Notes: generated from the letters alone by a model not told the origin. A stretch of DNA of 64,000 nucleotides from an uncultured Acidimicrobiaceae bacterium (GCA_963804255.1 CAWDPK010000006.1:126559-190558), one strand, 5' to 3'; numbered from the stretch's first letter, positions 1 to 64,000 are shown. Numbers and translations are program-made.

Positions 1-334
1 CCTTACCTAGGATCAGGTCGGCAGGGGTGGCGACGGTTCACGATTCGGAACTGAGGTGAACTTTCACCGACCCCAAGACGATCCGCTAGGGCTCATGATG
101 GGGGACGGGTTAGAGCGATGATGTGGTGCTCAAGCGGCACACTTTCAAGCGACTGTTCAGACGGCCGGGGTGGGCGCTCTCGGCCACTGCTCTGAGCTCG
201 TCGTGTGGGTTGGCAACCACGGGCTCGCTGGCGGCAGGCGAATCCGGGTGTGGAGCTGCGACGGGCATCGCGAGGGGCTCGAGGAGCCGGAGTCGGTCGA
301 TCATCGGTAGCTGGCCGAAAGTACGCTTCGCTCA

Positions 335-637
335 GTGACCGCCTTCGATTTGGTCGCGGGGATCTGCGGGATCGCCGCCTTCCTGGTCCTCTGTGCTCAG
401 GGGGCTTCCCTGATCCGAACCGAGAGCCATCTGCTGTTCACGAGCGACCCGGCTCGATCTCTGGCCATGGCGAAGCGAGCGTGCGATGACAGGGGGCTTA
501 CGTATTCCGAACTGGCGGGCATCGCCGCCGGACTCAAGGTGAGCGGACGGGCCTACAAGATCCGCGCTGTTCGACACAAGGGCGAGCGAGAGGGTTGGTT
601 GTCGTCGGTTCCGGTCTCAAGAGTGGAAACCAGGTGA
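335..637 (+). CDS. hypothetical small protein
   Basis: 100-aa GTG-start ORF with a hydrophobic N-terminal segment (DLVAGICGIAAFLVLCAQGA). No family recognised. Lies beside a mobile-element scar. Confidence 0.3.
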   Translation: MTAFDLVAGICGIAAFLVLCAQGASLIRTESHLLFTSDPARSLAMAKRACDDRGLTYSELAGIAAGLKVSGRAYKIRAVRHKGEREGWLSSVPVSRVETR

Positions 638-727
638 CGGGGCTGCCTCGAGTGCTTCCCGTTCGTGGTCCTCGGGGCGGCGTGGTCAGCTGCTGCGCAG
701 GCAGGGTTTGTGAAGCGCCGCTGAGGC

Positions 728-1276
728 TCAGTGACCCATGCCATGGACCAGCTGTGCGATTTCGAGGCCGAGTCCGACATAGGCGGAAAGGGTCACCATT
801 ACCGAATTGATGCGCCCCATGGCACTCGCGATGACTCCGCGGTTGGGGCGCCGGACTTTCGTTTGCCGTTCCACCCCATCCAGGTCTGCTTGAAGCTCTG
901 CTCGCAGCTCGGGGTCATCTTTAATCGTCGCGATTGCTGCTTGAATCTGAGGCAGTAAAGGTTCGAGGGCACGGATCAACTGCTCGTTCGTTAACCATCC
1001 CATTTGCTCGCGTTGACGGATCAGGTCCTCGGCGCGGCGTACACCTCGCGCAGTGATCGCAACGCTCCCTTGCATGGCCGCCATCGTCTTGAACTCGACC
1101 AGGCGTTCCTCTTGCAGGAATTGGCCGATGCCCATTACGTCGCCTTCGGGGATCTTCGCCTGCTCGGCGATTTGTGCGTGAGTGGCCCAGGTGAGGGGCT
1201 CTCCACCATTCGAAAGGTCGTATAAGGCGACCAGATAGTCGTCTCGACGGCGCTGCCGCTCCTCGATGTCAGGCAT
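728..1276 (-). CDS. hypothetical protein
   Basis: 182-aa ATG-start ORF with protein-like composition. Its ATG shares one base with the stop of the upstream ORF (TAATG at 1276). Confidence 0.55.
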   Translation of the reverse strand: MPDIEERQRRRDDYLVALYDLSNGGEPLTWATHAQIAEQAKIPEGDVMGIGQFLQEERLVEFKTMAAMQGSVAITARGVRRAEDLIRQREQMGWLTNEQLIRALEPLLPQIQAAIATIKDDPELRAELQADLDGVERQTKVRRPNRGVIASAMGRINSVMVTLSAYVGLGLEIAQLVHGMGH

Positions 1277-1533
1277 TAAGGGTTGCCGGGGGAGTTTGCC
1301 GAGTCGGGGTCTCCGCTCTCAACATGCTGCTGCCAGGCGTGCCGGGCCGTAGCCGCCGCTTCATCAGGGCCGGAGGTACCGACCCCGGCGAAGACGCCAC
1401 CGCAGGAGCAGACGATCTGAGCTGAATGGCCGGACGACAACTCCTGCGACGTCTCGCTCCGGATTTCGTGATCCATCCTGGACCCCCCCATGCAACCAAT
1501 CTTGCAACCGGACCCCGGTTTAGGGCCTTCCAC
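1276..1533 (-). CDS. small hypothetical protein, translationally coupled to 728..1276
   Basis: 85-aa ORF whose TAA overlaps the downstream ATG. An internal ATG at 1476, preceded by a G-rich SD-like run, may be the true start (66 aa). Confidence 0.4.
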   Translation of the reverse strand: MEGPKPGSGCKIGCMGGSRMDHEIRSETSQELSSGHSAQIVCSCGGVFAGVGTSGPDEAAATARHAWQQHVESGDPDSANSPGNP

Positions 1534-1640
1534 TGGTTACCACGAAGGTGTGACAACCGAAGCCGGAAACCGGACTTGAGTAGGGGAGACGCATTCAGAC
1601 TCCGCTCGCTGCCGTGAGCGCAACCGCATTGAGGGGCTGG

Positions 1641-1680
1641 TGTCCGCAAGGACGTAGGGGTTCAAGTCCCCTCTCCGACA
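1641..1680 (+). other. tRNA-Leu-like 3' half (variable arm, T arm, 3' acceptor strand); probable att-site remnant
   Basis: tgtccgcaaggacg (variable stem-loop), then aggggttcaagtcccct (T arm), then ctccgac-a. This closely resembles the 3' half of class II tRNA-Leu. The complementary 5' acceptor gtcggag is absent from the upstream 100 nt. Confidence 0.55.
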
Positions 1681-1943
1681 CGCACCCGAGTACACGCGAC
1701 AGGGCGTGACTCGATCTCAAGTGCGTCGCGGTCCGGGTGGTAGGTGAGCCGGAGCCCCATGTGCTTGTACATGATTGCCTTCTGCTCCGGACTGGCGGCA
1801 GCGAGGCCAATCAAGCCTTCGCGTACGGCGTCGATGAGGGCGCGAACCTCCTCGTCAGTGAGCGGCGTGTCGGGTGTCCGAGTGAACTCCAGTACACGGC
1901 CAGACATGGAAATCGCTGACCGATGACCTGCCGACCAGGACAT
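1662..1943 (-). pseudogene. recombinase C-terminal tail remnant (serine-recombinase-like)
   Basis: The ORF ends ...PEQKAIMYKHMGLRLTYHPDRDALEIESRPVACTRVRVGEGT and reads into the tRNA T arm. I recall this pattern from actinobacterial recombinase tails. No catalytic domain is present. Confidence 0.4.
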
Positions 1944-2368
1944 CCGGCACGCTGGCCTGAGCGAAGACGAGCCCGTTGTCGATGTAGCCCAACCCCATCG
2001 CTAAGCGATCCGCCGCTTGTCGGGCCCGCTGAGACTTGAGGACTGCCACCGTGGCCATGTCGAGGTCAATCCTGCGCCGACCATGGTCTGTCTTCGTCCG
2101 CTGGCTGACCGGTCGGGGCCAGAAATGTGCGAAGCTGTCCACCACTTCATCTCGGGGGCCGAGTTGACTTCGCTGACGGCGGGCTCGCCGTTGTGGCCAC
2201 ATTGCGAGCAAGTTCCCCTTTGCGAACGGCATCGCCGAGTGCCTTCTGAACCACAACGTGGACGTAGCGCACGGAACGAGGGCTGAGACCGCCTTCTCTC
2301 TGTCGGCGCCCTGACGCCAAGAGCGTCGAGTAGAGACTCAGGCGCCAGTGAGCGGCCATGGGCCTCAA
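1944..2368 (-). pseudogene. tyrosine integrase fragments (frameshifted, catalytic domain missing)
   Basis: LSPRSVRYVHVVVQKALGDAVRKGELARNVA (SAM-like N domain) and RRRIDLDMATVAVLKSQRARQAADRLAMGLGYIDNGLVFAQ lie in two different frames. No R-H-R-Y catalytic region follows. Confidence 0.65.
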
Positions 2369-4296
2369 CCCACCGCGGCCTGGATGTCTGCGAGCACGGC
2401 GCCGGGGATCGCCAGCGGGCCGCCGAAGACGAATCCCTGGGTTCCCGTAGAGAGGGTGGCCAAGTAAGCGGCGATCGCGCTCGGAACGGGCGGGTTGGCG
2501 CTCGGATCGAGCAGCAGGATCGGGCCGAGTCTTCCGCCAGTCGCCATGAAGACCCCGCCCGCCAGCGCGTCGGGGTAGTTGAGGCCGGTGGCCGCTCCGA
2601 AGAGATTGGCCCCGGGGAAGAACTGGTTGGCGACGGCGGCCGAGGTGGCGTATTCATCGCTGCCGTAGACCGCAATGGCTGTCGGGTCTGCGCCCGCCGC
2701 GGCCAGGGGGCCTCCGATGGCGTAGCGAGTGTCGTTGGGGTTGGCAGCCAGATACGCGGCGGTCTCGGGTGCCTGGGTCGTGCCGTCGGTGAGAAGGATC
2801 GCCCCGTGGTTCTCGATGGCCGCGGGAACCGCGGAGAGGGCGTCGGGGAAGTTGAGTCCCGTCGCCTCGAAGATGGTGGTCGGGTTCCCGAGCGTCTCTG
2901 CGATGTCGACCGCGGTGGCATACTCGTCTGCGCCGGCCACACGCACGACCTTGTACCCGAGATTTTCCAAGGCGATGTCGATGTCCGGACTCACGGCCAG
3001 ATCGCCGCCCAGGATGTACACCGTGTCACCGCCCGGGAGCACCCGTTGGATCTCGGCTTGGACCCGCGGGTCGAGACTGGTGCTCAGCGAGGCCCCCGGG
3101 GTGATCAGGAGCGGCCCACCCATGGCGGCGGCCAGCGGTCCACCGGCCAGCGCATCGGAAAAGAAGTCCGATCGGGCGAGCACGACCGCTTTGGCCGAAC
3201 CCACGGTCGGGAATTCCACCTGCGAGACGGCGATCGCGGTCCCGATGGCGTCCTGGCCGAAGATCTGGCTCGGGAGCGGCGTCGTGGTCTTGATGGCGAT
3301 GCCGAGCGGGCTGGAGATGCCATTCGATGAGCCCGAGAGAGACACGGCCGGCGTGGGGCTCCCGCTCGCGGTCAACTGAGCGGCCGAGTACTCGAGCACC
3401 AGGCTGTCCACACCGTCGGCCGCCCACAGATCGCCCGAGGCGTCGAAGGCCAGGCCGCCAAAGAAAGTGAGCGTCGCCGACGAGATAGCCACAGCCGGCG
3501 TGGGGCTCCCGGTGGCCGAGAGCTGGCTCGGGGTGTACTCGACGAGGCTGTTGCTCGAGGTGTCTTCCACCCAGAGGTCCCCCGCTGGATCGAAAGCCAG
3601 ACCCCCCGAGAGGAGGAATCCAGGCGAGGCGGTCGAGATGGTCACCTGCGGCGTCGGGCTCCCAGAGGAGGCGAGCTGGGCGGGCGTGTACTCGACGACC
3701 GTGCCATCGGTGAATGCGTTCACGACCCACAGGTCCCCTGCGCTGTCGAAGGCGAGATCGTCGGGGTAACTCAGGCTCCCCGACGCGGCCGAGATGGTCA
3801 CGGCCGGCGTCGGGTTCCCCGACGCGGCGAGCTGGGCCGGCGTGTACTCGACGAGGCTGTCGCTACCAATGCTCGCCACCCACAGATCCCCGGCGGCATC
3901 GAAGGCAAGACCGCCGGGTCCGTTCAGGGTCCCAGAGATGGTCACGGCCGGCGTGGGGCTTCCCGACGAGGAGAGCTGGCTCGGCGTGAATTCTTCGATC
4001 ACGCCCTCGTAGGTATCAACCCACAGATCCCCGGACGCGTCGAGAGTCAGGTATTGGGGAGCCTCCTGGGCCGGCGCGATGGTCATCGTAATGTGGCTGG
4101 TTGGGGGGATCGGATAGGCGCTCACCGTGTCGTTGCCGGTGTTGGCGACGTAAAGGGTGCCCGGGTTAGCGGCCGCTCCGGCTGGTGTTGGAAAGCTGGT
4201 CGTCGCCAAGGTGATCAGCGCAGAACTGCTGACGAGCAGTCCCACGCCACACGCCAGCCGCAGTAAGGCCTTTGTTCGGATCCCAGTAACCCACAT
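2365..4296 (-). CDS. secreted NHL-like beta-propeller repeat protein with three C-terminal CWB2 cell-wall-binding repeats
   Basis: ATG at 4296 gives the signal peptide MWVTGIRTKALLRLACGVGLLVSSSALITLA. It is followed by 5-6 blades (GDLWV...LVEYTPAQLASSGSPTPAVTIS), then three repeats of the type GADEYATAVDIAE...GLNFPDALSAVPAA...ILLTD. Confidence 0.85.
   Translation of the reverse strand: MWVTGIRTKALLRLACGVGLLVSSSALITLATTSFPTPAGAAANPGTLYVANTGNDTVSAYPIPPTSHITMTIAPAQEAPQYLTLDASGDLWVDTYEGVIEEFTPSQLSSSGSPTPAVTISGTLNGPGGLAFDAAGDLWVASIGSDSLVEYTPAQLAASGNPTPAVTISAASGSLSYPDDLAFDSAGDLWVVNAFTDGTVVEYTPAQLASSGSPTPQVTISTASPGFLLSGGLAFDPAGDLWVEDTSSNSLVEYTPSQLSATGSPTPAVAISSATLTFFGGLAFDASGDLWAADGVDSLVLEYSAAQLTASGSPTPAVSLSGSSNGISSPLGIAIKTTTPLPSQIFGQDAIGTAIAVSQVEFPTVGSAKAVVLARSDFFSDALAGGPLAAAMGGPLLITPGASLSTSLDPRVQAEIQRVLPGGDTVYILGGDLAVSPDIDIALENLGYKVVRVAGADEYATAVDIAETLGNPTTIFEATGLNFPDALSAVPAAIENHGAILLTDGTTQAPETAAYLAANPNDTRYAIGGPLAAAGADPTAIAVYGSDEYATSAAVANQFFPGANLFGAATGLNYPDALAGGVFMATGGRLGPILLLDPSANPPVPSAIAAYLATLSTGTQGFVFGGPLAIPGAVLADIQAAVG
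3330..4060 (-). repeat. in-frame tandem repeats, period about 147-150 nt, 5-6 copies (propeller blades)
   Basis: The recurring DNA block cacggccggcgtggggct(c/t)cc...gagctgg(c/g)(t/c)cgg(c/g)gtgtactcgacgag appears near 3345, 3490, 3640, 3795 and 3940. Confidence 0.8.
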
Positions 4297-5305
4297 CTTC
4301 GAAGTGGTCGAAACGTCGAATGTCGAGGAAGGCACGGTTCGGACCGCCTTTATTGGCTCTCGGCGCGAGTTTGGATATCGCCCGTTGCGGATGCAGAAAT
4401 GGCGGTGATCGCTCCGGACACCGATCGCCCAGGTGCCCACGGTCGTCGACGGTCACTTCGGACGCGGGACGTCGGCACATGGTTTGACGATCGCCGTGGA
4501 TCGCACATGCCCAAAGTTCCCCCGATCGACAAGAACAAACGTGGATCGTCGACTTCGATGACACCAAACCCAACTCAGGAGGAACTCCGACCGTTTTCTC
4601 GAACTCGGTTGGCTAACGATAGACGTTACTCAGAGAATTCTCTTCCGACAACATGCACCACACTTGGTGGGGGCGACAAAAGGAGGCCGCACGATGGCCA
4701 AGCCGAGCGAACCCCCCGCCGACGATGCCAGGCAGCGCTACGAACGGGCTCGTGGCGGCCTTCCTCGGACGGTCGGGCGTGAGCAACCGGGGAACCGGCT
4801 GGGGGGCGTCGTCGCTCAGGTGGAAGGGCCTCGAAGAGTGTTCGCGGTGAAACCTCACGTGACCGGCATCCGCCTCGTCCTTCCTGGGCGGCCGCGCACC
4901 TGGGGGAGCGGACGGGTTCTACACGTCACAGCCATAGCCGACCAGCGGTCTTCCCCGGCAACGGAGGCCCTGGGGCGACGATTCGGCACCTAGGCGGCCC
5001 TGAGCAGGACCTCACCTTGTAGGAGGACGGGTGTACTCAGGGGGTCAAACGCCTCTCCGACACGATTGTGACCTGGTGTTATGTGGCCCTAGTGGCGCCG
5101 AGGTCGAGTGAGCAGAATTCGCCGTGCCACACCCGTGCCATACGGTCAGCGGACGGGCGACGCTCTGCGAGATCATTCCCGGAAAAGGTTCGGGACAGCT
5201 GAAGAAGCTGCGTTCTGCGATTCCTCGATCGAAAAGAGATCAAGGTCCAATACCAGCGGGTGGAAAAAGACTCGCGGAACTTCGGGCGGGTGTTCGTCCA
5301 CTTCC

Positions 5306-5335
5306 GCTGGAAATGAACGAACTGGAAATGAACGA
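5306..5335. repeat. perfect 15-bp tandem duplication (ctggaaatgaacgaa x2)
   Basis: Read directly from the sequence. Lies in a non-coding gap. Confidence 0.9.
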
Positions 5336-5356
5336 AATGGCGCACCGGACCGACGC

Positions 5357-5390
5357 GGAGATGCCGCCGGCTTGCGCCGGCGGCATCTCC
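5357..5390 (-). terminator. GC-rich hairpin downstream of the binding-protein gene
   Basis: ggagatgccgccggc-ttgc-gccggcggcatctcc: perfect 15-bp stem, 4-nt loop, 45 nt after the stop at 5435. No U-tract, which is common for high-GC terminators. Confidence 0.6.
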
Positions 5391-5434
5391 ATCGTCACCA
5401 CCACCTGGATTCTCGGTGGTTCGACTCTTTGCTC

Positions 5435-6817
5435 TTAGGCGATCTTCTGCAAGCTTGCCGGAACCTTGTCCTGAGCACCGGTCCACACCTTGACCGGACC
5501 AGCGGCCGGGCTCGTGTAGTAGACGGTGCCGAGCGGCTCCACACCCATGTACGTACCACTCGGAAGTGTGATCGGGGTGGCCGACGTCGACATCTTGTAC
5601 AGCTCCTCACCCTCGTAGCCGTAGTGGACGGTCGATGAGTACGAGTAGGGCACGAAGCCGGACGTGATGAACTTGCTCCCGTCAGCGGCGATGGCGTTCA
5701 ACAGCCCCTGGCGAGTCAGGTTCTTCCCGGCCGCCTGCAGCGCCTGGACGATGGTGTAGCCAACGTTGAACCCGACCAGTTCGTCACCGGTGATCCCCTT
5801 CGTGGCCACCTGTGGGTCGTACTTGGTGAGGAGCTTCGTCGCCACCTGCACCCAGGGGTTGGAGGTTTGGTTCTCGAACGCACCGTTGTACGAGTCGGTG
5901 ATCGCACCGTTGAGGAGCGCCTGGCCCGCCGGGGCCGGGGTCGAGAGCACGCCCGAAGAACCGATAGCGGACGGGTCAGCCGCCACGCCGTCGATCACCA
6001 GCTGAGGCGTGTAGCCGAGCGTCGCCGCCGTGGTCGCGAACAGGTTCACGAAGGCCGGGACGGCGGCCATCACGACCACCTTGGCGCCCGACGCTTGCAG
6101 CATTGCCACCTGGCTGTTCAACCCGGCGATGTACGCGGCCGTGGTGGCGACGTAGGTCTGCTGGGACACCACGCTGCTCGACTTGATCTCCATGTCCAGG
6201 CCCTTGATGGTGTCAAAGCCGAACTCGTCATCCTGGGTGAAGTAGCCGATCTTCTCGCCAGCGAAGTTCTTGGCCGTGTAGGCGCCGAGGATCTTGCCGT
6301 CGACCGAATAGGGAGGCTCGTAGCCGCTGGTGTAGAGGTACTTGGCGCTGCTCCAACAGTTGCAACCCGAGAGGACGAAAAGCTGCGGGATCTTCTGGCT
6401 GTTCAGGTAGGGCTGCACATCCAGCTGGGTCGGGGTTCCGAGGGAAGCCACGTCAGCGAAGATGTTGTCCTGTAGCACCAATTCGTGGGTCATCGTCGCC
6501 GTGATCGACGGGGTGTACTGGTCGTCCAGGTAGGTGTACTTGATCTGACGGCCGTTCACGCCTCCGTGGGCGTTGAATGCGGCGAACACAGCTGCGATCC
6601 CCGGAGCGATGTCGTTGTAGTTGTCGGCCACACCGGTCAGCGGCTCGGTCGCCCCCAAGGTGACCGACGTTGCCGTCACCCCTGGCGTGGCGGCACTGGC
6701 AGCCCCGGCCGTTCCGGACGCGCTCAGCGCCATGGTCCCTGCCATGGCGCAGGCCACCGCGCCGATGGCAATGAGACGCGTACGGCTGCAAGCCGAACGC
6801 AACGAGAATCGCTTCAT
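5435..6817 (-). CDS. ABC transporter substrate-binding protein, branched-chain amino acid (LivJ / Peripla_BP_6) family
   Basis: ATG at 6817 (MKRFSLRSA...) with a signal peptide. Motifs: VTLGATEPLTG, GGVNGRQIKYTYLDDQY, ADVASLGTP. No permease or ATPase gene is adjacent. Confidence 0.9.
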   Translation of the reverse strand: MKRFSLRSACSRTRLIAIGAVACAMAGTMALSASGTAGAASAATPGVTATSVTLGATEPLTGVADNYNDIAPGIAAVFAAFNAHGGVNGRQIKYTYLDDQYTPSITATMTHELVLQDNIFADVASLGTPTQLDVQPYLNSQKIPQLFVLSGCNCWSSAKYLYTSGYEPPYSVDGKILGAYTAKNFAGEKIGYFTQDDEFGFDTIKGLDMEIKSSSVVSQQTYVATTAAYIAGLNSQVAMLQASGAKVVVMAAVPAFVNLFATTAATLGYTPQLVIDGVAADPSAIGSSGVLSTPAPAGQALLNGAITDSYNGAFENQTSNPWVQVATKLLTKYDPQVATKGITGDELVGFNVGYTIVQALQAAGKNLTRQGLLNAIAADGSKFITSGFVPYSYSSTVHYGYEGEELYKMSTSATPITLPSGTYMGVEPLGTVYYTSPAAGPVKVWTGAQDKVPASLQKIA

Positions 6818-6939
6818 CGATACCCCCTGCGAAAGGGCGCTTTCTGTGGACTCCAAACAGACCTCTCAGTATTTGGGCCCTGCCCTGCCGATTAAGCCGA
6901 CCAGGCGCAGGGCCAGCTTGCACCCGCGCGGGGCTGGAG

Positions 6940-6961
6940 CCTAGGGCCGAAAGGCCCTAGG
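6940..6961 (-). terminator. perfect palindromic hairpin cctagggcc-gaaa-ggccctagg
   Basis: 9-bp stem, 4-nt loop, about 110 nt downstream of the stop of 7070..7711. No U-tract. Confidence 0.35.
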
Positions 6962-7069
6962 CGGGCGCGGGCCACTGGGCACAAGATTGTTAGATCGCGA
7001 AAGTCGCGCGCGATTTGCCACTTTCGATCCAGGGTCGGTCGTCGCCCTTGGTTAGTCGGACTCCGGCAT

Positions 7070-7711
7070 TCATCCGTCGGGAATGTCATTGAGGTTGATG
7101 ACCCTCGCCTTCGGCTGCATCCACGAACCTTCTACGGTTCTCGATAGGACCCAGGGCTTGCCTTTGGCAGGCCGACACGTCAGCCGGAATTCCGCAGCCC
7201 TCTTTGGGGGGCTGGGATTGAGCACGATCGTTAGGCGCGGTGAGTCTCCGGGCTGAAGACCCCGGAGCGAGGCAACGCGGCCGTGGTTGCCGGGGCCAAA
7301 GGTTGGCACGGGCACCTCATGGGGCGGCGCTGCCGGAACCGATATCTCGACATCCATCGACTCGAGTGGTGGTCCACGACGGTGGGCCACCACCAGGACA
7401 CCGCTAACGGCTGGGCTTCCCTTGTCGGTCTCGACCGTTAGGTCAATTTCAGGCTCGTGATCGGCGTGCCCCTGGTTTTCGATCGCGAGGGTTTGGCGGC
7501 GGTTGTAGACAACCGCGAGGAGGGCCGCGTCGTAAGCGAAGCGCAGGGCGCTTTCGACTCGGAGGACCTGGTCGCGCTTTCGCACAGGCTCGGCCTCGTG
7601 GCCCCCCTCGAACTTCCCAGAGTGCGGAGAGGGTTCATAGGGCGTGGTCAGTCCTAGCCGGATCCGCGGTCCTCGCCGGTGTTTCAGTCGGTGTCCGGCG
7701 AGATAACCCAT
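7070..7711 (-). CDS. hypothetical protein
   Basis: 213-aa ATG-start ORF with protein-like composition. No family recognised. Confidence 0.5.
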   Translation of the reverse strand: MGYLAGHRLKHRRGPRIRLGLTTPYEPSPHSGKFEGGHEAEPVRKRDQVLRVESALRFAYDAALLAVVYNRRQTLAIENQGHADHEPEIDLTVETDKGSPAVSGVLVVAHRRGPPLESMDVEISVPAAPPHEVPVPTFGPGNHGRVASLRGLQPGDSPRLTIVLNPSPPKRAAEFRLTCRPAKGKPWVLSRTVEGSWMQPKARVINLNDIPDG

Positions 7712-7806
7712 CCCTCAAGACCGTCAACTCTCCGAGGGTGCCAATGCCCGTCTGCGAGCGGGTGCAGGATCGCCAAACCTTTCCGTAAACGTTAAGGTCA
7801 TGGGAC

Positions 7807-9636
7807 ATGGCACTTCGCGGCCGTCCGCCTGCCGACCGGTCCCCCAACGGCGCCACGCCTGGCCGCCACCCTGCGGCAAGCGAGTCGGTCACAGCAGTGC
7901 CCGACGGCAAAGCGCTCCCTGCCCACGGCGACCGCTACAAGTGGATCGCCCTCTCCAACACCACCCTCGGTGTCCTCATGGCGGTGCTCAACTCCTCGAT
8001 CATCCTGATCGCGATGCCCAACATCTTCCGAGGCATCGGACTCGACCCGTTGGTACCCGCCAACACCGGCTACCTGTTGTGGATGCTGATGGGCTTCATG
8101 GTGGTGATGGCGGTCCTCGTGGTGAGCCTCGGGCGCCTCGGCGACATGTTCGGCCGGGTGAGGATGTATACCCTCGGCTTCGCCGTCTTCACACTGTTCT
8201 CGATCCTGCTGTCGATCACCTGGATGCACGGGTCCGACGCCGCGCTGTACATGATCATCATGCGGGTAGGCCAGGGCTTTGGGGGCGCGCTGCTCATGGC
8301 CAACTCGGCGGCCATCTTGACCGACGCCTTCCCATTCAATCAGCGCGGCCTCGCCATGGGCATCAACAACGTGGCCATGATCGCCGGTAGCTTCATCGGC
8401 CTCATCCTGGGCGGCCTCCTCGCCCCCCTGCAGTGGCGCCTGGTGTTTTTGGTGTCGGTCCCCTTCGGCCTGTTCGGCACGCTGTGGGCCTATGTGAAGC
8501 TGAAGGACACCGGCATCCGCAGGCGCGCCCGCATCGACTGGTGGGGCAACCTGACCTTCGCCGCCGGATTGGTGGCCATCTTGGTCGGCATCACCTACGG
8601 CATCCAGCCCTACGGCGGCCACACCATGGGCTGGACCAGCCCCTTCGTGCTCGCCATGATCGCCGGCGGGCTCGGCGTGCTCGTCGGCTTCGGGGTCATC
8701 GAGAACAAGGTGTCCGAGCCGATGTTCCGACTCGGGCTCTTTCGCATCCGGGCCTTCGCCGCCGGCAACTTCGCCAACCTGCTGGCCGCGCTGGCGCGGG
8801 GCGGGTTGATGTTCATCCTCATCATCTGGCTGCAGGGCATCTGGCTCCCCGAGCACGGCTACTCCTTCAGCCAGACGCCGCTGTGGGCCGGCATCTACAT
8901 GCTCCCGCTGACGGCCGGCCTCTTGGTCGCCGGACCGGTGTCGGGGATGCTTGCGGACCGCTACGGCGCCCGGCCCTTCGCCACCGCCGGCCTCCTCATC
9001 GCCGGGTTGACCTTTGCCATGTTGGAGGTGCTGCCCGTCGACTTCCCGTTCTGGGCCTTCGCCGCGGTCCTGCTCATGACCGGGTTTGGCATGGGCATGT
9101 TCAGCGCGCCGAACCTGATGGGCATCATGAACAGCCTGCCGGCGGACCAGCGCGGGGTGGGAGCCGGTATGACGATGACCTTCACGTCCTCGGCCCAGGT
9201 GCTCTCCATCGGGGTCTTCTTCACGCTCATGATTCTCGGCCTCGCCTCGAGCCTCCCCGCGGCCCTCTACCACGGGCTCACGGCCCAAGGCGTGGGGGTG
9301 AGGACCGCCGCCAGGGTCTCGCACCTGCCCCCCGTGGGCAGCCTGTTTGCCGCCTTCTTGGGCTACAACCCCGTGCAGCAACTGCTCGGGCCGGCACTCG
9401 GCCACCTACCGCAGCACACCGCCACGTACCTCACCAGCCGGTCGTTCTTCCCCCGGCTTATCTCGTCCCCGTTCGGCAGAGGGCTGAGGGCCGCCTTCGA
9501 CTTCGCCGTCGTCGCCTGCGTGCTCGGTGCCATCGCCTCGGCGTTGCGCGGCGGCAAGTACCACCACGGACAGAACACCCCCGAGCCCGTCGCAGAAGTC
9601 GAGCCGGCGTTGGCCCCGGTGAGCGTGGCGGACTGA
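7807..9636 (+). CDS. MFS transporter, DHA2 (EmrB/QacA-like, 14-TMS) family
   Basis: DRYKWIALSNTTLGVLMAVLNSSIILIAMPNIFRGIGL, LGRLGDMFGRVRMYTLGF and many hydrophobic segments over 609 aa. Confidence 0.9.
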   Translation: MALRGRPPADRSPNGATPGRHPAASESVTAVPDGKALPAHGDRYKWIALSNTTLGVLMAVLNSSIILIAMPNIFRGIGLDPLVPANTGYLLWMLMGFMVVMAVLVVSLGRLGDMFGRVRMYTLGFAVFTLFSILLSITWMHGSDAALYMIIMRVGQGFGGALLMANSAAILTDAFPFNQRGLAMGINNVAMIAGSFIGLILGGLLAPLQWRLVFLVSVPFGLFGTLWAYVKLKDTGIRRRARIDWWGNLTFAAGLVAILVGITYGIQPYGGHTMGWTSPFVLAMIAGGLGVLVGFGVIENKVSEPMFRLGLFRIRAFAAGNFANLLAALARGGLMFILIIWLQGIWLPEHGYSFSQTPLWAGIYMLPLTAGLLVAGPVSGMLADRYGARPFATAGLLIAGLTFAMLEVLPVDFPFWAFAAVLLMTGFGMGMFSAPNLMGIMNSLPADQRGVGAGMTMTFTSSAQVLSIGVFFTLMILGLASSLPAALYHGLTAQGVGVRTAARVSHLPPVGSLFAAFLGYNPVQQLLGPALGHLPQHTATYLTSRSFFPRLISSPFGRGLRAAFDFAVVACVLGAIASALRGGKYHHGQNTPEPVAEVEPALAPVSVAD

Positions 9637-9831
9637 GCCCGATGCCTGCCCCACATCCCCAACATGGTCCTCATCTCCGAGCGCCCCGCCCAGGCGGACG
9701 ATCGGGCAGTTCCGGGCCACTGGGAGGGTGACTTGCTTCTGGGGGCCAAGAAGACCTGCATCGGAACCCTCGTCGAGCGCTCGACCCGCTATGTGCTGTT
9801 GCTGAGGCTCCCCAATGGCACCGCGGAGTAG
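9637..9831 (+). mobile_element. IS30-family transposase fragment (about 60 aa of the DDE domain)
   Basis: Translation IPNMVLISERPAQADDRAVPGHWEGDLLLGAKKTCIGTLVERSTRYVLLLRLPNG matches the IS30 core motif (HWEGDL...TLVER.TRY). It begins immediately after the MFS stop codon. No inverted repeats and no other part of the transposase are present. Confidence 0.75.
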
Positions 9832-9937
9832 AAAGGCTGCGAGAGGTCGTTGCGACGACCCCCTGACGCCGCACATCATCAGCCGCTCTGTTCGATCCGC
9901 CGGTGCCGGTCCGTGTTGCGCGGCGGTGTGGCGCTTC

Positions 9938-11104
9938 TTAGAGGTGGTAAAAGGCTCGGGCGCTGGCTCCGGCTACGACCCGCTGGGTGTCTTTGGGGAG
10001 GGGTGCGAGTGCTTCTTGCAGCTCCTTCACCACTCCGGGGATCTTCGCGTCGGGATGGGGGTAGTCAGACGCCCACAGCACTCGCACAGCGCCGAGATGC
10101 TCGACCGTAAACGGGAGCGCGGCCTCATCGGGATCGAAGCTCACCACGCACTGCCGGGCGAACAACTCGCTCGGCAATGTTTTCTGGTCGCTACTACCGA
10201 AGATCTTGAATTGATGGTCGAAGCGCTCGAGCATCGGGACCATCCACCCACCGGTGCCCTCGAGAAAGGCCACTCGGAGGTCCGGATGACGTTCGCAAAT
10301 ACCGCCAAGTACGAACCACGCCAGCGCCATTTGCAGGTCGATCGCATTCGTGAGGCCTTGCCGCATGGCCAGCCCTGCAGCAGCATTCGTCACACCGGCG
10401 GCGAGCCCGAGCAGCCGGCAGGAGTTCGGCATGTCCGCGTGCGGCGACGGATGCACGCCCACCGGCACGCCCACCTCGGCGACCGCAGCCCAGAACGGGT
10501 CGTAGTCGGGATGGTAGAGCGGCTTGGTGCCCAGATACGGCGCTGGACGGACCATCACCGCCTTCGCGCCGAGCTGGCCGACGCAGCGATGCAGCTCCTC
10601 TCTGGCCGCGTCCAGGTCCTGAACAGGAACCACTGCGACCGGGTACAAGCGGGTGGGAGCCTCGGCGCAGTAGTCGTGGAGCCAGCTGTTGTATGCCCGA
10701 CATGCGGCTCCGAACAGGTCGGCCTCCTCTACCCAAGTCAGCATCGATGTCGGGTAGAGCACCGCAACGTCGATGCCCTCTTCGTCCATGTCGGCGAGGC
10801 GAGCGCGAGGGTCATATCCGCCCGGTAGCTCCAGGTGCATCCGGACCCCCTCCTTCCACGTGTCGGTGGCCGGTGCGGTGGACTGCCAACCGGCTCCCTC
10901 AGCGTCTCCTTCCCCGCTCGCAGCCACTCCCGTACCGATGGTCGAGTCGGGATACGACCGGGAGATCCCGAGTGCCTGTACTCCGCCCCCGGGGCGGTCG
11001 AGCCGGTCCCGGAAAGCCGGTTCCGAATACTCCTTCCAAACGACCGCCGGCTCGATCACATGCCCGTCAGCGTCGATAACCTCGATACCCTCCCAATCAA
11101 CCAT
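9938..11104 (-). CDS. amidohydrolase family protein (Amidohydro_2 / ACMSD-like)
   Basis: VIDADGHVIEP, LYPVAVVPVQD, GAKAVMVRP, VPVGVHPS, HPDLRVAFLEGTGGW, LWASDYPHPD. Confidence 0.9.
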   Translation of the reverse strand: MVDWEGIEVIDADGHVIEPAVVWKEYSEPAFRDRLDRPGGGVQALGISRSYPDSTIGTGVAASGEGDAEGAGWQSTAPATDTWKEGVRMHLELPGGYDPRARLADMDEEGIDVAVLYPTSMLTWVEEADLFGAACRAYNSWLHDYCAEAPTRLYPVAVVPVQDLDAAREELHRCVGQLGAKAVMVRPAPYLGTKPLYHPDYDPFWAAVAEVGVPVGVHPSPHADMPNSCRLLGLAAGVTNAAAGLAMRQGLTNAIDLQMALAWFVLGGICERHPDLRVAFLEGTGGWMVPMLERFDHQFKIFGSSDQKTLPSELFARQCVVSFDPDEAALPFTVEHLGAVRVLWASDYPHPDAKIPGVVKELQEALAPLPKDTQRVVAGASARAFYHL

Positions 11105-11261
11105 TACCCGGCCCTCCCGTCATCACGCGACTCTGCTTAGGTTGAATCCGGCACGGCCCCCGGACACTCCGAGGATAAGGCAGGGCAGCGACGGATGGGG
11201 TTGTGTGGCTGTTGCGCGGTCAGCCCGGAGCACAACGCGGCCATTTCCGGGCCGGCCCGGA

Positions 11262-11640
11262 TCAGAAGATTCTCGGACAACCAACCCGGAACACTCCACG
11301 ACCCTGGACAGACCCGCATAGCGTTGAACGGGCGAGCGATGGACCCGACGAAGGCCTTCCCATGGGTGTCATCGCGGTGGCAGCAGCCGCCGCTCCTGGA
11401 AACGAATGAGCCACTCGATGAACATCGCTTCCGTGTCGATGCAGTCGTGGAACCCGGCTTGCGTAGGCCTCTTTGGAGATCACGTCGGCCTCTGTGATTA
11501 GTCCGATCAGCTTTCCGCCTACGTCAACCACAGGAAGGCTGCTCACCTCGGAGCGCATCAGACGATCGATCACGTCCTTAAACGGCGTGTCGGGCTCCAA
11601 CCGAGACGACATCCGTCATCATGATCTCCCTGATCTTCAC
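11262..11640 (-). pseudogene. CBS-domain protein remnant (1-nt insertion near the 5' end, second CBS motif absent)
   Basis: GGAGG SD, then GTG at 11640 giving VKIREIMMTDVVS. After an extra g in tcGGttggag, the next frame reads LEPDTPFKDVIDRLMRSEVSSLPVVDVGGKLIGLITEADVISKEAYA. No frame downstream encodes a second CBS motif. Confidence 0.6.
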
Positions 11641-11779
11641 CACTCATCGCCTCCACACATAAGACACCCACAGCATCTCGGCTATGCACCGCGTGCAACC
11701 CGAAGGCAAGATCCCGTCGCGGGACGCCTCGGTCGATTTGTATCGGGCCTTCTGGGTGAGGGGCCTCCGGGTGAAGGTG

Positions 11780-12646
11780 TCATTCCGGTCTTCCAAACCC
11801 GACGACGGCCAGGATGAGGAACAGGAAGGCGAAGACGCACACGAGCCCGATCTCCACTGTGAGCGGTAACGTGTAGCCGAACAGGCTCACACCGGTCGAA
11901 AACCGTGCCGCGGCGGCCGGTGGCATGTGCTGCACCGCGAAGACAACATGGCGAAGTGGATCGACCGCATAGGTGAGAGGGTTGACGCGGGTGATGACGG
12001 CCAGCCAGCTCGGCAGGCCCTTCAGCGGAAAGAGTGCCCCGGAGAGAAAGAGCATCGGGAACAGCAACAGCTGCATGACGACCTGGAATCCCTCCATCCG
12101 CTGGATACGGCTGGCGATGAAGACTCCGAACGTCGTCATCGCCACCGCCATGAGCAACTCGAGCCCGATCACCTCCACGACGAGGAGTGCGGTGAGATGT
12201 ACGCCGATGAGTGGGGCGAGCACCAGCATGATCGTGCCTTGGATCGTGGCGATGCTCGCCCCACCCAGGGTCTTGCCGATCACGAGCGCAGCCCGGCTGA
12301 CGGGGGCGACGAGCATCTCGCGCAGAAAGCCGAACTCGCGGTCCCAGACGATCGAGATGGCGGAGAACATCGCCGTCATCACCACCGACATGGCCACGAT
12401 GCCGGGGAACACGAACTTCTTGAAATCGAAGCCGCCTGTCGTCCCCACCAGGGTCGACATCCCGTAGCCGAGGACGAACAGGAACAAGATGGGCTGCATG
12501 AAGCTCGAAAGGATCCGCGTGCGAGTGCGGGCAAAGCGGATGAGCTCACGCTCCCACACCATGCCGATCGTTCGCAGCTCCGAGGTGAGGCTCTCGCGCT
12601 CGTCGACCGGGGCCGGGCGTGTAATGGGCAGGTCCAAGACGGCCAA
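11780..12646 (-). CDS. ABC-2 type transporter permease (DrrB/NodJ-like)
   Basis: Six hydrophobic segments. Motifs: RELIRFARTRTRILSSFMQPILFLFVLGYG, WDREFGFLREMLVAPVSR. Confidence 0.9.
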   Translation of the reverse strand: MAVLDLPITRPAPVDERESLTSELRTIGMVWERELIRFARTRTRILSSFMQPILFLFVLGYGMSTLVGTTGGFDFKKFVFPGIVAMSVVMTAMFSAISIVWDREFGFLREMLVAPVSRAALVIGKTLGGASIATIQGTIMLVLAPLIGVHLTALLVVEVIGLELLMAVAMTTFGVFIASRIQRMEGFQVVMQLLLFPMLFLSGALFPLKGLPSWLAVITRVNPLTYAVDPLRHVVFAVQHMPPAAAARFSTGVSLFGYTLPLTVEIGLVCVFAFLFLILAVVGFGRPE

Positions 12647-12658
12647 CTCAAGTTCCTC

Positions 12659-13754
12659 CTAACGGCGTCTAGCGACCCGGGCCCGCATGCGCATGGGCAT
12701 GCCATGCTCGGCATGGCCCTCGCGGATCTGGCGTCCGGTGAAATGCAAGAACACGTCGTCGAGGGTCGGGCGATGCACATGGACCTTGCTTACCGGCATG
12801 CCGGCGATCTCGATGAGCCGAGCAACTTGGGCTCTCGCCATCCTCGGCGAAGACGACCAGTGCTTCCTCCCCCTTGCTCACTCGGTAACCGGCGTCGGAG
12901 AGGCGCGTTGCGGCCGTGTCGTCGTCCGCCGTGGTGAGCTCGACTGTGTCGGCTCCTACCAGGCGCTTGAGTTCGTCAGGCGTGTCGAGGGCGACGATCG
13001 AACCTTGGTCGATGATGGCGATGCGGTCGGCGTACTCGGCCTCGTCCATGTAATGGGTGGTGAGGAAGATCGTCACCCCCTCCTCCCGGCGGAGCCGGAG
13101 GACGTCCTCCCACATGAGCGCCCGGGTTTGCGGGTCGAGGCCGATCGTTGGCTCGTCAAGAAACAACACGGCCGGGGTGTGCAACATCCCCCGGGCGATC
13201 TCCAGTCGACGGGCCATGCCACCCGAGAATGTGGAGATCAGGTCGCGTCGACGGTCCTCAAGGACTACTAGGCGCAGGACGCGATCGATCCGCTCGTCGA
13301 CCTCGGCGCGGGGGACGTGGTAGAGGACGGCGTGGAAACGCAGATTCTCTTCAGCGGTCAGCTGGTCGTCAAGGGTCTGCTCCTGAAAGACGAGCCCGAT
13401 GTGGCGCCGCACCGCCTTGGGCTGGCGCTGCACGTCGAAGCCGTCCACGATTGCCTTCCCACCTGTCGGCCGGGCGAGGGTGCACAGCATCTTGATCGTG
13501 GTGGTCTTGCCCGCCCCGTTGGGGCCGAGAAAGGCGAAGACCTCGCCGCGAGCGACCGAGAACGACACCTCCTTCACTGCCTCGACCTCGCCGTAGCGCT
13601 TGGAGAGACTAGATACTTCGACGGCGAGATCTGATTGGTCCGCTTTCTTACCCGCTCCCCAAGTGAGCACCTCTGTTCCCGCCATGGCTGGGCCAGCGCT
13701 CATAGCGCCAGCTTGAGCCGACGCCCACGGGCCGCCAAGGGTCGAATGGCCCAA
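12659..13754 (-). CDS. ABC transporter ATP-binding protein (DrrA-like), apparent 1-nt frameshift near 12838
   Basis: Walker A GPNGAGKTT, signature FSGGMARRL, Walker B LFLDEPTIGLD. The conserved C-terminus ARLIEIAGMPVSKVHVHRPTLDDVFLHFTG is in another frame (ORF 12659..12841). The start is ambiguous (TTG 13754, ATG 13703 or ATG 13685). Confidence 0.85.
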
Positions 13755-13846
13755 GAAGTGCCCCCCTCGAAAAGATGAGGCACAGCCTCCTTGGAGACCC
13801 AGCGGCCCATTTGCCCAGGTGAGACGATCTAAAGGAGATCAATCCA

Positions 13847-13984
13847 GTGGCCGAGCGAGCAGATCAGATGATTCGGGAATACGTCCAGGGCGCTCACAAT
13901 TGCCCAGTGTGCGAGCTCCGACTGGGGTGCGGCGTTCAGTTGGCGGCGGCACATAGTGAGGATTCGCGTTCGGCGGATGGTTAG
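13847..13984 (+). CDS. candidate 45-aa small ORF with CPVC motif
   Basis: AAAGGAG SD 8 nt before GTG. Translation VAERADQMIREYVQGAHNCPVCELRLGCGVQLAAAHSEDSRSADG. Below the ORF-track size cutoff, with no family support. Confidence 0.25.
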   Translation: MAERADQMIREYVQGAHNCPVCELRLGCGVQLAAAHSEDSRSADG

Positions 13985-14145
13985 CCGGCCGACCCAACGC
14001 CATCGTTGCGGCCGGGAGATAGAGCGAGCCGACAGCGATGCTGACCCTCGATCTCTGAGCTCGGCGGCCCGGTTCGGTCGCCGATCGCTGATCGCCGTTT
14101 TTCAATCCTCCCGCTACAGTGGGATCGGCCAGAAGAGGAGGCGCC

Positions 14146-14685
14146 ATGTGGGCAATCGTGGGCGTGCTGCTCGGATTGATGGTGCTCGCCTCGGTCGTGG
14201 GATTTCACGTCGGGCCCCACAGTCACCTCGGCGGTGTCGCCCTCGGCGTCGCCGCCGCCGTGTTGCTTGTAGTCATGGCGGCGACCGGGTATTCGTCGTC
14301 GCTCCTCTGGACGCTGTTCGGTGCTGACCTCGTGGTCTCCAGTGGGCTGGCCATGATCGCCTGGAAGGGTCTCACCTCGCAGGGCCGCATCTCGGGCCGA
14401 GGGTCGCGCTCCCTGGCCGGTGCCGAAGGGGTTGCGGTGACAGATCTCACCCCCGACGGAGTCGTGCGGGTTCGCGGGGAGAACTGGTCGGCCACTTCGC
14501 TCAACGGATCGGCAACCGCGGGGAGCCGGGTCCAGGTTGTCGAGGTCGGGGTCCGACTCGGCGTGTGGTGCGAGGAATCGGAGATCGACCGCACCGATGT
14601 GGGATCCGTAGGGCCCACTAAGTCCGCCGCTCGGCTGGAAACCGAGACCGGCGGGACCGAACACAAGCGAGCCGCTCAGTCATGA
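14146..14685 (+). CDS. NfeD family membrane protein
   Basis: GGAGG SD before ATG 14146. Two or three TM segments, then an OB-fold tail GAEGVAVTDLTPDGVVRVRGENWSATS...VQVVEV. The stop overlaps the next ATG (ATGA). Confidence 0.8.
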   Translation: MWAIVGVLLGLMVLASVVGFHVGPHSHLGGVALGVAAAVLLVVMAATGYSSSLLWTLFGADLVVSSGLAMIAWKGLTSQGRISGRGSRSLAGAEGVAVTDLTPDGVVRVRGENWSATSLNGSATAGSRVQVVEVGVRLGVWCEESEIDRTDVGSVGPTKSAARLETETGGTEHKRAAQS

Positions 14686-14897
14686 TCATCGGGATCATCG
14701 TTGGAGTGGTCGTTCTGGCTGCTCTCATCGCGGCGGCGGCATCGGTCAAGATCATCCGGGAGTACCAACGGATTGTCCTGTTCCGGCTGGGCCGCAACGT
14801 CGGGAGCAGGGGTCCTGGCTTGGTGTTCATCAACCCGGTCACCGACCGGACCAACTGGGTCGACCTGCGGGAGCGCTACTTCGAGATCCCCCGGTAG
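14682..14897 (+). pseudogene. SPFH/band-7 (stomatin-like) protein, only the first 71 codons
   Basis: MIIGIIVGVVVLAALIAAAASVKIIREYQRIVLFRLGR..GSRGPGLVFINP is the canonical stomatin N-terminus. The ORF stops after VDLRERYFEIPR and the remaining roughly 200 aa are absent in all frames. Confidence 0.7.
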
Positions 14898-15196
14898 ACG
14901 GCGTCTTCCGACGTCACCCTGCCATGAACCGGGGTTTCGCGTCTCCTGCTGAGCCCGAAAGCCCGCAGGAAACCCCCTAGTTGTTTACCGATGGCCCACC
15001 CGCTCTGCTTCCTTGACGTCCTTGACGTGGCCCTCGCACGACCGCACCCGGATTCGCTTGCCACCGCTAAGCGGTGGTTGCCAACCCACACGACGGGCTC
15101 GGAGCGGTAGGCGGGTGCGCCCACCCCGGCTTGTTGGACCATCCGCCAGCACCAGCCGGGCTCGGAGAACACCGCGTCGGCGTAGTGGTCAGTCAA
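14876..15196 (-). CDS. hypothetical protein; C-terminal half paralogous to the small basic protein at 37980..38161
   Basis: TTG-start ORF overlapping the stop of 15189..15593. The segment GNHRLAVASESGCGRARATSRTSRKQSGWAIGKQLGGFLRAFGLSRRR aligns with DLGNAQAAAKGPGAYGKRMVRRSVYRKTNSGLGSLLRAFGLSGGRRR. Confidence 0.35.
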   Translation of the reverse strand: MTDHYADAVFSEPGWCWRMVQQAGVGAPAYRSEPVVWVGNHRLAVASESGCGRARATSRTSRKQSGWAIGKQLGGFLRAFGLSRRRETPVHGRVTSEDAVYRGISK

Positions 15197-15593
15197 AGAC
15201 GTTCCGGCGCATGAATGTGGTTACCGCTCTGATCACTGCGTGCTCTGTGACGTCATCGAAAGCCAAGAGGCCCTCGAAGCTCGACTCCACGAAGTCCCAT
15301 TGACCATGGCCCGGAAGTTTCACAGTGCTCCCATAGGCGATCTCTACCGCACTCTCGCCGCGCCTTAGGAGGAGCGCAGGCCGTCGGTCTTCATCCCGAA
15401 CGATCGCGAGGATGGCCCCCTCGCCGTCCCTGAAGGTATCGACGAATCCATCAATCTCCACCTCTTCGTCGATGACTGTTAGGCACTCCTGAAGCGCCTT
15501 GACAATGGTTTGGAGTACTTGCGCCCACTGGGCCTGAGGGGATCTGTTCGCGTGACGTACAAGGATTCGGAGATCGTCGAGTGGATCGGTCAT
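15189..15593 (-). CDS. hypothetical protein
   Basis: ATG at 15593 (MTDPLDDLRILV...), acidic, about 134 aa, protein-like composition, in a lower-GC patch. No family recognised. Confidence 0.5.
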   Translation of the reverse strand: MTDPLDDLRILVRHANRSPQAQWAQVLQTIVKALQECLTVIDEEVEIDGFVDTFRDGEGAILAIVRDEDRRPALLLRRGESAVEIAYGSTVKLPGHGQWDFVESSFEGLLAFDDVTEHAVIRAVTTFMRRNVFD

Positions 15594-15905
15594 TGTGGGC
15601 ACCCTTTCGACAGAAGATCGACAGAACTGTAGGGCCGGCCAGCGGCAATTCGAAAGGCCCTAGCCCTAGGCAGGCATCCTGTGATACGAAGGCCATAGCT
15701 CAGGGCCCGAACCGGCCGCAGCGGTGCGCAAGAGCGGCTGTCTGTCAATCAGCCACCACAGTGCGATTCTGGCAAGAATGGGGGCTGATTCGATGGCAGT
15801 CCCCAAGGTGCTGCCGGGATAGGGCGGTCGCGAACAGAACGCCGGATCGAACACGGACCCATCTCGGCAGGGCGCCAGATCGACGGGGCTGTGGAATCGC
15901 TGCTG

Positions 15906-16694
15906 TCAAGTGCGCGGATGCGGGACATGCTTAGTGCCACTCGGCGTCGTGTCGGCCCGGCGGATGTCTTCCACCAGGGCGACGAGCTGATCGTAGTGCG
16001 AACCCTGCCAGTAGATCCGGCCGCAGTCCGGGCACATCTGGAAATCGTCGTAGTCCCGCCGTGTCCGGGGCGGCAGGCGGTTTTCCACCTCCTCCTTCAC
16101 CACGGGTTCGAGAACGCCGTTGCACTCGAGACATCGGCCGAACGGGGCGATGGCCCCGAACAGGTCCAACCGGCGCAGGACCTCGACGACCTGGGCACGG
16201 CGGTTGGTCTCCTGCACGAAGCAACCGTGCGTGACCTTGGCACGCTTCAAGAGGCCACGATCCCTGGTGAGGAGTATCCGCTTCTCGCCCACCGAGATCG
16301 CCGCGAGCTCTTCGTCGCTGATGTCATTTCGCCACAAGGAGTCGAAGCCCAGGAGCCGTAGGGTCCGGGCGAGCCGGCCGAGATGGACGTCGAGGACGAA
16401 CCGTGGTTCGCGCAGCGGTTTCGGACCTAGTCGCACGAGTGGCGACACATCGAGCGCCTCGAACATCGGGTACACGCTCACGCGGTCGCCGTCACCCACC
16501 TGGTGCCCGAAGTCCACGGACTCCCCGTTCACCAGGATCACGTCGATCTCGGTGTGCGGCACCCCGAGGGACTCCGCTAGGTCCTTCACCGTGGTTCCGG
16601 CGGCCACATCGAGCGTGGTCGGCCGGCCACGTCGGTGAAGCGGCAGGAAATCGTTCAATTCAGCGTAGAAACGGACTTCGACGTGGCAGGGCAT
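15906..16694 (-). CDS. Mut7-C RNase domain protein with N-terminal ubiquitin-like domain
   Basis: ATG 16694 (MPCHVEVRFYAELNDFLP). RFVLDVHLGRLARTLRLLGFD, RILLTRDRGLL, and a Zn-ribbon CLECN...CPDCGRIYWQGSHY. Confidence 0.85.
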   Translation of the reverse strand: MPCHVEVRFYAELNDFLPLHRRGRPTTLDVAAGTTVKDLAESLGVPHTEIDVILVNGESVDFGHQVGDGDRVSVYPMFEALDVSPLVRLGPKPLREPRFVLDVHLGRLARTLRLLGFDSLWRNDISDEELAAISVGEKRILLTRDRGLLKRAKVTHGCFVQETNRRAQVVEVLRRLDLFGAIAPFGRCLECNGVLEPVVKEEVENRLPPRTRRDYDDFQMCPDCGRIYWQGSHYDQLVALVEDIRRADTTPSGTKHVPHPRT

Positions 16695-16912
16695 CCGAGC
16701 CGAGCGTAAAGGCCGTGGACAGCTCACTAACCCCGGGCACCGATGATGCGGGATTGATGACGACGTACGGTCGCGTACTGGAGCCCCCTTCTCTCCCTCC
16801 GTGCCCGTTCGCAGTCTCCTCGCCCCCGGGCGCTCGCCAGCTGGTCTGGTGTTCCCACGGGGGCTTCTGCGACGTTACCGGCGTGTAGAGCGCGGGCCTA
16901 GCCTGTTCTGAC

Positions 16913-17812
16913 ATGGTTCCCGAACAGGCAGCCATCGCCAATGCGTACCTTGACCACCTGACATCCGAAGACCTCGTCCTGCTCGTCCCCGGCGGCTCAG
17001 ACGCTCTTCACACCGGCCACGGCCAGGCACTTCTGCACTTGCACCCAGAAGGACTCGAGGAGTACTTGGCGTCACCCCGAGTGTTCGGCGCTGTCTTTGC
17101 GACGGCCGGTGAGGCCGACACCCTCGTTGGCGCTTCGCCATTCCTCGTCTTCGCCGTGGCCGTACACCGTGCAGCCATCGAGCTCAATGCGACGAGCTAC
17201 GTCTCAGAGTGGTTGGGCCTGGGGCGTCGTGCCCCGGTATTTGACGCCGTCCAGCTGCGTGACTTCCTGGCAGCGCCATGGCGCCGGCTGTTCTTGGCGG
17301 AGTTGCTGGCGTCGTACACACACGTGGCCAGTGGATCAGTGCTTGTCTCAACTCGTAGAGGCTGGCGCAGACAACGTTTCTCGGAGCTTGATCCCGTACG
17401 TCTCGCCGGTTTGCTCGAGGTGATCTCGGAGAGCGAACGTCCGGGAATCCTGCGCCGGCTCGGAGACCTCACGCTGTTCCTGACCGGAGTGTTCCCCGAC
17501 TACGTGGCCCGTCGGGGTTTTGGGCCGATCGAGGAGAGCCGACTGTTGCGTGCAGGTGGGATGGTCAACCGTCAGAAATCCCCCCCTAGCGAGCTTAAGT
17601 GGATGGGAGTCGGCGACGGCGGGGCGGTTGGTCTTCTCGAACAGCTCGGTCGACGGTGGTACCGGGCAGCCTTCGATGCTCTTCCTCGACCGGTTTCCGG
17701 GAACGTCGCTGTGCTGGGTGAACTCCCTGAACGTTTCAGCGACGCGCGGCGGATCTTGAATTTTGTGACCGAGCGATTCCTCTTTCATCACCGGGACCGT
17801 TGGTTCGGTTAG
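16913..17812 (+). CDS. hypothetical protein (no family recognised)
   Basis: 299-aa ATG-start ORF with good coding character, divergent from the Mut7-C gene. Confidence 0.6.
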   Translation: MVPEQAAIANAYLDHLTSEDLVLLVPGGSDALHTGHGQALLHLHPEGLEEYLASPRVFGAVFATAGEADTLVGASPFLVFAVAVHRAAIELNATSYVSEWLGLGRRAPVFDAVQLRDFLAAPWRRLFLAELLASYTHVASGSVLVSTRRGWRRQRFSELDPVRLAGLLEVISESERPGILRRLGDLTLFLTGVFPDYVARRGFGPIEESRLLRAGGMVNRQKSPPSELKWMGVGDGGAVGLLEQLGRRWYRAAFDALPRPVSGNVAVLGELPERFSDARRILNFVTERFLFHHRDRWFG

Positions 17813-17920
17813 GCGGCGAGTAGCGACGTAGTGCTCGCAGTTGCATCCGCCGGCTCTCCTACCCAGTGGCCATCATCGCCAGTGTTGACCAGGGGAAGAC
17901 AACCCCTCAGACGGACCCCT

Positions 17921-19795
17921 TCAAGGCTCACCTCGATCACTCTTCGGACCGAGAGATGCGACGGCCTCGCCGACCGAAGAAAAGAAGTGCGCGGCGCCGA
18001 TGCGTTCGAGCAGGCCGCTTCGGGCAAGGCCCTGGCGCAGGTGCGCTCCTGCCCGGGCCACGGCGACTTCGACATGGGCTCGATCGAGTTCGTCGAGCAC
18101 TTCGCGCAGTGCCCGAGACCCCGTGTAGTCGATGTCGCTCATGCCCATCGCATCGAGAACGAGAAGCCGAAGTATCCCTTCAGCGCGGGTCAGCGCGCTA
18201 TCCAACTCGGTGCGGAAATGAACTGCGTTCGCGTACCACAAGGGCGTCGCAAACAGCACGACCAGCACGCCAGGCTGTTGGACCGCATCTTCGCTGGTAC
18301 TAAGCGGTGCCCAGCTCGTCGTGTCCGAGATTCGACCGAGGACGTGCAGTTGAGGACGAGCGCTCAGTCGAGTGCGATCGAGGACGGCCAGACCGACCGC
18401 CACGGCGATGCCCTGCTCGACCCCAACGAGTGCCACCGTGAGCAAGGTGATCACCGTTAGCCCGAGCTCGAACCGGTCGAAGCGAGCAATGGCCACAAGC
18501 TCGCGGACATGGAAAATCCGCGTCGCGATGTAGATCAACACTCCAGCCAGCGTCGCCAAGGGGACGTCCTTCAGCAAACTCGCGGCCGGGATCAGCAGCG
18601 CGAGAGCGGCTGCCGCACCCAGCCCGGCAGCTTGGGTACGCCCTCCTGCCGAGGCCACCGCGGCGGTCCGAGGAGGACTCGCGTTCACCGGAAAGGAGCC
18701 GCACAGGCCCGACACGATGCTCCCCGCTCCTATCCCGACGAAGTCTCGCCCGACGTCGACCTCATAGCCTCCCTGGTCGGCGAAGGCACGACTCGTAGCC
18801 GCCGATTGACTGAGAACGACGAGCGCCACCACTCCGGCGATTGGCACGACACTTCCTAATGCCGACCACGACAGGCCCACTAACCCGAAGTGAGGCGCGC
18901 CGTGCGCAAAGCTCCCGAGAACCGTGACCCCATGAGAATGCAGGCCAAGAATCGCCACGACGATGGTGGACCCGACCAGCGCAGCGAGCGCTCCGGGGAG
19001 CCTGCGATCCACACGCTCGGCAACTATGACGATGGCGAAGGTGACCACACCGATGCCGAGAGCCCATCCGTTCGTGTGGTCGAGATGTCGCGCCACCGCT
19101 GCAATGCGGTGAAACGTCGAACCGCTCGTTGAGGACAGGCCCAGGAGGTCGGGGAGCTGATGCACGACGATGATGACCGCCACACCGGCGAGGAAGCCGG
19201 TGATAATCGGAGCCGACAGGAATTCGGCAATCCATCCAAGCCTCAGGAGACCCACGAGGGCCACGAAGGCTCCGACTATGACGGCGAGGATCCCAACCAA
19301 GTCGATGTAGTGGGGTGACCCGGTCGGAGCGAGGTGTGCGATCCCAACCGCGAAGAGTGGGGCGATCGTGGAGTCCGCTCCGACCGACATCTGCGGGTTT
19401 GACCCGAGTGCCGCGATTAGCACCGTGCCGGCGATAAACGCGTAGAAGGCGGTGATCGGGGGCATGCCGGCGAGTCTGGAGGTCGCTAGTTGCTCGGGCA
19501 CCGCGATGACGAGCAGCGTCACGGCTGCGAGCATGTCTGCTCCAGCAAATGATCGCTTGTAGCCGTGCAAAGACGCGAAGAGCGCTGCGGGCACCCGCCC
19601 GCGGATCCGTCTCCGCGCCCCAGAAAGCCACCTCCCCCTCGTCACCCGGTCATCATCGCCGATCGGACGGCTGCCGGCGGTCTTCGCTGCTCGCCGAGAC
19701 CAGCAATCTTGGGGGGGGGTCGCTATGGCGTCCGAGCCATGCCGATCTGCTGGGGAAAGCGGCCGAGACGACCGGTGAAGTCGCTCACGTACCAC
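17921..19795 (-). CDS. SulP family inorganic anion transporter with C-terminal STAS domain
   Basis: GADMLAAVTLLVIAVPEQLATSRLAGMPP, ITGFLAGVAVIIVVHQLPDLLG, and a STAS tail LVLDAMGMSDIDYTGSRALREVLDEL. The true start may be downstream of 19795. Confidence 0.9.
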   Translation of the reverse strand: MVRERLHRSSRPLSPADRHGSDAIATPPQDCWSRRAAKTAGSRPIGDDDRVTRGRWLSGARRRIRGRVPAALFASLHGYKRSFAGADMLAAVTLLVIAVPEQLATSRLAGMPPITAFYAFIAGTVLIAALGSNPQMSVGADSTIAPLFAVGIAHLAPTGSPHYIDLVGILAVIVGAFVALVGLLRLGWIAEFLSAPIITGFLAGVAVIIVVHQLPDLLGLSSTSGSTFHRIAAVARHLDHTNGWALGIGVVTFAIVIVAERVDRRLPGALAALVGSTIVVAILGLHSHGVTVLGSFAHGAPHFGLVGLSWSALGSVVPIAGVVALVVLSQSAATSRAFADQGGYEVDVGRDFVGIGAGSIVSGLCGSFPVNASPPRTAAVASAGGRTQAAGLGAAAALALLIPAASLLKDVPLATLAGVLIYIATRIFHVRELVAIARFDRFELGLTVITLLTVALVGVEQGIAVAVGLAVLDRTRLSARPQLHVLGRISDTTSWAPLSTSEDAVQQPGVLVVLFATPLWYANAVHFRTELDSALTRAEGILRLLVLDAMGMSDIDYTGSRALREVLDELDRAHVEVAVARAGAHLRQGLARSGLLERIGAAHFFSSVGEAVASLGPKSDRGEP

Positions 19796-20069
19796 CCGGA
19801 TTTATGCCGCTACCGGCTCGCATCATCAAGGCCATAGACCCAACGTCCGTCGTGGGTCAGTTGCCAGCGCTCAAGTGCGTACCGAGAATGCGAGACCTCC
19901 AGCTGGAGCCATGCGACGCCGATCTCCGTTTCGAGTGTCGATTGAAGCCATCAACTTGGCCGACACCGAGGGCATCATTGTAGGGACCTTGGCGAGCATC
20001 ACGTGGGACCGGTCTGTTCGGCCGTGGCCGGGAGGATCTGCGCGGCGGTGTCGTGAGCCCTTGTCGCCC

Positions 20070-20522
20070 TCACGTGGCGCCCCCTGTTCGGGCGCTCCTG
20101 TTGTCCTTGGGGACGATCACGACCGGGCAGCGGCTGTGTTGGGCACACTTGGTGCTCACCGACCCGAGCAGCATGCCGGCGAAGCCGCCACGCCCGCGTG
20201 AACCGACGACGATCAGGTCTGCATCGTCTGACCAAGCGCACAGAAGTTGCGCCGGATCTCCTTCGAGGACGACCGGACGGACCTCGACCACGGGATGCGG
20301 GCCGACGACCTCCGCGATGGTCTCAAGAAGGCGTTCCCTTGCCCCCTCGGTGATCTCCTTGTGATCAACGGGGTAATAGAACTTCGCGAAGTCGTACGGG
20401 CTCTCCCACACAATGATCGCATCGAGGACCGCCCCACGCGCCGCAGCCTCCTCAATGGCCCAGCGCAGAGCTCCGCGGGATCCTGCCGAGCCGTCGACAC
20501 CTACCAGGATCCGCCCCGCCAT
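20070..20522 (-). CDS. universal stress protein (UspA family)
   Basis: RILVGVDGSAGSRGALRWAIEEA, DLIVVGSRGRGGFAGMLLGSVSTKCAQHSRCPVVIV. Confidence 0.9.
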   Translation of the reverse strand: MAGRILVGVDGSAGSRGALRWAIEEAAARGAVLDAIIVWESPYDFAKFYYPVDHKEITEGARERLLETIAEVVGPHPVVEVRPVVLEGDPAQLLCAWSDDADLIVVGSRGRGGFAGMLLGSVSTKCAQHSRCPVVIVPKDNRSARTGGAT

Positions 20523-21319
20523 CCCCTCGTCTCCCTACCCGAATTCCAACGCCATGGCTCCCCAACGCACAACGTCTAGGGCAGCATGATGGCACTGCGG
20601 ACGAGCGTGGAGCTGAGCTGGCCGACGGCGGGCCGGACCGACACTACGACAACCACCCGAACTTCCTCCGTGCATGCCATTCCATCACTCTTCGCGCTGA
20701 CCATCGGTGGCCAACAGGGCCGAAGGTCCCCTTCTTTGTGGGCGGCAATCACCACGGGCGCAGTCGCCCAGGCACTTCGGACTGCCCGGAAGGACCGGTC
20801 ACCTGGGAATAGGCGCTGTCGCATCGTGGCCAATGAGCAATCGATACGGTGGAACGGGGAACCCGAGGCGGGCGCCGATGCGGTGCTGTCCAGTCTTGTC
20901 GATCCTCCGGCGACTCCTCCACCTGGTCGTCGAAGAGCTACTCGAGGTGGGTGCTGCCGTCACCGCCGTGCGAATTGAGATCCTGTCGCGGCGTCGATTG
21001 CGCGGCAAGAGCTGGTACCACACGGCGAGCTATCGCCGCGACTGGTAACAGTGGCGCAAGGCCTGCGAATGAGGGTTCGGGCCTCCAAGCCGGGATGATG
21101 TTTCGTTAGTCAGGGCGGAGGCTCGTCAGAGACCACTGGGCTTTCTGACCATCGGAGACCTATCTCGCGGCCCGACGTCGCTCTAAGGACCTTCGGCCCT
21201 ACTCCAAATGAGTCCACTGCGATATTGGTTTATGGCCAGACCACATCGGATGAGCATCCACAGGGTGATCCCCGGCTGGCTGATGAGACCAGCGTGGATC
21301 CCGAAGGCAGGAGAAGAGC

Positions 21320-21511
21320 ATGGAGCGGGGTATAGGAAAGGTCACGACTGCCGGCACGAGCCTTATGTGCTCGTTGTGTGGATCGCAATGGGAGGATCAT
21401 CACCCATTCACTGATGAAGAATTCACTTCGATGGAGGGATGCATTCAGGCCATCGGTCGCCGGATCGCCGAACTCGACGTCCGCACAGCGCACATCGGCG
21501 GCAACATTTGA
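21320..21511 (+). CDS. small hypothetical protein
   Basis: AGGAG SD 6 nt before the ATG. 63 aa with a CSLCG motif, in a lower-GC patch. Confidence 0.4.
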   Translation: MERGIGKVTTAGTSLMCSLCGSQWEDHHPFTDEEFTSMEGCIQAIGRRIAELDVRTAHIGGNI

Positions 21512-21624
21512 CTGGTGACCGACATGTCCTCAGTAGTCGCGCATTCCCGTGCGCGACCGACAAATAATCAGTCGCGCGGCCGGTCACTGGCAGTGTGACG
21601 ACTTATAGGCTGAGAGCCACGCTG

Positions 21625-21965
21625 TTGGAGGCGATCAGCTGCCGGACCGGCGACGGCGCTCTTGAGCTCGTCGTTCGGCCCTATTCCGCGCGCGCTCCCG
21701 GGACCACTGATCCCGTTGGGATTCCCAGCCCTCGGGTAGCGCCGCCAACTCTCGTTCGGACGCGCTCGATGTCGTAGGAGGCGCCGTCCACGAGGGCTCC
21801 CCACACTTGCCCTGAGACCACAGATCCCAGCATGTGAAGGACCTCGTGGCGTTCGTAGCCAGCGGAGGTGAGCCGCTTCGCCGTCAGCCACATCTCTGGT
21901 AGGTCGTCGGCCCAGAGCTGGTTTGTGACGATCTCATACATCGCGATGTGAAGTCGAGGATTCAT
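21625..21965 (-). pseudogene. DUF1841-like protein, frameshifted
   Basis: NPRLHIAMYEIVTNQLWADDLPEMWLTAKRLTSAGYERHEVLHMLGSVVS resembles DUF1841 as I recall it. The expected tail ELAALPEGWESQR is in another frame after about 21740. Confidence 0.4.
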
Positions 21966-22345
21966 GACCTGTCTCCGCGGCTTCTGTCGAGTCCCAGACG
22001 TAGAAATTGGTGGCCTGCTGGTTCTTCTCATCGAACGTGAAGAACTTGAACCGCAAGCCTGGCATGCCCTCGAACATTCCCCGGTGCCCCCTTCTGTGGA
22101 TGGCTGAGCCACCTCGCCAGGCTGGCGAAGCTGCGCGTTGCAGCGCGACGCCGGCGTAGTCCGAGTACCGGGAAGCCGTTATCGCGGGCACTTGCATGGG
22201 ACTCGGCAGACTACTAAGCGGCTGCCGACTCCTCAAGGGATCAACCCGCCCTGTGAACTGAAATGGGTCATACCCCATGCGTCGGTTTGGTTGCCGCGTC
22301 GGTTTGGTTGTCGAGCATCTGGAGCGACGTTGCCGGGCAGCTCGA

Positions 22346-22876
22346 CTATCGGTCGATCGCCTTCGGTTGGCCCGATCGGAGCTCCTCGGCTCGGTCGTTC
22401 ATCCGCCGTCCCCTGGCCACCCATTCGCCGCGGAAGGCAGCAATGCGTGCGAGCCGATCATCGATCCGAACCACCAGCCGATCGTGCGCGTCGATGGCCT
22501 CCTCGAGCAGCCGGAGCCTGTGGACAATCGGGGCTCCGCTCTGACGCGCTTGGCGAGCCCGATCGACGGCGTCCTCGGACTTGAGAACGGCTCCGATCTC
22601 GGCCAGGGTGAGACCAAGCAGTTCCTGGAGTTCGCGGATGTGGGTGACCCGCCCGAGCTCTGCCGGTGAGTAAAGCCTCTCTCCACTTTCTCGATATCCA
22701 ACTGGCTGCAGTAGGCCGTTCTCCTCCCAGTAGCGGAGTGTTCGAGCAGTCAGTCCGGATCGCTCCGATACCTCTCTTATCCGCAACAGCCGACCCTCGT
22801 CGGCGACCGACGCTGCGACGTCCACGTGGTTTGGCGCTGATCGTCCGATGCGTGGATTCGCGGCCTGGCGCGTCAC
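22346..22876 (-). CDS. MerR family transcriptional regulator
   Basis: LLRIREVSERSGLTARTLRYWEENGLLQP...GERLYSPAELGRVTHIRELQELLGLTLAEI. The GTG start overlaps the MFS stop (GTGA). Confidence 0.9.
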   Translation of the reverse strand: MTRQAANPRIGRSAPNHVDVAASVADEGRLLRIREVSERSGLTARTLRYWEENGLLQPVGYRESGERLYSPAELGRVTHIRELQELLGLTLAEIGAVLKSEDAVDRARQARQSGAPIVHRLRLLEEAIDAHDRLVVRIDDRLARIAAFRGEWVARGRRMNDRAEELRSGQPKAIDR

Positions 22877-24627
22877 GGCGAGACTCCCTCCGGGGAGGAA
22901 CCGAGGCTTACTTCTGACCCATAGCCGTTGGCCGAGGAAAGTAGCTCGTCGGCGGTGCCGGGCTCGGCCACCATAACCAGATCATCAGAATGTGCATCTC
23001 GGTACATGTACTTGCCACCACGCAGCCATGAGGCACCTGCCGCCACGAGGGATGCCCCGATGGAAAAGTCGAACGCGGTGTGCAGACCGTTATGGAATGG
23101 GCCGGAGATGAGATTAGGGAAGAACGAGCGGCCCTCCAGGATTGCCGCGTGGCCTGCGGGCAGATGCGCCAGCACCGAGGCTCCCAGAAGATGTTTCATC
23201 GGATTGACGCCCAAGAATGCGGCGAACAGTGTCGACACCGGCGGGAGATGGGCCACCCGGGCAGCCACGTTCGCCGAGACCCCCTGGTTCACCAGGCCGT
23301 GATAGAGGGTGGTCGGCAACACGCTCGAAAGTCCGACAATCATGAGCGAGAAGAAGATCCCGATCGAAAGCACTTGGGCCGAGTTCTGGAAGGTGGTCAT
23401 CATGCCCGACCCGGCACCTCGATGTTCGGCAGGGAGGCTATTCATCACCCCGGCTTGGTTTGGTGACATAAACAAGCCGTTGCTCAGGCCCATAAGGAAC
23501 AGCAGGGGAGCGAACGTCCAATAGCCGAAGTTGACTGGAAGCAGCTCGAGAAGGACGAAGGCGACTGCTGTGCAGACCATCCCCCCGGTTGCGAACGGCC
23601 GAGCCCCGTAGCGATCGGAGAGGATTCCGGAGACCGGTCCGGCGATGAGAAACCCGAGGGTTAGCGGCAGCATGTAAATGCCCGCCCACAGCGGGGTGCG
23701 GGCAAAGTCGTATCCGTGCAGGGGCAGCCAAATCCCTTGGAGCCAGATGATGAGCATGAACATCAGCCCGCCTCGGCCGACAGCGGAGAGGAAGCTGGCC
23801 AGGACTCCCGCGCTGAATGCCCGGATGCGGAACAGCGGCAGTCGGAACATGGGTTCAGCAGTGTGCCTCTCGATGACCACGAATACCATCAGCAGAGCCA
23901 CCCCCGAGCTCAACTCGGTGATGACCACCGGACTCATCCAACCCATGGTGTGGTTGCGGTAGGGCTCGATGCCATATGTGATCCCGATCATCACCGCGAT
24001 CAGCCCGAGGGCGAAGGTGATGTTGCCGGCCCAGTCGATCGAGGTCTTCCGGGGGGGAGTGAGATCGTGAAGCATCCTGTAGGCCCACACCGTGCAGAAC
24101 AGCCCGATGGGCACTGACACGAGGAAGATTAACCGCCAGTTGATGGGGGCCAAGAGGCCTCCGAGAACGAGCCCGATGAAGGTTCCGCTAGTCGCAAACA
24201 CCCCGTTGATCCCGAGCGCCAGACCACGCTGGTTGGACGGAAACGCGTCGGTCAGGATTGCTCTTGAGTTGGCGAACACCATGGCCCCGCCCACGCCTTG
24301 AAAGATTCGTATGACGATCAGCCAGATCGCCCCGTCCGTTCCCGACATCCATGTGACTGTGAGGAGGAGCGAGAAAAACGTGAAGAGGGCAAAACCGAGG
24401 TTGTAGACCTTCACCCGACCGTACATGTCACCCAACCGGCCAAGGCTCACGACCAGCACGCTGGTAACCACCAGAAATCCCAGGATCATCCACAGCAGAT
24501 AGAAGCTATTGCCGGGTCGGAGAGGGTCGAGCCCGATTCCCCGGAAGATGTCGGGCATCGCGATCAGCACAATGGACCCGTCGATCGTGGCCATCAGCAC
24601 GCCCAACGTGGTGTTCACGAGGGCCAC
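22873..24627 (-). CDS. MFS transporter, DHA2 family (paralog of 7807..9636)
   Basis: NTTLGVLMATIDGSIVLIAMPDIFRGIGLDPL, LGRLGDMYGRVKVYNLGF. The reading frame stays open upstream (…DGYKWVAL) without an ATG, GTG or TTG, so the start is uncertain. Confidence 0.9.
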   Translation of the reverse strand: MALVNTTLGVLMATIDGSIVLIAMPDIFRGIGLDPLRPGNSFYLLWMILGFLVVTSVLVVSLGRLGDMYGRVKVYNLGFALFTFFSLLLTVTWMSGTDGAIWLIVIRIFQGVGGAMVFANSRAILTDAFPSNQRGLALGINGVFATSGTFIGLVLGGLLAPINWRLIFLVSVPIGLFCTVWAYRMLHDLTPPRKTSIDWAGNITFALGLIAVMIGITYGIEPYRNHTMGWMSPVVITELSSGVALLMVFVVIERHTAEPMFRLPLFRIRAFSAGVLASFLSAVGRGGLMFMLIIWLQGIWLPLHGYDFARTPLWAGIYMLPLTLGFLIAGPVSGILSDRYGARPFATGGMVCTAVAFVLLELLPVNFGYWTFAPLLFLMGLSNGLFMSPNQAGVMNSLPAEHRGAGSGMMTTFQNSAQVLSIGIFFSLMIVGLSSVLPTTLYHGLVNQGVSANVAARVAHLPPVSTLFAAFLGVNPMKHLLGASVLAHLPAGHAAILEGRSFFPNLISGPFHNGLHTAFDFSIGASLVAAGASWLRGGKYMYRDAHSDDLVMVAEPGTADELLSSANGYGSEVSLGSSPEGVSP

Positions 24628-24750
24628 CCACTTGTAGCCGTCCGATCGCTGAGCCGCGGTGGGTGTCAGCGATAGAGCAGCGGTTCGGGTGGGAAGGGAA
24701 CCGTCCGAGGAGGCGCTTTTCGAGCTCTGCGTGCGTATGCGGATTCCCGG

Positions 24751-24779
24751 AACATATGTGCGGTTAACGCAAACGTCAA
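24751..24779 (-). promoter_or_regulatory. candidate promoter TTGACG-17 nt-TATGTT upstream of the MFS-MerR operon
   Basis: Minus strand reads TTGACGtttgcgttaaccgcacaTATGTT. The spacer contains a short imperfect palindrome tgcg-ttaac-cgca. Confidence 0.35.
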
Positions 24780-25143
24780 CCCACGCCGGTGGGCGGATTC
24801 GGTGGCCGTGCCCAAAGGTTCCGGGCCGCGGTTATCACGTCGACCGTGGGCGTCGTCGATCCGGTGCAGGTGTCCGGGGGCTACAACGAATGGGTGTCCA
24901 CGGGCAAGCAAAAATGCACCCGACCGCGCAAAATCACGGTGCGCAGCTTCCGTCGCCATCTGAATCCACCATCTCGCTCTAATCGAACCCAATCAGCTGC
25001 TCGCCACTTGTCGCCGATCGTCTCTCTCGGTCCTTCGACACATGGTCTGAGCTAGGGAATAGATGTCCAACGACTTACGCCCGCCGCCGCCCAGACTGAA
25101 GTGTCGGCTCGGCAAACTCGTGCTGTTCGACATGCCAGGAGCA

Positions 25144-25907
25144 TTACGTGAGCGTGATTCGCGTCGCCGAGTAATAGGCAGCAACAAGGCGACTGGCCGA
25201 ACAGACCGCGTTGACAAAATAGGTTCCAGGCGTGAGATTGGCTGGAACTTGGATGGTCGCAGTCCAATATCCCGATGGCTCTATGACCGACGTGGTTCCG
25301 ATCCCGGTTCCTCCCAAGGGCCCGGCGTTCGACTCAGATTCACGGCGGCGTAGTACGGGTAATTCAGCGGAGGCTCTGGGCACGATCCGATAGGACTGAC
25401 AAATAGCGACGAACCGGCCGCAACGGTGGTCGAACTCACGCCCAGAATCCGAAATGTACGGACGGTAATGGTCGCGTCCTTGTAATCGAATATTACGGCC
25501 CTAGTGGTGGGGTTTACACACGATGCCACAACCCCTTGACGACCGAGTCGGGTGTCATCAGCAATTTGGATTTGGATCTTCCATGAACCGTCCGGACTAG
25601 GCCTGACCTTCAGGAGGGTTCCAAGGGTATAGGCGAGTCCGCCGAAGCTAACAGCGACGGCGTCACCCTCGGAACAGGAAGTGCCTGCAAAGGTTGCTGA
25701 TTTGCCGACGGTCAGGATCGAAGGTGCTACCGAGAATGAGCCCCTGGTCGCAACCGACGTTGTCGTGCTCGATGCCGGCGGCGATGTCACGGTTACAGCC
25801 GTTGGGGAAGCGCTTGGCTGTTGTCTTACGCCGAGTCCGGCCGCCAGGACCGTGAGCAAGATCAGTACCAGGAGAGTCATCCAGGGCGGCCAGTGCTGCT
25901 CGAGCAC
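25144..25907 (-). CDS. membrane-anchored protein with two beta-sandwich-like repeats, apparent frameshift near 25335
   Basis: N-terminal TM MTLLVLILLTVLAAGLG and a Ser/Thr-rich linker. Two similar modules each end with a ...C....YY/FDY...ITV pattern. The second module continues in ORF 25144..25383 (GPLGGTGIGTTSVIEPSGYWTATIQVPANLTPGTYFVNAVC). Confidence 0.5.
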
Positions 25908-26062
25908 AGCTGAGTCGTCCCTCCTTCTCTTGGCTGTGCGGCTCCGGGCGGCGTCTTCGCCGGCACCGAGGAGGCGTCACGGGAAGAGCAGTCTGCAATT
26001 CGTTCTCGCGCGCCGTGTCCCACACGTCTCCATGACAAGGCGTCTCGGGGCAAACAGTTGAC

Positions 26063-26374
26063 CTACCCGCTCTGCGAGTGACGATGCATCTCTCCAGCGT
26101 GAGCGAACCATTCGGCCCGTGTCGGAGGTGGCACGTTTGCCTGTGCCATCGCTGGGCCTAGGTCCTTTTGCATGAACTCTTCCTGAGCTGCCTTCGATTC
26201 CCACACTTCAACGACAACGAGCTTGTCGCCCGACTCGCCGGCCACGTGGTGGAGGAGGGGAGGCGGCCAGTCCCCTGAACCGGTAGAGGGATCGACATTG
26301 AGAATGCCAGACACCTTCCGGTACAGCTCGACTGCTTTGGGCGAATTGAACTCAAGGACGAGAACGTCCGGCAT
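26063..26374 (-). CDS. small ABM-fold-like protein
   Basis: AAAGGAAG SD before ATG 26374. MPDVLVLEFNSPKAVELYRKVSG...KLVVVEVWESKAAQEEFMQKDLGPAM. Confidence 0.55.
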   Translation of the reverse strand: MPDVLVLEFNSPKAVELYRKVSGILNVDPSTGSGDWPPPLLHHVAGESGDKLVVVEVWESKAAQEEFMQKDLGPAMAQANVPPPTRAEWFAHAGEMHRHSQSG

Positions 26375-26755
26375 GGCTGTGCTTCCTTTCACTTTGGCTG
26401 ACGTGGGGCAGACGTGGGGTCCGTCCAAGGGTCCATCGTCATCCCGAAGAGGACACCACACTTGGCCCGCAAAGGGCCTCGTGGCCGGATGCTACTCACC
26501 AAGGTCGTTCTTGCGCTTGCGAGACCCACGGGGACCCCCCCGAGCGTGGCCCGACAGCCGGCCAAGTGGCCGCCCCCGAGCGATCGGCGGTTGGACCTCC
26601 TCGACCGCCTTGGAAGCACAACGGGCCCCCACCGGCGGGATCGTTCCCCGCCGCCCACCCTGAGTGCGAACGAGCTCATATACCGCTCGCGAAGTGCCGC
26701 CAATTTCAGGTCTGACAAGCGTTCGGCGGTTGCATTTGTCCGTCATCCTCGAACA

Positions 26756-26971
26756 TCAGAGCGACTCGCGAAGCCGCGCGCTCTGCGTCCTAGTGCTCCG
26801 AGATGCGAACAACGATAAAGCCAGCCCTGGAGAGTCGCGGACGACGTTCCGGGCCAGCTTGGAAGCCCAGTGTGTGGTGTTGGCCCCCGGTTTCGTGCCG
26901 TGTTCCGGACACGCGTGCCAGAAGCATCCATCCAGGAAGATGGCCGCGCGCACCTCGCGGTCGTCAGGCCG
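26756..26971 (-). pseudogene. vsr: very-short-patch repair endonuclease (Vsr) remnant, N-terminal third missing
   Basis: RPDDREVRAAIFLDGCFWHACPEHGTKPGANTTHWASKLARNVVRD matches the Vsr core (RPD...F.DGCFWH.C....P..N..(F/Y)W..K...N..RD). The fragment starts at the stop codon of the amidohydrolase gene, and the sequence after RD is degenerate. Confidence 0.6.
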
Positions 26972-28128
26972 GGGTCGTGACCGCCTCGTAGAGTTCGAAA
27001 CCGAGACGGTCGAACTGCGGCTGCAAGGCCCCGAGGTCGAGATGGAACACCCTCGCGGCGTTCTCGTAGAGCACCTTCTGGGCGTCCGTCTCGCGTCACG
27101 TGCGGCATCCCGGCGAGCAGCCTCGCGTTGTCGATCACGTTGGGAAAGATCGACTCGGGGTGTGGGTGATCGACGCCGAACATTGCGTTCTCGCTGTGGA
27201 TCGTGAAGCCCCCTTCGGCCTCGTCGGCGCTGCCGAGCGCGCGGGCCGACAGCTGCGAGGGATGGAACGGCGAGATCCCGGCGTAGCAGTTCGACGCCCA
27301 GTATTCGCTGGGCAGCCGGGAGTACGGCTTGGACTGGCCGAGCGACTGCACGAAGTCGCTCCAGTCGTCGGCGACACGCGCTCGCTGGTCGAGCCGCTCG
27401 ATCATCGGCGCGATCCACCACGCCTCCGTCTCAATGAAGGAGATCTTCAAGTCCGGGAATCGCTCGAACACGCCACCCAGGATGAGCTGCCACAGCGACC
27501 GCCCGGAGAAGAACGAGTGCTCGGCGGCGAGCACCGAGAACGCCGCGAAGCCGGCGGGCTGGTAGTTCGGCGCGCCCGTACCGCCGTGCTGGCTGAGCGG
27601 CAGCTCGACGTCCTGGCACGCGGCCCAGATCGGGTCGAGGGCGGGGTCGAAGAAGAACTTCGATCCCGGGTAAAGCGGAGGCATCAGGATGCCGACAAGG
27701 CCCCGCTCCTTCGCCCAGCGGACGTCCTGTACGGCCTGGTCGACGTCGTCGAACGACACCAGCGCCTGCCCGTACAAGCGACCGGGCGCCTCGGAGCAGA
27801 AGTCGATCACCCAGCGGTTGAACGCCATGTTCGCCTGCCGGGTCTGCTCCGGGTCGGGCGCGTAGTCGAGCCGACCGGCCGCGAACGGCGCCCCGTTCGC
27901 GAAGAGGATCTCCGCGACGACGCCCTGGCCCTCGAGGTCGGCGAGCCGCCGTTTCGCGTCCCACTGGCCGTCCTCGAGCTGGGGGCGCACGAACCCGTCC
28001 GGCGTGCCCGTGACGCTCTCGAGCCACTCGTCAAACGCGCCGCGCCACTTCGGGTCGATGTAGTCGCGGTAGCCGGCGCGTGGTGCCTTGACATGACCGT
28101 CAACCGAGATGATCGCAGCTCGACCCAT
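26964..28128 (-). CDS. amidohydrolase family protein (Amidohydro_2), apparent 1-nt frameshift near 27090
   Basis: ATG 28128 (MGRAAIISVDGHV). FANGAPF, LYGQALVSFDD, GILMPPLYPG, FPDLKISFIETEAWW, FGVDHPHPES. The conserved tail DAQKVLYENAARVFHLDLGALQPQFDRLGFELYEAVTTPA-stop (26964) is in the adjacent frame. Confidence 0.8.
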
Positions 28129-28581
28129 CACGCCCCCGTGTCCAGGCCTCCGGGACCGCAGCCGGGGCCAGGACGGCAGTCTCGCACTGGGTGCGCTCGG
28201 AGGCAAGGGACGGCACTCGCTCTCCCTATGGCGGAGACCAGACGCGTTGCGCGTCGGCAGGATCGCTCGCCGCGCAATGTCTCCTTGTCTCGGCGGCTTC
28301 CTTTGCCTTTCCATCTGCCACGGAAGTTGGTGTTGGATGGAGATCGCAATGGTTCACTTCGGCACGACCAAGATGGTCTGACCGTGCCTGACCGAGGGGA
28401 GCGTGCCGGGCCCGTCCAACGCGCCCTCAATACGAGGTGGCGGAAACGGGGCACCGGAGCTCTGAGGGCAGCCGGTGGACCACTACGCCGACACGGTCCT
28501 CTCCGAGCCCGGCCGGTGTCCGCGGTTGGTCCAGATGGCCGGTTAGGCCCCGGGCCAGGTTCGCTTCTGATTGTGCCGGTG

Positions 28582-29847
28582 TTACACGGGCTCTATGTGC
28601 GCTGCCAGATCGGTGGCCATGCGACCGAGTGCGTCGGCGACGCTCAGCACGACCTTTGCCCCCTCGAATGGACCGATGGTGTGTGCAAAGCTCGCAAGTT
28701 CGTCGAGGCGTTCGACAAAGCGAATCCAAGCAGAACGCCGGTGAGGCAACAGGAAATTGGACCGGTACGGAAGCTGAAAGTTCGCCCCGGCGGTGAGGCC
28801 GGGATGCTCGGGGCCGACCTCCAGTTCAGCCAGCAGAAGACCCAGCGGATCGATGGCTTCGAACATCAAGTGCACCGCGCCGCGAGCAAGCACCGCACGC
28901 TGCTCGGACGTCTCATGCCCGAACGCAAAATAGCGGGCGATCATCTGGAGCAACAGCTCGTAGACGGCGTTGAAGAGGTCGGACGTCATCCCAGTCGCTC
29001 GATCGGTGATGTAAAAGTCAGGTTCGATCCCTTCTATGGGCCGCATTCCGGCCGCGACTACCGGGTGTGCCGGCTCGAACTCGGGATCGTCGCGGCGCAT
29101 TGACTCGTACTCACGGAGTACATCGAGGAACCGCCCAAAGTGTGCTTCGGCCCAATTGCCTCGCGTGCCTTCGCCGTGCTCAACGATGCGCTGCAAGGCT
29201 CTGGTCGCGCCGTCGAGGTCAACGATGGGCGACAAATCTGGCCAGCGAAATGTCTCCTCGTCGGTCTGATGGAACACCGGACCGATAAAGAGCTGGTTCT
29301 CGCCTAGCTTGTGCGCAAGTTCGACCAGCCCGGTTTCGATCGACCGATAGAGGTGGCCTTGGGTCGTGAAGTCCTGCGCCCGCGGCACGATCTCGTCGGC
29401 CCCCATCGGAGCCGATGTTGGTCCGTCGTGCTCGAATACGGCCGCGTCCGAGAGCTCCATACCATCGGGCCGCTCGAGGTAGACGAAGTGCTGCAACGCC
29501 GCCTCGCCGAATGGGAGCAACCGAAGTTGCACGCCCGGTGGGTAGCCCTTCGCTTGATGCGGCATGTGTGGACGGCTGACGAACGGAGCTGATCCAACCG
29601 CTGTGAGAAGGTTCTGCACCATTGACCAATGGAGCATTTCCTCGCGCGAGATGGCAAGGATGACCGATCGCCACCGAGCGATCGCGTCAAGTTGACTGGG
29701 CCGCACGCCAGGGCCGGGCTTCGTCTTTAAACTGAAGGCGGCGTAGAGATACTGGCACATCAGGCTATGTTCGAGCTCAGCTCCTTGGCAGAGGAGGTAC
29801 GTCAACTCCTTACGGCGCTCCACAACGATTGCTGACTCGGACGGCAT
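28582..29847 (-). CDS. ferritin-like domain protein (PF12902-type, VioB N-terminal-like)
   Basis: ATG 29847 (MPSESAIVVERRKELTYLLCQGAELEHSLMCQYLYAAFSLK), LAISREEMLHWSMVQNLLTAVG. Confidence 0.75.
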   Translation of the reverse strand: MPSESAIVVERRKELTYLLCQGAELEHSLMCQYLYAAFSLKTKPGPGVRPSQLDAIARWRSVILAISREEMLHWSMVQNLLTAVGSAPFVSRPHMPHQAKGYPPGVQLRLLPFGEAALQHFVYLERPDGMELSDAAVFEHDGPTSAPMGADEIVPRAQDFTTQGHLYRSIETGLVELAHKLGENQLFIGPVFHQTDEETFRWPDLSPIVDLDGATRALQRIVEHGEGTRGNWAEAHFGRFLDVLREYESMRRDDPEFEPAHPVVAAGMRPIEGIEPDFYITDRATGMTSDLFNAVYELLLQMIARYFAFGHETSEQRAVLARGAVHLMFEAIDPLGLLLAELEVGPEHPGLTAGANFQLPYRSNFLLPHRRSAWIRFVERLDELASFAHTIGPFEGAKVVLSVADALGRMATDLAAHIEPV

Positions 29848-29961
29848 GCGAAGTACCATATCTTGAAGGTTCAGTCGTGGTTTCAGTGTGGCAACCGCGT
29901 TCGCGGGGTTACCGCCGCCGGTCCCCACAACTGCCAAGGCCCCTCGGTAGAGTCGCCCCAA

Positions 29962-30885
29962 ATGAGACGGATGTTCCACGCAAGCGACGACCGAGACAGG
30001 ACCACTCGCGTTCGTTCCTTCTACGAGGGGGAAGGTTGGCAGTGGACTGACGGACTCTCGGGGGACGCCAGGAGATGGGGTCCGGGGGACCGCGGTCCGA
30101 TACGCCAGGCACTAGAACGACACCGGGTTGAGCAGCTTCGCCGCCTTCTCGGCCTCGAAGGCAGCTCTGCCGACGCCACTGAGACCTCGCTGCTGGAGCT
30201 CGGGTCTGGGGGTCAACCCGCCGTGTCGATCTTGGACGGCGTGGCCAACTACACGGCTCTCGATTTCTCGCGCCAAGGCCTGAAGGCCGCTGCCGCCGCG
30301 TTGGAGTCCTTTCCGATCGCTTCTCGTTTCGTCGAAGCCGACGCTCGGAAGCTGCCACTGCGCGACGCGCAGTTCGATGTTGTCTTCAGTGCACACATGA
30401 TCTACCACCTCCCAACCGCTCAAGACCAAGAGGCGGCGCTCCGCGAAATGGCACGAGTCCTGCGTCCCGGGGGAGTCCTCGCCGTCGTCACGAGCAAGCC
30501 GTATCCTTGGCTGTTTCCCCTCCGTTGTCTCCGGCGGGGCATCGCTCAACTTCCGTTCATTGGCTCTGTCGCCAACCGTCTTCGAAAACAACCCCCGTTG
30601 CCCTTCCTGCCGATGTCTCTGCGCTGGATGTGCAACATCTTGAACGACACAGGTGCGACCACGCTCCACGCTGATGGGATCGCCACGACGACTCTCAGCC
30701 AACGGCTCACCGAGCACAGGTGGTTCGGCCGGGCGATCTGGAAGTGCATTTCGCACCTCGAGATGTATTGGCCCCGCGTCGCGCAGCACATCGGGACCTA
30801 CACCTTGGTCCTCCTGAGGAAGGCGCCGACCACGTTGGCGTACCAAGCCCCGGACTCATCGAATCATTCGGCAACACACGACTAA
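29962..30885 (+). CDS. class I SAM-dependent methyltransferase
   Basis: LLELGSGGQP (motif I), ALDFS, FDVVFSAHMIYHL, LREMARVLRPGGVLAVV. Divergent from the ferritin-like gene. The start could be 29962 or 29971. Confidence 0.8.
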   Translation: MRRMFHASDDRDRTTRVRSFYEGEGWQWTDGLSGDARRWGPGDRGPIRQALERHRVEQLRRLLGLEGSSADATETSLLELGSGGQPAVSILDGVANYTALDFSRQGLKAAAAALESFPIASRFVEADARKLPLRDAQFDVVFSAHMIYHLPTAQDQEAALREMARVLRPGGVLAVVTSKPYPWLFPLRCLRRGIAQLPFIGSVANRLRKQPPLPFLPMSLRWMCNILNDTGATTLHADGIATTTLSQRLTEHRWFGRAIWKCISHLEMYWPRVAQHIGTYTLVLLRKAPTTLAYQAPDSSNHSATHD

Positions 30886-31158
30886 CGTCTCGGCGGCCGC
30901 GCGCGCCTTCACGGGCGAACTGGCCTGTGGCATTCGCTGGCACCCCGGTCGTCATTGGCACGCCGGATCAAAGTTGTCGAGATCGTGGCCCGGTTACCGA
31001 GACGCGAGGGCCGACGAGGTTAATCATCCCTGACTTCACATGGGGCTCGAGAAGCCGGCGCATGGAGACCTGCGAGTTGCTCTCCGAGGAGGTCGCTGTC
31101 CACTTTCGCTGACGCTCCAGTCAGGAGTCCACTCGGACGACCCCGCCGTTCGTCGTGC

Positions 31159-31192
31159 GAACTGTAAGGAGAAAAGAACTGTAAGGAGAAAA
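31159..31192. repeat. perfect 17-bp tandem duplication (gaactgtaaggagaaaa x2)
   Basis: Read directly from the sequence. Non-coding, AT-richer patch. Confidence 0.9.
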
Positions 31193-31213
31193 GGAGCCTG
31201 GGTCCGAAAAACA

Positions 31214-31239
31214 AGAAAGCGCCCCGAAGGGCGCTTTCT
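31214..31239 (-). terminator. rho-independent terminator candidate
   Basis: agaaagcgccc-cgaa-gggcgctttct (11-bp stem). On the minus strand it is followed by tgttttt. It lies about 120 nt downstream of the ABM gene stop. Confidence 0.6.
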
Positions 31240-31362
31240 GCCCGGGGCTCCGAACCGACAATCAAGAGCCCCCGTGCCCTGCCGACCAACCCGACCAGGC
31301 GTAGACCGATTCTGCCTCTGCTCCGCCGCGGTGTCAAGGGCGGATCACCCTTGGGCTGGAAC

Positions 31363-31668
31363 TCAGAAGGTGCCGGCCGCCTCTGCCTTTTCGAACACTT
31401 CGATCGTCGGAGGCCCTTGCACACCTATGCCTGCCGTGACCTTTTCGACCTTCGGGTTGCCATTGAAGAACGCATGAAAAGACTCGGCCGTATCCCACTC
31501 GTCGATGACGATGAGTTCGTTCTCGCTGGACGCGAAGGTGTGGTGGATGGCCCCGAGCTTCCTGGTGTCCTCGGTGATCTCCTCCAACAGCGCGTCATTC
31601 TCGGCCAGCGCAGCCAGGGCGCGCGTTACATCAGAAACGGGGAATCGTACGATGACAATGACGCTCAT
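31363..31668 (-). CDS. ABM (antibiotic biosynthesis monooxygenase-like) domain protein
   Basis: MSVIVIVRFPV...LIVIDEWDTAESFHAFF, 101 aa. Confidence 0.75.
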   Translation of the reverse strand: MSVIVIVRFPVSDVTRALAALAENDALLEEITEDTRKLGAIHHTFASSENELIVIDEWDTAESFHAFFNGNPKVEKVTAGIGVQGPPTIEVFEKAEAAGTF

Positions 31669-31790
31669 AGCTCGGGTGGCCTTTCTCTTGAGGATCCGGG
31701 GGAGACTAGCCCACCCCCCTCAGAACCGTTTGCCGCGTGACGAGGGGCACCTGGCAATGTCGTGGCGACTTCGGATTGAGTCCGGGTGTA

Positions 31791-31961
31791 TCAGGTCTTG
31801 GTGAGTTGACCCCCCAACACCTGATCGGCAGCCCACGCGACGAACCCCGCCGAGATCCATACAAATCCCGATGTGCTGAGAAAGGTGTTGGTGTTCCTGG
31901 CGAACGCGATGAGGGCGAAGATGAACATCACGAGCGCTGCGAGGACGAAAAGACGCCGCAT
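31791..31961 (-). CDS. 56-aa small membrane protein (below ORF-track cutoff)
   Basis: AAGGAG SD 7 nt before ATG 31961. MRRLFVLAALVMFIFALIAFARNTNTFLSTSGFVWISAGFVAWAADQVLGGQLTKT: two predicted TM helices. Stop at 31791. Confidence 0.55.
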   Translation of the reverse strand: MRRLFVLAALVMFIFALIAFARNTNTFLSTSGFVWISAGFVAWAADQVLGGQLTKT

Positions 31962-32214
31962 TGTGGTCTCCTTGTTGTTGCACCAGATGAGATACTTGAC
32001 ATACTACGGTCGGCAACTCGTCGATTCCTGCGACTAGGACGCCACGCGACGAGGCCTCGCTGTTCCTACTCAAATTGCTGATCCCGACGCTCCGTGTGAA
32101 CGGTAGACGAAAGCCCGCCGCCGCCTTTTGGCGAACTCGAGGCAGCCACGAGCTTGAGTCATTGATTTTGCGACCGGGGCCGCAAGGCGCGGTGGTGACT
32201 TCCACCCCTCCTTG

Positions 32215-32535
32215 TCAGGACCCAGGCGGTCGGTATTTGACGCCGGCATCACGAGCCTTGTCGATCTCTTCGGGAGTCAGCAACACGGTTGTTGTGACGG
32301 TCGCACCCCCGCCAGCCGAGACCGTCAATGCCAGCGCGGCGGCGGCCGCATTGTCCGGAAAGTCGCCAACGATGTAGGCGTCTGTCGCACCGAAGGCAAA
32401 ATAGAAGGACTCGACCTTGCCCCCGGCACTCTTTGCCGCGGCCTGCGCGGCAGTCTTCCGGGCGGAGCCCCCTTTGTCGAGGACACCCTTGACGCCGTCG
32501 AGCGTGTAGTTCACTTGAAGCAGGTATTTAGGCAC
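32215..32535 (-). CDS. GYD domain protein
   Basis: GTG start with a GAGGGG SD. PKYLLQVNYTLDGVKGVLDKGGSARK...GGKVESFYFAFGATDAYIV. Confidence 0.8.
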   Translation of the reverse strand: MPKYLLQVNYTLDGVKGVLDKGGSARKTAAQAAAKSAGGKVESFYFAFGATDAYIVGDFPDNAAAAALALTVSAGGGATVTTTVLLTPEEIDKARDAGVKYRPPGS

Positions 32536-32776
32536 AACCCCTCTTTTCGGTAGGTCCTACGAGTATGGCGCAGCGCCGAAAGCCGTGCCCCTGAGATCGA
32601 CGAGCCCGAGCGAGCGGGCACCAAGAGTTTGCCGTGAGCGTTGACTCGGTGGACGCCCTGGGATCGCAGGCGGAACGCCTCACTCGGGCCTCCCCTTGCC
32701 CAACTGGCTCCCATCGGTTGTCCCGGGCCAGCCGACATCCAAGTGACTTAGAGCCTTGTAATGCCCCTCCACGCCA

Positions 32777-33871
32777 TCATCGGCCGAGCAGCTGGCCGAG
32801 TGCGCCGAGCAGAAGCTCGACGTTGCGTGGACGAGCCGTGTGGCCCATGCACCCGATGCGCCAGACCGTTCCCGCCATAGGCCCCACTCCTGCGCCGATC
32901 TCGATGCCATAGTGGTTCAGCAGCATGGTCCGCACGTCGGCCTCGCTCACGCCTCTAGGTAGATCGTCGGGCACCCGAACGGTGGTGAGTTGGGGGAGGC
33001 GGCATTGGGGCGGCGCCACCAGCTCGAGACCGAGCTTCTCCAGCCCGTCTTGGAGCAGGCGTCCGCACGTCTCGTGCCGGGTCCACGACTTGCTGAGCCC
33101 TTCGTCGAGCAATGCACCGAGCCCGGCGTGCAGCGCGAAGACCATCGCAACGGGAGCCGTGTGATGGTATGTGCGGCCAGCCTCGCCCTCCACGTACCGA
33201 GAGATCAGCCCGAGGTCGAAATACCACGACGGGGGTCGGTCCACCAACCGCTGCCGGGCGCGGTCAGACACTGTGAGTGGCGCCAGTCCCGGCGGCACTC
33301 CCAGGCACTTCTGAGTCCCGCTGTATGCCAGGTCGACGCCCCACGCGTCCACCTCGACCGGGATACCTCCGAGGGAGGTGACGGTGTCGACCAGAAGCAA
33401 GGCATCACCCTTGCCCGCCGCTAGTGGCTCCACTTCGTTCCGGACCCCGGTGGAGGTTTCCGCGTGGACGACGGCGATCACCGCGGGAGCCGGGTGCGCG
33501 TCGAGCAGCGCGTCGGGATCCAAGGGCTCACCCCACGGGGCCTCGACGCGTACCACCTCAGCACCAGCCCGGCTGGCCACCTCACAAAGGCGCTCTCCGA
33601 AGAGACCGTTCACCCCTACGACCACCGTTTCGCCGGGCCGGACGACATTCACCAGCGCCGCCTCCATACCCGCCGAGCCAGTACCGCTCACCGGGAACGT
33701 CAGCGCGTTGTCTGTTTGGAACACCGCGCGCAGACGCTCACAGGTCTGATCGAGGACCTCTAAGAACTCGGGGTCCAAGTGGCCGAGCATCGGCCGCGTA
33801 AAGGCTGCCACGACCTCCGGGTAGAGGTTCGAGGGACCGGGCCCCATGAGTATGCGGTCAGATAACGTCAT
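32777..33871 (-). CDS. class V aminotransferase (alanine--glyoxylate / serine--pyruvate aminotransferase family)
   Basis: ILMGPGPSNLYPEV, FPVSGTGSAGMEAA, VVHAETSTGV, LLLVDTVTSLGG, YSGTQKCLGVPPGLAP (PLP lysine). Confidence 0.9.
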   Translation of the reverse strand: MTLSDRILMGPGPSNLYPEVVAAFTRPMLGHLDPEFLEVLDQTCERLRAVFQTDNALTFPVSGTGSAGMEAALVNVVRPGETVVVGVNGLFGERLCEVASRAGAEVVRVEAPWGEPLDPDALLDAHPAPAVIAVVHAETSTGVRNEVEPLAAGKGDALLLVDTVTSLGGIPVEVDAWGVDLAYSGTQKCLGVPPGLAPLTVSDRARQRLVDRPPSWYFDLGLISRYVEGEAGRTYHHTAPVAMVFALHAGLGALLDEGLSKSWTRHETCGRLLQDGLEKLGLELVAPPQCRLPQLTTVRVPDDLPRGVSEADVRTMLLNHYGIEIGAGVGPMAGTVWRIGCMGHTARPRNVELLLGALGQLLGR

Positions 33872-34107
33872 CTCGAAATTTTACCGGAGGGCTTGGCCCG
33901 ACAACGGGGGTATCTTGGCCCATGTAGTCGAACATCACGCCGTCGATGAGTCGCTCATCGTCGCTCGATGAGTCGTGCGCCCTGAGCACGGGCAGTCACG
34001 TCGTTCGACCAGCGCTCGGTCGTCAGATCTTGTACCCGACCGAGCGGTAACGGTCCAAAAGTGGTCCGAAGCGCGCCGGCGCGGTGACCGAGCACCCGTG
34101 CGGCCGG

Positions 34108-34689
34108 TCACCTGGACTGTGTGTCCTGCTCCACGGCCGCGCTCGACAGCACCTTCTGCTCGGCTGCGGTCATCGGCGGGGCGGGGGTGGTGGCCTTGGT
34201 CGACGAGCTGCTGCTGGCCGGAACATTGGTCGTGAGCCCGACCGCCTCCACGACGTCGCCGTCCTGCCAATAGATCTCGTAGGTGTGGCCGCCGCTACTG
34301 CGCTCGATGGCCGAAGAACCCAGTTGCTTGGGCGGGGTGCCCGAGGTCGTGGACGTCCCTGACCGGGCGCCGGCCAGGAGTGCCACCGCGGCCTTCAAGC
34401 TGGTGCAGGCCACCAACTCCGACACCAGACCCTCCCGGCCCGATGCGCTCTCAAAGGCCTCCTCGGCGGCGTTGGGACAGGTCTTCTGGCCGGTCTTGGT
34501 GGTGGTCGTGACCTTTTCGGCGACCTTGGGAAAGCCGGCCGCCTTGGCGTAGGAGGACGTCAGCAACCCCTTGGCCAGGGATTTGGGTGACGCCGCGGTG
34601 CTCGCCCCCGCCGCCGCTTGAGCCGCCAATGTCACGGGCAGCGCGACGGTCAGCACCAGGGCGGCCAAGAGCTTTCGGTTGATTATCAG
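34108..34689 (-). CDS. secreted protein (hypothetical)
   Basis: The ORF-track TTG start (34668) lacks an n-region. A CTG at 34689, 6 nt after GGAG, would give (M)IINRKLLAALVLTVALPVTLAAQAAAG, a canonical signal peptide. The C-terminus is Ser/Thr-rich. Confidence 0.6.
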   Translation of the reverse strand: MIINRKLLAALVLTVALPVTLAAQAAAGASTAASPKSLAKGLLTSSYAKAAGFPKVAEKVTTTTKTGQKTCPNAAEEAFESASGREGLVSELVACTSLKAAVALLAGARSGTSTTSGTPPKQLGSSAIERSSGGHTYEIYWQDGDVVEAVGLTTNVPASSSSSTKATTPAPPMTAAEQKVLSSAAVEQDTQSR

Positions 34690-35023
34690 GCTGTGCTCCG
34701 AATCAGATCGGCTTCGGTGTGACAGGTTGCCACGGATCTGTGACCGGAAGGAACGCTGACGGTGCCGGGCACTCGAAGGCGGTCCGCAGGCACCCGAGCC
34801 AGCTGCCGGGGGTGGGCCCAGTGCGTGACGTCACCCGGCCCGTGCGTTTGGCGCGGTCCTGGTGGCGGGGACCAGAGTGCAGGCCGGGGCCCGAGACGGG
34901 GGAGCCTCGCCTCGGCTCTAAGGTGTCGCCTCTGATGTGTCGCCCCGAAGAGCTCCCAGCGTGGTTCGTAGCACCGTCTCCAACATGATGATCGACCCGA
35001 GGCGCCCCACATGCGTCCGATGA

Positions 35024-35905
35024 GTGGGCGGCGTCCGGCTCCTCAGCGCGGTCGCGATTGTCGTCCTGGGTGCGATCGCATATGCGTTCTTTGGCAGCGT
35101 GAGCGCGATCGATGGGGATCGAATGGCCCGGTTGGTGATCCCTTCGCCGGGGATGACCCAGTTCAAGTCTCATCCGTTCGAATCGAAATTCGAACCTCCC
35201 GCAGGGAGCTCATCTTCTGTCCTCAGGGGGGCCGCCACGACCCACCCGACCGAGACGGGCATCTATCAGGTGGCCTGGCGGGGCCGTTCCACAACCAGTG
35301 AAACCGGCGTCATGGTCGAGCTCCTGCCCTCCTCGACATTGGCCCGCTCTGCGCGAAACCAGCTGCAGTACGAGTACGGCAATCCGAAGCAACTCACGAC
35401 CGAAACGCTCACCTTGACCGGGAAGTTCTCGGTGGCGGGCCTCTCCGGAGCCTTTGGTGCGACCTATAAACAGAAGTCCTCATCGACGTCCTCGGCGAGC
35501 TCGCCAAAGATCTACGTCGTGCTCTTCCAGGTCAATCGGGTGGCCGCATTTGCGCTGACTGAGAGCACAGATTCGTCGATCAACGAAAAGGTCGTGGGAT
35601 CCATTGCCCTCTCCGAAGCGCGCCGGCTTGGCCAGACAGAACCGGGCTTCTTGTTGACTCACAAGGTCCGACCCGTCTTGCGGGCGGTGTTGTTCGCCCT
35701 GGTGACCCTTGGGTTGGCCGGTGGAGTCCTTGCCTTCCCGAGGATTCGGAAGTTCATGGCCCGCCGCCGCGAGCGCCAGGAGGACCGGGCTCGCCTTCGT
35801 GCGCAGCACCACGTTCGCTCGCGGGGCAGCAAGGTCATGCAGCGACAGCGCGTTCCGGCCTGGCAGCAACGCCAGACAACCGGCAAACGCAGATCGGGTG
35901 GTTAG
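35024..35905 (+). CDS. membrane protein (hypothetical)
   Basis: N-terminal TM (LLSAVAIVVLGAIAYAFFG), an extracytoplasmic domain, a second TM (VLFALVTLGLAGGVLAF) and a basic tail. Confidence 0.6.
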   Translation: MGGVRLLSAVAIVVLGAIAYAFFGSVSAIDGDRMARLVIPSPGMTQFKSHPFESKFEPPAGSSSSVLRGAATTHPTETGIYQVAWRGRSTTSETGVMVELLPSSTLARSARNQLQYEYGNPKQLTTETLTLTGKFSVAGLSGAFGATYKQKSSSTSSASSPKIYVVLFQVNRVAAFALTESTDSSINEKVVGSIALSEARRLGQTEPGFLLTHKVRPVLRAVLFALVTLGLAGGVLAFPRIRKFMARRRERQEDRARLRAQHHVRSRGSKVMQRQRVPAWQQRQTTGKRRSGG

Positions 35906-36044
35906 CGGCTAACCCGGGTCCGGTCGTCCATGACATCGCACCGTCGTCGGGTGCGACCATTCGGGCCCGCACGAGTCGCCTCCCCGGGGCGGCCCGAGGG
36001 CGCTGGTTCCTGCTCCGAGACGCCCCAAGGGGTAAACACCGCCC

Positions 36045-36830
36045 ATGAGAGACTGGAGTCAGTCGATCGAGACGAGGTCGCCAATGGGCGCGATTCGGCG
36101 TCACCGAAATGCTGTGGCCGAGGTAGCGGCGCTCGTCCTGCCTCTCGGGGTTGCGGCCGCCCTGGTCCCGTTTCGGTCGAGCTTTGCCAACACCGCCTCG
36201 GCCCTCGTTCTGGTCGCCGCGGTGGTCGGGGTTGCCGTGATCGGCAACCGGACGGCCGGGTTCCTCGCAACGGTCTCCTCCACCTTGTGGTTCGACTTCT
36301 TTCTCACTCGCCCCTACGAGCGATTGGCCATCACCCACCGGCCCGACATCGAGACCGCAGTGAGCCTTTTTGTGGTGGGCATCGTCGTGACCGAGCTGGC
36401 CGCCCGCAGCCGGCATCATCAGGAGGTCGCGAACCAAGAGTCCGACTACATCGGCCTCATCTACAGCATCTCGGAGCTCGCCTCTTCAGGTGCACCGGCC
36501 CTTGAGGTGATCGAGCGGGTGCGGACCGAACTCATCGGTCTGCTCCACCTTCGGTCTTGCCGCTACGAGCCCGGCCTGCCCGAACGCCCGAGGATGCGCC
36601 TGGAACGAAACGGCCACGTCATCATCGGGAGCAAGGTCTGGGGTGTCCACGAAATGGGCCTTCCGGGTCCCGAGCTGGAGTTAGTTGTCCAGGCCCGGGG
36701 GCACACCTTGGGCCGCTTCGTGCTCAAACCGACCCCAGGATTGCCGGTGTCGTTCCAACGTCGGGTGGTGGCGGTGGCCATCACCGATCAGGTCGGTGCG
36801 GCACTGAGGCCGCAGCTTCGATCGGTGTAA
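36045..36830 (+). CDS. DUF4118 domain membrane protein (KdpD-type sensor membrane module) with C-terminal GAF-like region
   Basis: LVLVAAVVGVAVIGNRTAGFLATVSSTLWFDFFLTRPYERLAI...ETAVSLFVVGIVVTELAARSR. Confidence 0.7.
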   Translation: MRDWSQSIETRSPMGAIRRHRNAVAEVAALVLPLGVAAALVPFRSSFANTASALVLVAAVVGVAVIGNRTAGFLATVSSTLWFDFFLTRPYERLAITHRPDIETAVSLFVVGIVVTELAARSRHHQEVANQESDYIGLIYSISELASSGAPALEVIERVRTELIGLLHLRSCRYEPGLPERPRMRLERNGHVIIGSKVWGVHEMGLPGPELELVVQARGHTLGRFVLKPTPGLPVSFQRRVVAVAITDQVGAALRPQLRSV

Positions 36831-36887
36831 GGCGAGGAACGAGACCACCGCCCAGACTGGTGACGGCGGGCCCTCGCCCCCCGGCAG

Positions 36888-37991
36888 GTGCATCATGAGG
36901 AGATGTGCGCCCCCGACCCACCCAAGGCCGGTCCGAATCGAGTGCGCCTGGGTTCCTGGCCAACCCCGGTGGAGCCGGCGCCTCGACTGGCCGAGCGGCT
37001 CGGACTGGACCCAGGGAGCTTGTGGATCAAACGAGACGACCTGACCGGTCTCGGCGCCGGCGGCAACAAGGTGCGAAAGCTCGAGTACCTGTGTGCGGCG
37101 GCGCTCGAATCGGGCGCCACGTTGCTCGTCACGAGCGGGGGAGCGCAGAGCAACCATGCACGGCTCACCGCGGCGGCGGCCTGTCGGCTCGGCATGGACT
37201 GCGCGGTCGTCCTGGCCGGAGAGCCGCCAACGGCTCCGATCGGAAACCTCGTGCTGGAGGCGATGATGGAAACCCGGGTGATCTGGGCCGGGAAGGTGGG
37301 CGACGAGGAGCTCGACCGGCACGTCGAAGTCGTCGCCAGCGAGCTCAGACGAAGCGGTCGGCGCGTGGAGGTCATCCCGCTGGGCGGCTCGAACGCGTTG
37401 GGCGCCCATGGCTACATCGACTGCGGGAACGAGCTCGTCGCCCAGATCCCCGATCTTCGTCATGCCGTGGTGGCGGTTGGATCCGGAGGGACCATGGCGG
37501 GCCTTGTGGCGGCGTTGGGACCAGATCGGGTCCTCGGGATCGACGCGGGAGCAGTCGCCAACCCCGAGGCCCGGGTCCGGGCGATGCTCGACGAGCTGTC
37601 GGCGCAGGGGGCGGTCGAGCCGGCCCGGGCGAGCGGTCCACTGCGACTGCGTGGCGACCAGGTCGGGCCCGGGTACACGATCCTGACCCCCGAGGCCCGC
37701 CGCGCCTTGATCGATGCGGCGCAGTACGAGGGCATTTTTCTCGATCCCGTCTACACCGCCAAGGCCTTGAGCGGCCTGGCTGCCGCGGTGAGGGACGGCA
37801 GCATCAAGCGCGACGAGCGGACCGTGTTCCTTCACACCGGCGGTCTGCCCGGGCTGTTCGGCCACGAGTTCATGCGCGATCCGCGCGGAGCCCCCGAGTC
37901 GGTGAAGACCCCCGGGACCGGCCGGCAAGGCGCGGAATCTCTCGACCAACCAGCGCCGAAGGGGGAGCGATGGCCCGCCGTAAGTCCCTGA
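36888..37991 (+). CDS. D-cysteine desulfhydrase / ACC deaminase family PLP enzyme
   Basis: WPTPVEPAPRLAERLG..LWIKRDDLTGLGAGGNKVRKLEYL, SGGAQSNHARLTAAAA, VVAVGSGGTMAGL, LDPVYTAKA, FLHTGG. Confidence 0.85.
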   Translation: MHHEEMCAPDPPKAGPNRVRLGSWPTPVEPAPRLAERLGLDPGSLWIKRDDLTGLGAGGNKVRKLEYLCAAALESGATLLVTSGGAQSNHARLTAAAACRLGMDCAVVLAGEPPTAPIGNLVLEAMMETRVIWAGKVGDEELDRHVEVVASELRRSGRRVEVIPLGGSNALGAHGYIDCGNELVAQIPDLRHAVVAVGSGGTMAGLVAALGPDRVLGIDAGAVANPEARVRAMLDELSAQGAVEPARASGPLRLRGDQVGPGYTILTPEARRALIDAAQYEGIFLDPVYTAKALSGLAAAVRDGSIKRDERTVFLHTGGLPGLFGHEFMRDPRGAPESVKTPGTGRQGAESLDQPAPKGERWPAVSP

Positions 37992-38161
37992 GATCGCAGC
38001 TCTACCGAGCGGCCCGTGACCTCGGCAACGCGCAGGCGGCCGCCAAGGGTCCGGGGGCCTACGGCAAGCGGATGGTGCGCCGGTCGGTGTACCGGAAGAC
38101 CAACAGCGGCCTGGGCAGCCTATTGCGGGCCTTCGGGCTTAGCGGGGGACGGCGACGGTAG
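37980..38161 (+). CDS. small basic protein (60 aa), paralogous motif at 14930-15090
   Basis: GGGGGAG SD before ATG 37980. MARRKSLRSQLYRAARDLGNAQAAAKGPGAYGKRMVRRSVYRKTNSGLGSLLRAFGLSGGRRR. Overlaps the last codons of the upstream gene. Confidence 0.5.
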
Positions 38162-38246
38162 TTCGCTGACGCAGCCTGGCGGTGCCTGGCCCGAACGCGC
38201 CGACCGGCCGGGCTGGATGTTCGGCATCGGCGCATCGGGTGCCCGG

Positions 38247-38489
38247 CTACCGACGACGCGCGACCTCGAGGGCACGGTCGCGCGGGGGAGCGGACGACAC
38301 CAGCTCACCGAGGAGGCGTATCGAGACGTCGGCCACCTCTTGGACCGCTCTGTCGAAGGCCGCCAGGTTGGCCTGGGACGGCTTGGTCGTCCCGCTGATC
38401 TTGCGCACGTACTGGCGCGCCGAGTCGAAGATCTCTTCGTTGGTCACCGGGGGATCGATGTTGTAGAGGCGATGAATGCTGCGGCACAT
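38247..38489 (-). CDS. DUF2277 family protein
   Basis: ATG 38489. MCRSIHRLYNIDPPVTNEEIFDSARQYVRKISGTTKPSQANLAAFDRAV. Confidence 0.8.
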   Translation of the reverse strand: MCRSIHRLYNIDPPVTNEEIFDSARQYVRKISGTTKPSQANLAAFDRAVQEVADVSIRLLGELVSSAPPRDRALEVARRR

Positions 38490-38816
38490 GGCGCCCAGTT
38501 TACGGTCGGGCCCGGATCGATGACCGGGCCCCGCACTAGGCGTTTGCGCCCGAGCGACCATGCCGAGTCGCGACGGAACGCTAGATAGTTTTACTTGCGT
38601 CCGTCTATCCTCGTGCCGCTAACTGTCCGAGACAACATGACAGAACTGACTACGGAGGCTCGGTGAACTGCCAACCACAATGACCTAATCGACGTCGGTG
38701 TTCGTACCGATCGGACGTCCCGAAGGAACCTAGCGGTCCGGGCGCGGGGTATCGATCAGCTGTTGGAGGTGGACCAGGCCGCGCTCGGCCAGGTGAGGAC
38801 CGGACCGCTGATCCGG

Positions 38817-39668
38817 TCAGTCCAGCGCGACGATCGACGCGCAGTTGTCGATCGGGTAGCCCCCGGCGTAGCGCATCGTCTCTCCAGCGACACCGGGTTG
38901 TTGCTGGAGCCGATAGTCGAAGAGCACCGGTTCGTCGATGTTTCCTGCCGCCGTGTTCTGTGCGATGAGATGCCATCCCCGGGAGTACGTGAACGTTTCA
39001 CCGTTGGGAGAGTTGCCGCCGTTGGTGAACGCCGCGAGCACCAGGTCGGGTCGACCGGTCGTCGATTCGTCCGTGTACACCGCGCTCTCGGTGCTATCGG
39101 TCCGCACGGTCGGGCCGCTCGTCGATCCGCCGGACATGTCGACCGAGACCTTCCGAGGCACTCCGGTGAACTCGGCCAGCACCGCTGTCACATCGCTGTT
39201 TGTCCCCGGTGGCACAGCGACCACCGGCAGCGAGAGCAGGCCCCCTGGGTTGTCAGGGTAGAAGTAGATCGCGCTCTGGAGCCCCCCGGTCGAGTATCCG
39301 CCCGTGCCGCCGTCGGCGGTGTTGCCACCGATGACGTCGCGCCCGAGCGTCCAGTGGGGGAGAAGAACCTTGGGCTGGGGCATCCCGCTCGTCTGCACCC
39401 CGTCGATGACGGCCGCCACCAGCAGGTCCCCGGCAGCGGTCGGCCGGTTGAAGCGAGCATGGACGGTCAAGGGCCCCTCGACGCCGGCGTCGGGAGACCC
39501 GGCTACAACGGTCTCTCGTTCTTGCAACACCCGCGGATGCCACGAACCGCCCGGGACCGAAAGGCTGGCCGCCAGCCGGGTTCGTGCGGCAAGGGCCACC
39601 GGGGATGGCCGATCGACCACGGCCAGTGACACGAGGGCCACCGCCGCCAGAAGGACCGCCCGTCTCAG
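38817..39668 (-). CDS. secreted hypothetical protein, last gene of the GNAT operon
   Basis: The GTG at 39641 gives a poor signal peptide. A CTG at 39668, overlapping the upstream TGA (CTGA), would give (M)RRAVLLAAVALVSLAVV. The protein is Gly/Thr-rich and no family was recognised. Confidence 0.6.
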   Translation of the reverse strand: MRRAVLLAAVALVSLAVVDRPSPVALAARTRLAASLSVPGGSWHPRVLQERETVVAGSPDAGVEGPLTVHARFNRPTAAGDLLVAAVIDGVQTSGMPQPKVLLPHWTLGRDVIGGNTADGGTGGYSTGGLQSAIYFYPDNPGGLLSLPVVAVPPGTNSDVTAVLAEFTGVPRKVSVDMSGGSTSGPTVRTDSTESAVYTDESTTGRPDLVLAAFTNGGNSPNGETFTYSRGWHLIAQNTAAGNIDEPVLFDYRLQQQPGVAGETMRYAGGYPIDNCASIVALD

Positions 39669-40804
39669 CCCTGGACCCCGTCGATGTCCGCCGTGTCCGA
39701 TGCCGGGGCGGCCTGGCGGCCCAAGGCCCGTCGGGACCAGCCGACCAGCCGCAGCACCCCCCTATCGACGGGCCCTCCCACCGCCACCACCAGGCTGACC
39801 ACCGGCCGGCGGTCGGGGAACATCCGCAGCATGGTCTGATTGCCCTCGAAGGTGCAGCTGTCGATCCATTGCACACCGTCGAAGGTGTTGAAGTGATCGA
39901 GGACCTCGAGATGGAGCTGGATGCCGGGGGTGTACTTGGCGAAGGTCTCGTCGTAGGAAGCCTTGAGCAAGAAGAGCCCGTCACCGGCCCGCAATCCGAG
40001 CTGGATGGCCATGGTCTGGCCTGCCCCTTCCAACGTGTACACGCGCAGGCGACCCGCCGCCCGGAATCGGCCGCACATGTCCTTGAACCAAGCCGCCTCG
40101 TCGGGGTGCTCAGCCAAGGCGACCCCATTCTTTCCCTTGTATCCGGCGCCCTCCATCCTGACGAAGGTGTCGATCACTTCGGGGTCGTCGCTGCGGTCCA
40201 CAAACTGGATCTCGGCACCAATGTCGTCGCTCATACGTCGACGGAGTCGGCTCACGTTGTTAAGGAACTTGCGCCCGTGAACCGCCCGGTAATCCCCATC
40301 GTCGCGTCGGTGGATGATCGGGCGGACCCATGAGTGGTACTCGTAGGTGAGAAAGCCCAGTTCTTCGGCTGCCGCGCGAACATGCGTTGACGCGGGCCCG
40401 TCGTCGAGCCAGTCAAAGACCACCAGCCCAGCGCCGTGGTCGCCCGAGGCGTTGCCCAACGCAACCAGCATGGCGCGCATGGCGTCGCGACCACGATCTC
40501 GGTCGAGCAAGGGCGTGCTGTCGTACGGCATGCGGCGCACCTCGGAGCTGAGCACCGGCCGCCGCAGGCGGCGCCAGTGCCCGAAGCGTTGAACCGGAAG
40601 GCACCCGAAGAGATCTCCGTCCTCCTCAGCCAGGACAAGGAGAATGGCCGGACCGTTCTTCAAGTGTTCGGCCGCCGGCACGACGCAATCGGGCTCGGAC
40701 AACGGGTTGGGCTGCCCAGCTCGCTCAGCAAGCGTTCGCCAGTGGACCTCGTCGTGGTCGGTCAGCTCGCCGACGGTGATGATCCGCCCGTTCACGTCAG
40801 CTCC
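39665..40804 (-). CDS. GNAT-fold acetyltransferase, Acetyltransf_6 (CelD/BioF2/FemAB-like) family
   Basis: Paralog of 41167..42297. EVHWRTLAERAGQPNPLSEPDCVVPAA, FLNNVSRLRRRMSDDIG, FVRMEGAGYKGKNG, GLFLLKASYDETFAKYTPGIQL. The start was chosen by alignment to the paralog (GTG 40804); the ORF track extends to 41050. Confidence 0.75.
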   Translation of the reverse strand, partial: GADVNGRIITVGELTDHDEVHWRTLAERAGQPNPLSEPDCVVPAAEHLKNGPAILLVLAEEDGDLFGCLPVQRFGHWRRLRRPVLSSEVRRMPYDSTPLLDRDRGRDAMRAMLVALGNASGDHGAGLVVFDWLDDGPASTHVRAAAEELGFLTYEYHSWVRPIIHRRDDGDYRAVHGRKFLNNVSRLRRRMSDDIGAEIQFVDRSDDPEVIDTFVRMEGAGYKGKNGVALAEHPDEAAWFKDMCGRFRAAGRLRVYTLEGAGQTMAIQLGLRAGDGLFLLKASYDETFAKYTPGIQLHLEVLDHFNTFDGVQWIDSCTFEGNQTMLRMFPDRRPVVSLVVAVGGPVDRGVLRLVGWSRRALGRQAAPASDTADIDGVQG

Positions 40805-41166
40805 CGGCGCATCATGTCGCCTGACTTGCGGCTCTCCGGCGAGGGACACCGTGAGCGGCGGAGGGTCCGGACAGACTGCCGATTCCCAAGCCAGAAAGTG
40901 TGGCACACCCCGGCGGGCCAGCCGGGGCATCTCGGCGGCTCGGACGCTCGCCACGCAGGCACGCTCGGTGGGGCTGGCTGCGGCAAGGCAAGGATGCCTT
41001 GAGGGGTCCGGGATGATCGGCATAGCGGGCGTCGCCGTCTTGCCCGTCATGGGCGTCCGCCCTGAGGGGTACCGTCCCGATGTTGCCGGTGGGCGTCACC
41101 CTACAATTGCTCGGCCGGCGTCTCCGGCACTACTGGGGAGCCCGTGACCAACGGCGGACGTGGGTA

Positions 41167-42297
41167 ATGGACACTCGGATCGTGTCGGTACAACAGCTGG
41201 TCGACGACGAGGTCCGCTGGCGGGACCTCGCCGCGAACGCCCTCGAACCCAATCCCGCCCTCGATCCCGATCTTCTGGGCCCCGCCCTTTCCCTGACCCA
41301 CGCACAGGTCGATCTTCGCTTCGTCGTGGTCGAGGCAGACGGTCGTCTCGAGGCGTGCCTCCCGATACGCCCGATCGACCGATGGCTCCGCTTTCGGCGT
41401 CGTGCCTTCACCACGCGCCTCGATGACGCTCCGGTCCCGGTCCTCCCGATCCTGGCGGCGCCGCTCGTGCGGGCCGAGCACGGCGAGCAAGCCATACACG
41501 CGGTACTGGCCTGCCTGGTGGCAGAGACCGCCCAAGCAGCCATCGGACTGCTCGTCCTCGAGCGGCTGGACGAAGGTCCCGTGGCCACGCTGATCAGCGA
41601 CGCGTGCCGCACGTTACGGCTCCCCACCTGCTCTTACGAGCGTTGGGAACGACCGGTCCTGCGACGCCGGGATGACAGCGCCGACTGGTCGGCCGGAATC
41701 AGCCCTCAGCGACTCCGGGATCTCGGCAAGAAGCGTCGCCGTTTGGAGCGGTCGGCCGGGGAGGTCCGGATCCTCGATCGCGGTGGCGATGGCACGGCGA
41801 TCGATGACCTCCTGGCGATGCAGGCGTCCGGTTGGAAGGCCGCCGCCGGCACGGCCGTGGTCTCAGACCCGGTGAAGACGGCCTTTTTGCGGGAGTCCTC
41901 GGCACGATTGGCCACGGCATCCCGCCTGCATCTCATTACGCTCGACGCCGGCGGCACCCCGGCCGCGATGTGCTTGGCCGTCGAGTGCGGAAGTCGCCTG
42001 TTCCTCTTGCACCTCGATTTCGATCCGAAGTTCGCGCAATTCAGCCCGGGGGGCCAACTCGAAGCGGCGTTGTCAGAGTTCTTCCACGCCTCGACGACGG
42101 CGGACGTGATGGACCCGGTCTGTGCGCCGTCCAACGCGTTTCATGCGCATTTTCTCCCGGACCGCTTGGAGGTGTCCTCCTCTGCCCTTGCTATCGGAGG
42201 GGTACCCGACCGGGCGCTGGTTCGCGCCGCTCCGTACCTATTCGAGGCCCGACATCTGTTTCGCGCGGTGAGCCAGAGACGGTCGTCGGTTGGCTAG
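41167..42297 (+). CDS. GNAT-fold acetyltransferase, Acetyltransf_6 (CelD/BioF2/FemAB-like) family, paralog
   Basis: ATG 41167 (MDTRIVSVQQLVDDEVRWRDLAANALEPNPALDPDLLGPA), RLRDLGKKRRRLERSAG, LLAMQASGWKAAAG, RLFLLHLDFDPKFAQFSPGGQL. Confidence 0.75.
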   Translation: MDTRIVSVQQLVDDEVRWRDLAANALEPNPALDPDLLGPALSLTHAQVDLRFVVVEADGRLEACLPIRPIDRWLRFRRRAFTTRLDDAPVPVLPILAAPLVRAEHGEQAIHAVLACLVAETAQAAIGLLVLERLDEGPVATLISDACRTLRLPTCSYERWERPVLRRRDDSADWSAGISPQRLRDLGKKRRRLERSAGEVRILDRGGDGTAIDDLLAMQASGWKAAAGTAVVSDPVKTAFLRESSARLATASRLHLITLDAGGTPAAMCLAVECGSRLFLLHLDFDPKFAQFSPGGQLEAALSEFFHASTTADVMDPVCAPSNAFHAHFLPDRLEVSSSALAIGGVPDRALVRAAPYLFEARHLFRAVSQRRSSVG

Positions 42298-42444
42298 ACC
42301 GGCGAGCGTACCGCCGACGGGGCCGAGGCCACTTCGTAGTTGAGCCCTGAGATCGACGGTCCTCCCAACGCCCTCCGGCAAACCTCGGCAGGTGCGCGAC
42401 CCATCGCCGAACTCAAAGGGCGCGGTGAGTGGAGTCCGATGGAT

Positions 42445-44133
42445 TCAGGCCGAGTCGGGCCAAGGAAGAGCGGCGACGTGCTCGGGCGCGAAGTGACCCA
42501 CCAGGTGGTCGGTCATCCGCCGGGTGACTTCGAGGCGCTGCCACGCCGGCATCAGGGCGTGATCGAGGTCGTCTATCACCTCGAGGCGGATGTGGCCCCG
42601 GCCCGCACGCCGGTCGGGGCTCTCCTCGTTCGCCGAGCCGAACGGGCGGGCCTCGTCCCTCCCGCAGATCACCAGCACCTCGACCCCGTCGTCTCGGAGC
42701 TGACCGAGCCAGTTCGACGGGTCGCGACCACGGTTGAGGAGGTGGGCGACCCGCCAGGCCAGCTTGCGCAGGCGGCGTCGGAGCCCACCGATGGGCAACC
42801 ACCGGTAGGCCCGGACAAAGCGGGTGGTCGGTTGGCAGATGCGCCGGCGGGGATCCATCGCGCCGGCGGCCAGCTCGGGCGGGTTGAAGTGCAGGATCGG
42901 GTTGACCGCGTAGACGGCCCGGGGCGCCCGGGCGAGCGCGTTCTCGAGGGCCTGGTAGCCGCCCGAGCACAGGCCGACCAAGATGACATTGGTCGGGTCG
43001 TCGGGCTCGAGCGCCGCCGCCGCGTCGGTGACGTCGTCGAAGGCCTCGGGCGCCCGGACCACGTGGGGCTCTTGGCCGGGTCGGACCGGGCTGTCGCCCA
43101 ACCCGCTCTCGTCGAACCGGACGCAGCGGAATCCGGCCGCCGCCCAGCGGCGGGACAGGTCCACCCACAGCCGGTTCGGTCCGACGTGCCAGTCGTTGCC
43201 GCAGTTCAACATGAGGATCGTCGGTGCGTCGGCGTCGAACCTCGGGCTCGAGCGCGATGCCGAAGAGGCCGAGCGGGCCCAGTCGGAGGATCCGCTCGGT
43301 GAGGAGGTGGCCGTCGAAGGGGACCGGGGCGGCGTCTCGGGCGACCACCGAGACCGGGCTCGGCTCGGCGCGATTGCCCGATTCCAGCCACGAGACGATG
43401 TGCTCGATCGTCTGGTGGGGGATTTGGTGATAGAGCGGCTCCACCTCGAGCAGCTGCGCTTGTCCGCGCCGCCTCGCCCTCGTGCGCGACCGCACCGAGG
43501 GCAGCCACCAGCTCGGTGGGCGGCCGGCGCGTCGGGCCGGGTGAGGAGCAACACGCGGTCGGGCGGGGCCGACGCGGCGGGGATGGCCAGTGAGCTGAGA
43601 TCGTTCACCGTTTCGGCGCTGAACACGAAGCCGGGGAGATCGGTGTCGTCGCCGGGGTCTTGGCGGACGTCGCTGCGCAACCGCTGGAGGGCCATCTGCT
43701 CGCGCACGAACCGGCGTCCCGAACCGCAGGGATCCCACAGCACCACCGCGTCGAGCGATCCGAGGCGGGCCGCCTCGACCGCCGCCAGCAGCGCGCCGAC
43801 CCGCATGCCGACCACCGAGACGGCTTCGGGGCCACAGGAGCGGGCGAGGTCGACCGCGTGAGCGATGCTGGCCAGCCAGGACTCGACCCGGTGGGGATCG
43901 AGGTCGTCGCCGGCCGAGTCGCCGGTTCCGTCGTAGTCGAAGCGGACCGCCAGCATGCCCGCCCGGGCCAGCGCCTCGGCCAAGAGCCGGTAGCAGTACT
44001 GGGTGCTGGTCAGTTCGCGGGCAAGCGGGGGGCACAGCACGACCGCGCCGCGGGCCTGGCCACCCTCGGGGACGTGCACCCAGCCGAACAACGGACGCTG
44101 GGAGGGGCCGAACCAGAGCGGGGTGGCGGTCAA
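42445..44133 (-). pseudogene. fused tandem alpha/beta hydrolases (resembling exosortase-A-associated hydrolase 2 + hydrolase 1), about 3 frameshifts
   Basis: Domain 1: LFGWVHVPEGG..GAVVLCPPLARE, LAVRFDYDGTGDSAGD, VVGMRVGALLA, VVLWDPCGSGRRF. Domain 2: ILMLNCGNDWHVGPNRLWVDLSRRWAAAGFRCVRFDESGLGDS, ILVGLCSGGY. The inter-domain part (QAQLLEVEPLYHQIPHQTIEHIVSWLESG...FGIALEPEV) is in other frames between about 43525 and 43240. Confidence 0.75.
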
Positions 44134-44143
44134 TGGCGCGTTC

Positions 44144-46613
44144 CTAGGGCTGGAGGCGGAGACGACCCTCCCAGTTTACGGCCCGCACCGTCGCCACCGG
44201 CGGTTCCTCGGCCCCGGCCCGGCGAAGCGGGACGACCCGGGTGGAGTCCGGGGGGAGATGGAACCACGAGTCGTCGGGCCGGTATCCGGGGGCCTCGATC
44301 GACAGCCACTGGGCCAACCGGCGGGTGGAGACCTCGACGTTCCAGCCGCCGGCATCTCCTCGGGGCGCCAGCGTGGCGGCGAGCCCGAGGTCGGGTTCCC
44401 GGGCCCGCCCCTGGCCGCCCACCAGGTGGACCGCCTGTGACAGGAGCGACCCGTCGGGATCGAGCAGGGTGGCCGCCACCACGTCGTAGGCGGGCGGGCC
44501 GAAACGATACGCGTAGGTGATGTCTCGGAACCCGCCCAGCAGGGTCTCCGCGTCCAGCACGACCGCGCCGCGCGCCGCGATCTTGATCGACTGCTCACCG
44601 GTGTCGACGAGCCGTTCGCCGCCCGCGTAGAGCCGGACGACGACGCTGGCTCCGAGCTCCGATGCGGTGTCGTTCACGACGTGCAGGGCCAACCCGTTCA
44701 ACCCCTCGTCGCTCAGAAGGAGGGCGACCGGCTGAGAGACCCGGCGCAGGGCGTACCAGGTCGACTTGGGCACCCCCGAGCGCGTCGACGAGCCCCCATC
44801 CGGGGCCCGGCTCGAAGTCGTCCAGGGCGACGATCAACCCGCCGTCGCACGACGAGCCGGGACGACGCCACTCGGTGAAGACGGCCGACACCAACTCGGC
44901 GTTGGTCGCCCGGCGCAGCTCGAGCATCCGTTCGGGATCGGTGTAGCGGACCATCAGCGGGTCGATCCCGAACAGCTGGCGCGCGTAGAAGGCCCCGACG
45001 TCCTCCATGTCCCAGGATCGGCCGGCGTCGCGATAGACGGTGGCCTTCCACCTCGGGTCGTGGCCCGAGCCGAGGGCGCCACCGCACGCGTCATCGACCG
45101 TGGTCGGCTCGGGCGGCGTCGCCAACAGCAGGCACTCGGCGGCGAAACGGACCCCCGAACGCCGGGGGTCGTCGAACGGCCGCAGGTAGCCGCCCACGCC
45201 GAAGTACTGGCTCACCCCTGCGTTCATGCGGAAGGGGAGCGTGCCCGCGGTCGGGTTCGAGCGCACATAGGGCGTGTCGGGCGCGAGGTCCCTGATCAGG
45301 GCCGGCACCACCTCGTCGAAGAACGGGGTCGCGCGCCGGTCCTCGGCCAACCCCTGCATCGCCGCCATCTCCTCGACTTCCTGGTTGCCGCAGACGACGG
45401 CCAAGCACGGGTGGGAGGCGGCCTCGGTCAGCGCCTCGGCCACCTCGGCGCTGGCTTCGGCCACCCAGGCTTCGTCGTCGGGCGGGTCGGTGAAGGCGAA
45501 CATGCAGTCCTGCCACACCAAGATGCCGAGCTCGTCGCAGAGGTCGAAGAAGCGCCGGTCGGCATAGGTGGTCGTACCGGGGACGCGAAGCATGTTCAGG
45601 TGGCCGTCTCGGGCCAGCCCGACCAACCGGCGCAGCCGGTCGTCGCTCGGCGCCAGCGTGACTGGGTCGGGCGGCATCCAGGCCGCGCCCCGACAGAAGA
45701 TGCGTTGGCCGTTCACCACCACGCCGAAGGCGCCCCCGTCCCGGTCGACCTCGATCGTGCGGAACCCGACCGACCCGAGCGAGCAGGTCTCGCCGTCGAT
45801 CTCGGCGGTCACCTCGTAGCGGGGTTGCGCGCCGTGGGTGTGCGGCCACCAGCGTTCCACCCCGGCGATCCGGAGGCTGGCCGTGCCCACGAACCCGTCC
45901 CCCTCTCGCGCGAAGCGCAACGGGGCGTCGTCGGGGCCGGCGGCGACCCGGGCCGCCACCGGTGGGGCAGCCGGGCCCGAGACGGCCAACGTCACCTCGA
46001 CCACGCCGTCGTCACCGTCACAGCTGGCGACGAGGTGCCGGGAGACAATCTCGTGGCCGTCCATGGTGACCACGCGCACCGGACGCCACGGCCCGACCGG
46101 CAACGGGACCGGCGTCCACCCCGGAACCCGGCCGAGCAGGCTGGTCCGGAGCCACCGGATCGACTGGTTGGAGACCATGACCGTCTTCCAGCGGGGCCGG
46201 GGGCGACGGGTGGCCAGCAGGGGCCCGAGGGCCGCACAGCGGATCACCAGCTCGTTACCGACCGCCAGCGGCGCCACCTCGGCTCGCAGGGTCCGGAACA
46301 TGTTCTCGCCATGGGCGATCGGCTCGCCGTTCAAGTAGACGTCGGCGACGCTCGCCACCCCCTCGAGGATGAGGAGGCACGCCCGGTCCTCGGCGTGGGC
46401 GTCGAACTGGCACCGGAACCACCAGTCCTCGGCGTCGTAGTCGCGTCGAACCGCTTCGAGGCCGGCCGCGGTCAGCGCACCGGCGGCCGTCCCGGGGACG
46501 GTGGCCGGCCACCACGTCGCGGTAGCCCCTTCCAGCCCGTCGGGGTCCACGATCGAGCCGGCCGGGGTGGCGGTGCACTCCCAGGTGGCCCCGGCCAACA
46601 GGTCAGTGCCCAT
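44144..46613 (-). CDS. glycoside hydrolase family 2 protein (beta-mannosidase-like), 1-nt frameshift at a G/C run near 44775
   Basis: ATG 46613 overlaps the end of DUF1839. WWFRCQF, LILEGVASVADVYLNGEPI, VNGQRIFCRGAAWMP, NMLRVPGTTTYADRRFFDLCDELGILVWQDCMFA, VVCGNQEVE. The C-terminal domain continues in ORF 44144..44773 (PKSTWYALRRV...). Confidence 0.8.
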
Positions 46614-47581
46614 CGCGCCCAATGAGGTCGGCCATCGCCGACTCCCAGGAGTCCTCCAGCTGGTCGAAGGGCCCTCCGAGGTCGACCGAGCGCCCCCGGG
46701 TCGCCCGGGCCAACAGGAACTCAAGCGATTTCATCCCGACAGCCAGGGACCGGAAGTGCTCGGCGGCCGCCGGGACGGCCGGCTCGGCCCCGTCGTGGCG
46801 GCCCAGCCACTCGGCAAGGTCGGCGGCCAGTTCCGCGTTGGCCCCGCACTGGCGGACCGTGCCGAACGCGTAGCGGTGGAAGACGTCGATGTCCTCGGCC
46901 CGGAGCCACGGCAGGTCCTCTTCCAATCGCTTGCGCAGGCGGGCGACCGGGTTGGTGGCCGGGCGCCTGTCCAGGTGGTCCCGGGCCAGCTCCAGCGCGG
47001 CGGCGACCGGCACCGCGGCCGGGTCGCGGATCGCGTCGAGGCGGACCGTCTCGACATAGGGCGGCAGCACCGCCGGCTCGTGCGCCCCGAGCCCGAACAG
47101 CGCGTCGAAGTCGTCGCCGCCGAGCTCGTAGTACGAGGTGTTGTGGAAGTACCCGAGTGCCCGGTCTTCCACATCGATCATCTGGACCATGACCGTCGTC
47201 TTCTGGTGGCCGCAGTGGTAGGTGAGCCCGGCCGTGTCGGGCAGATGCCAGGCGTCGACGTCGATCGTGACCATGCGGCGGGCGGACACCAGCTCGACCA
47301 CGTGATCGACGAGCGGGCGCCAGACGTTGAGCTCGTCGAACTCCACGCCGAAGAGCACCCGGAGGTCCTCGGCGGCGAACTTGAACATCCGCCACTGGTC
47401 GCCGTCGAAGTCGGCAGCTCAGGGTGAACCCCATCGCCGCTATCGGGTCGAAGCCGAGCGCGTGCAGCGCCTCGATCCACAGGTCGGCCGCGCAGTTGGT
47501 CTCTTGGAAGATCCGGGACTGCCCGTGCACCCGATGGGGCCGATAGGTGGCCGGTTCGAGCGAGAGGACCTCGTGTCTCAC
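46603..47581 (-). CDS. DUF1839 family protein, 1-nt frameshift near 47420
   Basis: The GTG at 47581 overlaps the ligase stop (GTGA). RIFQETNCAADLWIEALHALGFDPIAAMGFTLS, then in the next frame DFDGDQWRMFKFAAEDLRVLFGVEFDELNVWRP...IDVDAWHLPDTAGLTYHCGHQKTTV..LGYFHNTSYYEL. The family assignment is from my memory of DUF1839 motifs. Confidence 0.6.
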
Positions 47582-48494
47582 GGGAAGAGCTGCGCGCGTA
47601 CCGAGCCGGGCCAGTCGGCCGGGTCGAGCCCGTGGCGCACCAAGAGCGCCACGGTGATGCGGTCCACCCCGAAGGCGACGCAGGCGCTGTGGGCGATCTC
47701 GCCGGTCGCGGTCTCGATGTGGAAGGGCAGCCCGAAGTGGTCGCGGTGGCAGTTGGCCGACATGATGGCGGTCGGATGCTCCGGCGAGTAGATGGGGCTC
47801 ACGTCCCTCCAACTTCAGCTCCTCTTCGAGCTGACCGGCCGCCAGCGCCGAACCGAGCCGACCGAAGAACGGGTCGTTGGCCGGGACCGGGGTCACGTCG
47901 AGCCCGAGCTCTCTCAGCAAGTTGAGCCCGTGTGCAAGGCCCTCGTCGCGGTGGCGCTGGGCCTCGTCGGGGTCGCCCACGTAGACGACCTCGTGCATGT
48001 TGAAGGCCTGCATGCGAGCCGGGTCGGCGCTCGGTTCGTGGCGGAAGCAGAACCCGCTGACCTCGTAGCGCCGGCCGCCGGCGGGCAACCGGCCCGATGC
48101 ACATGGGGTAGAGGGCGTGACAGGCCGCCGACGAGAGCACGACCTCGCCCGGGTCGAGCAGGGCCGGCCAGTCGCCTGTCGGCCTCCACGCGCCGCAGCA
48201 GCTCGGCGTGGTCACGGTCGTTGCCCCGAAAGACGTGCACCGACCCCATGAGATCGGGGAACGACTGGAGGTAGTTGGTCGAGTCGAACGTGCGCGCGGG
48301 CCAGCACCGGGGGGAGATGCACCATCGTCGCCCCGAGCCCGCGGCCCCACCGATGCACCATGCGAGTCGATCGCGTTGACGATCCCCTGGTAGGTCTCCG
48401 AGCGACCGTAGAGGCCCTCGACCCCGGTGGGGAAGAGGAGCTCGGCGTCGAGCAACCGGTCGCGTAACTCGCGGTGGGGATCGGGGCCGGCCAC
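47578..48494 (-). pseudogene. amino acid--[acyl-carrier-protein] ligase (truncated SerRS-like class II synthetase homolog), about 5 frameshifts
   Basis: Pieces in three frames: LLFPTGVEGLYGRSETYQGIVNAID / VHLPPVLARA / RTFDSTNYLQSFPDLMGSVHVFRGNDRDHAELLRRVEA / GDWPALLDPGEVVLSSAACHALYPM / GGRRYEVSGFCFRHEPSADPARMQAFNMHEVVYVG...ANDPFFGRLG...EEELKLE / SPIYSPEHPTAIMSANCHRDHFG...AHSACVAFGVDRITVALL. There is no tRNA-binding arm. Confidence 0.75.
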
Positions 48495-48496
48495 GA

Positions 48497-49648
48497 TCAG
48501 GATTCCTTGTAGATCAGTAGCAGCTGCGCGTTGTCACCCAAGATCCGGTCGTTGTTGACCATCAGCGCCGCACCGTGCGCGTCTCGCAGCAGCCGACCCA
48601 TGGCGAACGGCGAGCGTTGGCTGTAACCGGCCATGCCGCAGATGCCGAGCGCGCGGGTGACGATGTCGACGACCAACGTGGACGCGGCCACCTTCAACGA
48701 GTTGAACGACAGACGCGAAGCCCATCGACTGGTCTTCGCCGCGGGCCCGGTGGTCGAAGCGTTCCGCCGAGGCACGCACCATCGCACTCGAGCTGCTGGT
48801 GCACGACGACCATCTCGGCCAGGCGCTGCGCCCCGGCCGGGGTGGTGCCGGGGTTCTTGCGGGCCTCGCCCTGGACGAAGTTGCGGGCCTTGGCCAGCGC
48901 CGCCGAGGCGAGGCCCAACCACACGAAGGCCCACAGCACGTGGGACACCGGCAGCATGGTCCGCCGCGGCGATGTCGCCGAACGGATCGGTCAGCACCTG
49001 GTCGAGATCGCCCTCGGCCCGCAGCACGAACCCGGGGCTGCAGGTGCCACGGAATCCGAGGGTGTCCCACTCGGTGGTCTGCTCGAGCACGAGGCCCGGA
49101 GGGGTGCAAAGGACGAGCACCTGGTCGCTCGGCGGCGCGTCGGGGCCGCGCCGACAGGTGGCGAGGATGGCGTCGGCGTGGGACCCGTAGGAGATGACGC
49201 CAGCCTGCTTCTCCAGCGTGAAACGGTTCCCGATGGCTTCCAGCGCGCACTTGCTGGTGCGCAGCTGGCCGCCCACCCCGACCTCGGTGGTGGCCGAAGC
49301 GAGCAGGAGCTGACGGTCGGCCACCTCGGCGAGGAAGGTGCGCAGCACCTGGTTGTGGCCGTGCGCGGCCAGGCAGGCCACCTGGAGGTGGTGCATCGCC
49401 AGGATCATGGCGCTCGACGAGCATCGCCGCGAGAGCGCCGTGATCGCGTCACCGGTCTCGCTCATCGTGGCGCCCAACCCACCGAGCTCGATTGGCACCA
49501 ACGCGCCCAGCACGCCGGCCGCCTTCAGCCCCTCGATCGTCTCGACAGGGAAGCGGGCCTGGCCGTCGACGTCATCGGCGTTGGGCGCGGCGAACTCGTC
49601 CGCGATGTGGGTGACGACCTCGAGCATCTCGGCGCGGACGACGGTCAC
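48497..49648 (-). pseudogene. acyl-CoA dehydrogenase family protein, about 3 frameshifts (near 48960, 48787, 48720)
   Basis: The GTG at 49648 overlaps the carrier-protein stop (GTGA). FPVETIEGLKAAGVLGALVPIELGG, LLLASATTEVGVGG, TEWDTLGFRGTCSPGF. The mid part WAFVWLGLASAALAKARNFVQGEARKNPG is in another frame. C-terminus: GICGMAGYSQRSPFAMGRLLRDAHGAALM. Confidence 0.8.
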
Positions 49649-49908
49649 GCCGTCACCGACCGCAGCTGGATCAAGGCGGCCTCGATCGCTGCCACCGACT
49701 CAAAGGTGGCCTTGCGGAGCATCGCCTCGGGGAACTCGATGTCGAAGGCGTCCTCCAGGGCCAGCATGACGTTCACGCTGGCGTGCGAGGTCATGCCGGC
49801 CCGGAACAGGTCGTCTTGGTCATCGAGCGTGGCCATGTCGACCGGCAGGCGGGCGTGTTCGCTCAGCACTCGGCGGATCTGGTCCCTCATGGTCGGCTCC
49901 TCAGTCAT
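49645..49908 (-). CDS. acyl/aminoacyl carrier protein
   Basis: The ATG at 49908 overlaps the AcpS stop (ATGACTGA). 87 aa, with DDLFRAGMTSHASVNVMLALEDAFDIEF (phosphopantetheine Ser in GMTSH). Confidence 0.8.
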   Translation of the reverse strand: MTEEPTMRDQIRRVLSEHARLPVDMATLDDQDDLFRAGMTSHASVNVMLALEDAFDIEFPEAMLRKATFESVAAIEAALIQLRSVTA

Positions 49909-50332
49909 TGCGGCGTTCCATTGTCGGCTGTCCGTCATAGCCAGACGCGGACCCGCTCACCACGACCGCCGCCGCGAGTCCGGCCTCATGGGTCATGCTC
50001 AAGGAGAACGGCCCGAGGCCCCGCTCCACGGCCAGCCGGGCCGCCGAGCCGCGCAGGCGGAGCTTGCACGCCCCGCTCGGGAGCCTGACCACCTCGATGG
50101 TGCGCCAGTCGGGCCGCACTCCGTCTGGTCGCAGCACCTTGATGGTCGCCTCCTTGGCGGCAAAGCGCGCCGCCAAGGATCCCGCTGCGACCTCGGGAGG
50201 GCCCTGGCAACAGGAGATCTCGTGCTCGGTGTACACGCGGCGCAGGTAGCGGTCGCCGAAGTGCCTCACTGAGCGCGCGACCTCGGCGATGTCCACCAGG
50301 TCGACCCCGACAGAGAGGTCTCCCGACGTCAT
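49901..50332 (-). CDS. acpS: holo-[acyl-carrier-protein] synthase (4'-phosphopantetheinyl transferase, AcpS type)
   Basis: ATG 50332. VGVDLVDIAEVARSV, SLAARFAAKEATIKVL, IEVVRLPSGACKLRL, LSMTHEAGLAAAVVV. It is in frame with the upstream flippase C-terminal segments, with no intervening stop. Confidence 0.8.
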   Translation of the reverse strand: MTSGDLSVGVDLVDIAEVARSVRHFGDRYLRRVYTEHEISCCQGPPEVAAGSLAARFAAKEATIKVLRPDGVRPDWRTIEVVRLPSGACKLRLRGSAARLAVERGLGPFSLSMTHEAGLAAAVVVSGSASGYDGQPTMERRND

Positions 50333-51827
50333 GGCGCCGGTCCGATCACCGCGGCCGTCGGCGGTTCGGCCGTCGGCTTGGACATCGACGAACGGATCAG
50401 ACTCGAAGATGCGTCCGATCTCGGCCCGCATCGAGGGCAGGAGCACCAGCACGATCGGAGCCAGGAGCAAGAGCGCCCACGGCATCGCCACCAGCGGGAA
50501 CAGCACCGGTGGGGCGAGTACGGCCACCCACGGGAGAATCTTCTTGTAGCTGAACCTGAACATCTTGCGGACCACGTGGTCGGCGTAGATGAGGTCCACC
50601 AACCCGATCAGCCAGGCCACCCCGTAGCCGTCAAGCCCGATCCTCTTCACCAACACGACCGCGGCGATCCACGAGCGCGATGGTATGGATGGCCATCACG
50701 CCGGTGACAGCCATGTTGCGGCCCCGGCTGTAGAGGAAGGTGGTCTGGATGAAGCCGGACGCCCCCAGCACGGCCGCCAGGGTCAGCAGGCTGTAGAGGG
50801 GGACGGCCTTGGACCACTGGTGGCCGAAGAGGGCCGGCACGAGCCAGCGGGCGGCCACGCCAAAGCAGGCGAGCGGGATGGCCAGCGCAAGCAGCTGGAG
50901 CAGCGACCCCTCCTCGATCGAGTAGCGAAGCCGGCTCTTCTCCTCACTGCCGACTCGCGACATCGCGACCATGCCGAGCCGGTAGGCGCCTCGCTGAGCG
51001 AATCCCATGGTGTCGACCAGGCGTTGGGCGAACGCGACGAACCCGACCCCGGCCGCACCGAAGAAGGTTCCGACGACGAGCGGGTTCACCAGGTCACCGA
51101 GCCGGCTGGCCCACTGGGCGGTCGAGTAGCCGAGGCCGTGGCGAGCCATGTCGCGGATCGCCGATGCCGACCAGTCCCAACGCAACCGGAGCCCCGAGGT
51201 GGCCAAGCTGGCCACGAACAGCCACGTCTGCCAGGCGAAATACCCCGCGATGAGCGACCACGCCTTCGCACCCAGGAACGCCAACGGGATCGCCGTCCCG
51301 TACAGCACCACGTCGCCCCCGAGTTCGATCAGCCCCATCAGGCGATAGCCGAAGCGACGTTCGATGGCCGCCTGGGAGGGCGCCCACAGCACGTTGACCG
51401 GGATGCTGAGCAAGAGGACCCGAAGGGGCAGGAGCACGCCGATCGGGCGCAGCAGGCCGCCCAACGCGAACGTGAGCCCCTCGGAGAACCCGGTGGCGAC
51501 GACCGAAGTGACCAAGAGCAGCGTGAAGGCCTGGTTGTAGTGGCGCGCCACCACCTCCCCGGTCATCCGGATCAGGTAGACCTCGAGCCCCATCTGGGCG
51601 AGGGTCGCCACGAACAGCACGAACGCCGCCGCGCCGCTGTAGATCCCGTAGGGCCCCGGTCCGATCAAGCGAACGACGAGGACGACGCCCACGAGACGGA
51701 TGACCATCCCGATGGCCTCCCGGCCGACCAGATAACCGCCTCCCCGGACCGCCAGCTGACCGAGCGATCGGTGTTCGGTCGGTCCGGTGGGCTCCGGTGC
51801 GTCCGGGACCTGTGGGGGCTGGGACAC
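50333..51827 (-). CDS. polysaccharide flippase (MOP superfamily, Wzx-like), 1-nt frameshift near 50655
   Basis: GTG 51827. 12 or more TM segments. LAVRGGGYLVGREAIGMVIRLVGVVLVVRLIGPGPYGIY. The last TM helices (IAAVVLVKRIGLDGYGVAWLIGLVDLIY...LLLLAPIVLVLLP) are in the frame of ORF 49901..50656. Confidence 0.8.
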
Positions 51828-51863
51828 CTTCCTCCTTGCGCGCTACGGCCGGACAGGCCGGTG

Positions 51864-53267
51864 TCATCGCCCGCGCAGCTGGTCAGCGGCCTGACGAAGG
51901 AGGTCTTCGGCTGTGACCATGCTGCCGGCGCTCGCCGACGCGATGGAGGAACGGGCCAGCAACCCGCCGGTGCTCGACTCGATGCCGGCGGTGAGCGAGG
52001 TCACCGACCGCTGACGGATCGTGTCGAGGTCGACGGCGCCGGGCCGCAGGTCGACCAGGACGGCAAACAGCGCCGGGCCGATACGGGCCACCATGTCGCG
52101 GTCGCGCAGGTGATTGGTCAAGCGACCGGCCACCGTCATCAACGCGGACGGGCTCAGCGGCTCGGTGCCGTTGGACGGCGACACCTCGACGAGGATCAAC
52201 CCCACCATGCCCTCGTTGTTGCGGACGTGGGCGAGGGAGGCGCTCAGCCTTCCGACCAGCCTCGTCAACGTGGCCAACCCGGTGACGGGATCCGGGCCGA
52301 GCAAGGCATCGAGGTCATCGCCGACCGCGGCGGGCGCGATAACGACCGGCTCGTCTTGGCGAGTCCCGAAGGTGGACGGCGTCTCGGAAGCGACTACCGG
52401 CGTCACGGGGAACGCCTCCGGCGGGGCCGGGGCCGGGGCCGGCGACGGCACGGCGGCCTCGACCCACTCGATCTCGTCGAGACCGAGGAACTCCCAGTCG
52501 TCGGGGCGACTGGCCTGGCTCGGCGCGGCCGATCCCCATCCGCCACCGGTCGGCACGAACGCATCGGCGGCCTGGTCGAGCGGGTGCTCGTCCACCACGT
52601 CGTCGAGGGGCTCGTCGAAGTGGGTCGAGGTTTCCGGCTCCATGTAACCGATCAGCGGGGGAGAGGCCGGAGGTTCGGAGGTCGGCGCGGCGGCGTTGGT
52701 GACGAACGGTGTCTCGACCATCGGCTCGTAGGCCGGCGGGGCGGGCTCGGGTGCCGGTTCCGGCACGGCCGGGGCGGCTTGTGCAGTGAACGTCGTCGCG
52801 CCCTCGAGAACCTGCTGGCGGGCCCGAAGGTACGAGGTGAGTCGGCCGGCGAGGTTGCCGAGGAGGTTCAGCTGGTCCTGCTCGAAGTGGCCGGCCAGCG
52901 GTTCGGCAACGCACAGGAGCCCCCAGGGGTGATCGGGCGCCTCGGGGTCGCTCAGCGCGGCCGCGGCGAGCTTGATGTGGTGACCCTGGCCGGTCCACAT
53001 GCCCTTCAGGACGCGTCCGCTTCGCACGAGCACGGTGCCGCCGGTCAAGTGCGGGTCTTCCCAGGTCTGGCGGACCAGCTCGTCGATCGCCTCGACCGAC
53101 CAGCTGGGGTCCGCGGTCAGCGAGGGAAAGGTCGCGATCGCGAAGCCACCGTCGGCCTTGCGCAGCGCCGCGAACGCCAGCGAGACACCGCACTGGGTCT
53201 TGGCCATCCGCAGAAGATGGCCGACTCCGCCGTGGGCTCCGTTGCTGCTTCCTTGGTCCTCAGTCAT
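51864..53267 (-). CDS. GAF domain / Pro-rich linker / degenerate GGDEF domain protein
   Basis: N-terminal GAF-like region (GVSLAFAALRKADGGFAIATF...WGLLCVAEP). A roughly 130-aa Pro/Ala/Glu-rich linker. C-terminal DPVTGLATLTRLVGRLSASL...GLILVEV...RDRDMVARIGPALFAVLV, where GGDEF is replaced by IGPALF. Confidence 0.7.
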   Translation of the reverse strand: MTEDQGSSNGAHGGVGHLLRMAKTQCGVSLAFAALRKADGGFAIATFPSLTADPSWSVEAIDELVRQTWEDPHLTGGTVLVRSGRVLKGMWTGQGHHIKLAAAALSDPEAPDHPWGLLCVAEPLAGHFEQDQLNLLGNLAGRLTSYLRARQQVLEGATTFTAQAAPAVPEPAPEPAPPAYEPMVETPFVTNAAAPTSEPPASPPLIGYMEPETSTHFDEPLDDVVDEHPLDQAADAFVPTGGGWGSAAPSQASRPDDWEFLGLDEIEWVEAAVPSPAPAPAPPEAFPVTPVVASETPSTFGTRQDEPVVIAPAAVGDDLDALLGPDPVTGLATLTRLVGRLSASLAHVRNNEGMVGLILVEVSPSNGTEPLSPSALMTVAGRLTNHLRDRDMVARIGPALFAVLVDLRPGAVDLDTIRQRSVTSLTAGIESSTGGLLARSSIASASAGSMVTAEDLLRQAADQLRGR

Positions 53268-53690
53268 CGTGGTGTCAACGCCTCCTGCTCCTTCGAGGGA
53301 CCCCGGGGGGAGGGTCCTCGGTCCATCGATTGGGTGTTACCAGTTCCCGGTCAGCCCCGCTCGATGTACCCGCTCGTTGCGAGCAGCGTACGAATTTTGC
53401 GTCCCACGGCCGTTTCCCCCATGTCCCAGCCCTGGTCGGAGGGCCGTCTGCGGCCTCCGGTCCCGTCCCCAGCCGCCTGGCCAGGACCGATGGTTGGCGG
53501 CGGCCACGGTCCGAGAGCCCGCCGGTGGGGGAGCGGGGAACAAGGATCAAGGACCCAATTTGCCTCGGATGCCTCGGGGCCCGGTGAGCGGACACTTCGC
53601 CTGAGCGGGCTCAGACAGCCTCGAGGAAGACTTGGAGAAAAGCGGGTACCCACTAGAGAGGTATTACCTCGTCGCCGTCGCGGCACCCAG

Positions 53691-53714
53691 GTACCTGAAG
53701 CCCACGTACCTGAA
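53691..53714. promoter_or_regulatory. 9-bp direct repeat gtacctgaa (x2, 15-nt register) in a divergent intergenic region
   Basis: Copies at 53691..53699 and 53706..53714, between the minus-strand polysaccharide operon start (53267) and the plus-strand DUF5996 gene. Confidence 0.25.
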
Positions 53715-53826
53715 AAAGCACCCGACGAGGCCGGCTCTCGGTCCAGCGCCAGCTCAGTGACGCCGATCATATAGTGGCTCCGCGCCGGTCCATCGGGTTT
53801 CACAACAATGGGTGAGGGGATCAGCG

Positions 53827-54756
53827 ATGGAAGAGAAGGGGTGGCCGGGCCTTCCCTATGAGGAGTGGCGCGCGACGTGCGGCACGCTTCACATGTACAC
53901 GCAGGTGATCGGCAAGCTCCGCCTGGCCCTCAGCCCGTTCGAGCCCGAATGGGCCCACGTCGCCCTGTACGTGACCGCACGGGGGCTGACCACCTCGCCC
54001 ATCCCGGTCGGGCTGCGGACGATCGACGCCGAGTTTGACCTGGTCGAGCACGTGTTGGTGGTTCGCTGCAGCGACGGCTCGGTCGGCCGACGGCCGCTCG
54101 GGGGCTCGGTCGCGGATTTCTACGCCGACCTCACCGCAATGCTGCAACGGATGCGCGTCGACGTCGCCATTTCGGTGCTGCCCTCGGAGGTTCCCGATCC
54201 GATCCCGTTTCCCGACGACCGCACCCATGACACCTACGAACCGTCCCAGGTGGATCGGTTCTTCCAGGTGCTCACCAAGGTCGACGCCACCATGAAGGAG
54301 CACCGGGCGAGGTTTCGGGGACGCACCACGCCGGTGCACTTCTTCTGGGGGACCTTTGACCTCGCGCTGACCCGCTACTCGGGGCGCCCGGCCGAGCCGG
54401 CGCGAGGGGCCGGGGTGATCGCCCGGGTGAGTGGCGACGCCGAGGAGATCTGCGCCGGCTGGTGGCCGGGCAACGACCAGATCCCGTATCCGGCGTTCTA
54501 CGCCTACGCGCATCCACAGCCCGGGGGCATCGAAGGCGCCCCGGTCCGGCCGGACCAAGGGGCATGGAGTCCCGACGCACGCGAGTTCCTGCTGCCCTAT
54601 GACGCCGCTCGTTCGGCCGCCGATCCGCGCCGGGCCATCCTCGACTTCCTCGAGAGCACCTATGCGGGCGCCGCGGCGCTCATGAAATGGGATCGTGATC
54701 TCACCAACGTCACCGCACCAGCACCGGTCGGTGACCGAAGTGATTCGCCTCGATAG
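53827..54756 (+). CDS. DUF5996 family protein
   Basis: GAGGGGA SD before ATG 53827. WRATCGTLHMYTQVIGKLRLALSP, ALYVTARGLTTSPIP, TPVHFFWGTFDLALTRYSGR, FYAYAHPQPGG. Confidence 0.75.
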   Translation: MEEKGWPGLPYEEWRATCGTLHMYTQVIGKLRLALSPFEPEWAHVALYVTARGLTTSPIPVGLRTIDAEFDLVEHVLVVRCSDGSVGRRPLGGSVADFYADLTAMLQRMRVDVAISVLPSEVPDPIPFPDDRTHDTYEPSQVDRFFQVLTKVDATMKEHRARFRGRTTPVHFFWGTFDLALTRYSGRPAEPARGAGVIARVSGDAEEICAGWWPGNDQIPYPAFYAYAHPQPGGIEGAPVRPDQGAWSPDAREFLLPYDAARSAADPRRAILDFLESTYAGAAALMKWDRDLTNVTAPAPVGDRSDSPR

Positions 54757-54767
54757 GGAGGACAGCG

Positions 54768-55064
54768 ATGACCGACACGTGCACCCATCTCGACCAGATC
54801 TTCGACGTCGAGCCCTCCGGAACCGGTTGCGTGGATTGTCTGGCCGCCGGCCGCCACGACTGGGTCCACCTGCGGATGTGCCAGGAGTGTGGTCACGTGG
54901 GCTGCTGTGACAGCTCTCCGGGAAGGCATGCGACCGCCCACTACCGCGCGGTCGGGCACATGATCATCCGGTCGTACGAGCCGGGCGAGGACTGGTACTA
55001 CTGCTACGTCGATGACCTTGTCTTCGAGCTCGAAGACGCACCTCCGGCGCCCTCGCATCCCTAA
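54768..55064 (+). CDS. UBP-type zinc-finger domain protein
   Basis: GGGAGGA SD. CTHLDQI...GCVDCLAAGRHDWVHLRMCQECGHVGCCDSSPGRHATAHYRAVGHMIIRSYEPGEDWYYCY. Confidence 0.8.
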   Translation: MTDTCTHLDQIFDVEPSGTGCVDCLAAGRHDWVHLRMCQECGHVGCCDSSPGRHATAHYRAVGHMIIRSYEPGEDWYYCYVDDLVFELEDAPPAPSHP

Positions 55065-55116
55065 GAACTACCTCACCCAGCGCTGAACGTTTTCGATCGG
55101 CGCCCCACGGCCCTCA

Positions 55117-56265
55117 TTAGGTGTCGACGGCCTTGCCGATGGGGGTGATGTCGCCCGCCTCGGCCACCGAGTGGAGCGTTGTGGCCGCCTTGGGGAAGTC
55201 GCCCCCGGTGACCGCCCAGGACCCATAATCCCAGGTCACAGCGGCAAAGAGGTGTTGGTGGTCGGCCCAGCGGAGGAACTGGCTCACGAATGTCGGATTG
55301 TCGCCGCCGCCCGATTGCGCGACCGGCGCGAGCCCCCATTTGGCGATCATGAACGGCTTCTTGTGGGCCTCGGCGAAGGTCGAGAACCAGTTGGGGCCGT
55401 AGGGGGCCTCCGCGAACTCGTTCCACCCGAAGCCGACCACCGTCGGCCCCACGTCGAACGCGTCGGTGGCCACGATGTCCACGTACGCGTTCCCCGGATA
55501 GAGCGCCGCGGGGAGCACCGGGTCCGAACCGGGCGCGGGGTCCCAGGCGAACTGGAACTGCTCACCGGAGACCGAACGCATGGAGGTCACGATCTGGCGC
55601 CAGTAGGCCACGTACTCGGCCGCCGCCGCTGCCGTGGTTGCCGCCCACGGCAAGGTGGAGGCCTCGGGGTCCCAGCCGAGCATGATCACCGAGCTGGCCT
55701 GGCCGTTCTCCACGAGCGTGTAGGCCAGTTGGCTGAAGTAGGCGTCGTACTGGCCGGACGCGCCGGCGGCCAGGGTGGCCCCGGTCGTCGGCAGCATCGG
55801 GACACCCCAGATCATCCGGAAGCCCGACCCGCTCCAGCGCTGCACGAACCAGATCGGATTGGCGATCGTCTGCCAACTCGAGCCGTCCAGGTAGTCGAAC
55901 GCGTACGGCACCGGCGCGCCGGCGTCGGCGCTGAACGCCGTTGCGGCGACCGGGGAGCCCGGACCGGCGTAAACACCGAGGGGCACGGTCTGTCCGATGG
56001 GCTTGGTGGTGGGTGTGGTCGTCTTGGGCGTGGTGCTCTTAGGAGCGGTGCTCTTGGGCGTGGTCGTCTTGGGAGCGATGGTTGGCGCGGACCGGGTCGC
56101 GGTGACGCCGGGCGTGTTGACGGCGTTCTCGGAGACGACCAGCACGAGTAGCCCCACGGCCACCCCCATGGCCGCGATGAGCGTGAGGGTTGCCAACAGC
56201 TGGCGCGGGCGGAACGCGCGGGCGACGCGGTGCCTCAACACCCGGAACTCTCGGCGCAATGTCAT
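55117..56265 (-). CDS. membrane-anchored glycoside-hydrolase-like protein (GH26-like TIM barrel, tentative)
   Basis: N-terminal TM and a Thr/Pro/Lys linker, then WGVPMLP, LGWDPEAS, YWRQIV, LYPGNAYVDIVATDAFD, KKPFMIAKWGL. The family call is tentative: a Glu at the expected nucleophile position was not evident. Confidence 0.55.
   Translation of the reverse strand: MTLRREFRVLRHRVARAFRPRQLLATLTLIAAMGVAVGLLVLVVSENAVNTPGVTATRSAPTIAPKTTTPKSTAPKSTTPKTTTPTTKPIGQTVPLGVYAGPGSPVAATAFSADAGAPVPYAFDYLDGSSWQTIANPIWFVQRWSGSGFRMIWGVPMLPTTGATLAAGASGQYDAYFSQLAYTLVENGQASSVIMLGWDPEASTLPWAATTAAAAAEYVAYWRQIVTSMRSVSGEQFQFAWDPAPGSDPVLPAALYPGNAYVDIVATDAFDVGPTVVGFGWNEFAEAPYGPNWFSTFAEAHKKPFMIAKWGLAPVAQSGGGDNPTFVSQFLRWADHQHLFAAVTWDYGSWAVTGGDFPKAATTLHSVAEAGDITPIGKAVDT
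56016..56075 (-). repeat. 4 imperfect 15-nt tandem repeats encoding a PK(T/S)T(T/A) linker
   Basis: tggtcgtcttgggcg / tggtgctcttaggag / cggtgctcttgggcg / tggtcgtcttgggag. Confidence 0.8.
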
Positions 56266-57770
56266 CGGACACCTCCCGCTCGAACGAGTGCCGCCGAAGC
56301 GACCTCGGGTGTGCCAACCGCGCGCCGGTCAACCGGACGCGGCACCGCGATGGCCAGGAGGCACCAGAGCACTTGGGGCAGGCCGCCGTTGCTCAGGAAC
56401 GGCCAGATGAAGTTCATGGCGAGCATTGCGACCACCGTGACCGCGAGGGCGCGGCCGAGCGCCTGGTCGAAGGGATCCTTCGAGCGAGCGGCTTCACGGC
56501 TCCGCTTGAGCATGACCAAGGCGAGGCCGGCGAAGAGGACCAGCAGCGGGATCCCGCCCTCCATGAGGAACGAGATGTACTGGGACTCGGGGTAGCGCCA
56601 CTGGATGGAGGCGGGGAGATTCACCCCGTAGCCGCCGAGGGGCCGCGCCTCGATGGCGGGGATGTACTGGGTGGTCCAGACATTCCAGCGGTAGTCGAGG
56701 GTCTGGGGGACGCCGGCATGGCGACCGGAGCCCGCGCTCGAGGAGAACTCCTGGTTGAGCCGCGTCGCGAGGAACGGCGCAGCGACCAGCGCCCCGATCA
56801 CCACCGCCGCCCCGGCGAACCGCAACGCGCGTCGGCCTTGTCCGTACTGGACCGCCAACACGACGGTGCCGATGGAGAGCAAAAGGATCGCGGAGAGCTC
56901 CTCGGTGAGCAAGAGTCCCGTCAGCGCGACCACGCCGATGATCCAGGCGGCCCGGCGGTGTCGGCCGATCTGCCCGGACAACGTGAGGGCGCACAGGACG
57001 AGCAGGAGGGGAAGGAGATAGCCGGCCAGCACGGCCCAGTTGTCGAACGGTCCGGTCGCCCGGGTGCTGGTACCGACCGAGGTCGGCCCGTACAGCCCAC
57101 CGGTGGCCGTGGTGAGGAAACGAACCACCGACCCGACACGCAGCTGCTGGAGCACGGCCAACAGGGCGACCGGCACGGCGGCGACGAGGAGCACCGCCAC
57201 CGCGGTGCGGCGCTCGGCCTGGGTGCGCAAGGAGGTGCGCACGGCCCGATAGATGATGAAGAACTGGAGCTGTCCGAAGACGGTGCCCCAGCCGGTGAGG
57301 CTCAGATGCTGGTCGAGGGTGATCGCGTCGACCGTGCCGAAGATCGCCCACCCGGCGCCGTAGGCCAAGAGCAACCAGTCGAGGCTGGACCAGGGCACGG
57401 CGTCGGACCGGCGCGCCGAGATGAGCACGGTCGCCCCGACCACTCCGATGAGCAGCTCTGAGACTCGAACGTGGGCGACCGGGACACCGGGAGCCATGCC
57501 CGAGAGGATCGGCACGGCCCCGACCAAGACGAGTCCGCCGATGACCGGCCGGAGCAGGACGGCTACCACCAGGGCCAAGCCGGCCAACGCGGCCAACCCC
57601 ATGTCGGGCTTTCTCACGACGACGAAGCCCAGCACGAACGCGAGGACGACGGCGCCAAGGCCGAGCAAGATCGGCCGGGGCCGCTCGGCGAACCAGCTGT
57701 TGTCGGGCGTTCCGGCGCGCCGTCTCCCCGCAGGGCGAAGGAGTGCGGCCTCGCCCGGCTCAGCCCACAC
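56262..57770 (-). CDS. O-antigen ligase / polymerase-like (Wzy_C family) membrane protein
   Basis: 502 aa, more than 10 TM segments, one large loop (…TSVGTSTRATGPFDNWAVLAGYLL…). The stop overlaps the next ATG (ATGA at 56262-56265). Confidence 0.75.
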   Translation of the reverse strand: MWAEPGEAALLRPAGRRRAGTPDNSWFAERPRPILLGLGAVVLAFVLGFVVVRKPDMGLAALAGLALVVAVLLRPVIGGLVLVGAVPILSGMAPGVPVAHVRVSELLIGVVGATVLISARRSDAVPWSSLDWLLLAYGAGWAIFGTVDAITLDQHLSLTGWGTVFGQLQFFIIYRAVRTSLRTQAERRTAVAVLLVAAVPVALLAVLQQLRVGSVVRFLTTATGGLYGPTSVGTSTRATGPFDNWAVLAGYLLPLLLVLCALTLSGQIGRHRRAAWIIGVVALTGLLLTEELSAILLLSIGTVVLAVQYGQGRRALRFAGAAVVIGALVAAPFLATRLNQEFSSSAGSGRHAGVPQTLDYRWNVWTTQYIPAIEARPLGGYGVNLPASIQWRYPESQYISFLMEGGIPLLVLFAGLALVMLKRSREAARSKDPFDQALGRALAVTVVAMLAMNFIWPFLSNGGLPQVLWCLLAIAVPRPVDRRAVGTPEVASAALVRAGGVR

Positions 57771-59489
57771 GGCCCGACACCCGACTTCGCAGCCGGCGAT
57801 TCGCCAACACCGCCCACACCGGGGGGCGGTCGATCATGCGCAGGCGCTCGGCCGCCGCCACGACGTCTCGCTGACGGGTGCCGGGGTGCGACACCAGCAC
57901 CGTCGGTCCCGTTCCCCGGCTGAGCTCGACCACGCCCGAGGAGAACGAGGGGCTGATGGCGACGGCCGGACCGTTGGTCGGCCAGCAGGGCCGGAGCCCA
58001 CGAGCAAGCTCCATGGTGGGCGCGGTGTCCGAGACGGCGATGGGGACGACGGTGAGGCCCCTGCCGGTGCCGGCGTCAGAGAGCACCCGGGCCAGCTCGG
58101 CGAAGGAGAGGTCGTGGGGAATCAGCGCGGCGCGGCAACCGGCCGCGGTGGCCATCGCCGCCGCGTCGTCGATCCTCGGGTCGGCCCTCTCGGCCGCCAG
58201 GACCAGGATCAACCCGACCACGAGACCCAAGAACGCACCCAAGGCGATCCCGTACTTGTGCAGGGTTCCCTGCCGGTGCGCCGTGTTGGGCACGTTGACG
58301 AGGGCGACCGAGCCGGCCGCGATGGCGGCCGTGAGCGGGGTGTTGCTTGTCACCGCGCCGGCGATGGCGTCGGCACCGGCCACCGCCTGGTTAGCCGTGG
58401 GTGCGCTGAAATCGACGAGCAGCAGCGAGGTGCCGTTCTCGACCGTCACGGTGAGGTTGTGCTCCACCGTGCTCGTCGACATGTTCAGCATGCTGGCGGC
58501 GGCCGAAAGGATCGACTGGTCCTTGGGGACCAGGGCCGAGTAGGTCGTGGCCAGGGCCAGCGCGTCGTTGGCGCTGCCCGGACCCGTCCTGCCGGCGCCG
58601 GACTGCACGACCAGGGTGGCCTGGGCCGAGTAACTGGTGCCGGCGTGCTCACCCGCGAACCATCCTCCGGCCGAGCCGGCGATCAACGCCAGCGCGAGCA
58701 GCCAGCCTCGGCGGATGAGTCCCTTCGGGACGTGGGGACGCCTCGCGACGAGGCCTGGGGTCACCACGCTGTCGGCCGCCTGGGGCGCGACCGGGGTCGA
58801 AGCCACGGGCACCGGGGCGGGGCGGGGCGGGTTGGGCACCACGATCGCGTTCGGCGTGCTCACCTGGTACTGGTAGGCGGCCGACGAGGCGGCGGTCGGC
58901 GGAGCCGACTCCCCGGGTCGGGGCGGGTTGGCGAGGGAGCGGGGACAGGCTCGGCGGCGTGCTCGGAAGCCGGCGTGACCGGGCCCGGGGTGACCGGAGG
59001 TCCGCTCGATGCACGGTCCCACTCCGAGAGCGCCGTCTGATCGATCGGCAACGTCTCGGGGCTGGGAGGAGTCGGCGCGATCGGACCGGCCGGGAGGTCC
59101 TCCCAGACCATCGAGTAAAGACAAGCCGGAGCGCCTCGCTGGGCGCAGGTGTTCTCGACCAGGGAAGCCTTCACGGCGCACACCTGCTCGGGGACCGCCG
59201 CCAGGAGGCCCTTGACCAGCTCGCAGGCGACCTGGGCGCTGACCCGACCGTCGGACTTGGCCCGCAGCACGACCATGCCCGGGCGGGTCCGCAGGATCTC
59301 AAAGCTGATGCCATAGGTGCTGAGGAGTGGGCGCGCGTCGGCCAGCACCTCGGCAACGCCGGGGCGCTCGCCGGCCCGCGAGGCGAGCAGCGGGTGTTCG
59401 GCCAGCTGACGGCCGGTGAGGCGGGCTTGTTCGGCCGGGGCCTGCTCGGGGTTCGTCGACATCGTGGGAAGTGGGGTCGACATAGCCAT
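57760..59489 (-). CDS. V4R-domain / Pro-rich linker / Wzz-type polysaccharide co-polymerase with degenerate kinase-like C-terminus; 1-nt frameshift near 58915
   Basis: N-terminus: MVVLRAKSDGRVSAQVACELVKGLLAAVPEQVCAVKASLVENTCAQRGAPACLYSMVWE (V4R pattern). After a ccgggg run, the other frame carries TM-periplasmic-TM (GWLLALALIAGSAGGWF ... GIALGAFLGLVVGLILVLAAE) and a C-terminal domain lacking a Walker A motif (VVPIAVSDTAPTMELARGL). Confidence 0.6.
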
Positions 59490-61348
59490 CAGTTCGCAGC
59501 CTCCGCGGCCCGGTGACGGGCGCTCTTGCGCCGGTACATTTCACGGTCGGCCCGCACCAACAGTGTGGTCGGGTCCTCGTTGCGGGGGTCGGCGGCGACC
59601 CAGCCGATCGACGCGCTCACGGCCAGCGTCTGCCCCCGCACCTGGTAGGGGGCCGTGAGCGTCTTGCGAATACGGGAGATGACCATCTCGATCTCGCCCG
59701 GGTCGTCCGAGGCGGCGTGGGCGACGACGAACTCGTCGCCACCGAGCCGGGCGACGATGTCGCTCGAACGGACGGCGCCCTGGATGCGGCGGCCGACGGC
59801 CACCAGGACCTCGTCGCCGACGTCGTGGCCGAAACGGTCGTTGATCATCTTGAAGTCGTCGAGGTCCAAGAACACGAGCGCGATCGAGCCGCCTCGGGTT
59901 CGGAACTGGAGAAGGACGCGGCGCAGGTAGTCGAGCGAGCAGGTAACGGTTGGCCAGGCCGGTGAGCGGGTCGTGGAGGGCCAGGTGCATCAGCCACGCC
60001 TCTTCTTCGAGCTGCGAAGTGACGTCGCGCAGGACCAGCAACGCGCCGGTCGACCCGTCTTCGAGTTCGAACGGCTTGGCCGAGGCGACCAGGTGACGGC
60101 GGTCCTCGCCGGCCAGCTGCAGCTGCTCGGAGCGGACCACGGTCCCGTGCAGCGCTCGGGTCATCGGGTGGTGGGCCTCGGTCAGCGGAGATCCGTCGGA
60201 GCTGCACAGGGCGGGGGAGTAGGGGAACGGTTGACCGTCAGCTCCTCGTCGTCGGCAAGCCCCTGCAGTGCCCGGGCCTCGCGATTCGCGATGAGCACGG
60301 TGCCCTCGGCGTCGCACACGATGATTCCCTCGTCCAGCGCGTCGAGCAGGACCCGCAACGTGGTGCCGGCGGGAAGACCCGCACCCGCCGCGACCGCCTC
60401 CCGCAAGAGAGCCACGTGGCAGTCCCCGACGAGTCGGCTGGAGAACCGGGCCCCGCTGACCTGGACGGCCAGGGAGTCCCCGTCGACGTGCACCATGTCG
60501 AGGTTCCGACCCGGAAACGGCGCGTCGAGGAGCGATGCCGGCGAGTCGGGGCCCGTCGCACCGGCGGAGTGGAGCATCTCGGTGACGTCCTCGGCCGAGG
60601 ATCTCCTCGGGCAGGAGCCCGCTCAGGTCACCGACGGCGGCGTTGGCGAAGACGATCGTGCCGTCGTCGCGGGTGACGACCAGACCCTCGGGCAGGTTGT
60701 CGACGATCTCGTCGAGCAGCCCGATGCCCGAGGGCACGTCGGGCTTTTGGCCGTCCTCCCGATCGGCGGTGATGGGCTCGGTCTCGTCCGTTGGGGCGTT
60801 TTCGTCGATGAGGACGGACTGGTTGACGACCGGGATTCCCGGCGGCTCGGTCGGGGACTCCTCGATCTCGACGGTGTCGTTCTTGGCGTAGAAGCCGGGG
60901 CCGCCCAGGGTGAGTTCGCCCGCGGCCAACTGCTCGCCGAGGCCCTGGGTCAGCCGGAGCAGGCCCAGCCGCTGCTCCTCGTCGAGCTCGGGCAGCCAGG
61001 TGTCGACGACGCCCAAGCAGGCCATACCATTCGCCGTCGGCCCGGATGGGCACGGCCACACAGGCCAGCGAGTCATCGGCGGATTCGTTCTCTCCGAGGA
61101 TCTCGGCGTTCCAGAAGGGCTCGTTGCCCTGGGCACCGGGGCGCTCCAGGCACGAACGGGCGAGCAGGGCCACCCGCTCGACCGAGGTCCGACGGGCCGG
61201 GTCCGGCCAGCTCGAAACGGACATCGCCCCTGGTAGACACCACAAAGGCGCCAAGACCCATGCACAGATCCCGGGCCAGGCGCACGGCCTCGATGGTCTG
61301 GTCCTCTGCGTTGTTCATGGCCCGCAGGATACGGGTGGCCGGTCCCAC
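59489..61348 (-). pseudogene. GAF-PAS-PAS-GGDEF diguanylate cyclase, at least 5 frameshifts
   Basis: Intact GGDEF tail (ORF 59489..59875: FLDLDDFKMINDRFGHDVGDEVL...ARLGGDEFVV). Upstream pieces in other frames: HLALHDPLTGLANRYL, LLDALDEGIIVCDAEGTVLIANREA, LLDEIVDNLPEGLVVTRDDGTIVFAN, and GAF-like EDQTIEAVRLARDLCMGLGAFVV / LACVAVPIRADGEWYGLLG. Confidence 0.7.
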
Positions 61349-61437
61349 GAACGTCTTTCGAGTGTCCCGCCAACCCAGTCCATGATTCGTCGTTTCGGGG
61401 GACGGTCAGTGGACGGCCCCTCCTTATGGTTCGACTC

Positions 61438-61638
61438 ATGTTCGTTTCCTACGTCCTTCGAGTTCGACCCGAGAGCCTGAGCGAGGGGCGGTTCACCGGC
61501 GAGGTGGAGGCCGTGGGAACCGGCCAGCGCTACGCGGTCCGCTCGGTCGACGAGCTCTTGTCGTTCGTGCTCGAGACCATGGGTGAGGAGCTGGCTCTCA
61601 CCCGCAACGCCCGTTCGGGCCAGGAGGCCGAGCGGTGA
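61438..61638 (+). CDS. small hypothetical protein coupled to the priming transferase
   Basis: MFVSYVLRVRPESLSEGRFTGEVEAVGTGQRYAVRSVDELLSFVLETM. The stop overlaps the GTG of the next gene (GTGA at 61635-61638). Confidence 0.45.
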   Translation: MFVSYVLRVRPESLSEGRFTGEVEAVGTGQRYAVRSVDELLSFVLETMGEELALTRNARSGQEAER

Positions 61639-63133
61639 GCACCCCCACGATCCCCCGGCAGGCGATGACCTCGGCGGGAACCTTGACGGTCGTCACCCCG
61701 CAGTCGGGTCGGCGCATCGAGCTGTCGGTCCCCGCCGAGCAGACGACCACCCGGCCCAGCTGGGTGTGGCTCGCCACGAGCGACACGCTGGTGGCGCTCG
61801 TCGTGTTCTTGGCGGTGAGCAACCTGTTGCCGGGCGTTGTTCCCTCGGGCAACGCCGTCGATCACCCACCTGCAGTTCGTCTTGATCTCGTGGCTCGCCT
61901 TGGCCGCCGCGATGATCGCCAAGCGCGTCTACCCCAAGGCGCGCCGTCACATCGCCCCGACCCCGGCCGACGACCTGATGAATCTCGAGGCCGCGATCGC
62001 GATGGGGGCCCTGGTCACCCTCGCGCTGGCGGCGATCGTTCCGTCGTTCTTGCACGGAGCACTGCGCCCGGGCGTGGTCGCGGTGGCCTTCGCCGGGTGC
62101 GCGATCGCCCTGCCGTTGGGCCGCGCCGTGACCATCGGGGTACGCGGCCGTACCGCCGTCGCCCGGCCGGCTCGGGTGGTGGTGGTCGGCACCGGAACCA
62201 TCGCGTCGGACGTCGCGGCCCGGCTCTCCCGGTCGCGCCACGTCGAGCTGGTCGGGTTCGTCGACGACGACCCGGTGGACGGCCAGCCGGTGCTGGGCGA
62301 CCTGGCCTCGCTTCCGGCCATCTGCGAGCTCGGCCAGGTCGACCGGGTCGTGGTCGCGTTCAGCCGGTCGCACCCGGCCCGGACGACCGATCTGCTCCGT
62401 TCCTCGTCGGGACGGTGGCCGTCGACGTCGTGCCGCGGTACTTCGAGCTGACCGGTTGGGAGGCCAGCTTCCAGGACCTCGAGGGCCTGGCGGTGATCAG
62501 CCTCGACGGCGGAAGCCCGGGTCTGTTCGGACGGTTCGCCAAGCGGCTCTTCGACGTGGTCGGTGCGACGCTGCTGCTGGTCGTCCTCGCACCGGTCCTG
62601 TTGGTCGTCGATCGTCGCGGTCAAGGCGACCTCGCCGCGGCCCGATGCTGTTCCGCCAGGACCGGCTCGGCCGCGACCGCCGCCCCTTCCAGATCTTGAA
62701 GCTGCGCACCATGCGTCAGCCCGGGCCGGCCGAGAGCGCCCTCGGCGTCCGCCACATCCCCCGACCCCTCGCCCATCTGCCCGAGATCGAACAGCGGGTG
62801 ACGCCGGTCGGACGGCTCCTGCGCCGGCTCGGCATCGATGAGCTGCCCCAGCTGCTCAACGTGCTGCGGGGCGACATGTCGCTCGTCGGGCCGCGGCCAT
62901 TCGTCCCCGAGGAGTGCTCCGTCCTGCCCGAATGGGTGGGGCGGCGCTTCGAGATCCGCCCCGGACTGACCGGGCTGTGGCAGGTGTGCGGCCAGCACGA
63001 CCTGCGCTTCGACGAGCTGTGCCGGCTCGACTGTCAGTACGTGGTCAGCTGGTCCTTCGGCGCCGACGTGCGCATCCTCGCCCGCACCCCGGGCCGCCTG
63101 TTCCGGGGTGAGGGAGGAGGAACGGTCCGATGA
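61635..63133 (+). pseudogene. undecaprenyl-phosphate sugar phosphotransferase (bacterial sugar transferase, WbaP/CpsE-like), at least 4 frameshifts
   Basis: Pieces in three frames: N-terminal TMs; RVVVVGTGTIASDVAARL..VELVGFVDDDP; VDVVPRYFELTGWEASFQDLEGLAVISL..RFAKRLFDVVGATLLLVVLAPVLL; LFRQDRLGRDRRPFQILKLRTM...DELPQLLNVLRGDMSLVGPRP...RPGLTGLWQV. Confidence 0.75.
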
Positions 63134-64000
63134 GCATGTCGACGGCCATCCCCAGCATCTCGGTGGTCACGGCCACCAGGGGTCGTCCGGAGTACCTGGC
63201 CCAGCTCGTGCCGAACGTCCTGGCCGACCGATGGGTGCGGCACTTCGTGGTCGCCGTCGACGGGGAGGACCCCGAGACGATGGCCCTGTTGTCTTCGCTG
63301 AAGGACCGCTTCGATCGGCTGGTCTTCGCACAGGTCGCGCACGGCCCGATCCCGCACGGCGGTCAGCTCCGGGCCCTCGACCACGGTCTCACCCTGACCG
63401 ACGCGGACGTGGTGCTCCTGCTCGACGATGATGTGGTCCCCACGCCCGGTCTGGCCGCCGCTCACGCCCGTGTTCACGCCAACCGGTCGGGCCTCGTCGT
63501 CGTCGGCCCCATGCCGGTGCAGCTCCCCGAGGTCCGGGCCGACGTCGGGAGCCTTCTGTACGCACGCAGCTACCTGCGCCATATCGCCGCCATCGAGGCG
63601 GGGGAACACGACGTCTTGGAACGGTTGTGGCTGGGCAACGTGTCGATCCGGCGGTCCGACTGCCTGTCGGTCGGCCTGTACTCGCCCGACTTCACCGCCT
63701 CGTACCACGACGACCAGAACCTGGGCTTGCGACTGGCCGAGGCTGGGCTGGTGGGCCGCTACGCCCCGGACCTGGTGGCTGCGCACCAATACCGGCGCTG
63801 CGACTCGGCGTTCCTGCGCGACGCGCGTCGCCACGGCGCCGGCATGGTGCACCTGCACCATGTCCAGGAACGGTTGGGGCCGTTCGACCCGACCATCTTC
63901 ACCCGCGACCTTCCCGCCCCCTTCGCGGTGGTGGTCCGTCGCATCGGATCGAGCCCGATGGCCCTCGGTGTCGCCCGGGCCCTTCTCAGGTTGGCCGGCC
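63130..64000 (+). CDS. glycosyltransferase family 2 protein (3' end beyond the window)
   Basis: The ATG at 63130 overlaps the upstream TGA (ATGA). ISVVTATRGRPEYL, VVLLLDDDVVP (DxD), LWLGNVSIRR. Absent from the ORF track because no stop is reached before 64000. Confidence 0.8.
   Translation, partial: MSMSTAIPSISVVTATRGRPEYLAQLVPNVLADRWVRHFVVAVDGEDPETMALLSSLKDRFDRLVFAQVAHGPIPHGGQLRALDHGLTLTDADVVLLLDDDVVPTPGLAAAHARVHANRSGLVVVGPMPVQLPEVRADVGSLLYARSYLRHIAAIEAGEHDVLERLWLGNVSIRRSDCLSVGLYSPDFTASYHDDQNLGLRLAEAGLVGRYAPDLVAAHQYRRCDSAFLRDARRHGAGMVHLHHVQERLGPFDPTIFTRDLPAPFAVVVRRIGSSPMALGVARALLRLAG

Follow-up and report, generated by a model that had tools for sequence, protein, structure and literature searches.

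Amino acid:[carrier protein] ligases have reportedly been described, together with their carrier proteins, by Mocibob et al. in 2010 and 2013 for Bradyrhizobium (Bll0957 and Bll6282) and Agrobacterium (Atu2573; PDB entries 3MEY and 4H2S-4H2Y), and Bll0957 is said to use substrates of the Gly/Ala type. In DltABCD, which D-alanylates teichoic acids, and in AlmEFG, which places glycine on Vibrio lipid A, a small carrier protein likewise receives a small amino acid from a dedicated ligase and passes it to an envelope glycopolymer or glycolipid. Exosortase-A (PEP-CTERM/EpsH) modules combine an AMP-forming ligase with an ACP, hydrolase 1 and hydrolase 2. The supplement of a 2023 paper recorded that DUF1839 genes in proteobacteria adjoin genes for GH2, amino acid-[ACP] ligase, ACAD and ACP; for DUF1839 it suggested, from the ACAD/ACP context, a part in "fatty acid/phospholipid protein processing" (PMC10318531). 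The preliminary description of the locus analyzed here knew of no account of its pairing of genes. The block is, however, described in that supplement, and the same order from carrier protein (CP) to hydrolase is annotated by PGAP on plasmid p2 of Azospirillum brasilense (NZ_CP032341). The cassette itself is therefore already known: its ligase and CP are named by NCBI models, its neighbourhood is in the 2023 supplement, and a 2022 review gave the biological role as unknown (PMC9437257).

The locus lies in a stretch of 64,000 nucleotides from an uncultured Acidimicrobiaceae bacterium, the whole of which is called the window below. Searches with Pfam and NCBIfam models confirmed the gene string reported earlier and its order: degenerate GGDEF, Wzx, AcpS, 87-aa CP, ACAD-like protein, amino acid:[carrier protein] ligase, DUF1839, GH2-like protein and double alpha/beta-hydrolase. 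Coordinates of these genes were mapped from an intact relative, metagenome contig L001, except for the GGDEF gene, which was taken from the window's own ORF list. The string and the surrounding glycan locus are as follows.

51864-53267, minus strand: degenerate GGDEF-domain protein (467 aa ORF; Pfam GGDEF partial)
50329-51707, minus strand: Wzx-type MOP flippase (Polysacc_synt_3, 109 bits; two +1 insertions)
49901-50332, minus strand: AcpS-type 4'-phosphopantetheinyl transferase (143 aa, intact)
49645-49908, minus strand: dedicated carrier protein (87 aa, intact)
48497-49648, minus strand: ACAD-fold flavoenzyme (382 aa in relatives; three +1 insertions)
47578-48494, minus strand: amino acid:[carrier protein] ligase (303 aa in relatives; five +1 insertions)
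46603-47581, minus strand: DUF1839 protein (325 aa; one +1 insertion)
44144-46613, minus strand: GH2-like beta-mannosidase-type protein (822 aa in relatives; one +1 insertion)
42445-44134, minus strand: double alpha/beta-hydrolase fusion (560 aa; four +1 insertions)
41080-42297, plus strand: Acetyltransf_6 protein (CelD/FemAB-like GNAT), convergent with the operon (PF13480, E 1.2e-16)
39665-41050, minus strand: second Acetyltransf_6 GNAT (PF13480, E 3.2e-21)
56262-57770, minus strand: Wzy-type polymerase/O-antigen-ligase-like membrane protein, intact (Wzy_C, 51.4 bits)
55117-56265, minus strand: GH26-like secreted protein, overlapping the end of the Wzy gene (Glyco_hydro_26, E 1.7e-4)
63112-63999: GT2 glycosyltransferase

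From Wzx through the hydrolase, the genes overlap or almost abut. The four junctions quoted in the preliminary description were all exact in the window: AcpS and CP share a ATGACTGA overlap at 49901-49908, GTGA overlaps join CP to ACAD (49645-49648) and ligase to DUF1839 (47578-47581), and the GH2 start codon (ATG, 46611-46613) lies inside the end of DUF1839, whose stop is at 46603-46605. ACAD and ligase are separated by a 2-nt gap. The last 4 nt of the Wzx gene, stop codon included, are also the first 4 nt of AcpS, and the cassette is therefore translationally coupled to the flippase. The gene order is not due to chance, since it recurs in three metagenome contigs, in most of 80 genome loci examined and in Azospirillum.

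The intact L001 ortholog of the ligase, 93% identical to the corrected window gene, scored 371.7 bits with NF005479 (equivalog cutoff 357), as opposed to 53.4 bits with NF002120 (cutoff 611) and 37.9 bits with TIGR00415 (cutoff 489.55), two SerRS models; the window pieces on their own matched no Pfam model. By its sequence, the ligase is a member of the NF005479 family, and the earlier assignment as a SerRS-like amino acid:[carrier protein] ligase, as opposed to a normal SerRS, holds. The word "truncated" overstates the case: the short form is a family trait, and the fragmentation in the window is due to frameshifts. The best solved relative is Bll0957 (3MEY/4H2W; E 1e-67, 40% identity). The 303-aa protein has a class II core that lacks the tRNA-binding domain, and only its residues 111-297 align to methanogen-type SerRS (307-505). 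C124, E152 and C270, which from the Bll0957 structures we take to be zinc ligands of the amino-acid site, show no variation in an alignment with Bll0957 among its members.

The CP belongs to the cognate family of the ligase (NF005480, 101.8 bits, cutoff 72; Pfam PP-binding, E 1.8e-7), with a weak DltC match (E 0.0046), and AcpS matched Pfam ACPS (E 1.5e-13) and TIGR00556 (66.8 bits, above the cutoff of 45.35). The locus resembles the Bll0957, Bll6282 and Atu2573 systems in its ligase family, core architecture, Cys/Glu/Cys zinc site and adjacent NF005480 carrier protein; it differs from them in its actinobacterial host and in lying in a Wzx/Wzy operon with its own AcpS. With DltABCD and AlmEFG it shares the ligase-carrier logic, and its CP matches DltC weakly. 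Its ligase, however, has the class II aaRS fold whereas theirs are ANL enzymes, the cassette contains no MBOAT or LpxL-type transferase, and ACAD, DUF1839 and GH2 have no counterpart there.

The ACAD-like protein matched PF02771 (Acyl-CoA_dh_N, E 1e-15) and PF00441 (Acyl-CoA_dh_1, E 1.2e-9), and in the PDB it is related to generic ACADs and to the DnmZ/nitrososynthase group. In a local alignment to 7w0j, extended without gaps, the position of MCAD Glu376 is Val or Ile in 56 of 57 homologs, and the position of the IVD Glu254 type falls inside a 2-residue gap of the local alignment. We take these two to be the catalytic-base motif positions; the protein thus tentatively appears to have neither of the usual catalytic glutamates. 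The dehydrogenation of the PltE/RedW type suggested earlier is therefore not supported.

Two frameshift pieces of the DUF1839 gene matched PF08893 with 274.8 bits (profile positions 48-310) and 50.9 bits (positions 2-47; cutoff 22.5). PF08893 was the sole Pfam match; BtrH_N (PF14399), which would mark sequence-level membership in the CtaG/CcbD/BtrH group, was not matched. [quoted passage not shown] A Foldseek search gave full-length matches, with AziU2/U3 as the best (E 2e-8), followed by CtaG (E 2e-5, TM 0.57-0.64) and CcbD (TM 0.51-0.57), including the CcbD-PCP complex (E 2e-4), at 10-16% identity; a profile search of PDB sequences returned designed coiled coils only. Cys30, His146 and Asp136 are invariant, and the 2023 analysis described the site as a non-canonical, rearranged C-(T/S)-H (PMC10318531). 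CtaG, BtrH and AsbE are protease-like ligases acting on carrier-protein-bound donors and CcbD is an amino-sugar acylase, whereas AziU2/U3 is an aziridine-forming enzyme and not a transacylase (PMC12865890). Every solved structure related to DUF1839 belongs to a small-molecule (antibiotic) pathway.

As in the papain-like amide-forming transacylases CtaG, CcbD/LmbD, BtrH and AsbE, DUF1839 has an invariant N-terminal Cys and is encoded next to a dedicated CP and the ligase that loads it. It differs from them in the missing BtrH_N match and low identity, in a site reported as C-(T/S)-H instead of Cys-His-Asp, and in a loader that is an aaRS homolog, not an ATP-grasp or ANL enzyme. The resemblance of the predicted fold to the carrier-protein-dependent transacylases CtaG and CcbD is new here, and the model points to DUF1839 as a putative papain-fold, carrier-protein-dependent transacylase, a reading that departs from the fatty-acid or phospholipid processing guessed for the proteobacterial neighbourhood.

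The GH2-like protein contains Glyco_hydro_2_N2, Mannosidase_ig and Ig_mannosidase domains, and its candidate catalytic residues E412 and E493 are invariant in 40 of 40 homologs. The halves of the double hydrolase best match hydr2_PEP (TIGR03101; 96.6 bits, cutoff 202.75) and hydr1_PEP (TIGR03100; 62.4 bits, cutoff 168.45). Since both scores fall well short of the curated cutoffs, the analogy to the exosortase-A module drawn earlier is a resemblance and not a membership. The likeness extends to a ligase and a carrier protein beside EPS genes, but the ligase here is of the aaRS type, not the ANL type, and no exosortase was found among the window ORFs scanned. In the N-terminal hydrolase domain, Arg occupies the nucleophile position. 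The C-terminal domain has a G-L-C-[SA]-G motif, with Cys in 48 of 48 aligned residues (51 sequences, three with gaps), and an almost invariant D522-H523 pair; that this second domain keeps a Cys nucleophile is also new here. The AF2 model of the hydrolase (pLDDT 90, pTM 0.91) retrieved only generic lipases and esterases in a fold search.

Upstream of Wzx, the protein described earlier as GAF/degenerate-GGDEF is indeed a degenerate GGDEF protein, with RIGPALF in place of GGDEF (partial Pfam match, E 1.6e-5; L001 ortholog, E 3.9e-7), but Pfam detected no GAF domain in it or in the L001 ortholog, even at E 0.1. Both neighbouring GNATs match Acetyltransf_6, in line with their description as CelD/FemAB-like. 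The sole NCBIfam model that they reach at E <= 0.01 is BspF, weakly, and hence no PEP-CTERM FemAB model was matched. Among well-flanked loci, GNAT homologs occur only with DUF1839 (8/8). A flippase (109 bits), a polymerase (51.4 bits) and a glycosyltransferase, as expected of a Wzx/Wzy-dependent locus, lie together in the window, inside which no priming phosphoglycosyl transferase was identified. The GH26-like and Wzy genes co-occur in relatives.

We examined 80 genome loci, in 78 of which CP lies within 10 kb of the ligase; 58 loci extend 7 kb or more to either side of the ligase and are referred to as well-flanked. CP is present in 57 of these, AcpS in 53, ACAD and the hydrolase in 44 each, DUF1839 in 35 and GH2 in 33. 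Both DUF1839 and GH2 are present in 33 loci, only DUF1839 in two, only GH2 in none and neither in 23; DUF1839 is never found without ACAD. Wzx is present in 12 and Wzy in 11 of the 58, and Wzx presence does not track DUF1839. The embedding among Wzx/Wzy genes claimed earlier is kept in close relatives but is confined to one lineage (Wzx in 12/58). Outside this lineage, two independent samples of loci had glycosyltransferases as their most frequent neighbours. Among 80 neighbouring proteins in cultured actinobacteria there were 12 GT4, three Wzy_C, two Polysacc_synt_3, two Bac_transf and two GT2, and in four of eight other Acidimicrobiia loci GT2, Bac_transf, GT4 or GT87 directly adjoins the cassette, with one marginal Polysacc_synt_3 match besides. 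Proteobacterial copies have the identical order from CP to hydrolase, but those examined lack AcpS and flanking Wzx/Wzy. The Azospirillum copy has no adjacent flippase and stands alone between unrelated genes. The cassette is found on many plasmids and chromids and behaves as a mobile module. As Wzx/Wzy stand beside few loci and Azospirillum has no flippase there, a polymer acceptor is not general.

In the pathway that we propose, AcpS, judged by its family, would prime the 87-aa CP with phosphopantetheine, and the zinc-dependent SerRS-derived ligase would use ATP to activate a small amino acid and thioesterify it to CP, as shown in vitro for Bll0957. Where a cassette has one, the ACAD-fold flavoenzyme may modify the CP-tethered group, although the usual catalytic Glu seems to be missing. 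DUF1839, with its CtaG/CcbD-like fold and invariant Cys, would take the acyl group from CP and hand it to an amine or hydroxyl acceptor, most likely a sugar, because the GH2-like protein is the constant partner of DUF1839 and the amino-sugar acylase CcbD is among its relatives. In minimal cassettes the double hydrolase is the only candidate consumer and might be a second acyl-transfer or a thioester-editing enzyme.

Six of the nine genes are broken by 16 single-base insertions (50668 to 43237), and none of the six is an intact ORF in the window. All are +1 insertions: in Wzx at 50668 and 50403 (the ortholog in L001 and L002 is an intact 458-aa protein), in ACAD at 48962, 48784 and 48713, in the ligase at 48365, 48293, 48178, 48098 and 47803, in DUF1839 at 47415, in GH2 at 44778 and in the hydrolase at 44133, 43530, 43467 and 43237. 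In metagenome contigs L001, L002 and L003, 90-94% identical over the cassette, all 16 are absent and the genes intact, and comparison with them revealed no further indel from 43 to 51 kb. The insertions could be real and the cassette a freshly inactivated relic, which seems to us decidedly improbable. They do fall together in cassette genes, whereas AcpS, CP, the GGDEF-like gene and Wzy are intact, as are many long genes elsewhere (those to the left included), a pattern that uniform sequencing error would not predict; moreover, in the closest GTDB species (L004) a natural loss has removed ACAD, DUF1839 and GH2 from the same flank, and the module is therefore dispensable. Decay, however, brings deletions and indels of mixed length, together with stop codons and a relaxed dN/dS, whereas removal of the 16 bases leaves no internal stop and the corrected genes have dN/dS of 0.16-0.37, the range of the unbroken genes. 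The same kind of break is seen at 59.5-60.6 kb in an unrelated PAS-GGDEF gene. Because the inserted bases are near-random (five G, five C, three A, three T) and only two of the 16 could duplicate a neighbouring base by slippage, we consider assembly or consensus errors the most likely cause.

The product is open to other readings as well. The cassette could make a small metabolite that diffuses (an aminoacylated sugar, for instance, or a short thiotemplated peptide), the Wzx/Wzy neighbourhood in this lineage being an accident of insertion; the antibiotic origin of AziU2/U3, CtaG and CcbD, the isolated Azospirillum copy, the absence of Wzx or Wzy within 10 kb of most loci and the mobile-like spread on plasmids and chromids are all consistent with this. 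We nevertheless think it unlikely, given the 4-nt Wzx/AcpS overlap, the prevalence of glycosyltransferases in both samples of neighbours and the lack of any accompanying gene for export, regulation or resistance of the sort usual in metabolite clusters. Very unlikely, in our estimate, is an AlmEFG-like modification of a lipid, glycolipid or protein in place of a polysaccharide. This was proposed in the 2023 supplement from the ACAD/ACP context, has precedents in AlmEFG and Dlt, where aminoacyl-CP feeds envelope lipids or teichoic acids, and agrees with the weak DltC match of CP; but the near-obligate partnership of GH2 with DUF1839 (33/35 loci) points to a glycosidic substrate, LpxL-type and MBOAT transferases are missing from the cassette, and the substrates activated by the ligase family are amino acids and not fatty acids.

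The best explanation, to which we give an even chance, is a conserved, horizontally spread aminoacyl-CP cassette that would transfer an aminoacyl group from CP to a sugar acceptor, with the frameshifts of the window as errors. In the Acidimicrobiaceae lineage of the window, the cassette has been inserted into a Wzx/Wzy exopolysaccharide operon, to which it is coupled translationally, and there the acceptor would most likely be a lipid-linked EPS repeat unit, modified in the cytoplasm before it is flipped by Wzx.

Pfam searches confirmed the genes, and their order, that had been read from sequence alone on the minus strand of the window. The cassette ORFs matched a partial GGDEF domain, Polysacc_synt_3 (the Wzx flippase), ACPS, PP-binding (the carrier protein, CP), the N- and C-terminal domains of acyl-CoA dehydrogenases (ACAD), DUF1839, and the GH2 domains Glyco_hydro_2_N2 and Mannosidase_ig; two alpha/beta-hydrolase domains were found within one ORF. 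Neither the window fragments of the amino acid:[carrier protein] ligase nor the intact ligase gave a Pfam match, and NCBIfam and PDB searches were needed. The GAF domain that the preliminary description had placed in the GGDEF-like protein was detected by Pfam neither in the window gene nor in its intact ortholog. The junction strings quoted there proved exact on checking. The cassette and its surroundings are as follows.

Cassette and neighboring features in the window
38817-39641, minus strand: conserved 274-aa protein lacking a Pfam match, just past the second GNAT gene
39665-41050, minus strand: GNAT gene (Acetyltransf_6)
41080-42297, plus strand: GNAT gene (Acetyltransf_6), adjoining the cassette like the preceding one
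42445-53267, minus strand: nine-gene cassette, ending with the double hydrolase gene (42445-44134)
55-58 kb: Wzy_C gene and GH26-like gene
57760-59181, minus strand: conserved 473-aa protein lacking a Pfam match, with a TM-like segment, just past Wzy
59492-60622, minus strand: PAS-GGDEF gene (true diguanylate cyclase)

The 274-aa and 473-aa proteins both accompany the locus in close relatives. A promoter and terminator scan, uninformative for a GC-rich actinobacterium, found no promoter-like sites and only two terminator-like sites, fewer than the shuffle mean and neither inside the operon. An exact-sequence look-up of the window CP matched no record.

Six of the nine cassette genes are not continuous ORFs in the window. 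A search with DUF1839 returned an intact 325-aa protein (92% identical), and the cassette is intact in three contigs from JGI metagenomes (L001-L003), which share 90-94% DNA identity with the window over the cassette and 82-86% in the upstream segments.

The nine cassette genes in minus-strand order: length in L001-L003; single-base insertions in the window copy; junction with the next gene, mapped onto the window from an intact relative
GGDEF-like protein: 456 aa
Wzx: 458 aa; 2 insertions; 4-nt overlap with AcpS
AcpS: 143 aa; 8-nt overlap with CP
CP: 87 aa; 4-nt overlap with ACAD
ACAD: 382 aa; 3 insertions; 2-nt gap before ligase
Ligase: 303 aa; 5 insertions; 4-nt overlap with DUF1839
DUF1839: 325 aa; 1 insertion; 11-nt overlap with GH2
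GH2: 822 aa; 1 insertion; 9-nt gap before hydrolase
Hydrolase: 560 aa; 4 insertions

Aligned with these contigs, the window shows 16 single-base insertions and no other indel at 43-51 kb. L001 and L002 have none of the 16; the shorter L003 alignment spans 11 of the sites and lacks all 11. The insertion at 44133 turns the ATG start of the hydrolase into ATTG, which is why ORF lists give this gene a TTG start. The inserted bases are G (5), C (5), A (3) and T (3), and two of them could copy a neighboring base. When the 16 bases are taken out, all genes read through with no stop, and dN/dS relative to L001 comes to 0.16-0.37, which is also the range of the unbroken AcpS, CP and GNAT genes. Genes that decay naturally pick up deletions, indels of mixed length and stop codons, and the constraint on them relaxes; we therefore infer that the insertions are errors of the assembly or consensus, or very recent at most, and that the organism itself probably carries an intact copy. 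Programmed frameshifting was rejected as the cause: the 16 sites share no motif, and the orthologs have none. The insertions are unevenly spread: in the left 30 kb, long genes match Pfam models over their full length, and Wzy is intact. The PAS-GGDEF gene is also broken, its GGDEF piece starting at profile position 18 and its PAS piece ending at position 40 of 113, so the frameshift problem reaches beyond the cassette. In practice, the window copy should be called a pseudogene cluster only with read-level support.

Elsewhere in the window, ARAGORN reports a tRNA-Ala(CGC) of unusual length (84 nt; 35116-35199, plus strand) near a GC step at 34-36 kb (about 0.60-0.65 to the left, 0.68-0.72 to the right). 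The site may mark the edge of an island, or the tRNA may be one more gene hit by an insertion. A 691-aa protein with NHL/SGL beta-propeller repeats and three CWB2 cell-wall-binding domains (2365-4440, minus strand) looks like an S-layer-type surface protein unrelated to the cassette.

To identify the ligase, CP, hydrolase, ACAD and GH2-like protein we used the intact L001 orthologs. The best solved relative of the ligase is Bll0957 (PDB search; E about 1e-67, 40% identity), and the Cys/Glu/Cys positions are invariant in the alignment. SerRS aligns over the catalytic core only; the protein is an amino acid:[carrier protein] ligase, not an ordinary SerRS. The CP scores 101.8 bits on NF005480 (cutoff 72). 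We conclude that the ligase and CP are a pair of the Bll0957 family. In a 2010 study, amino acid:[carrier protein] ligases reportedly charged carrier proteins in vitro. Their biological role was still termed unknown in a 2022 review (PMC9437257).

The ACAD-fold enzyme could be assigned to no subfamily. Its best NCBIfam match, Rv1679/FadE16, reaches 102.7 bits where the cutoff is 600, and the models for prolyl-PCP dehydrogenases of the RedW/PigA type reach only about 32 bits; because of these scores, the proposed analogy to PltE/RedW was dropped. PDB searches returned generic ACADs first (E 2e-18), then the DnmZ/nitrososynthase group (E 1e-13). The position of MCAD Glu376 is occupied by Val or Ile in 56 of 57 homologs, and that of the IVD-type Glu falls into an alignment gap. 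A role as a standard alpha,beta-dehydrogenase is unlikely.

A sequence-profile search of the PDB with the DUF1839 alignment returned designed coiled coils only. The AlphaFold2 model (pLDDT 95, pTM 0.92) gave whole-length fold matches to AziU2/U3 (E 2e-8), CtaG (E 2e-5, TM 0.61-0.64) and CcbD (E 2e-4 to 1e-3, its PCP-domain complex included). The kinship with CtaG and CcbD is thus visible at the fold level only. CtaG is a papain-like ligase acting on carrier-protein-bound substrates, its homologs BtrH and AsbE take PCP-bound donors, CcbD acylates an amino sugar in lincosamide biosynthesis, and AziU2/U3 is functionally unrelated (PMC12865890). A 2023 survey classed DUF1839 as papain-like with a C-(T/S)-H site; its Asn-Cys motif (C30) is invariant. 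The family is small: of 1.84 billion representatives, 852 clusters at 50% identity reach E <= 0.001. In the GH2-like protein, both candidate catalytic Glu residues are kept in 40/40 homologs.

Of the two halves of the hydrolase, one is closest to hydr2_PEP (96.6 bits) and the other to hydr1_PEP (62.4 bits), families of exosortase-A-associated hydrolases; both scores lie far below the cutoffs. The model shows two packed alpha/beta domains (pLDDT 90, pTM 0.91), for which a fold search found generic lipases and feruloyl esterases only, with no PHA-synthase-like match. In the first domain a conserved Arg stands at the nucleophile position (45 of 51 sequences; G-[LM]-R-x-G), which suggests that this domain may be non-catalytic or re-purposed, paired with a Cys-bearing second domain. 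There the motif is G-L-C-[SA]-G, with Cys in all 48 aligned residues (three of the 51 sequences are gapped), and the Asp-His pair is nearly invariant.

One genome per GTDB species was scanned with a degenerate pattern, which turned up at least 551 ligase relatives; the best 80 loci were kept. Most of these come from Acidimicrobiaceae MAGs, the closest (72% identical) from a palsa metagenome; Williamsia, Rhodococcus opacus, Mycobacterium, Mycolicibacterium hodleri, Curtobacterium and Nocardioides are also included. Neighbors were counted by tblastn with the cassette proteins.

Cassette genes near the ligase: best 80 loci; the 58 of them with at least 7 kb on both sides
CP: 78/80; 57/58
AcpS: 70/80; 53/58
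ACAD: 60/80; 44/58
Hydrolase: 59/80; 44/58
DUF1839: 50/80; 35/58
GH2: 44/80; 33/58
Wzx: 17/80; 12/58
Wzy: 13/80; 11/58

In the 58 loci with long flanks on both sides, DUF1839 and GH2 almost always go together: 33 carry both, 2 DUF1839 only, none GH2 only and 23 neither one. ACAD is always present where DUF1839 is. The full set occurs in 26 of the 58 loci, ACAD and hydrolase without DUF1839/GH2 in 8, and a minimal AcpS-CP-ligase-hydrolase set in another 8. The closest GTDB species, Acidimicrobiaceae palsa_461 (L004; PMOQ01000029.1, 98-12588), has only the minimal set, within the same GGDEF-Wzx ... Wzy-GH26 flank as the window and without ACAD, DUF1839, GH2 and the GNATs; these genes therefore form an add-on, a module gained or lost within one operon. 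In Williamsia and Mycobacterium, CP, DUF1839, GH2 and AcpS lie on the opposite strand, divergent from ACAD-ligase-hydrolase. Relatives of the ligase family are found on plasmids and chromids (113 records); the ones that share about 40-48% identity and bear the annotation amino acid--[ACP] ligase belong to Rhizobium, Azospirillum, Burkholderia relatives, Mycetohabitans and Cupriavidus.

By tblastn, Wzx together with Wzy was seen in the window's own lineage only. Such searches under-detect divergent flippases and polymerases, and we hence took Pfam censuses of the non-cassette neighbors. Among 80 proteins at eight loci of cultured actinobacteria, GT4 led (12), followed by Wzy_C (3), Polysacc_synt_3 (2), Bac_transf (2) and GT2 (2). 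In ten other Acidimicrobiia loci (107 proteins), GT4 came top (5), followed by RecA and unrelated genes; the immediate neighbor was GT2, Bac_transf, GT4 or GT87 in four of eight such loci, and a fifth had a marginal Polysacc_synt_3 match next door. On plasmid p2 of Azospirillum brasilense, PGAP annotates ACP, ACAD, ligase, DUF1839, GH2 and alpha/beta hydrolase genes in this order. An OsmC-family gene and tail-fiber genes flank the set directly, and a GT9 glycosyltransferase and a sulfotransferase lie about 5-7 kb upstream. The link of the cassette to glycan synthesis is frequent, not universal.

The preliminary description was aware of no account of this pairing. In proteobacteria, DUF1839 adjoins GH2 (-1), amino acid-[ACP] ligase (+1), ACAD (+2) and ACP (+3), and the six-gene neighborhood is already on record (supplement of PMC10318531). 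The preliminary interpretation is partly supported: an aaRS-like module in a Wzx/Wzy operon stands, its novelty and the dehydrogenase analogy do not. The cassette belongs to a known, functionally unsolved kind, for which its context is a useful hint about the acceptor. It would work like Dlt/Alm (aminoacyl carrier to envelope polymer) and like BtrH/CcbD (carrier to amino sugar), yet is a member of neither. It also resembles the exosortase-A ligase/ACP/hydrolase module but scores below that module's cutoffs; a literature search on this PEP-CTERM module found nothing usable.

The most likely scheme runs from AcpS through ligase, ACAD and DUF1839/GH2 to the hydrolase. AcpS would prime the CP, and the ligase would load it with a small amino acid, an activity demonstrated for homologs only. 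The ACAD-fold enzyme, where present, may modify the loaded group; DUF1839, partnered by the GH2-like protein, would take it off the CP and hand it to a sugar acceptor. The Cys-hydrolase may be a second transferase or an editing thioesterase, and in minimal cassettes would be the sole candidate consumer of loaded CP. No obvious signal peptides were seen by eye on the cassette proteins, so in the window lineage the acceptor would be a cytoplasmic, lipid-linked repeat unit modified before Wzx flipping.

A fuller reading, which we regard as possible rather than probable, is an aaRS-derived, ribosome- and NRPS-independent route of sugar decoration: a Gly/Ala-type residue on the CP would optionally be oxidized by the base-less ACAD-fold flavoenzyme and transferred by the DUF1839 Cys to an amino sugar of a lipid-linked repeat unit or glycoside, while the GH2-like protein would bind or trim the sugar. 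Three clues are testable. The cassette can be translationally fused to the Wzx flippase, and glycosyltransferases are its commonest neighbors; DUF1839 shares its fold with carrier-protein-dependent transacylases, among them an enzyme that acylates an amino sugar; and of the downstream partners the most constant is a double hydrolase whose Cys nucleophile is conserved. Because the cassette occurs in cultured, genetically tractable bacteria, these ideas can be tested without the uncultured source organism. Such carriers are Azospirillum brasilense (plasmid p2, L085), Rhizobium, Rhodococcus opacus (DSM 43205, L062), Williamsia (W. limnetica DSM 45521, L060) and Curtobacterium (Curtobacterium sp., L083). 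If the route is real, it would be the first biological role for amino acid:[carrier protein] ligases and would make DUF1839 a glycan N-aminoacyl transferase, the first function assigned to that family.
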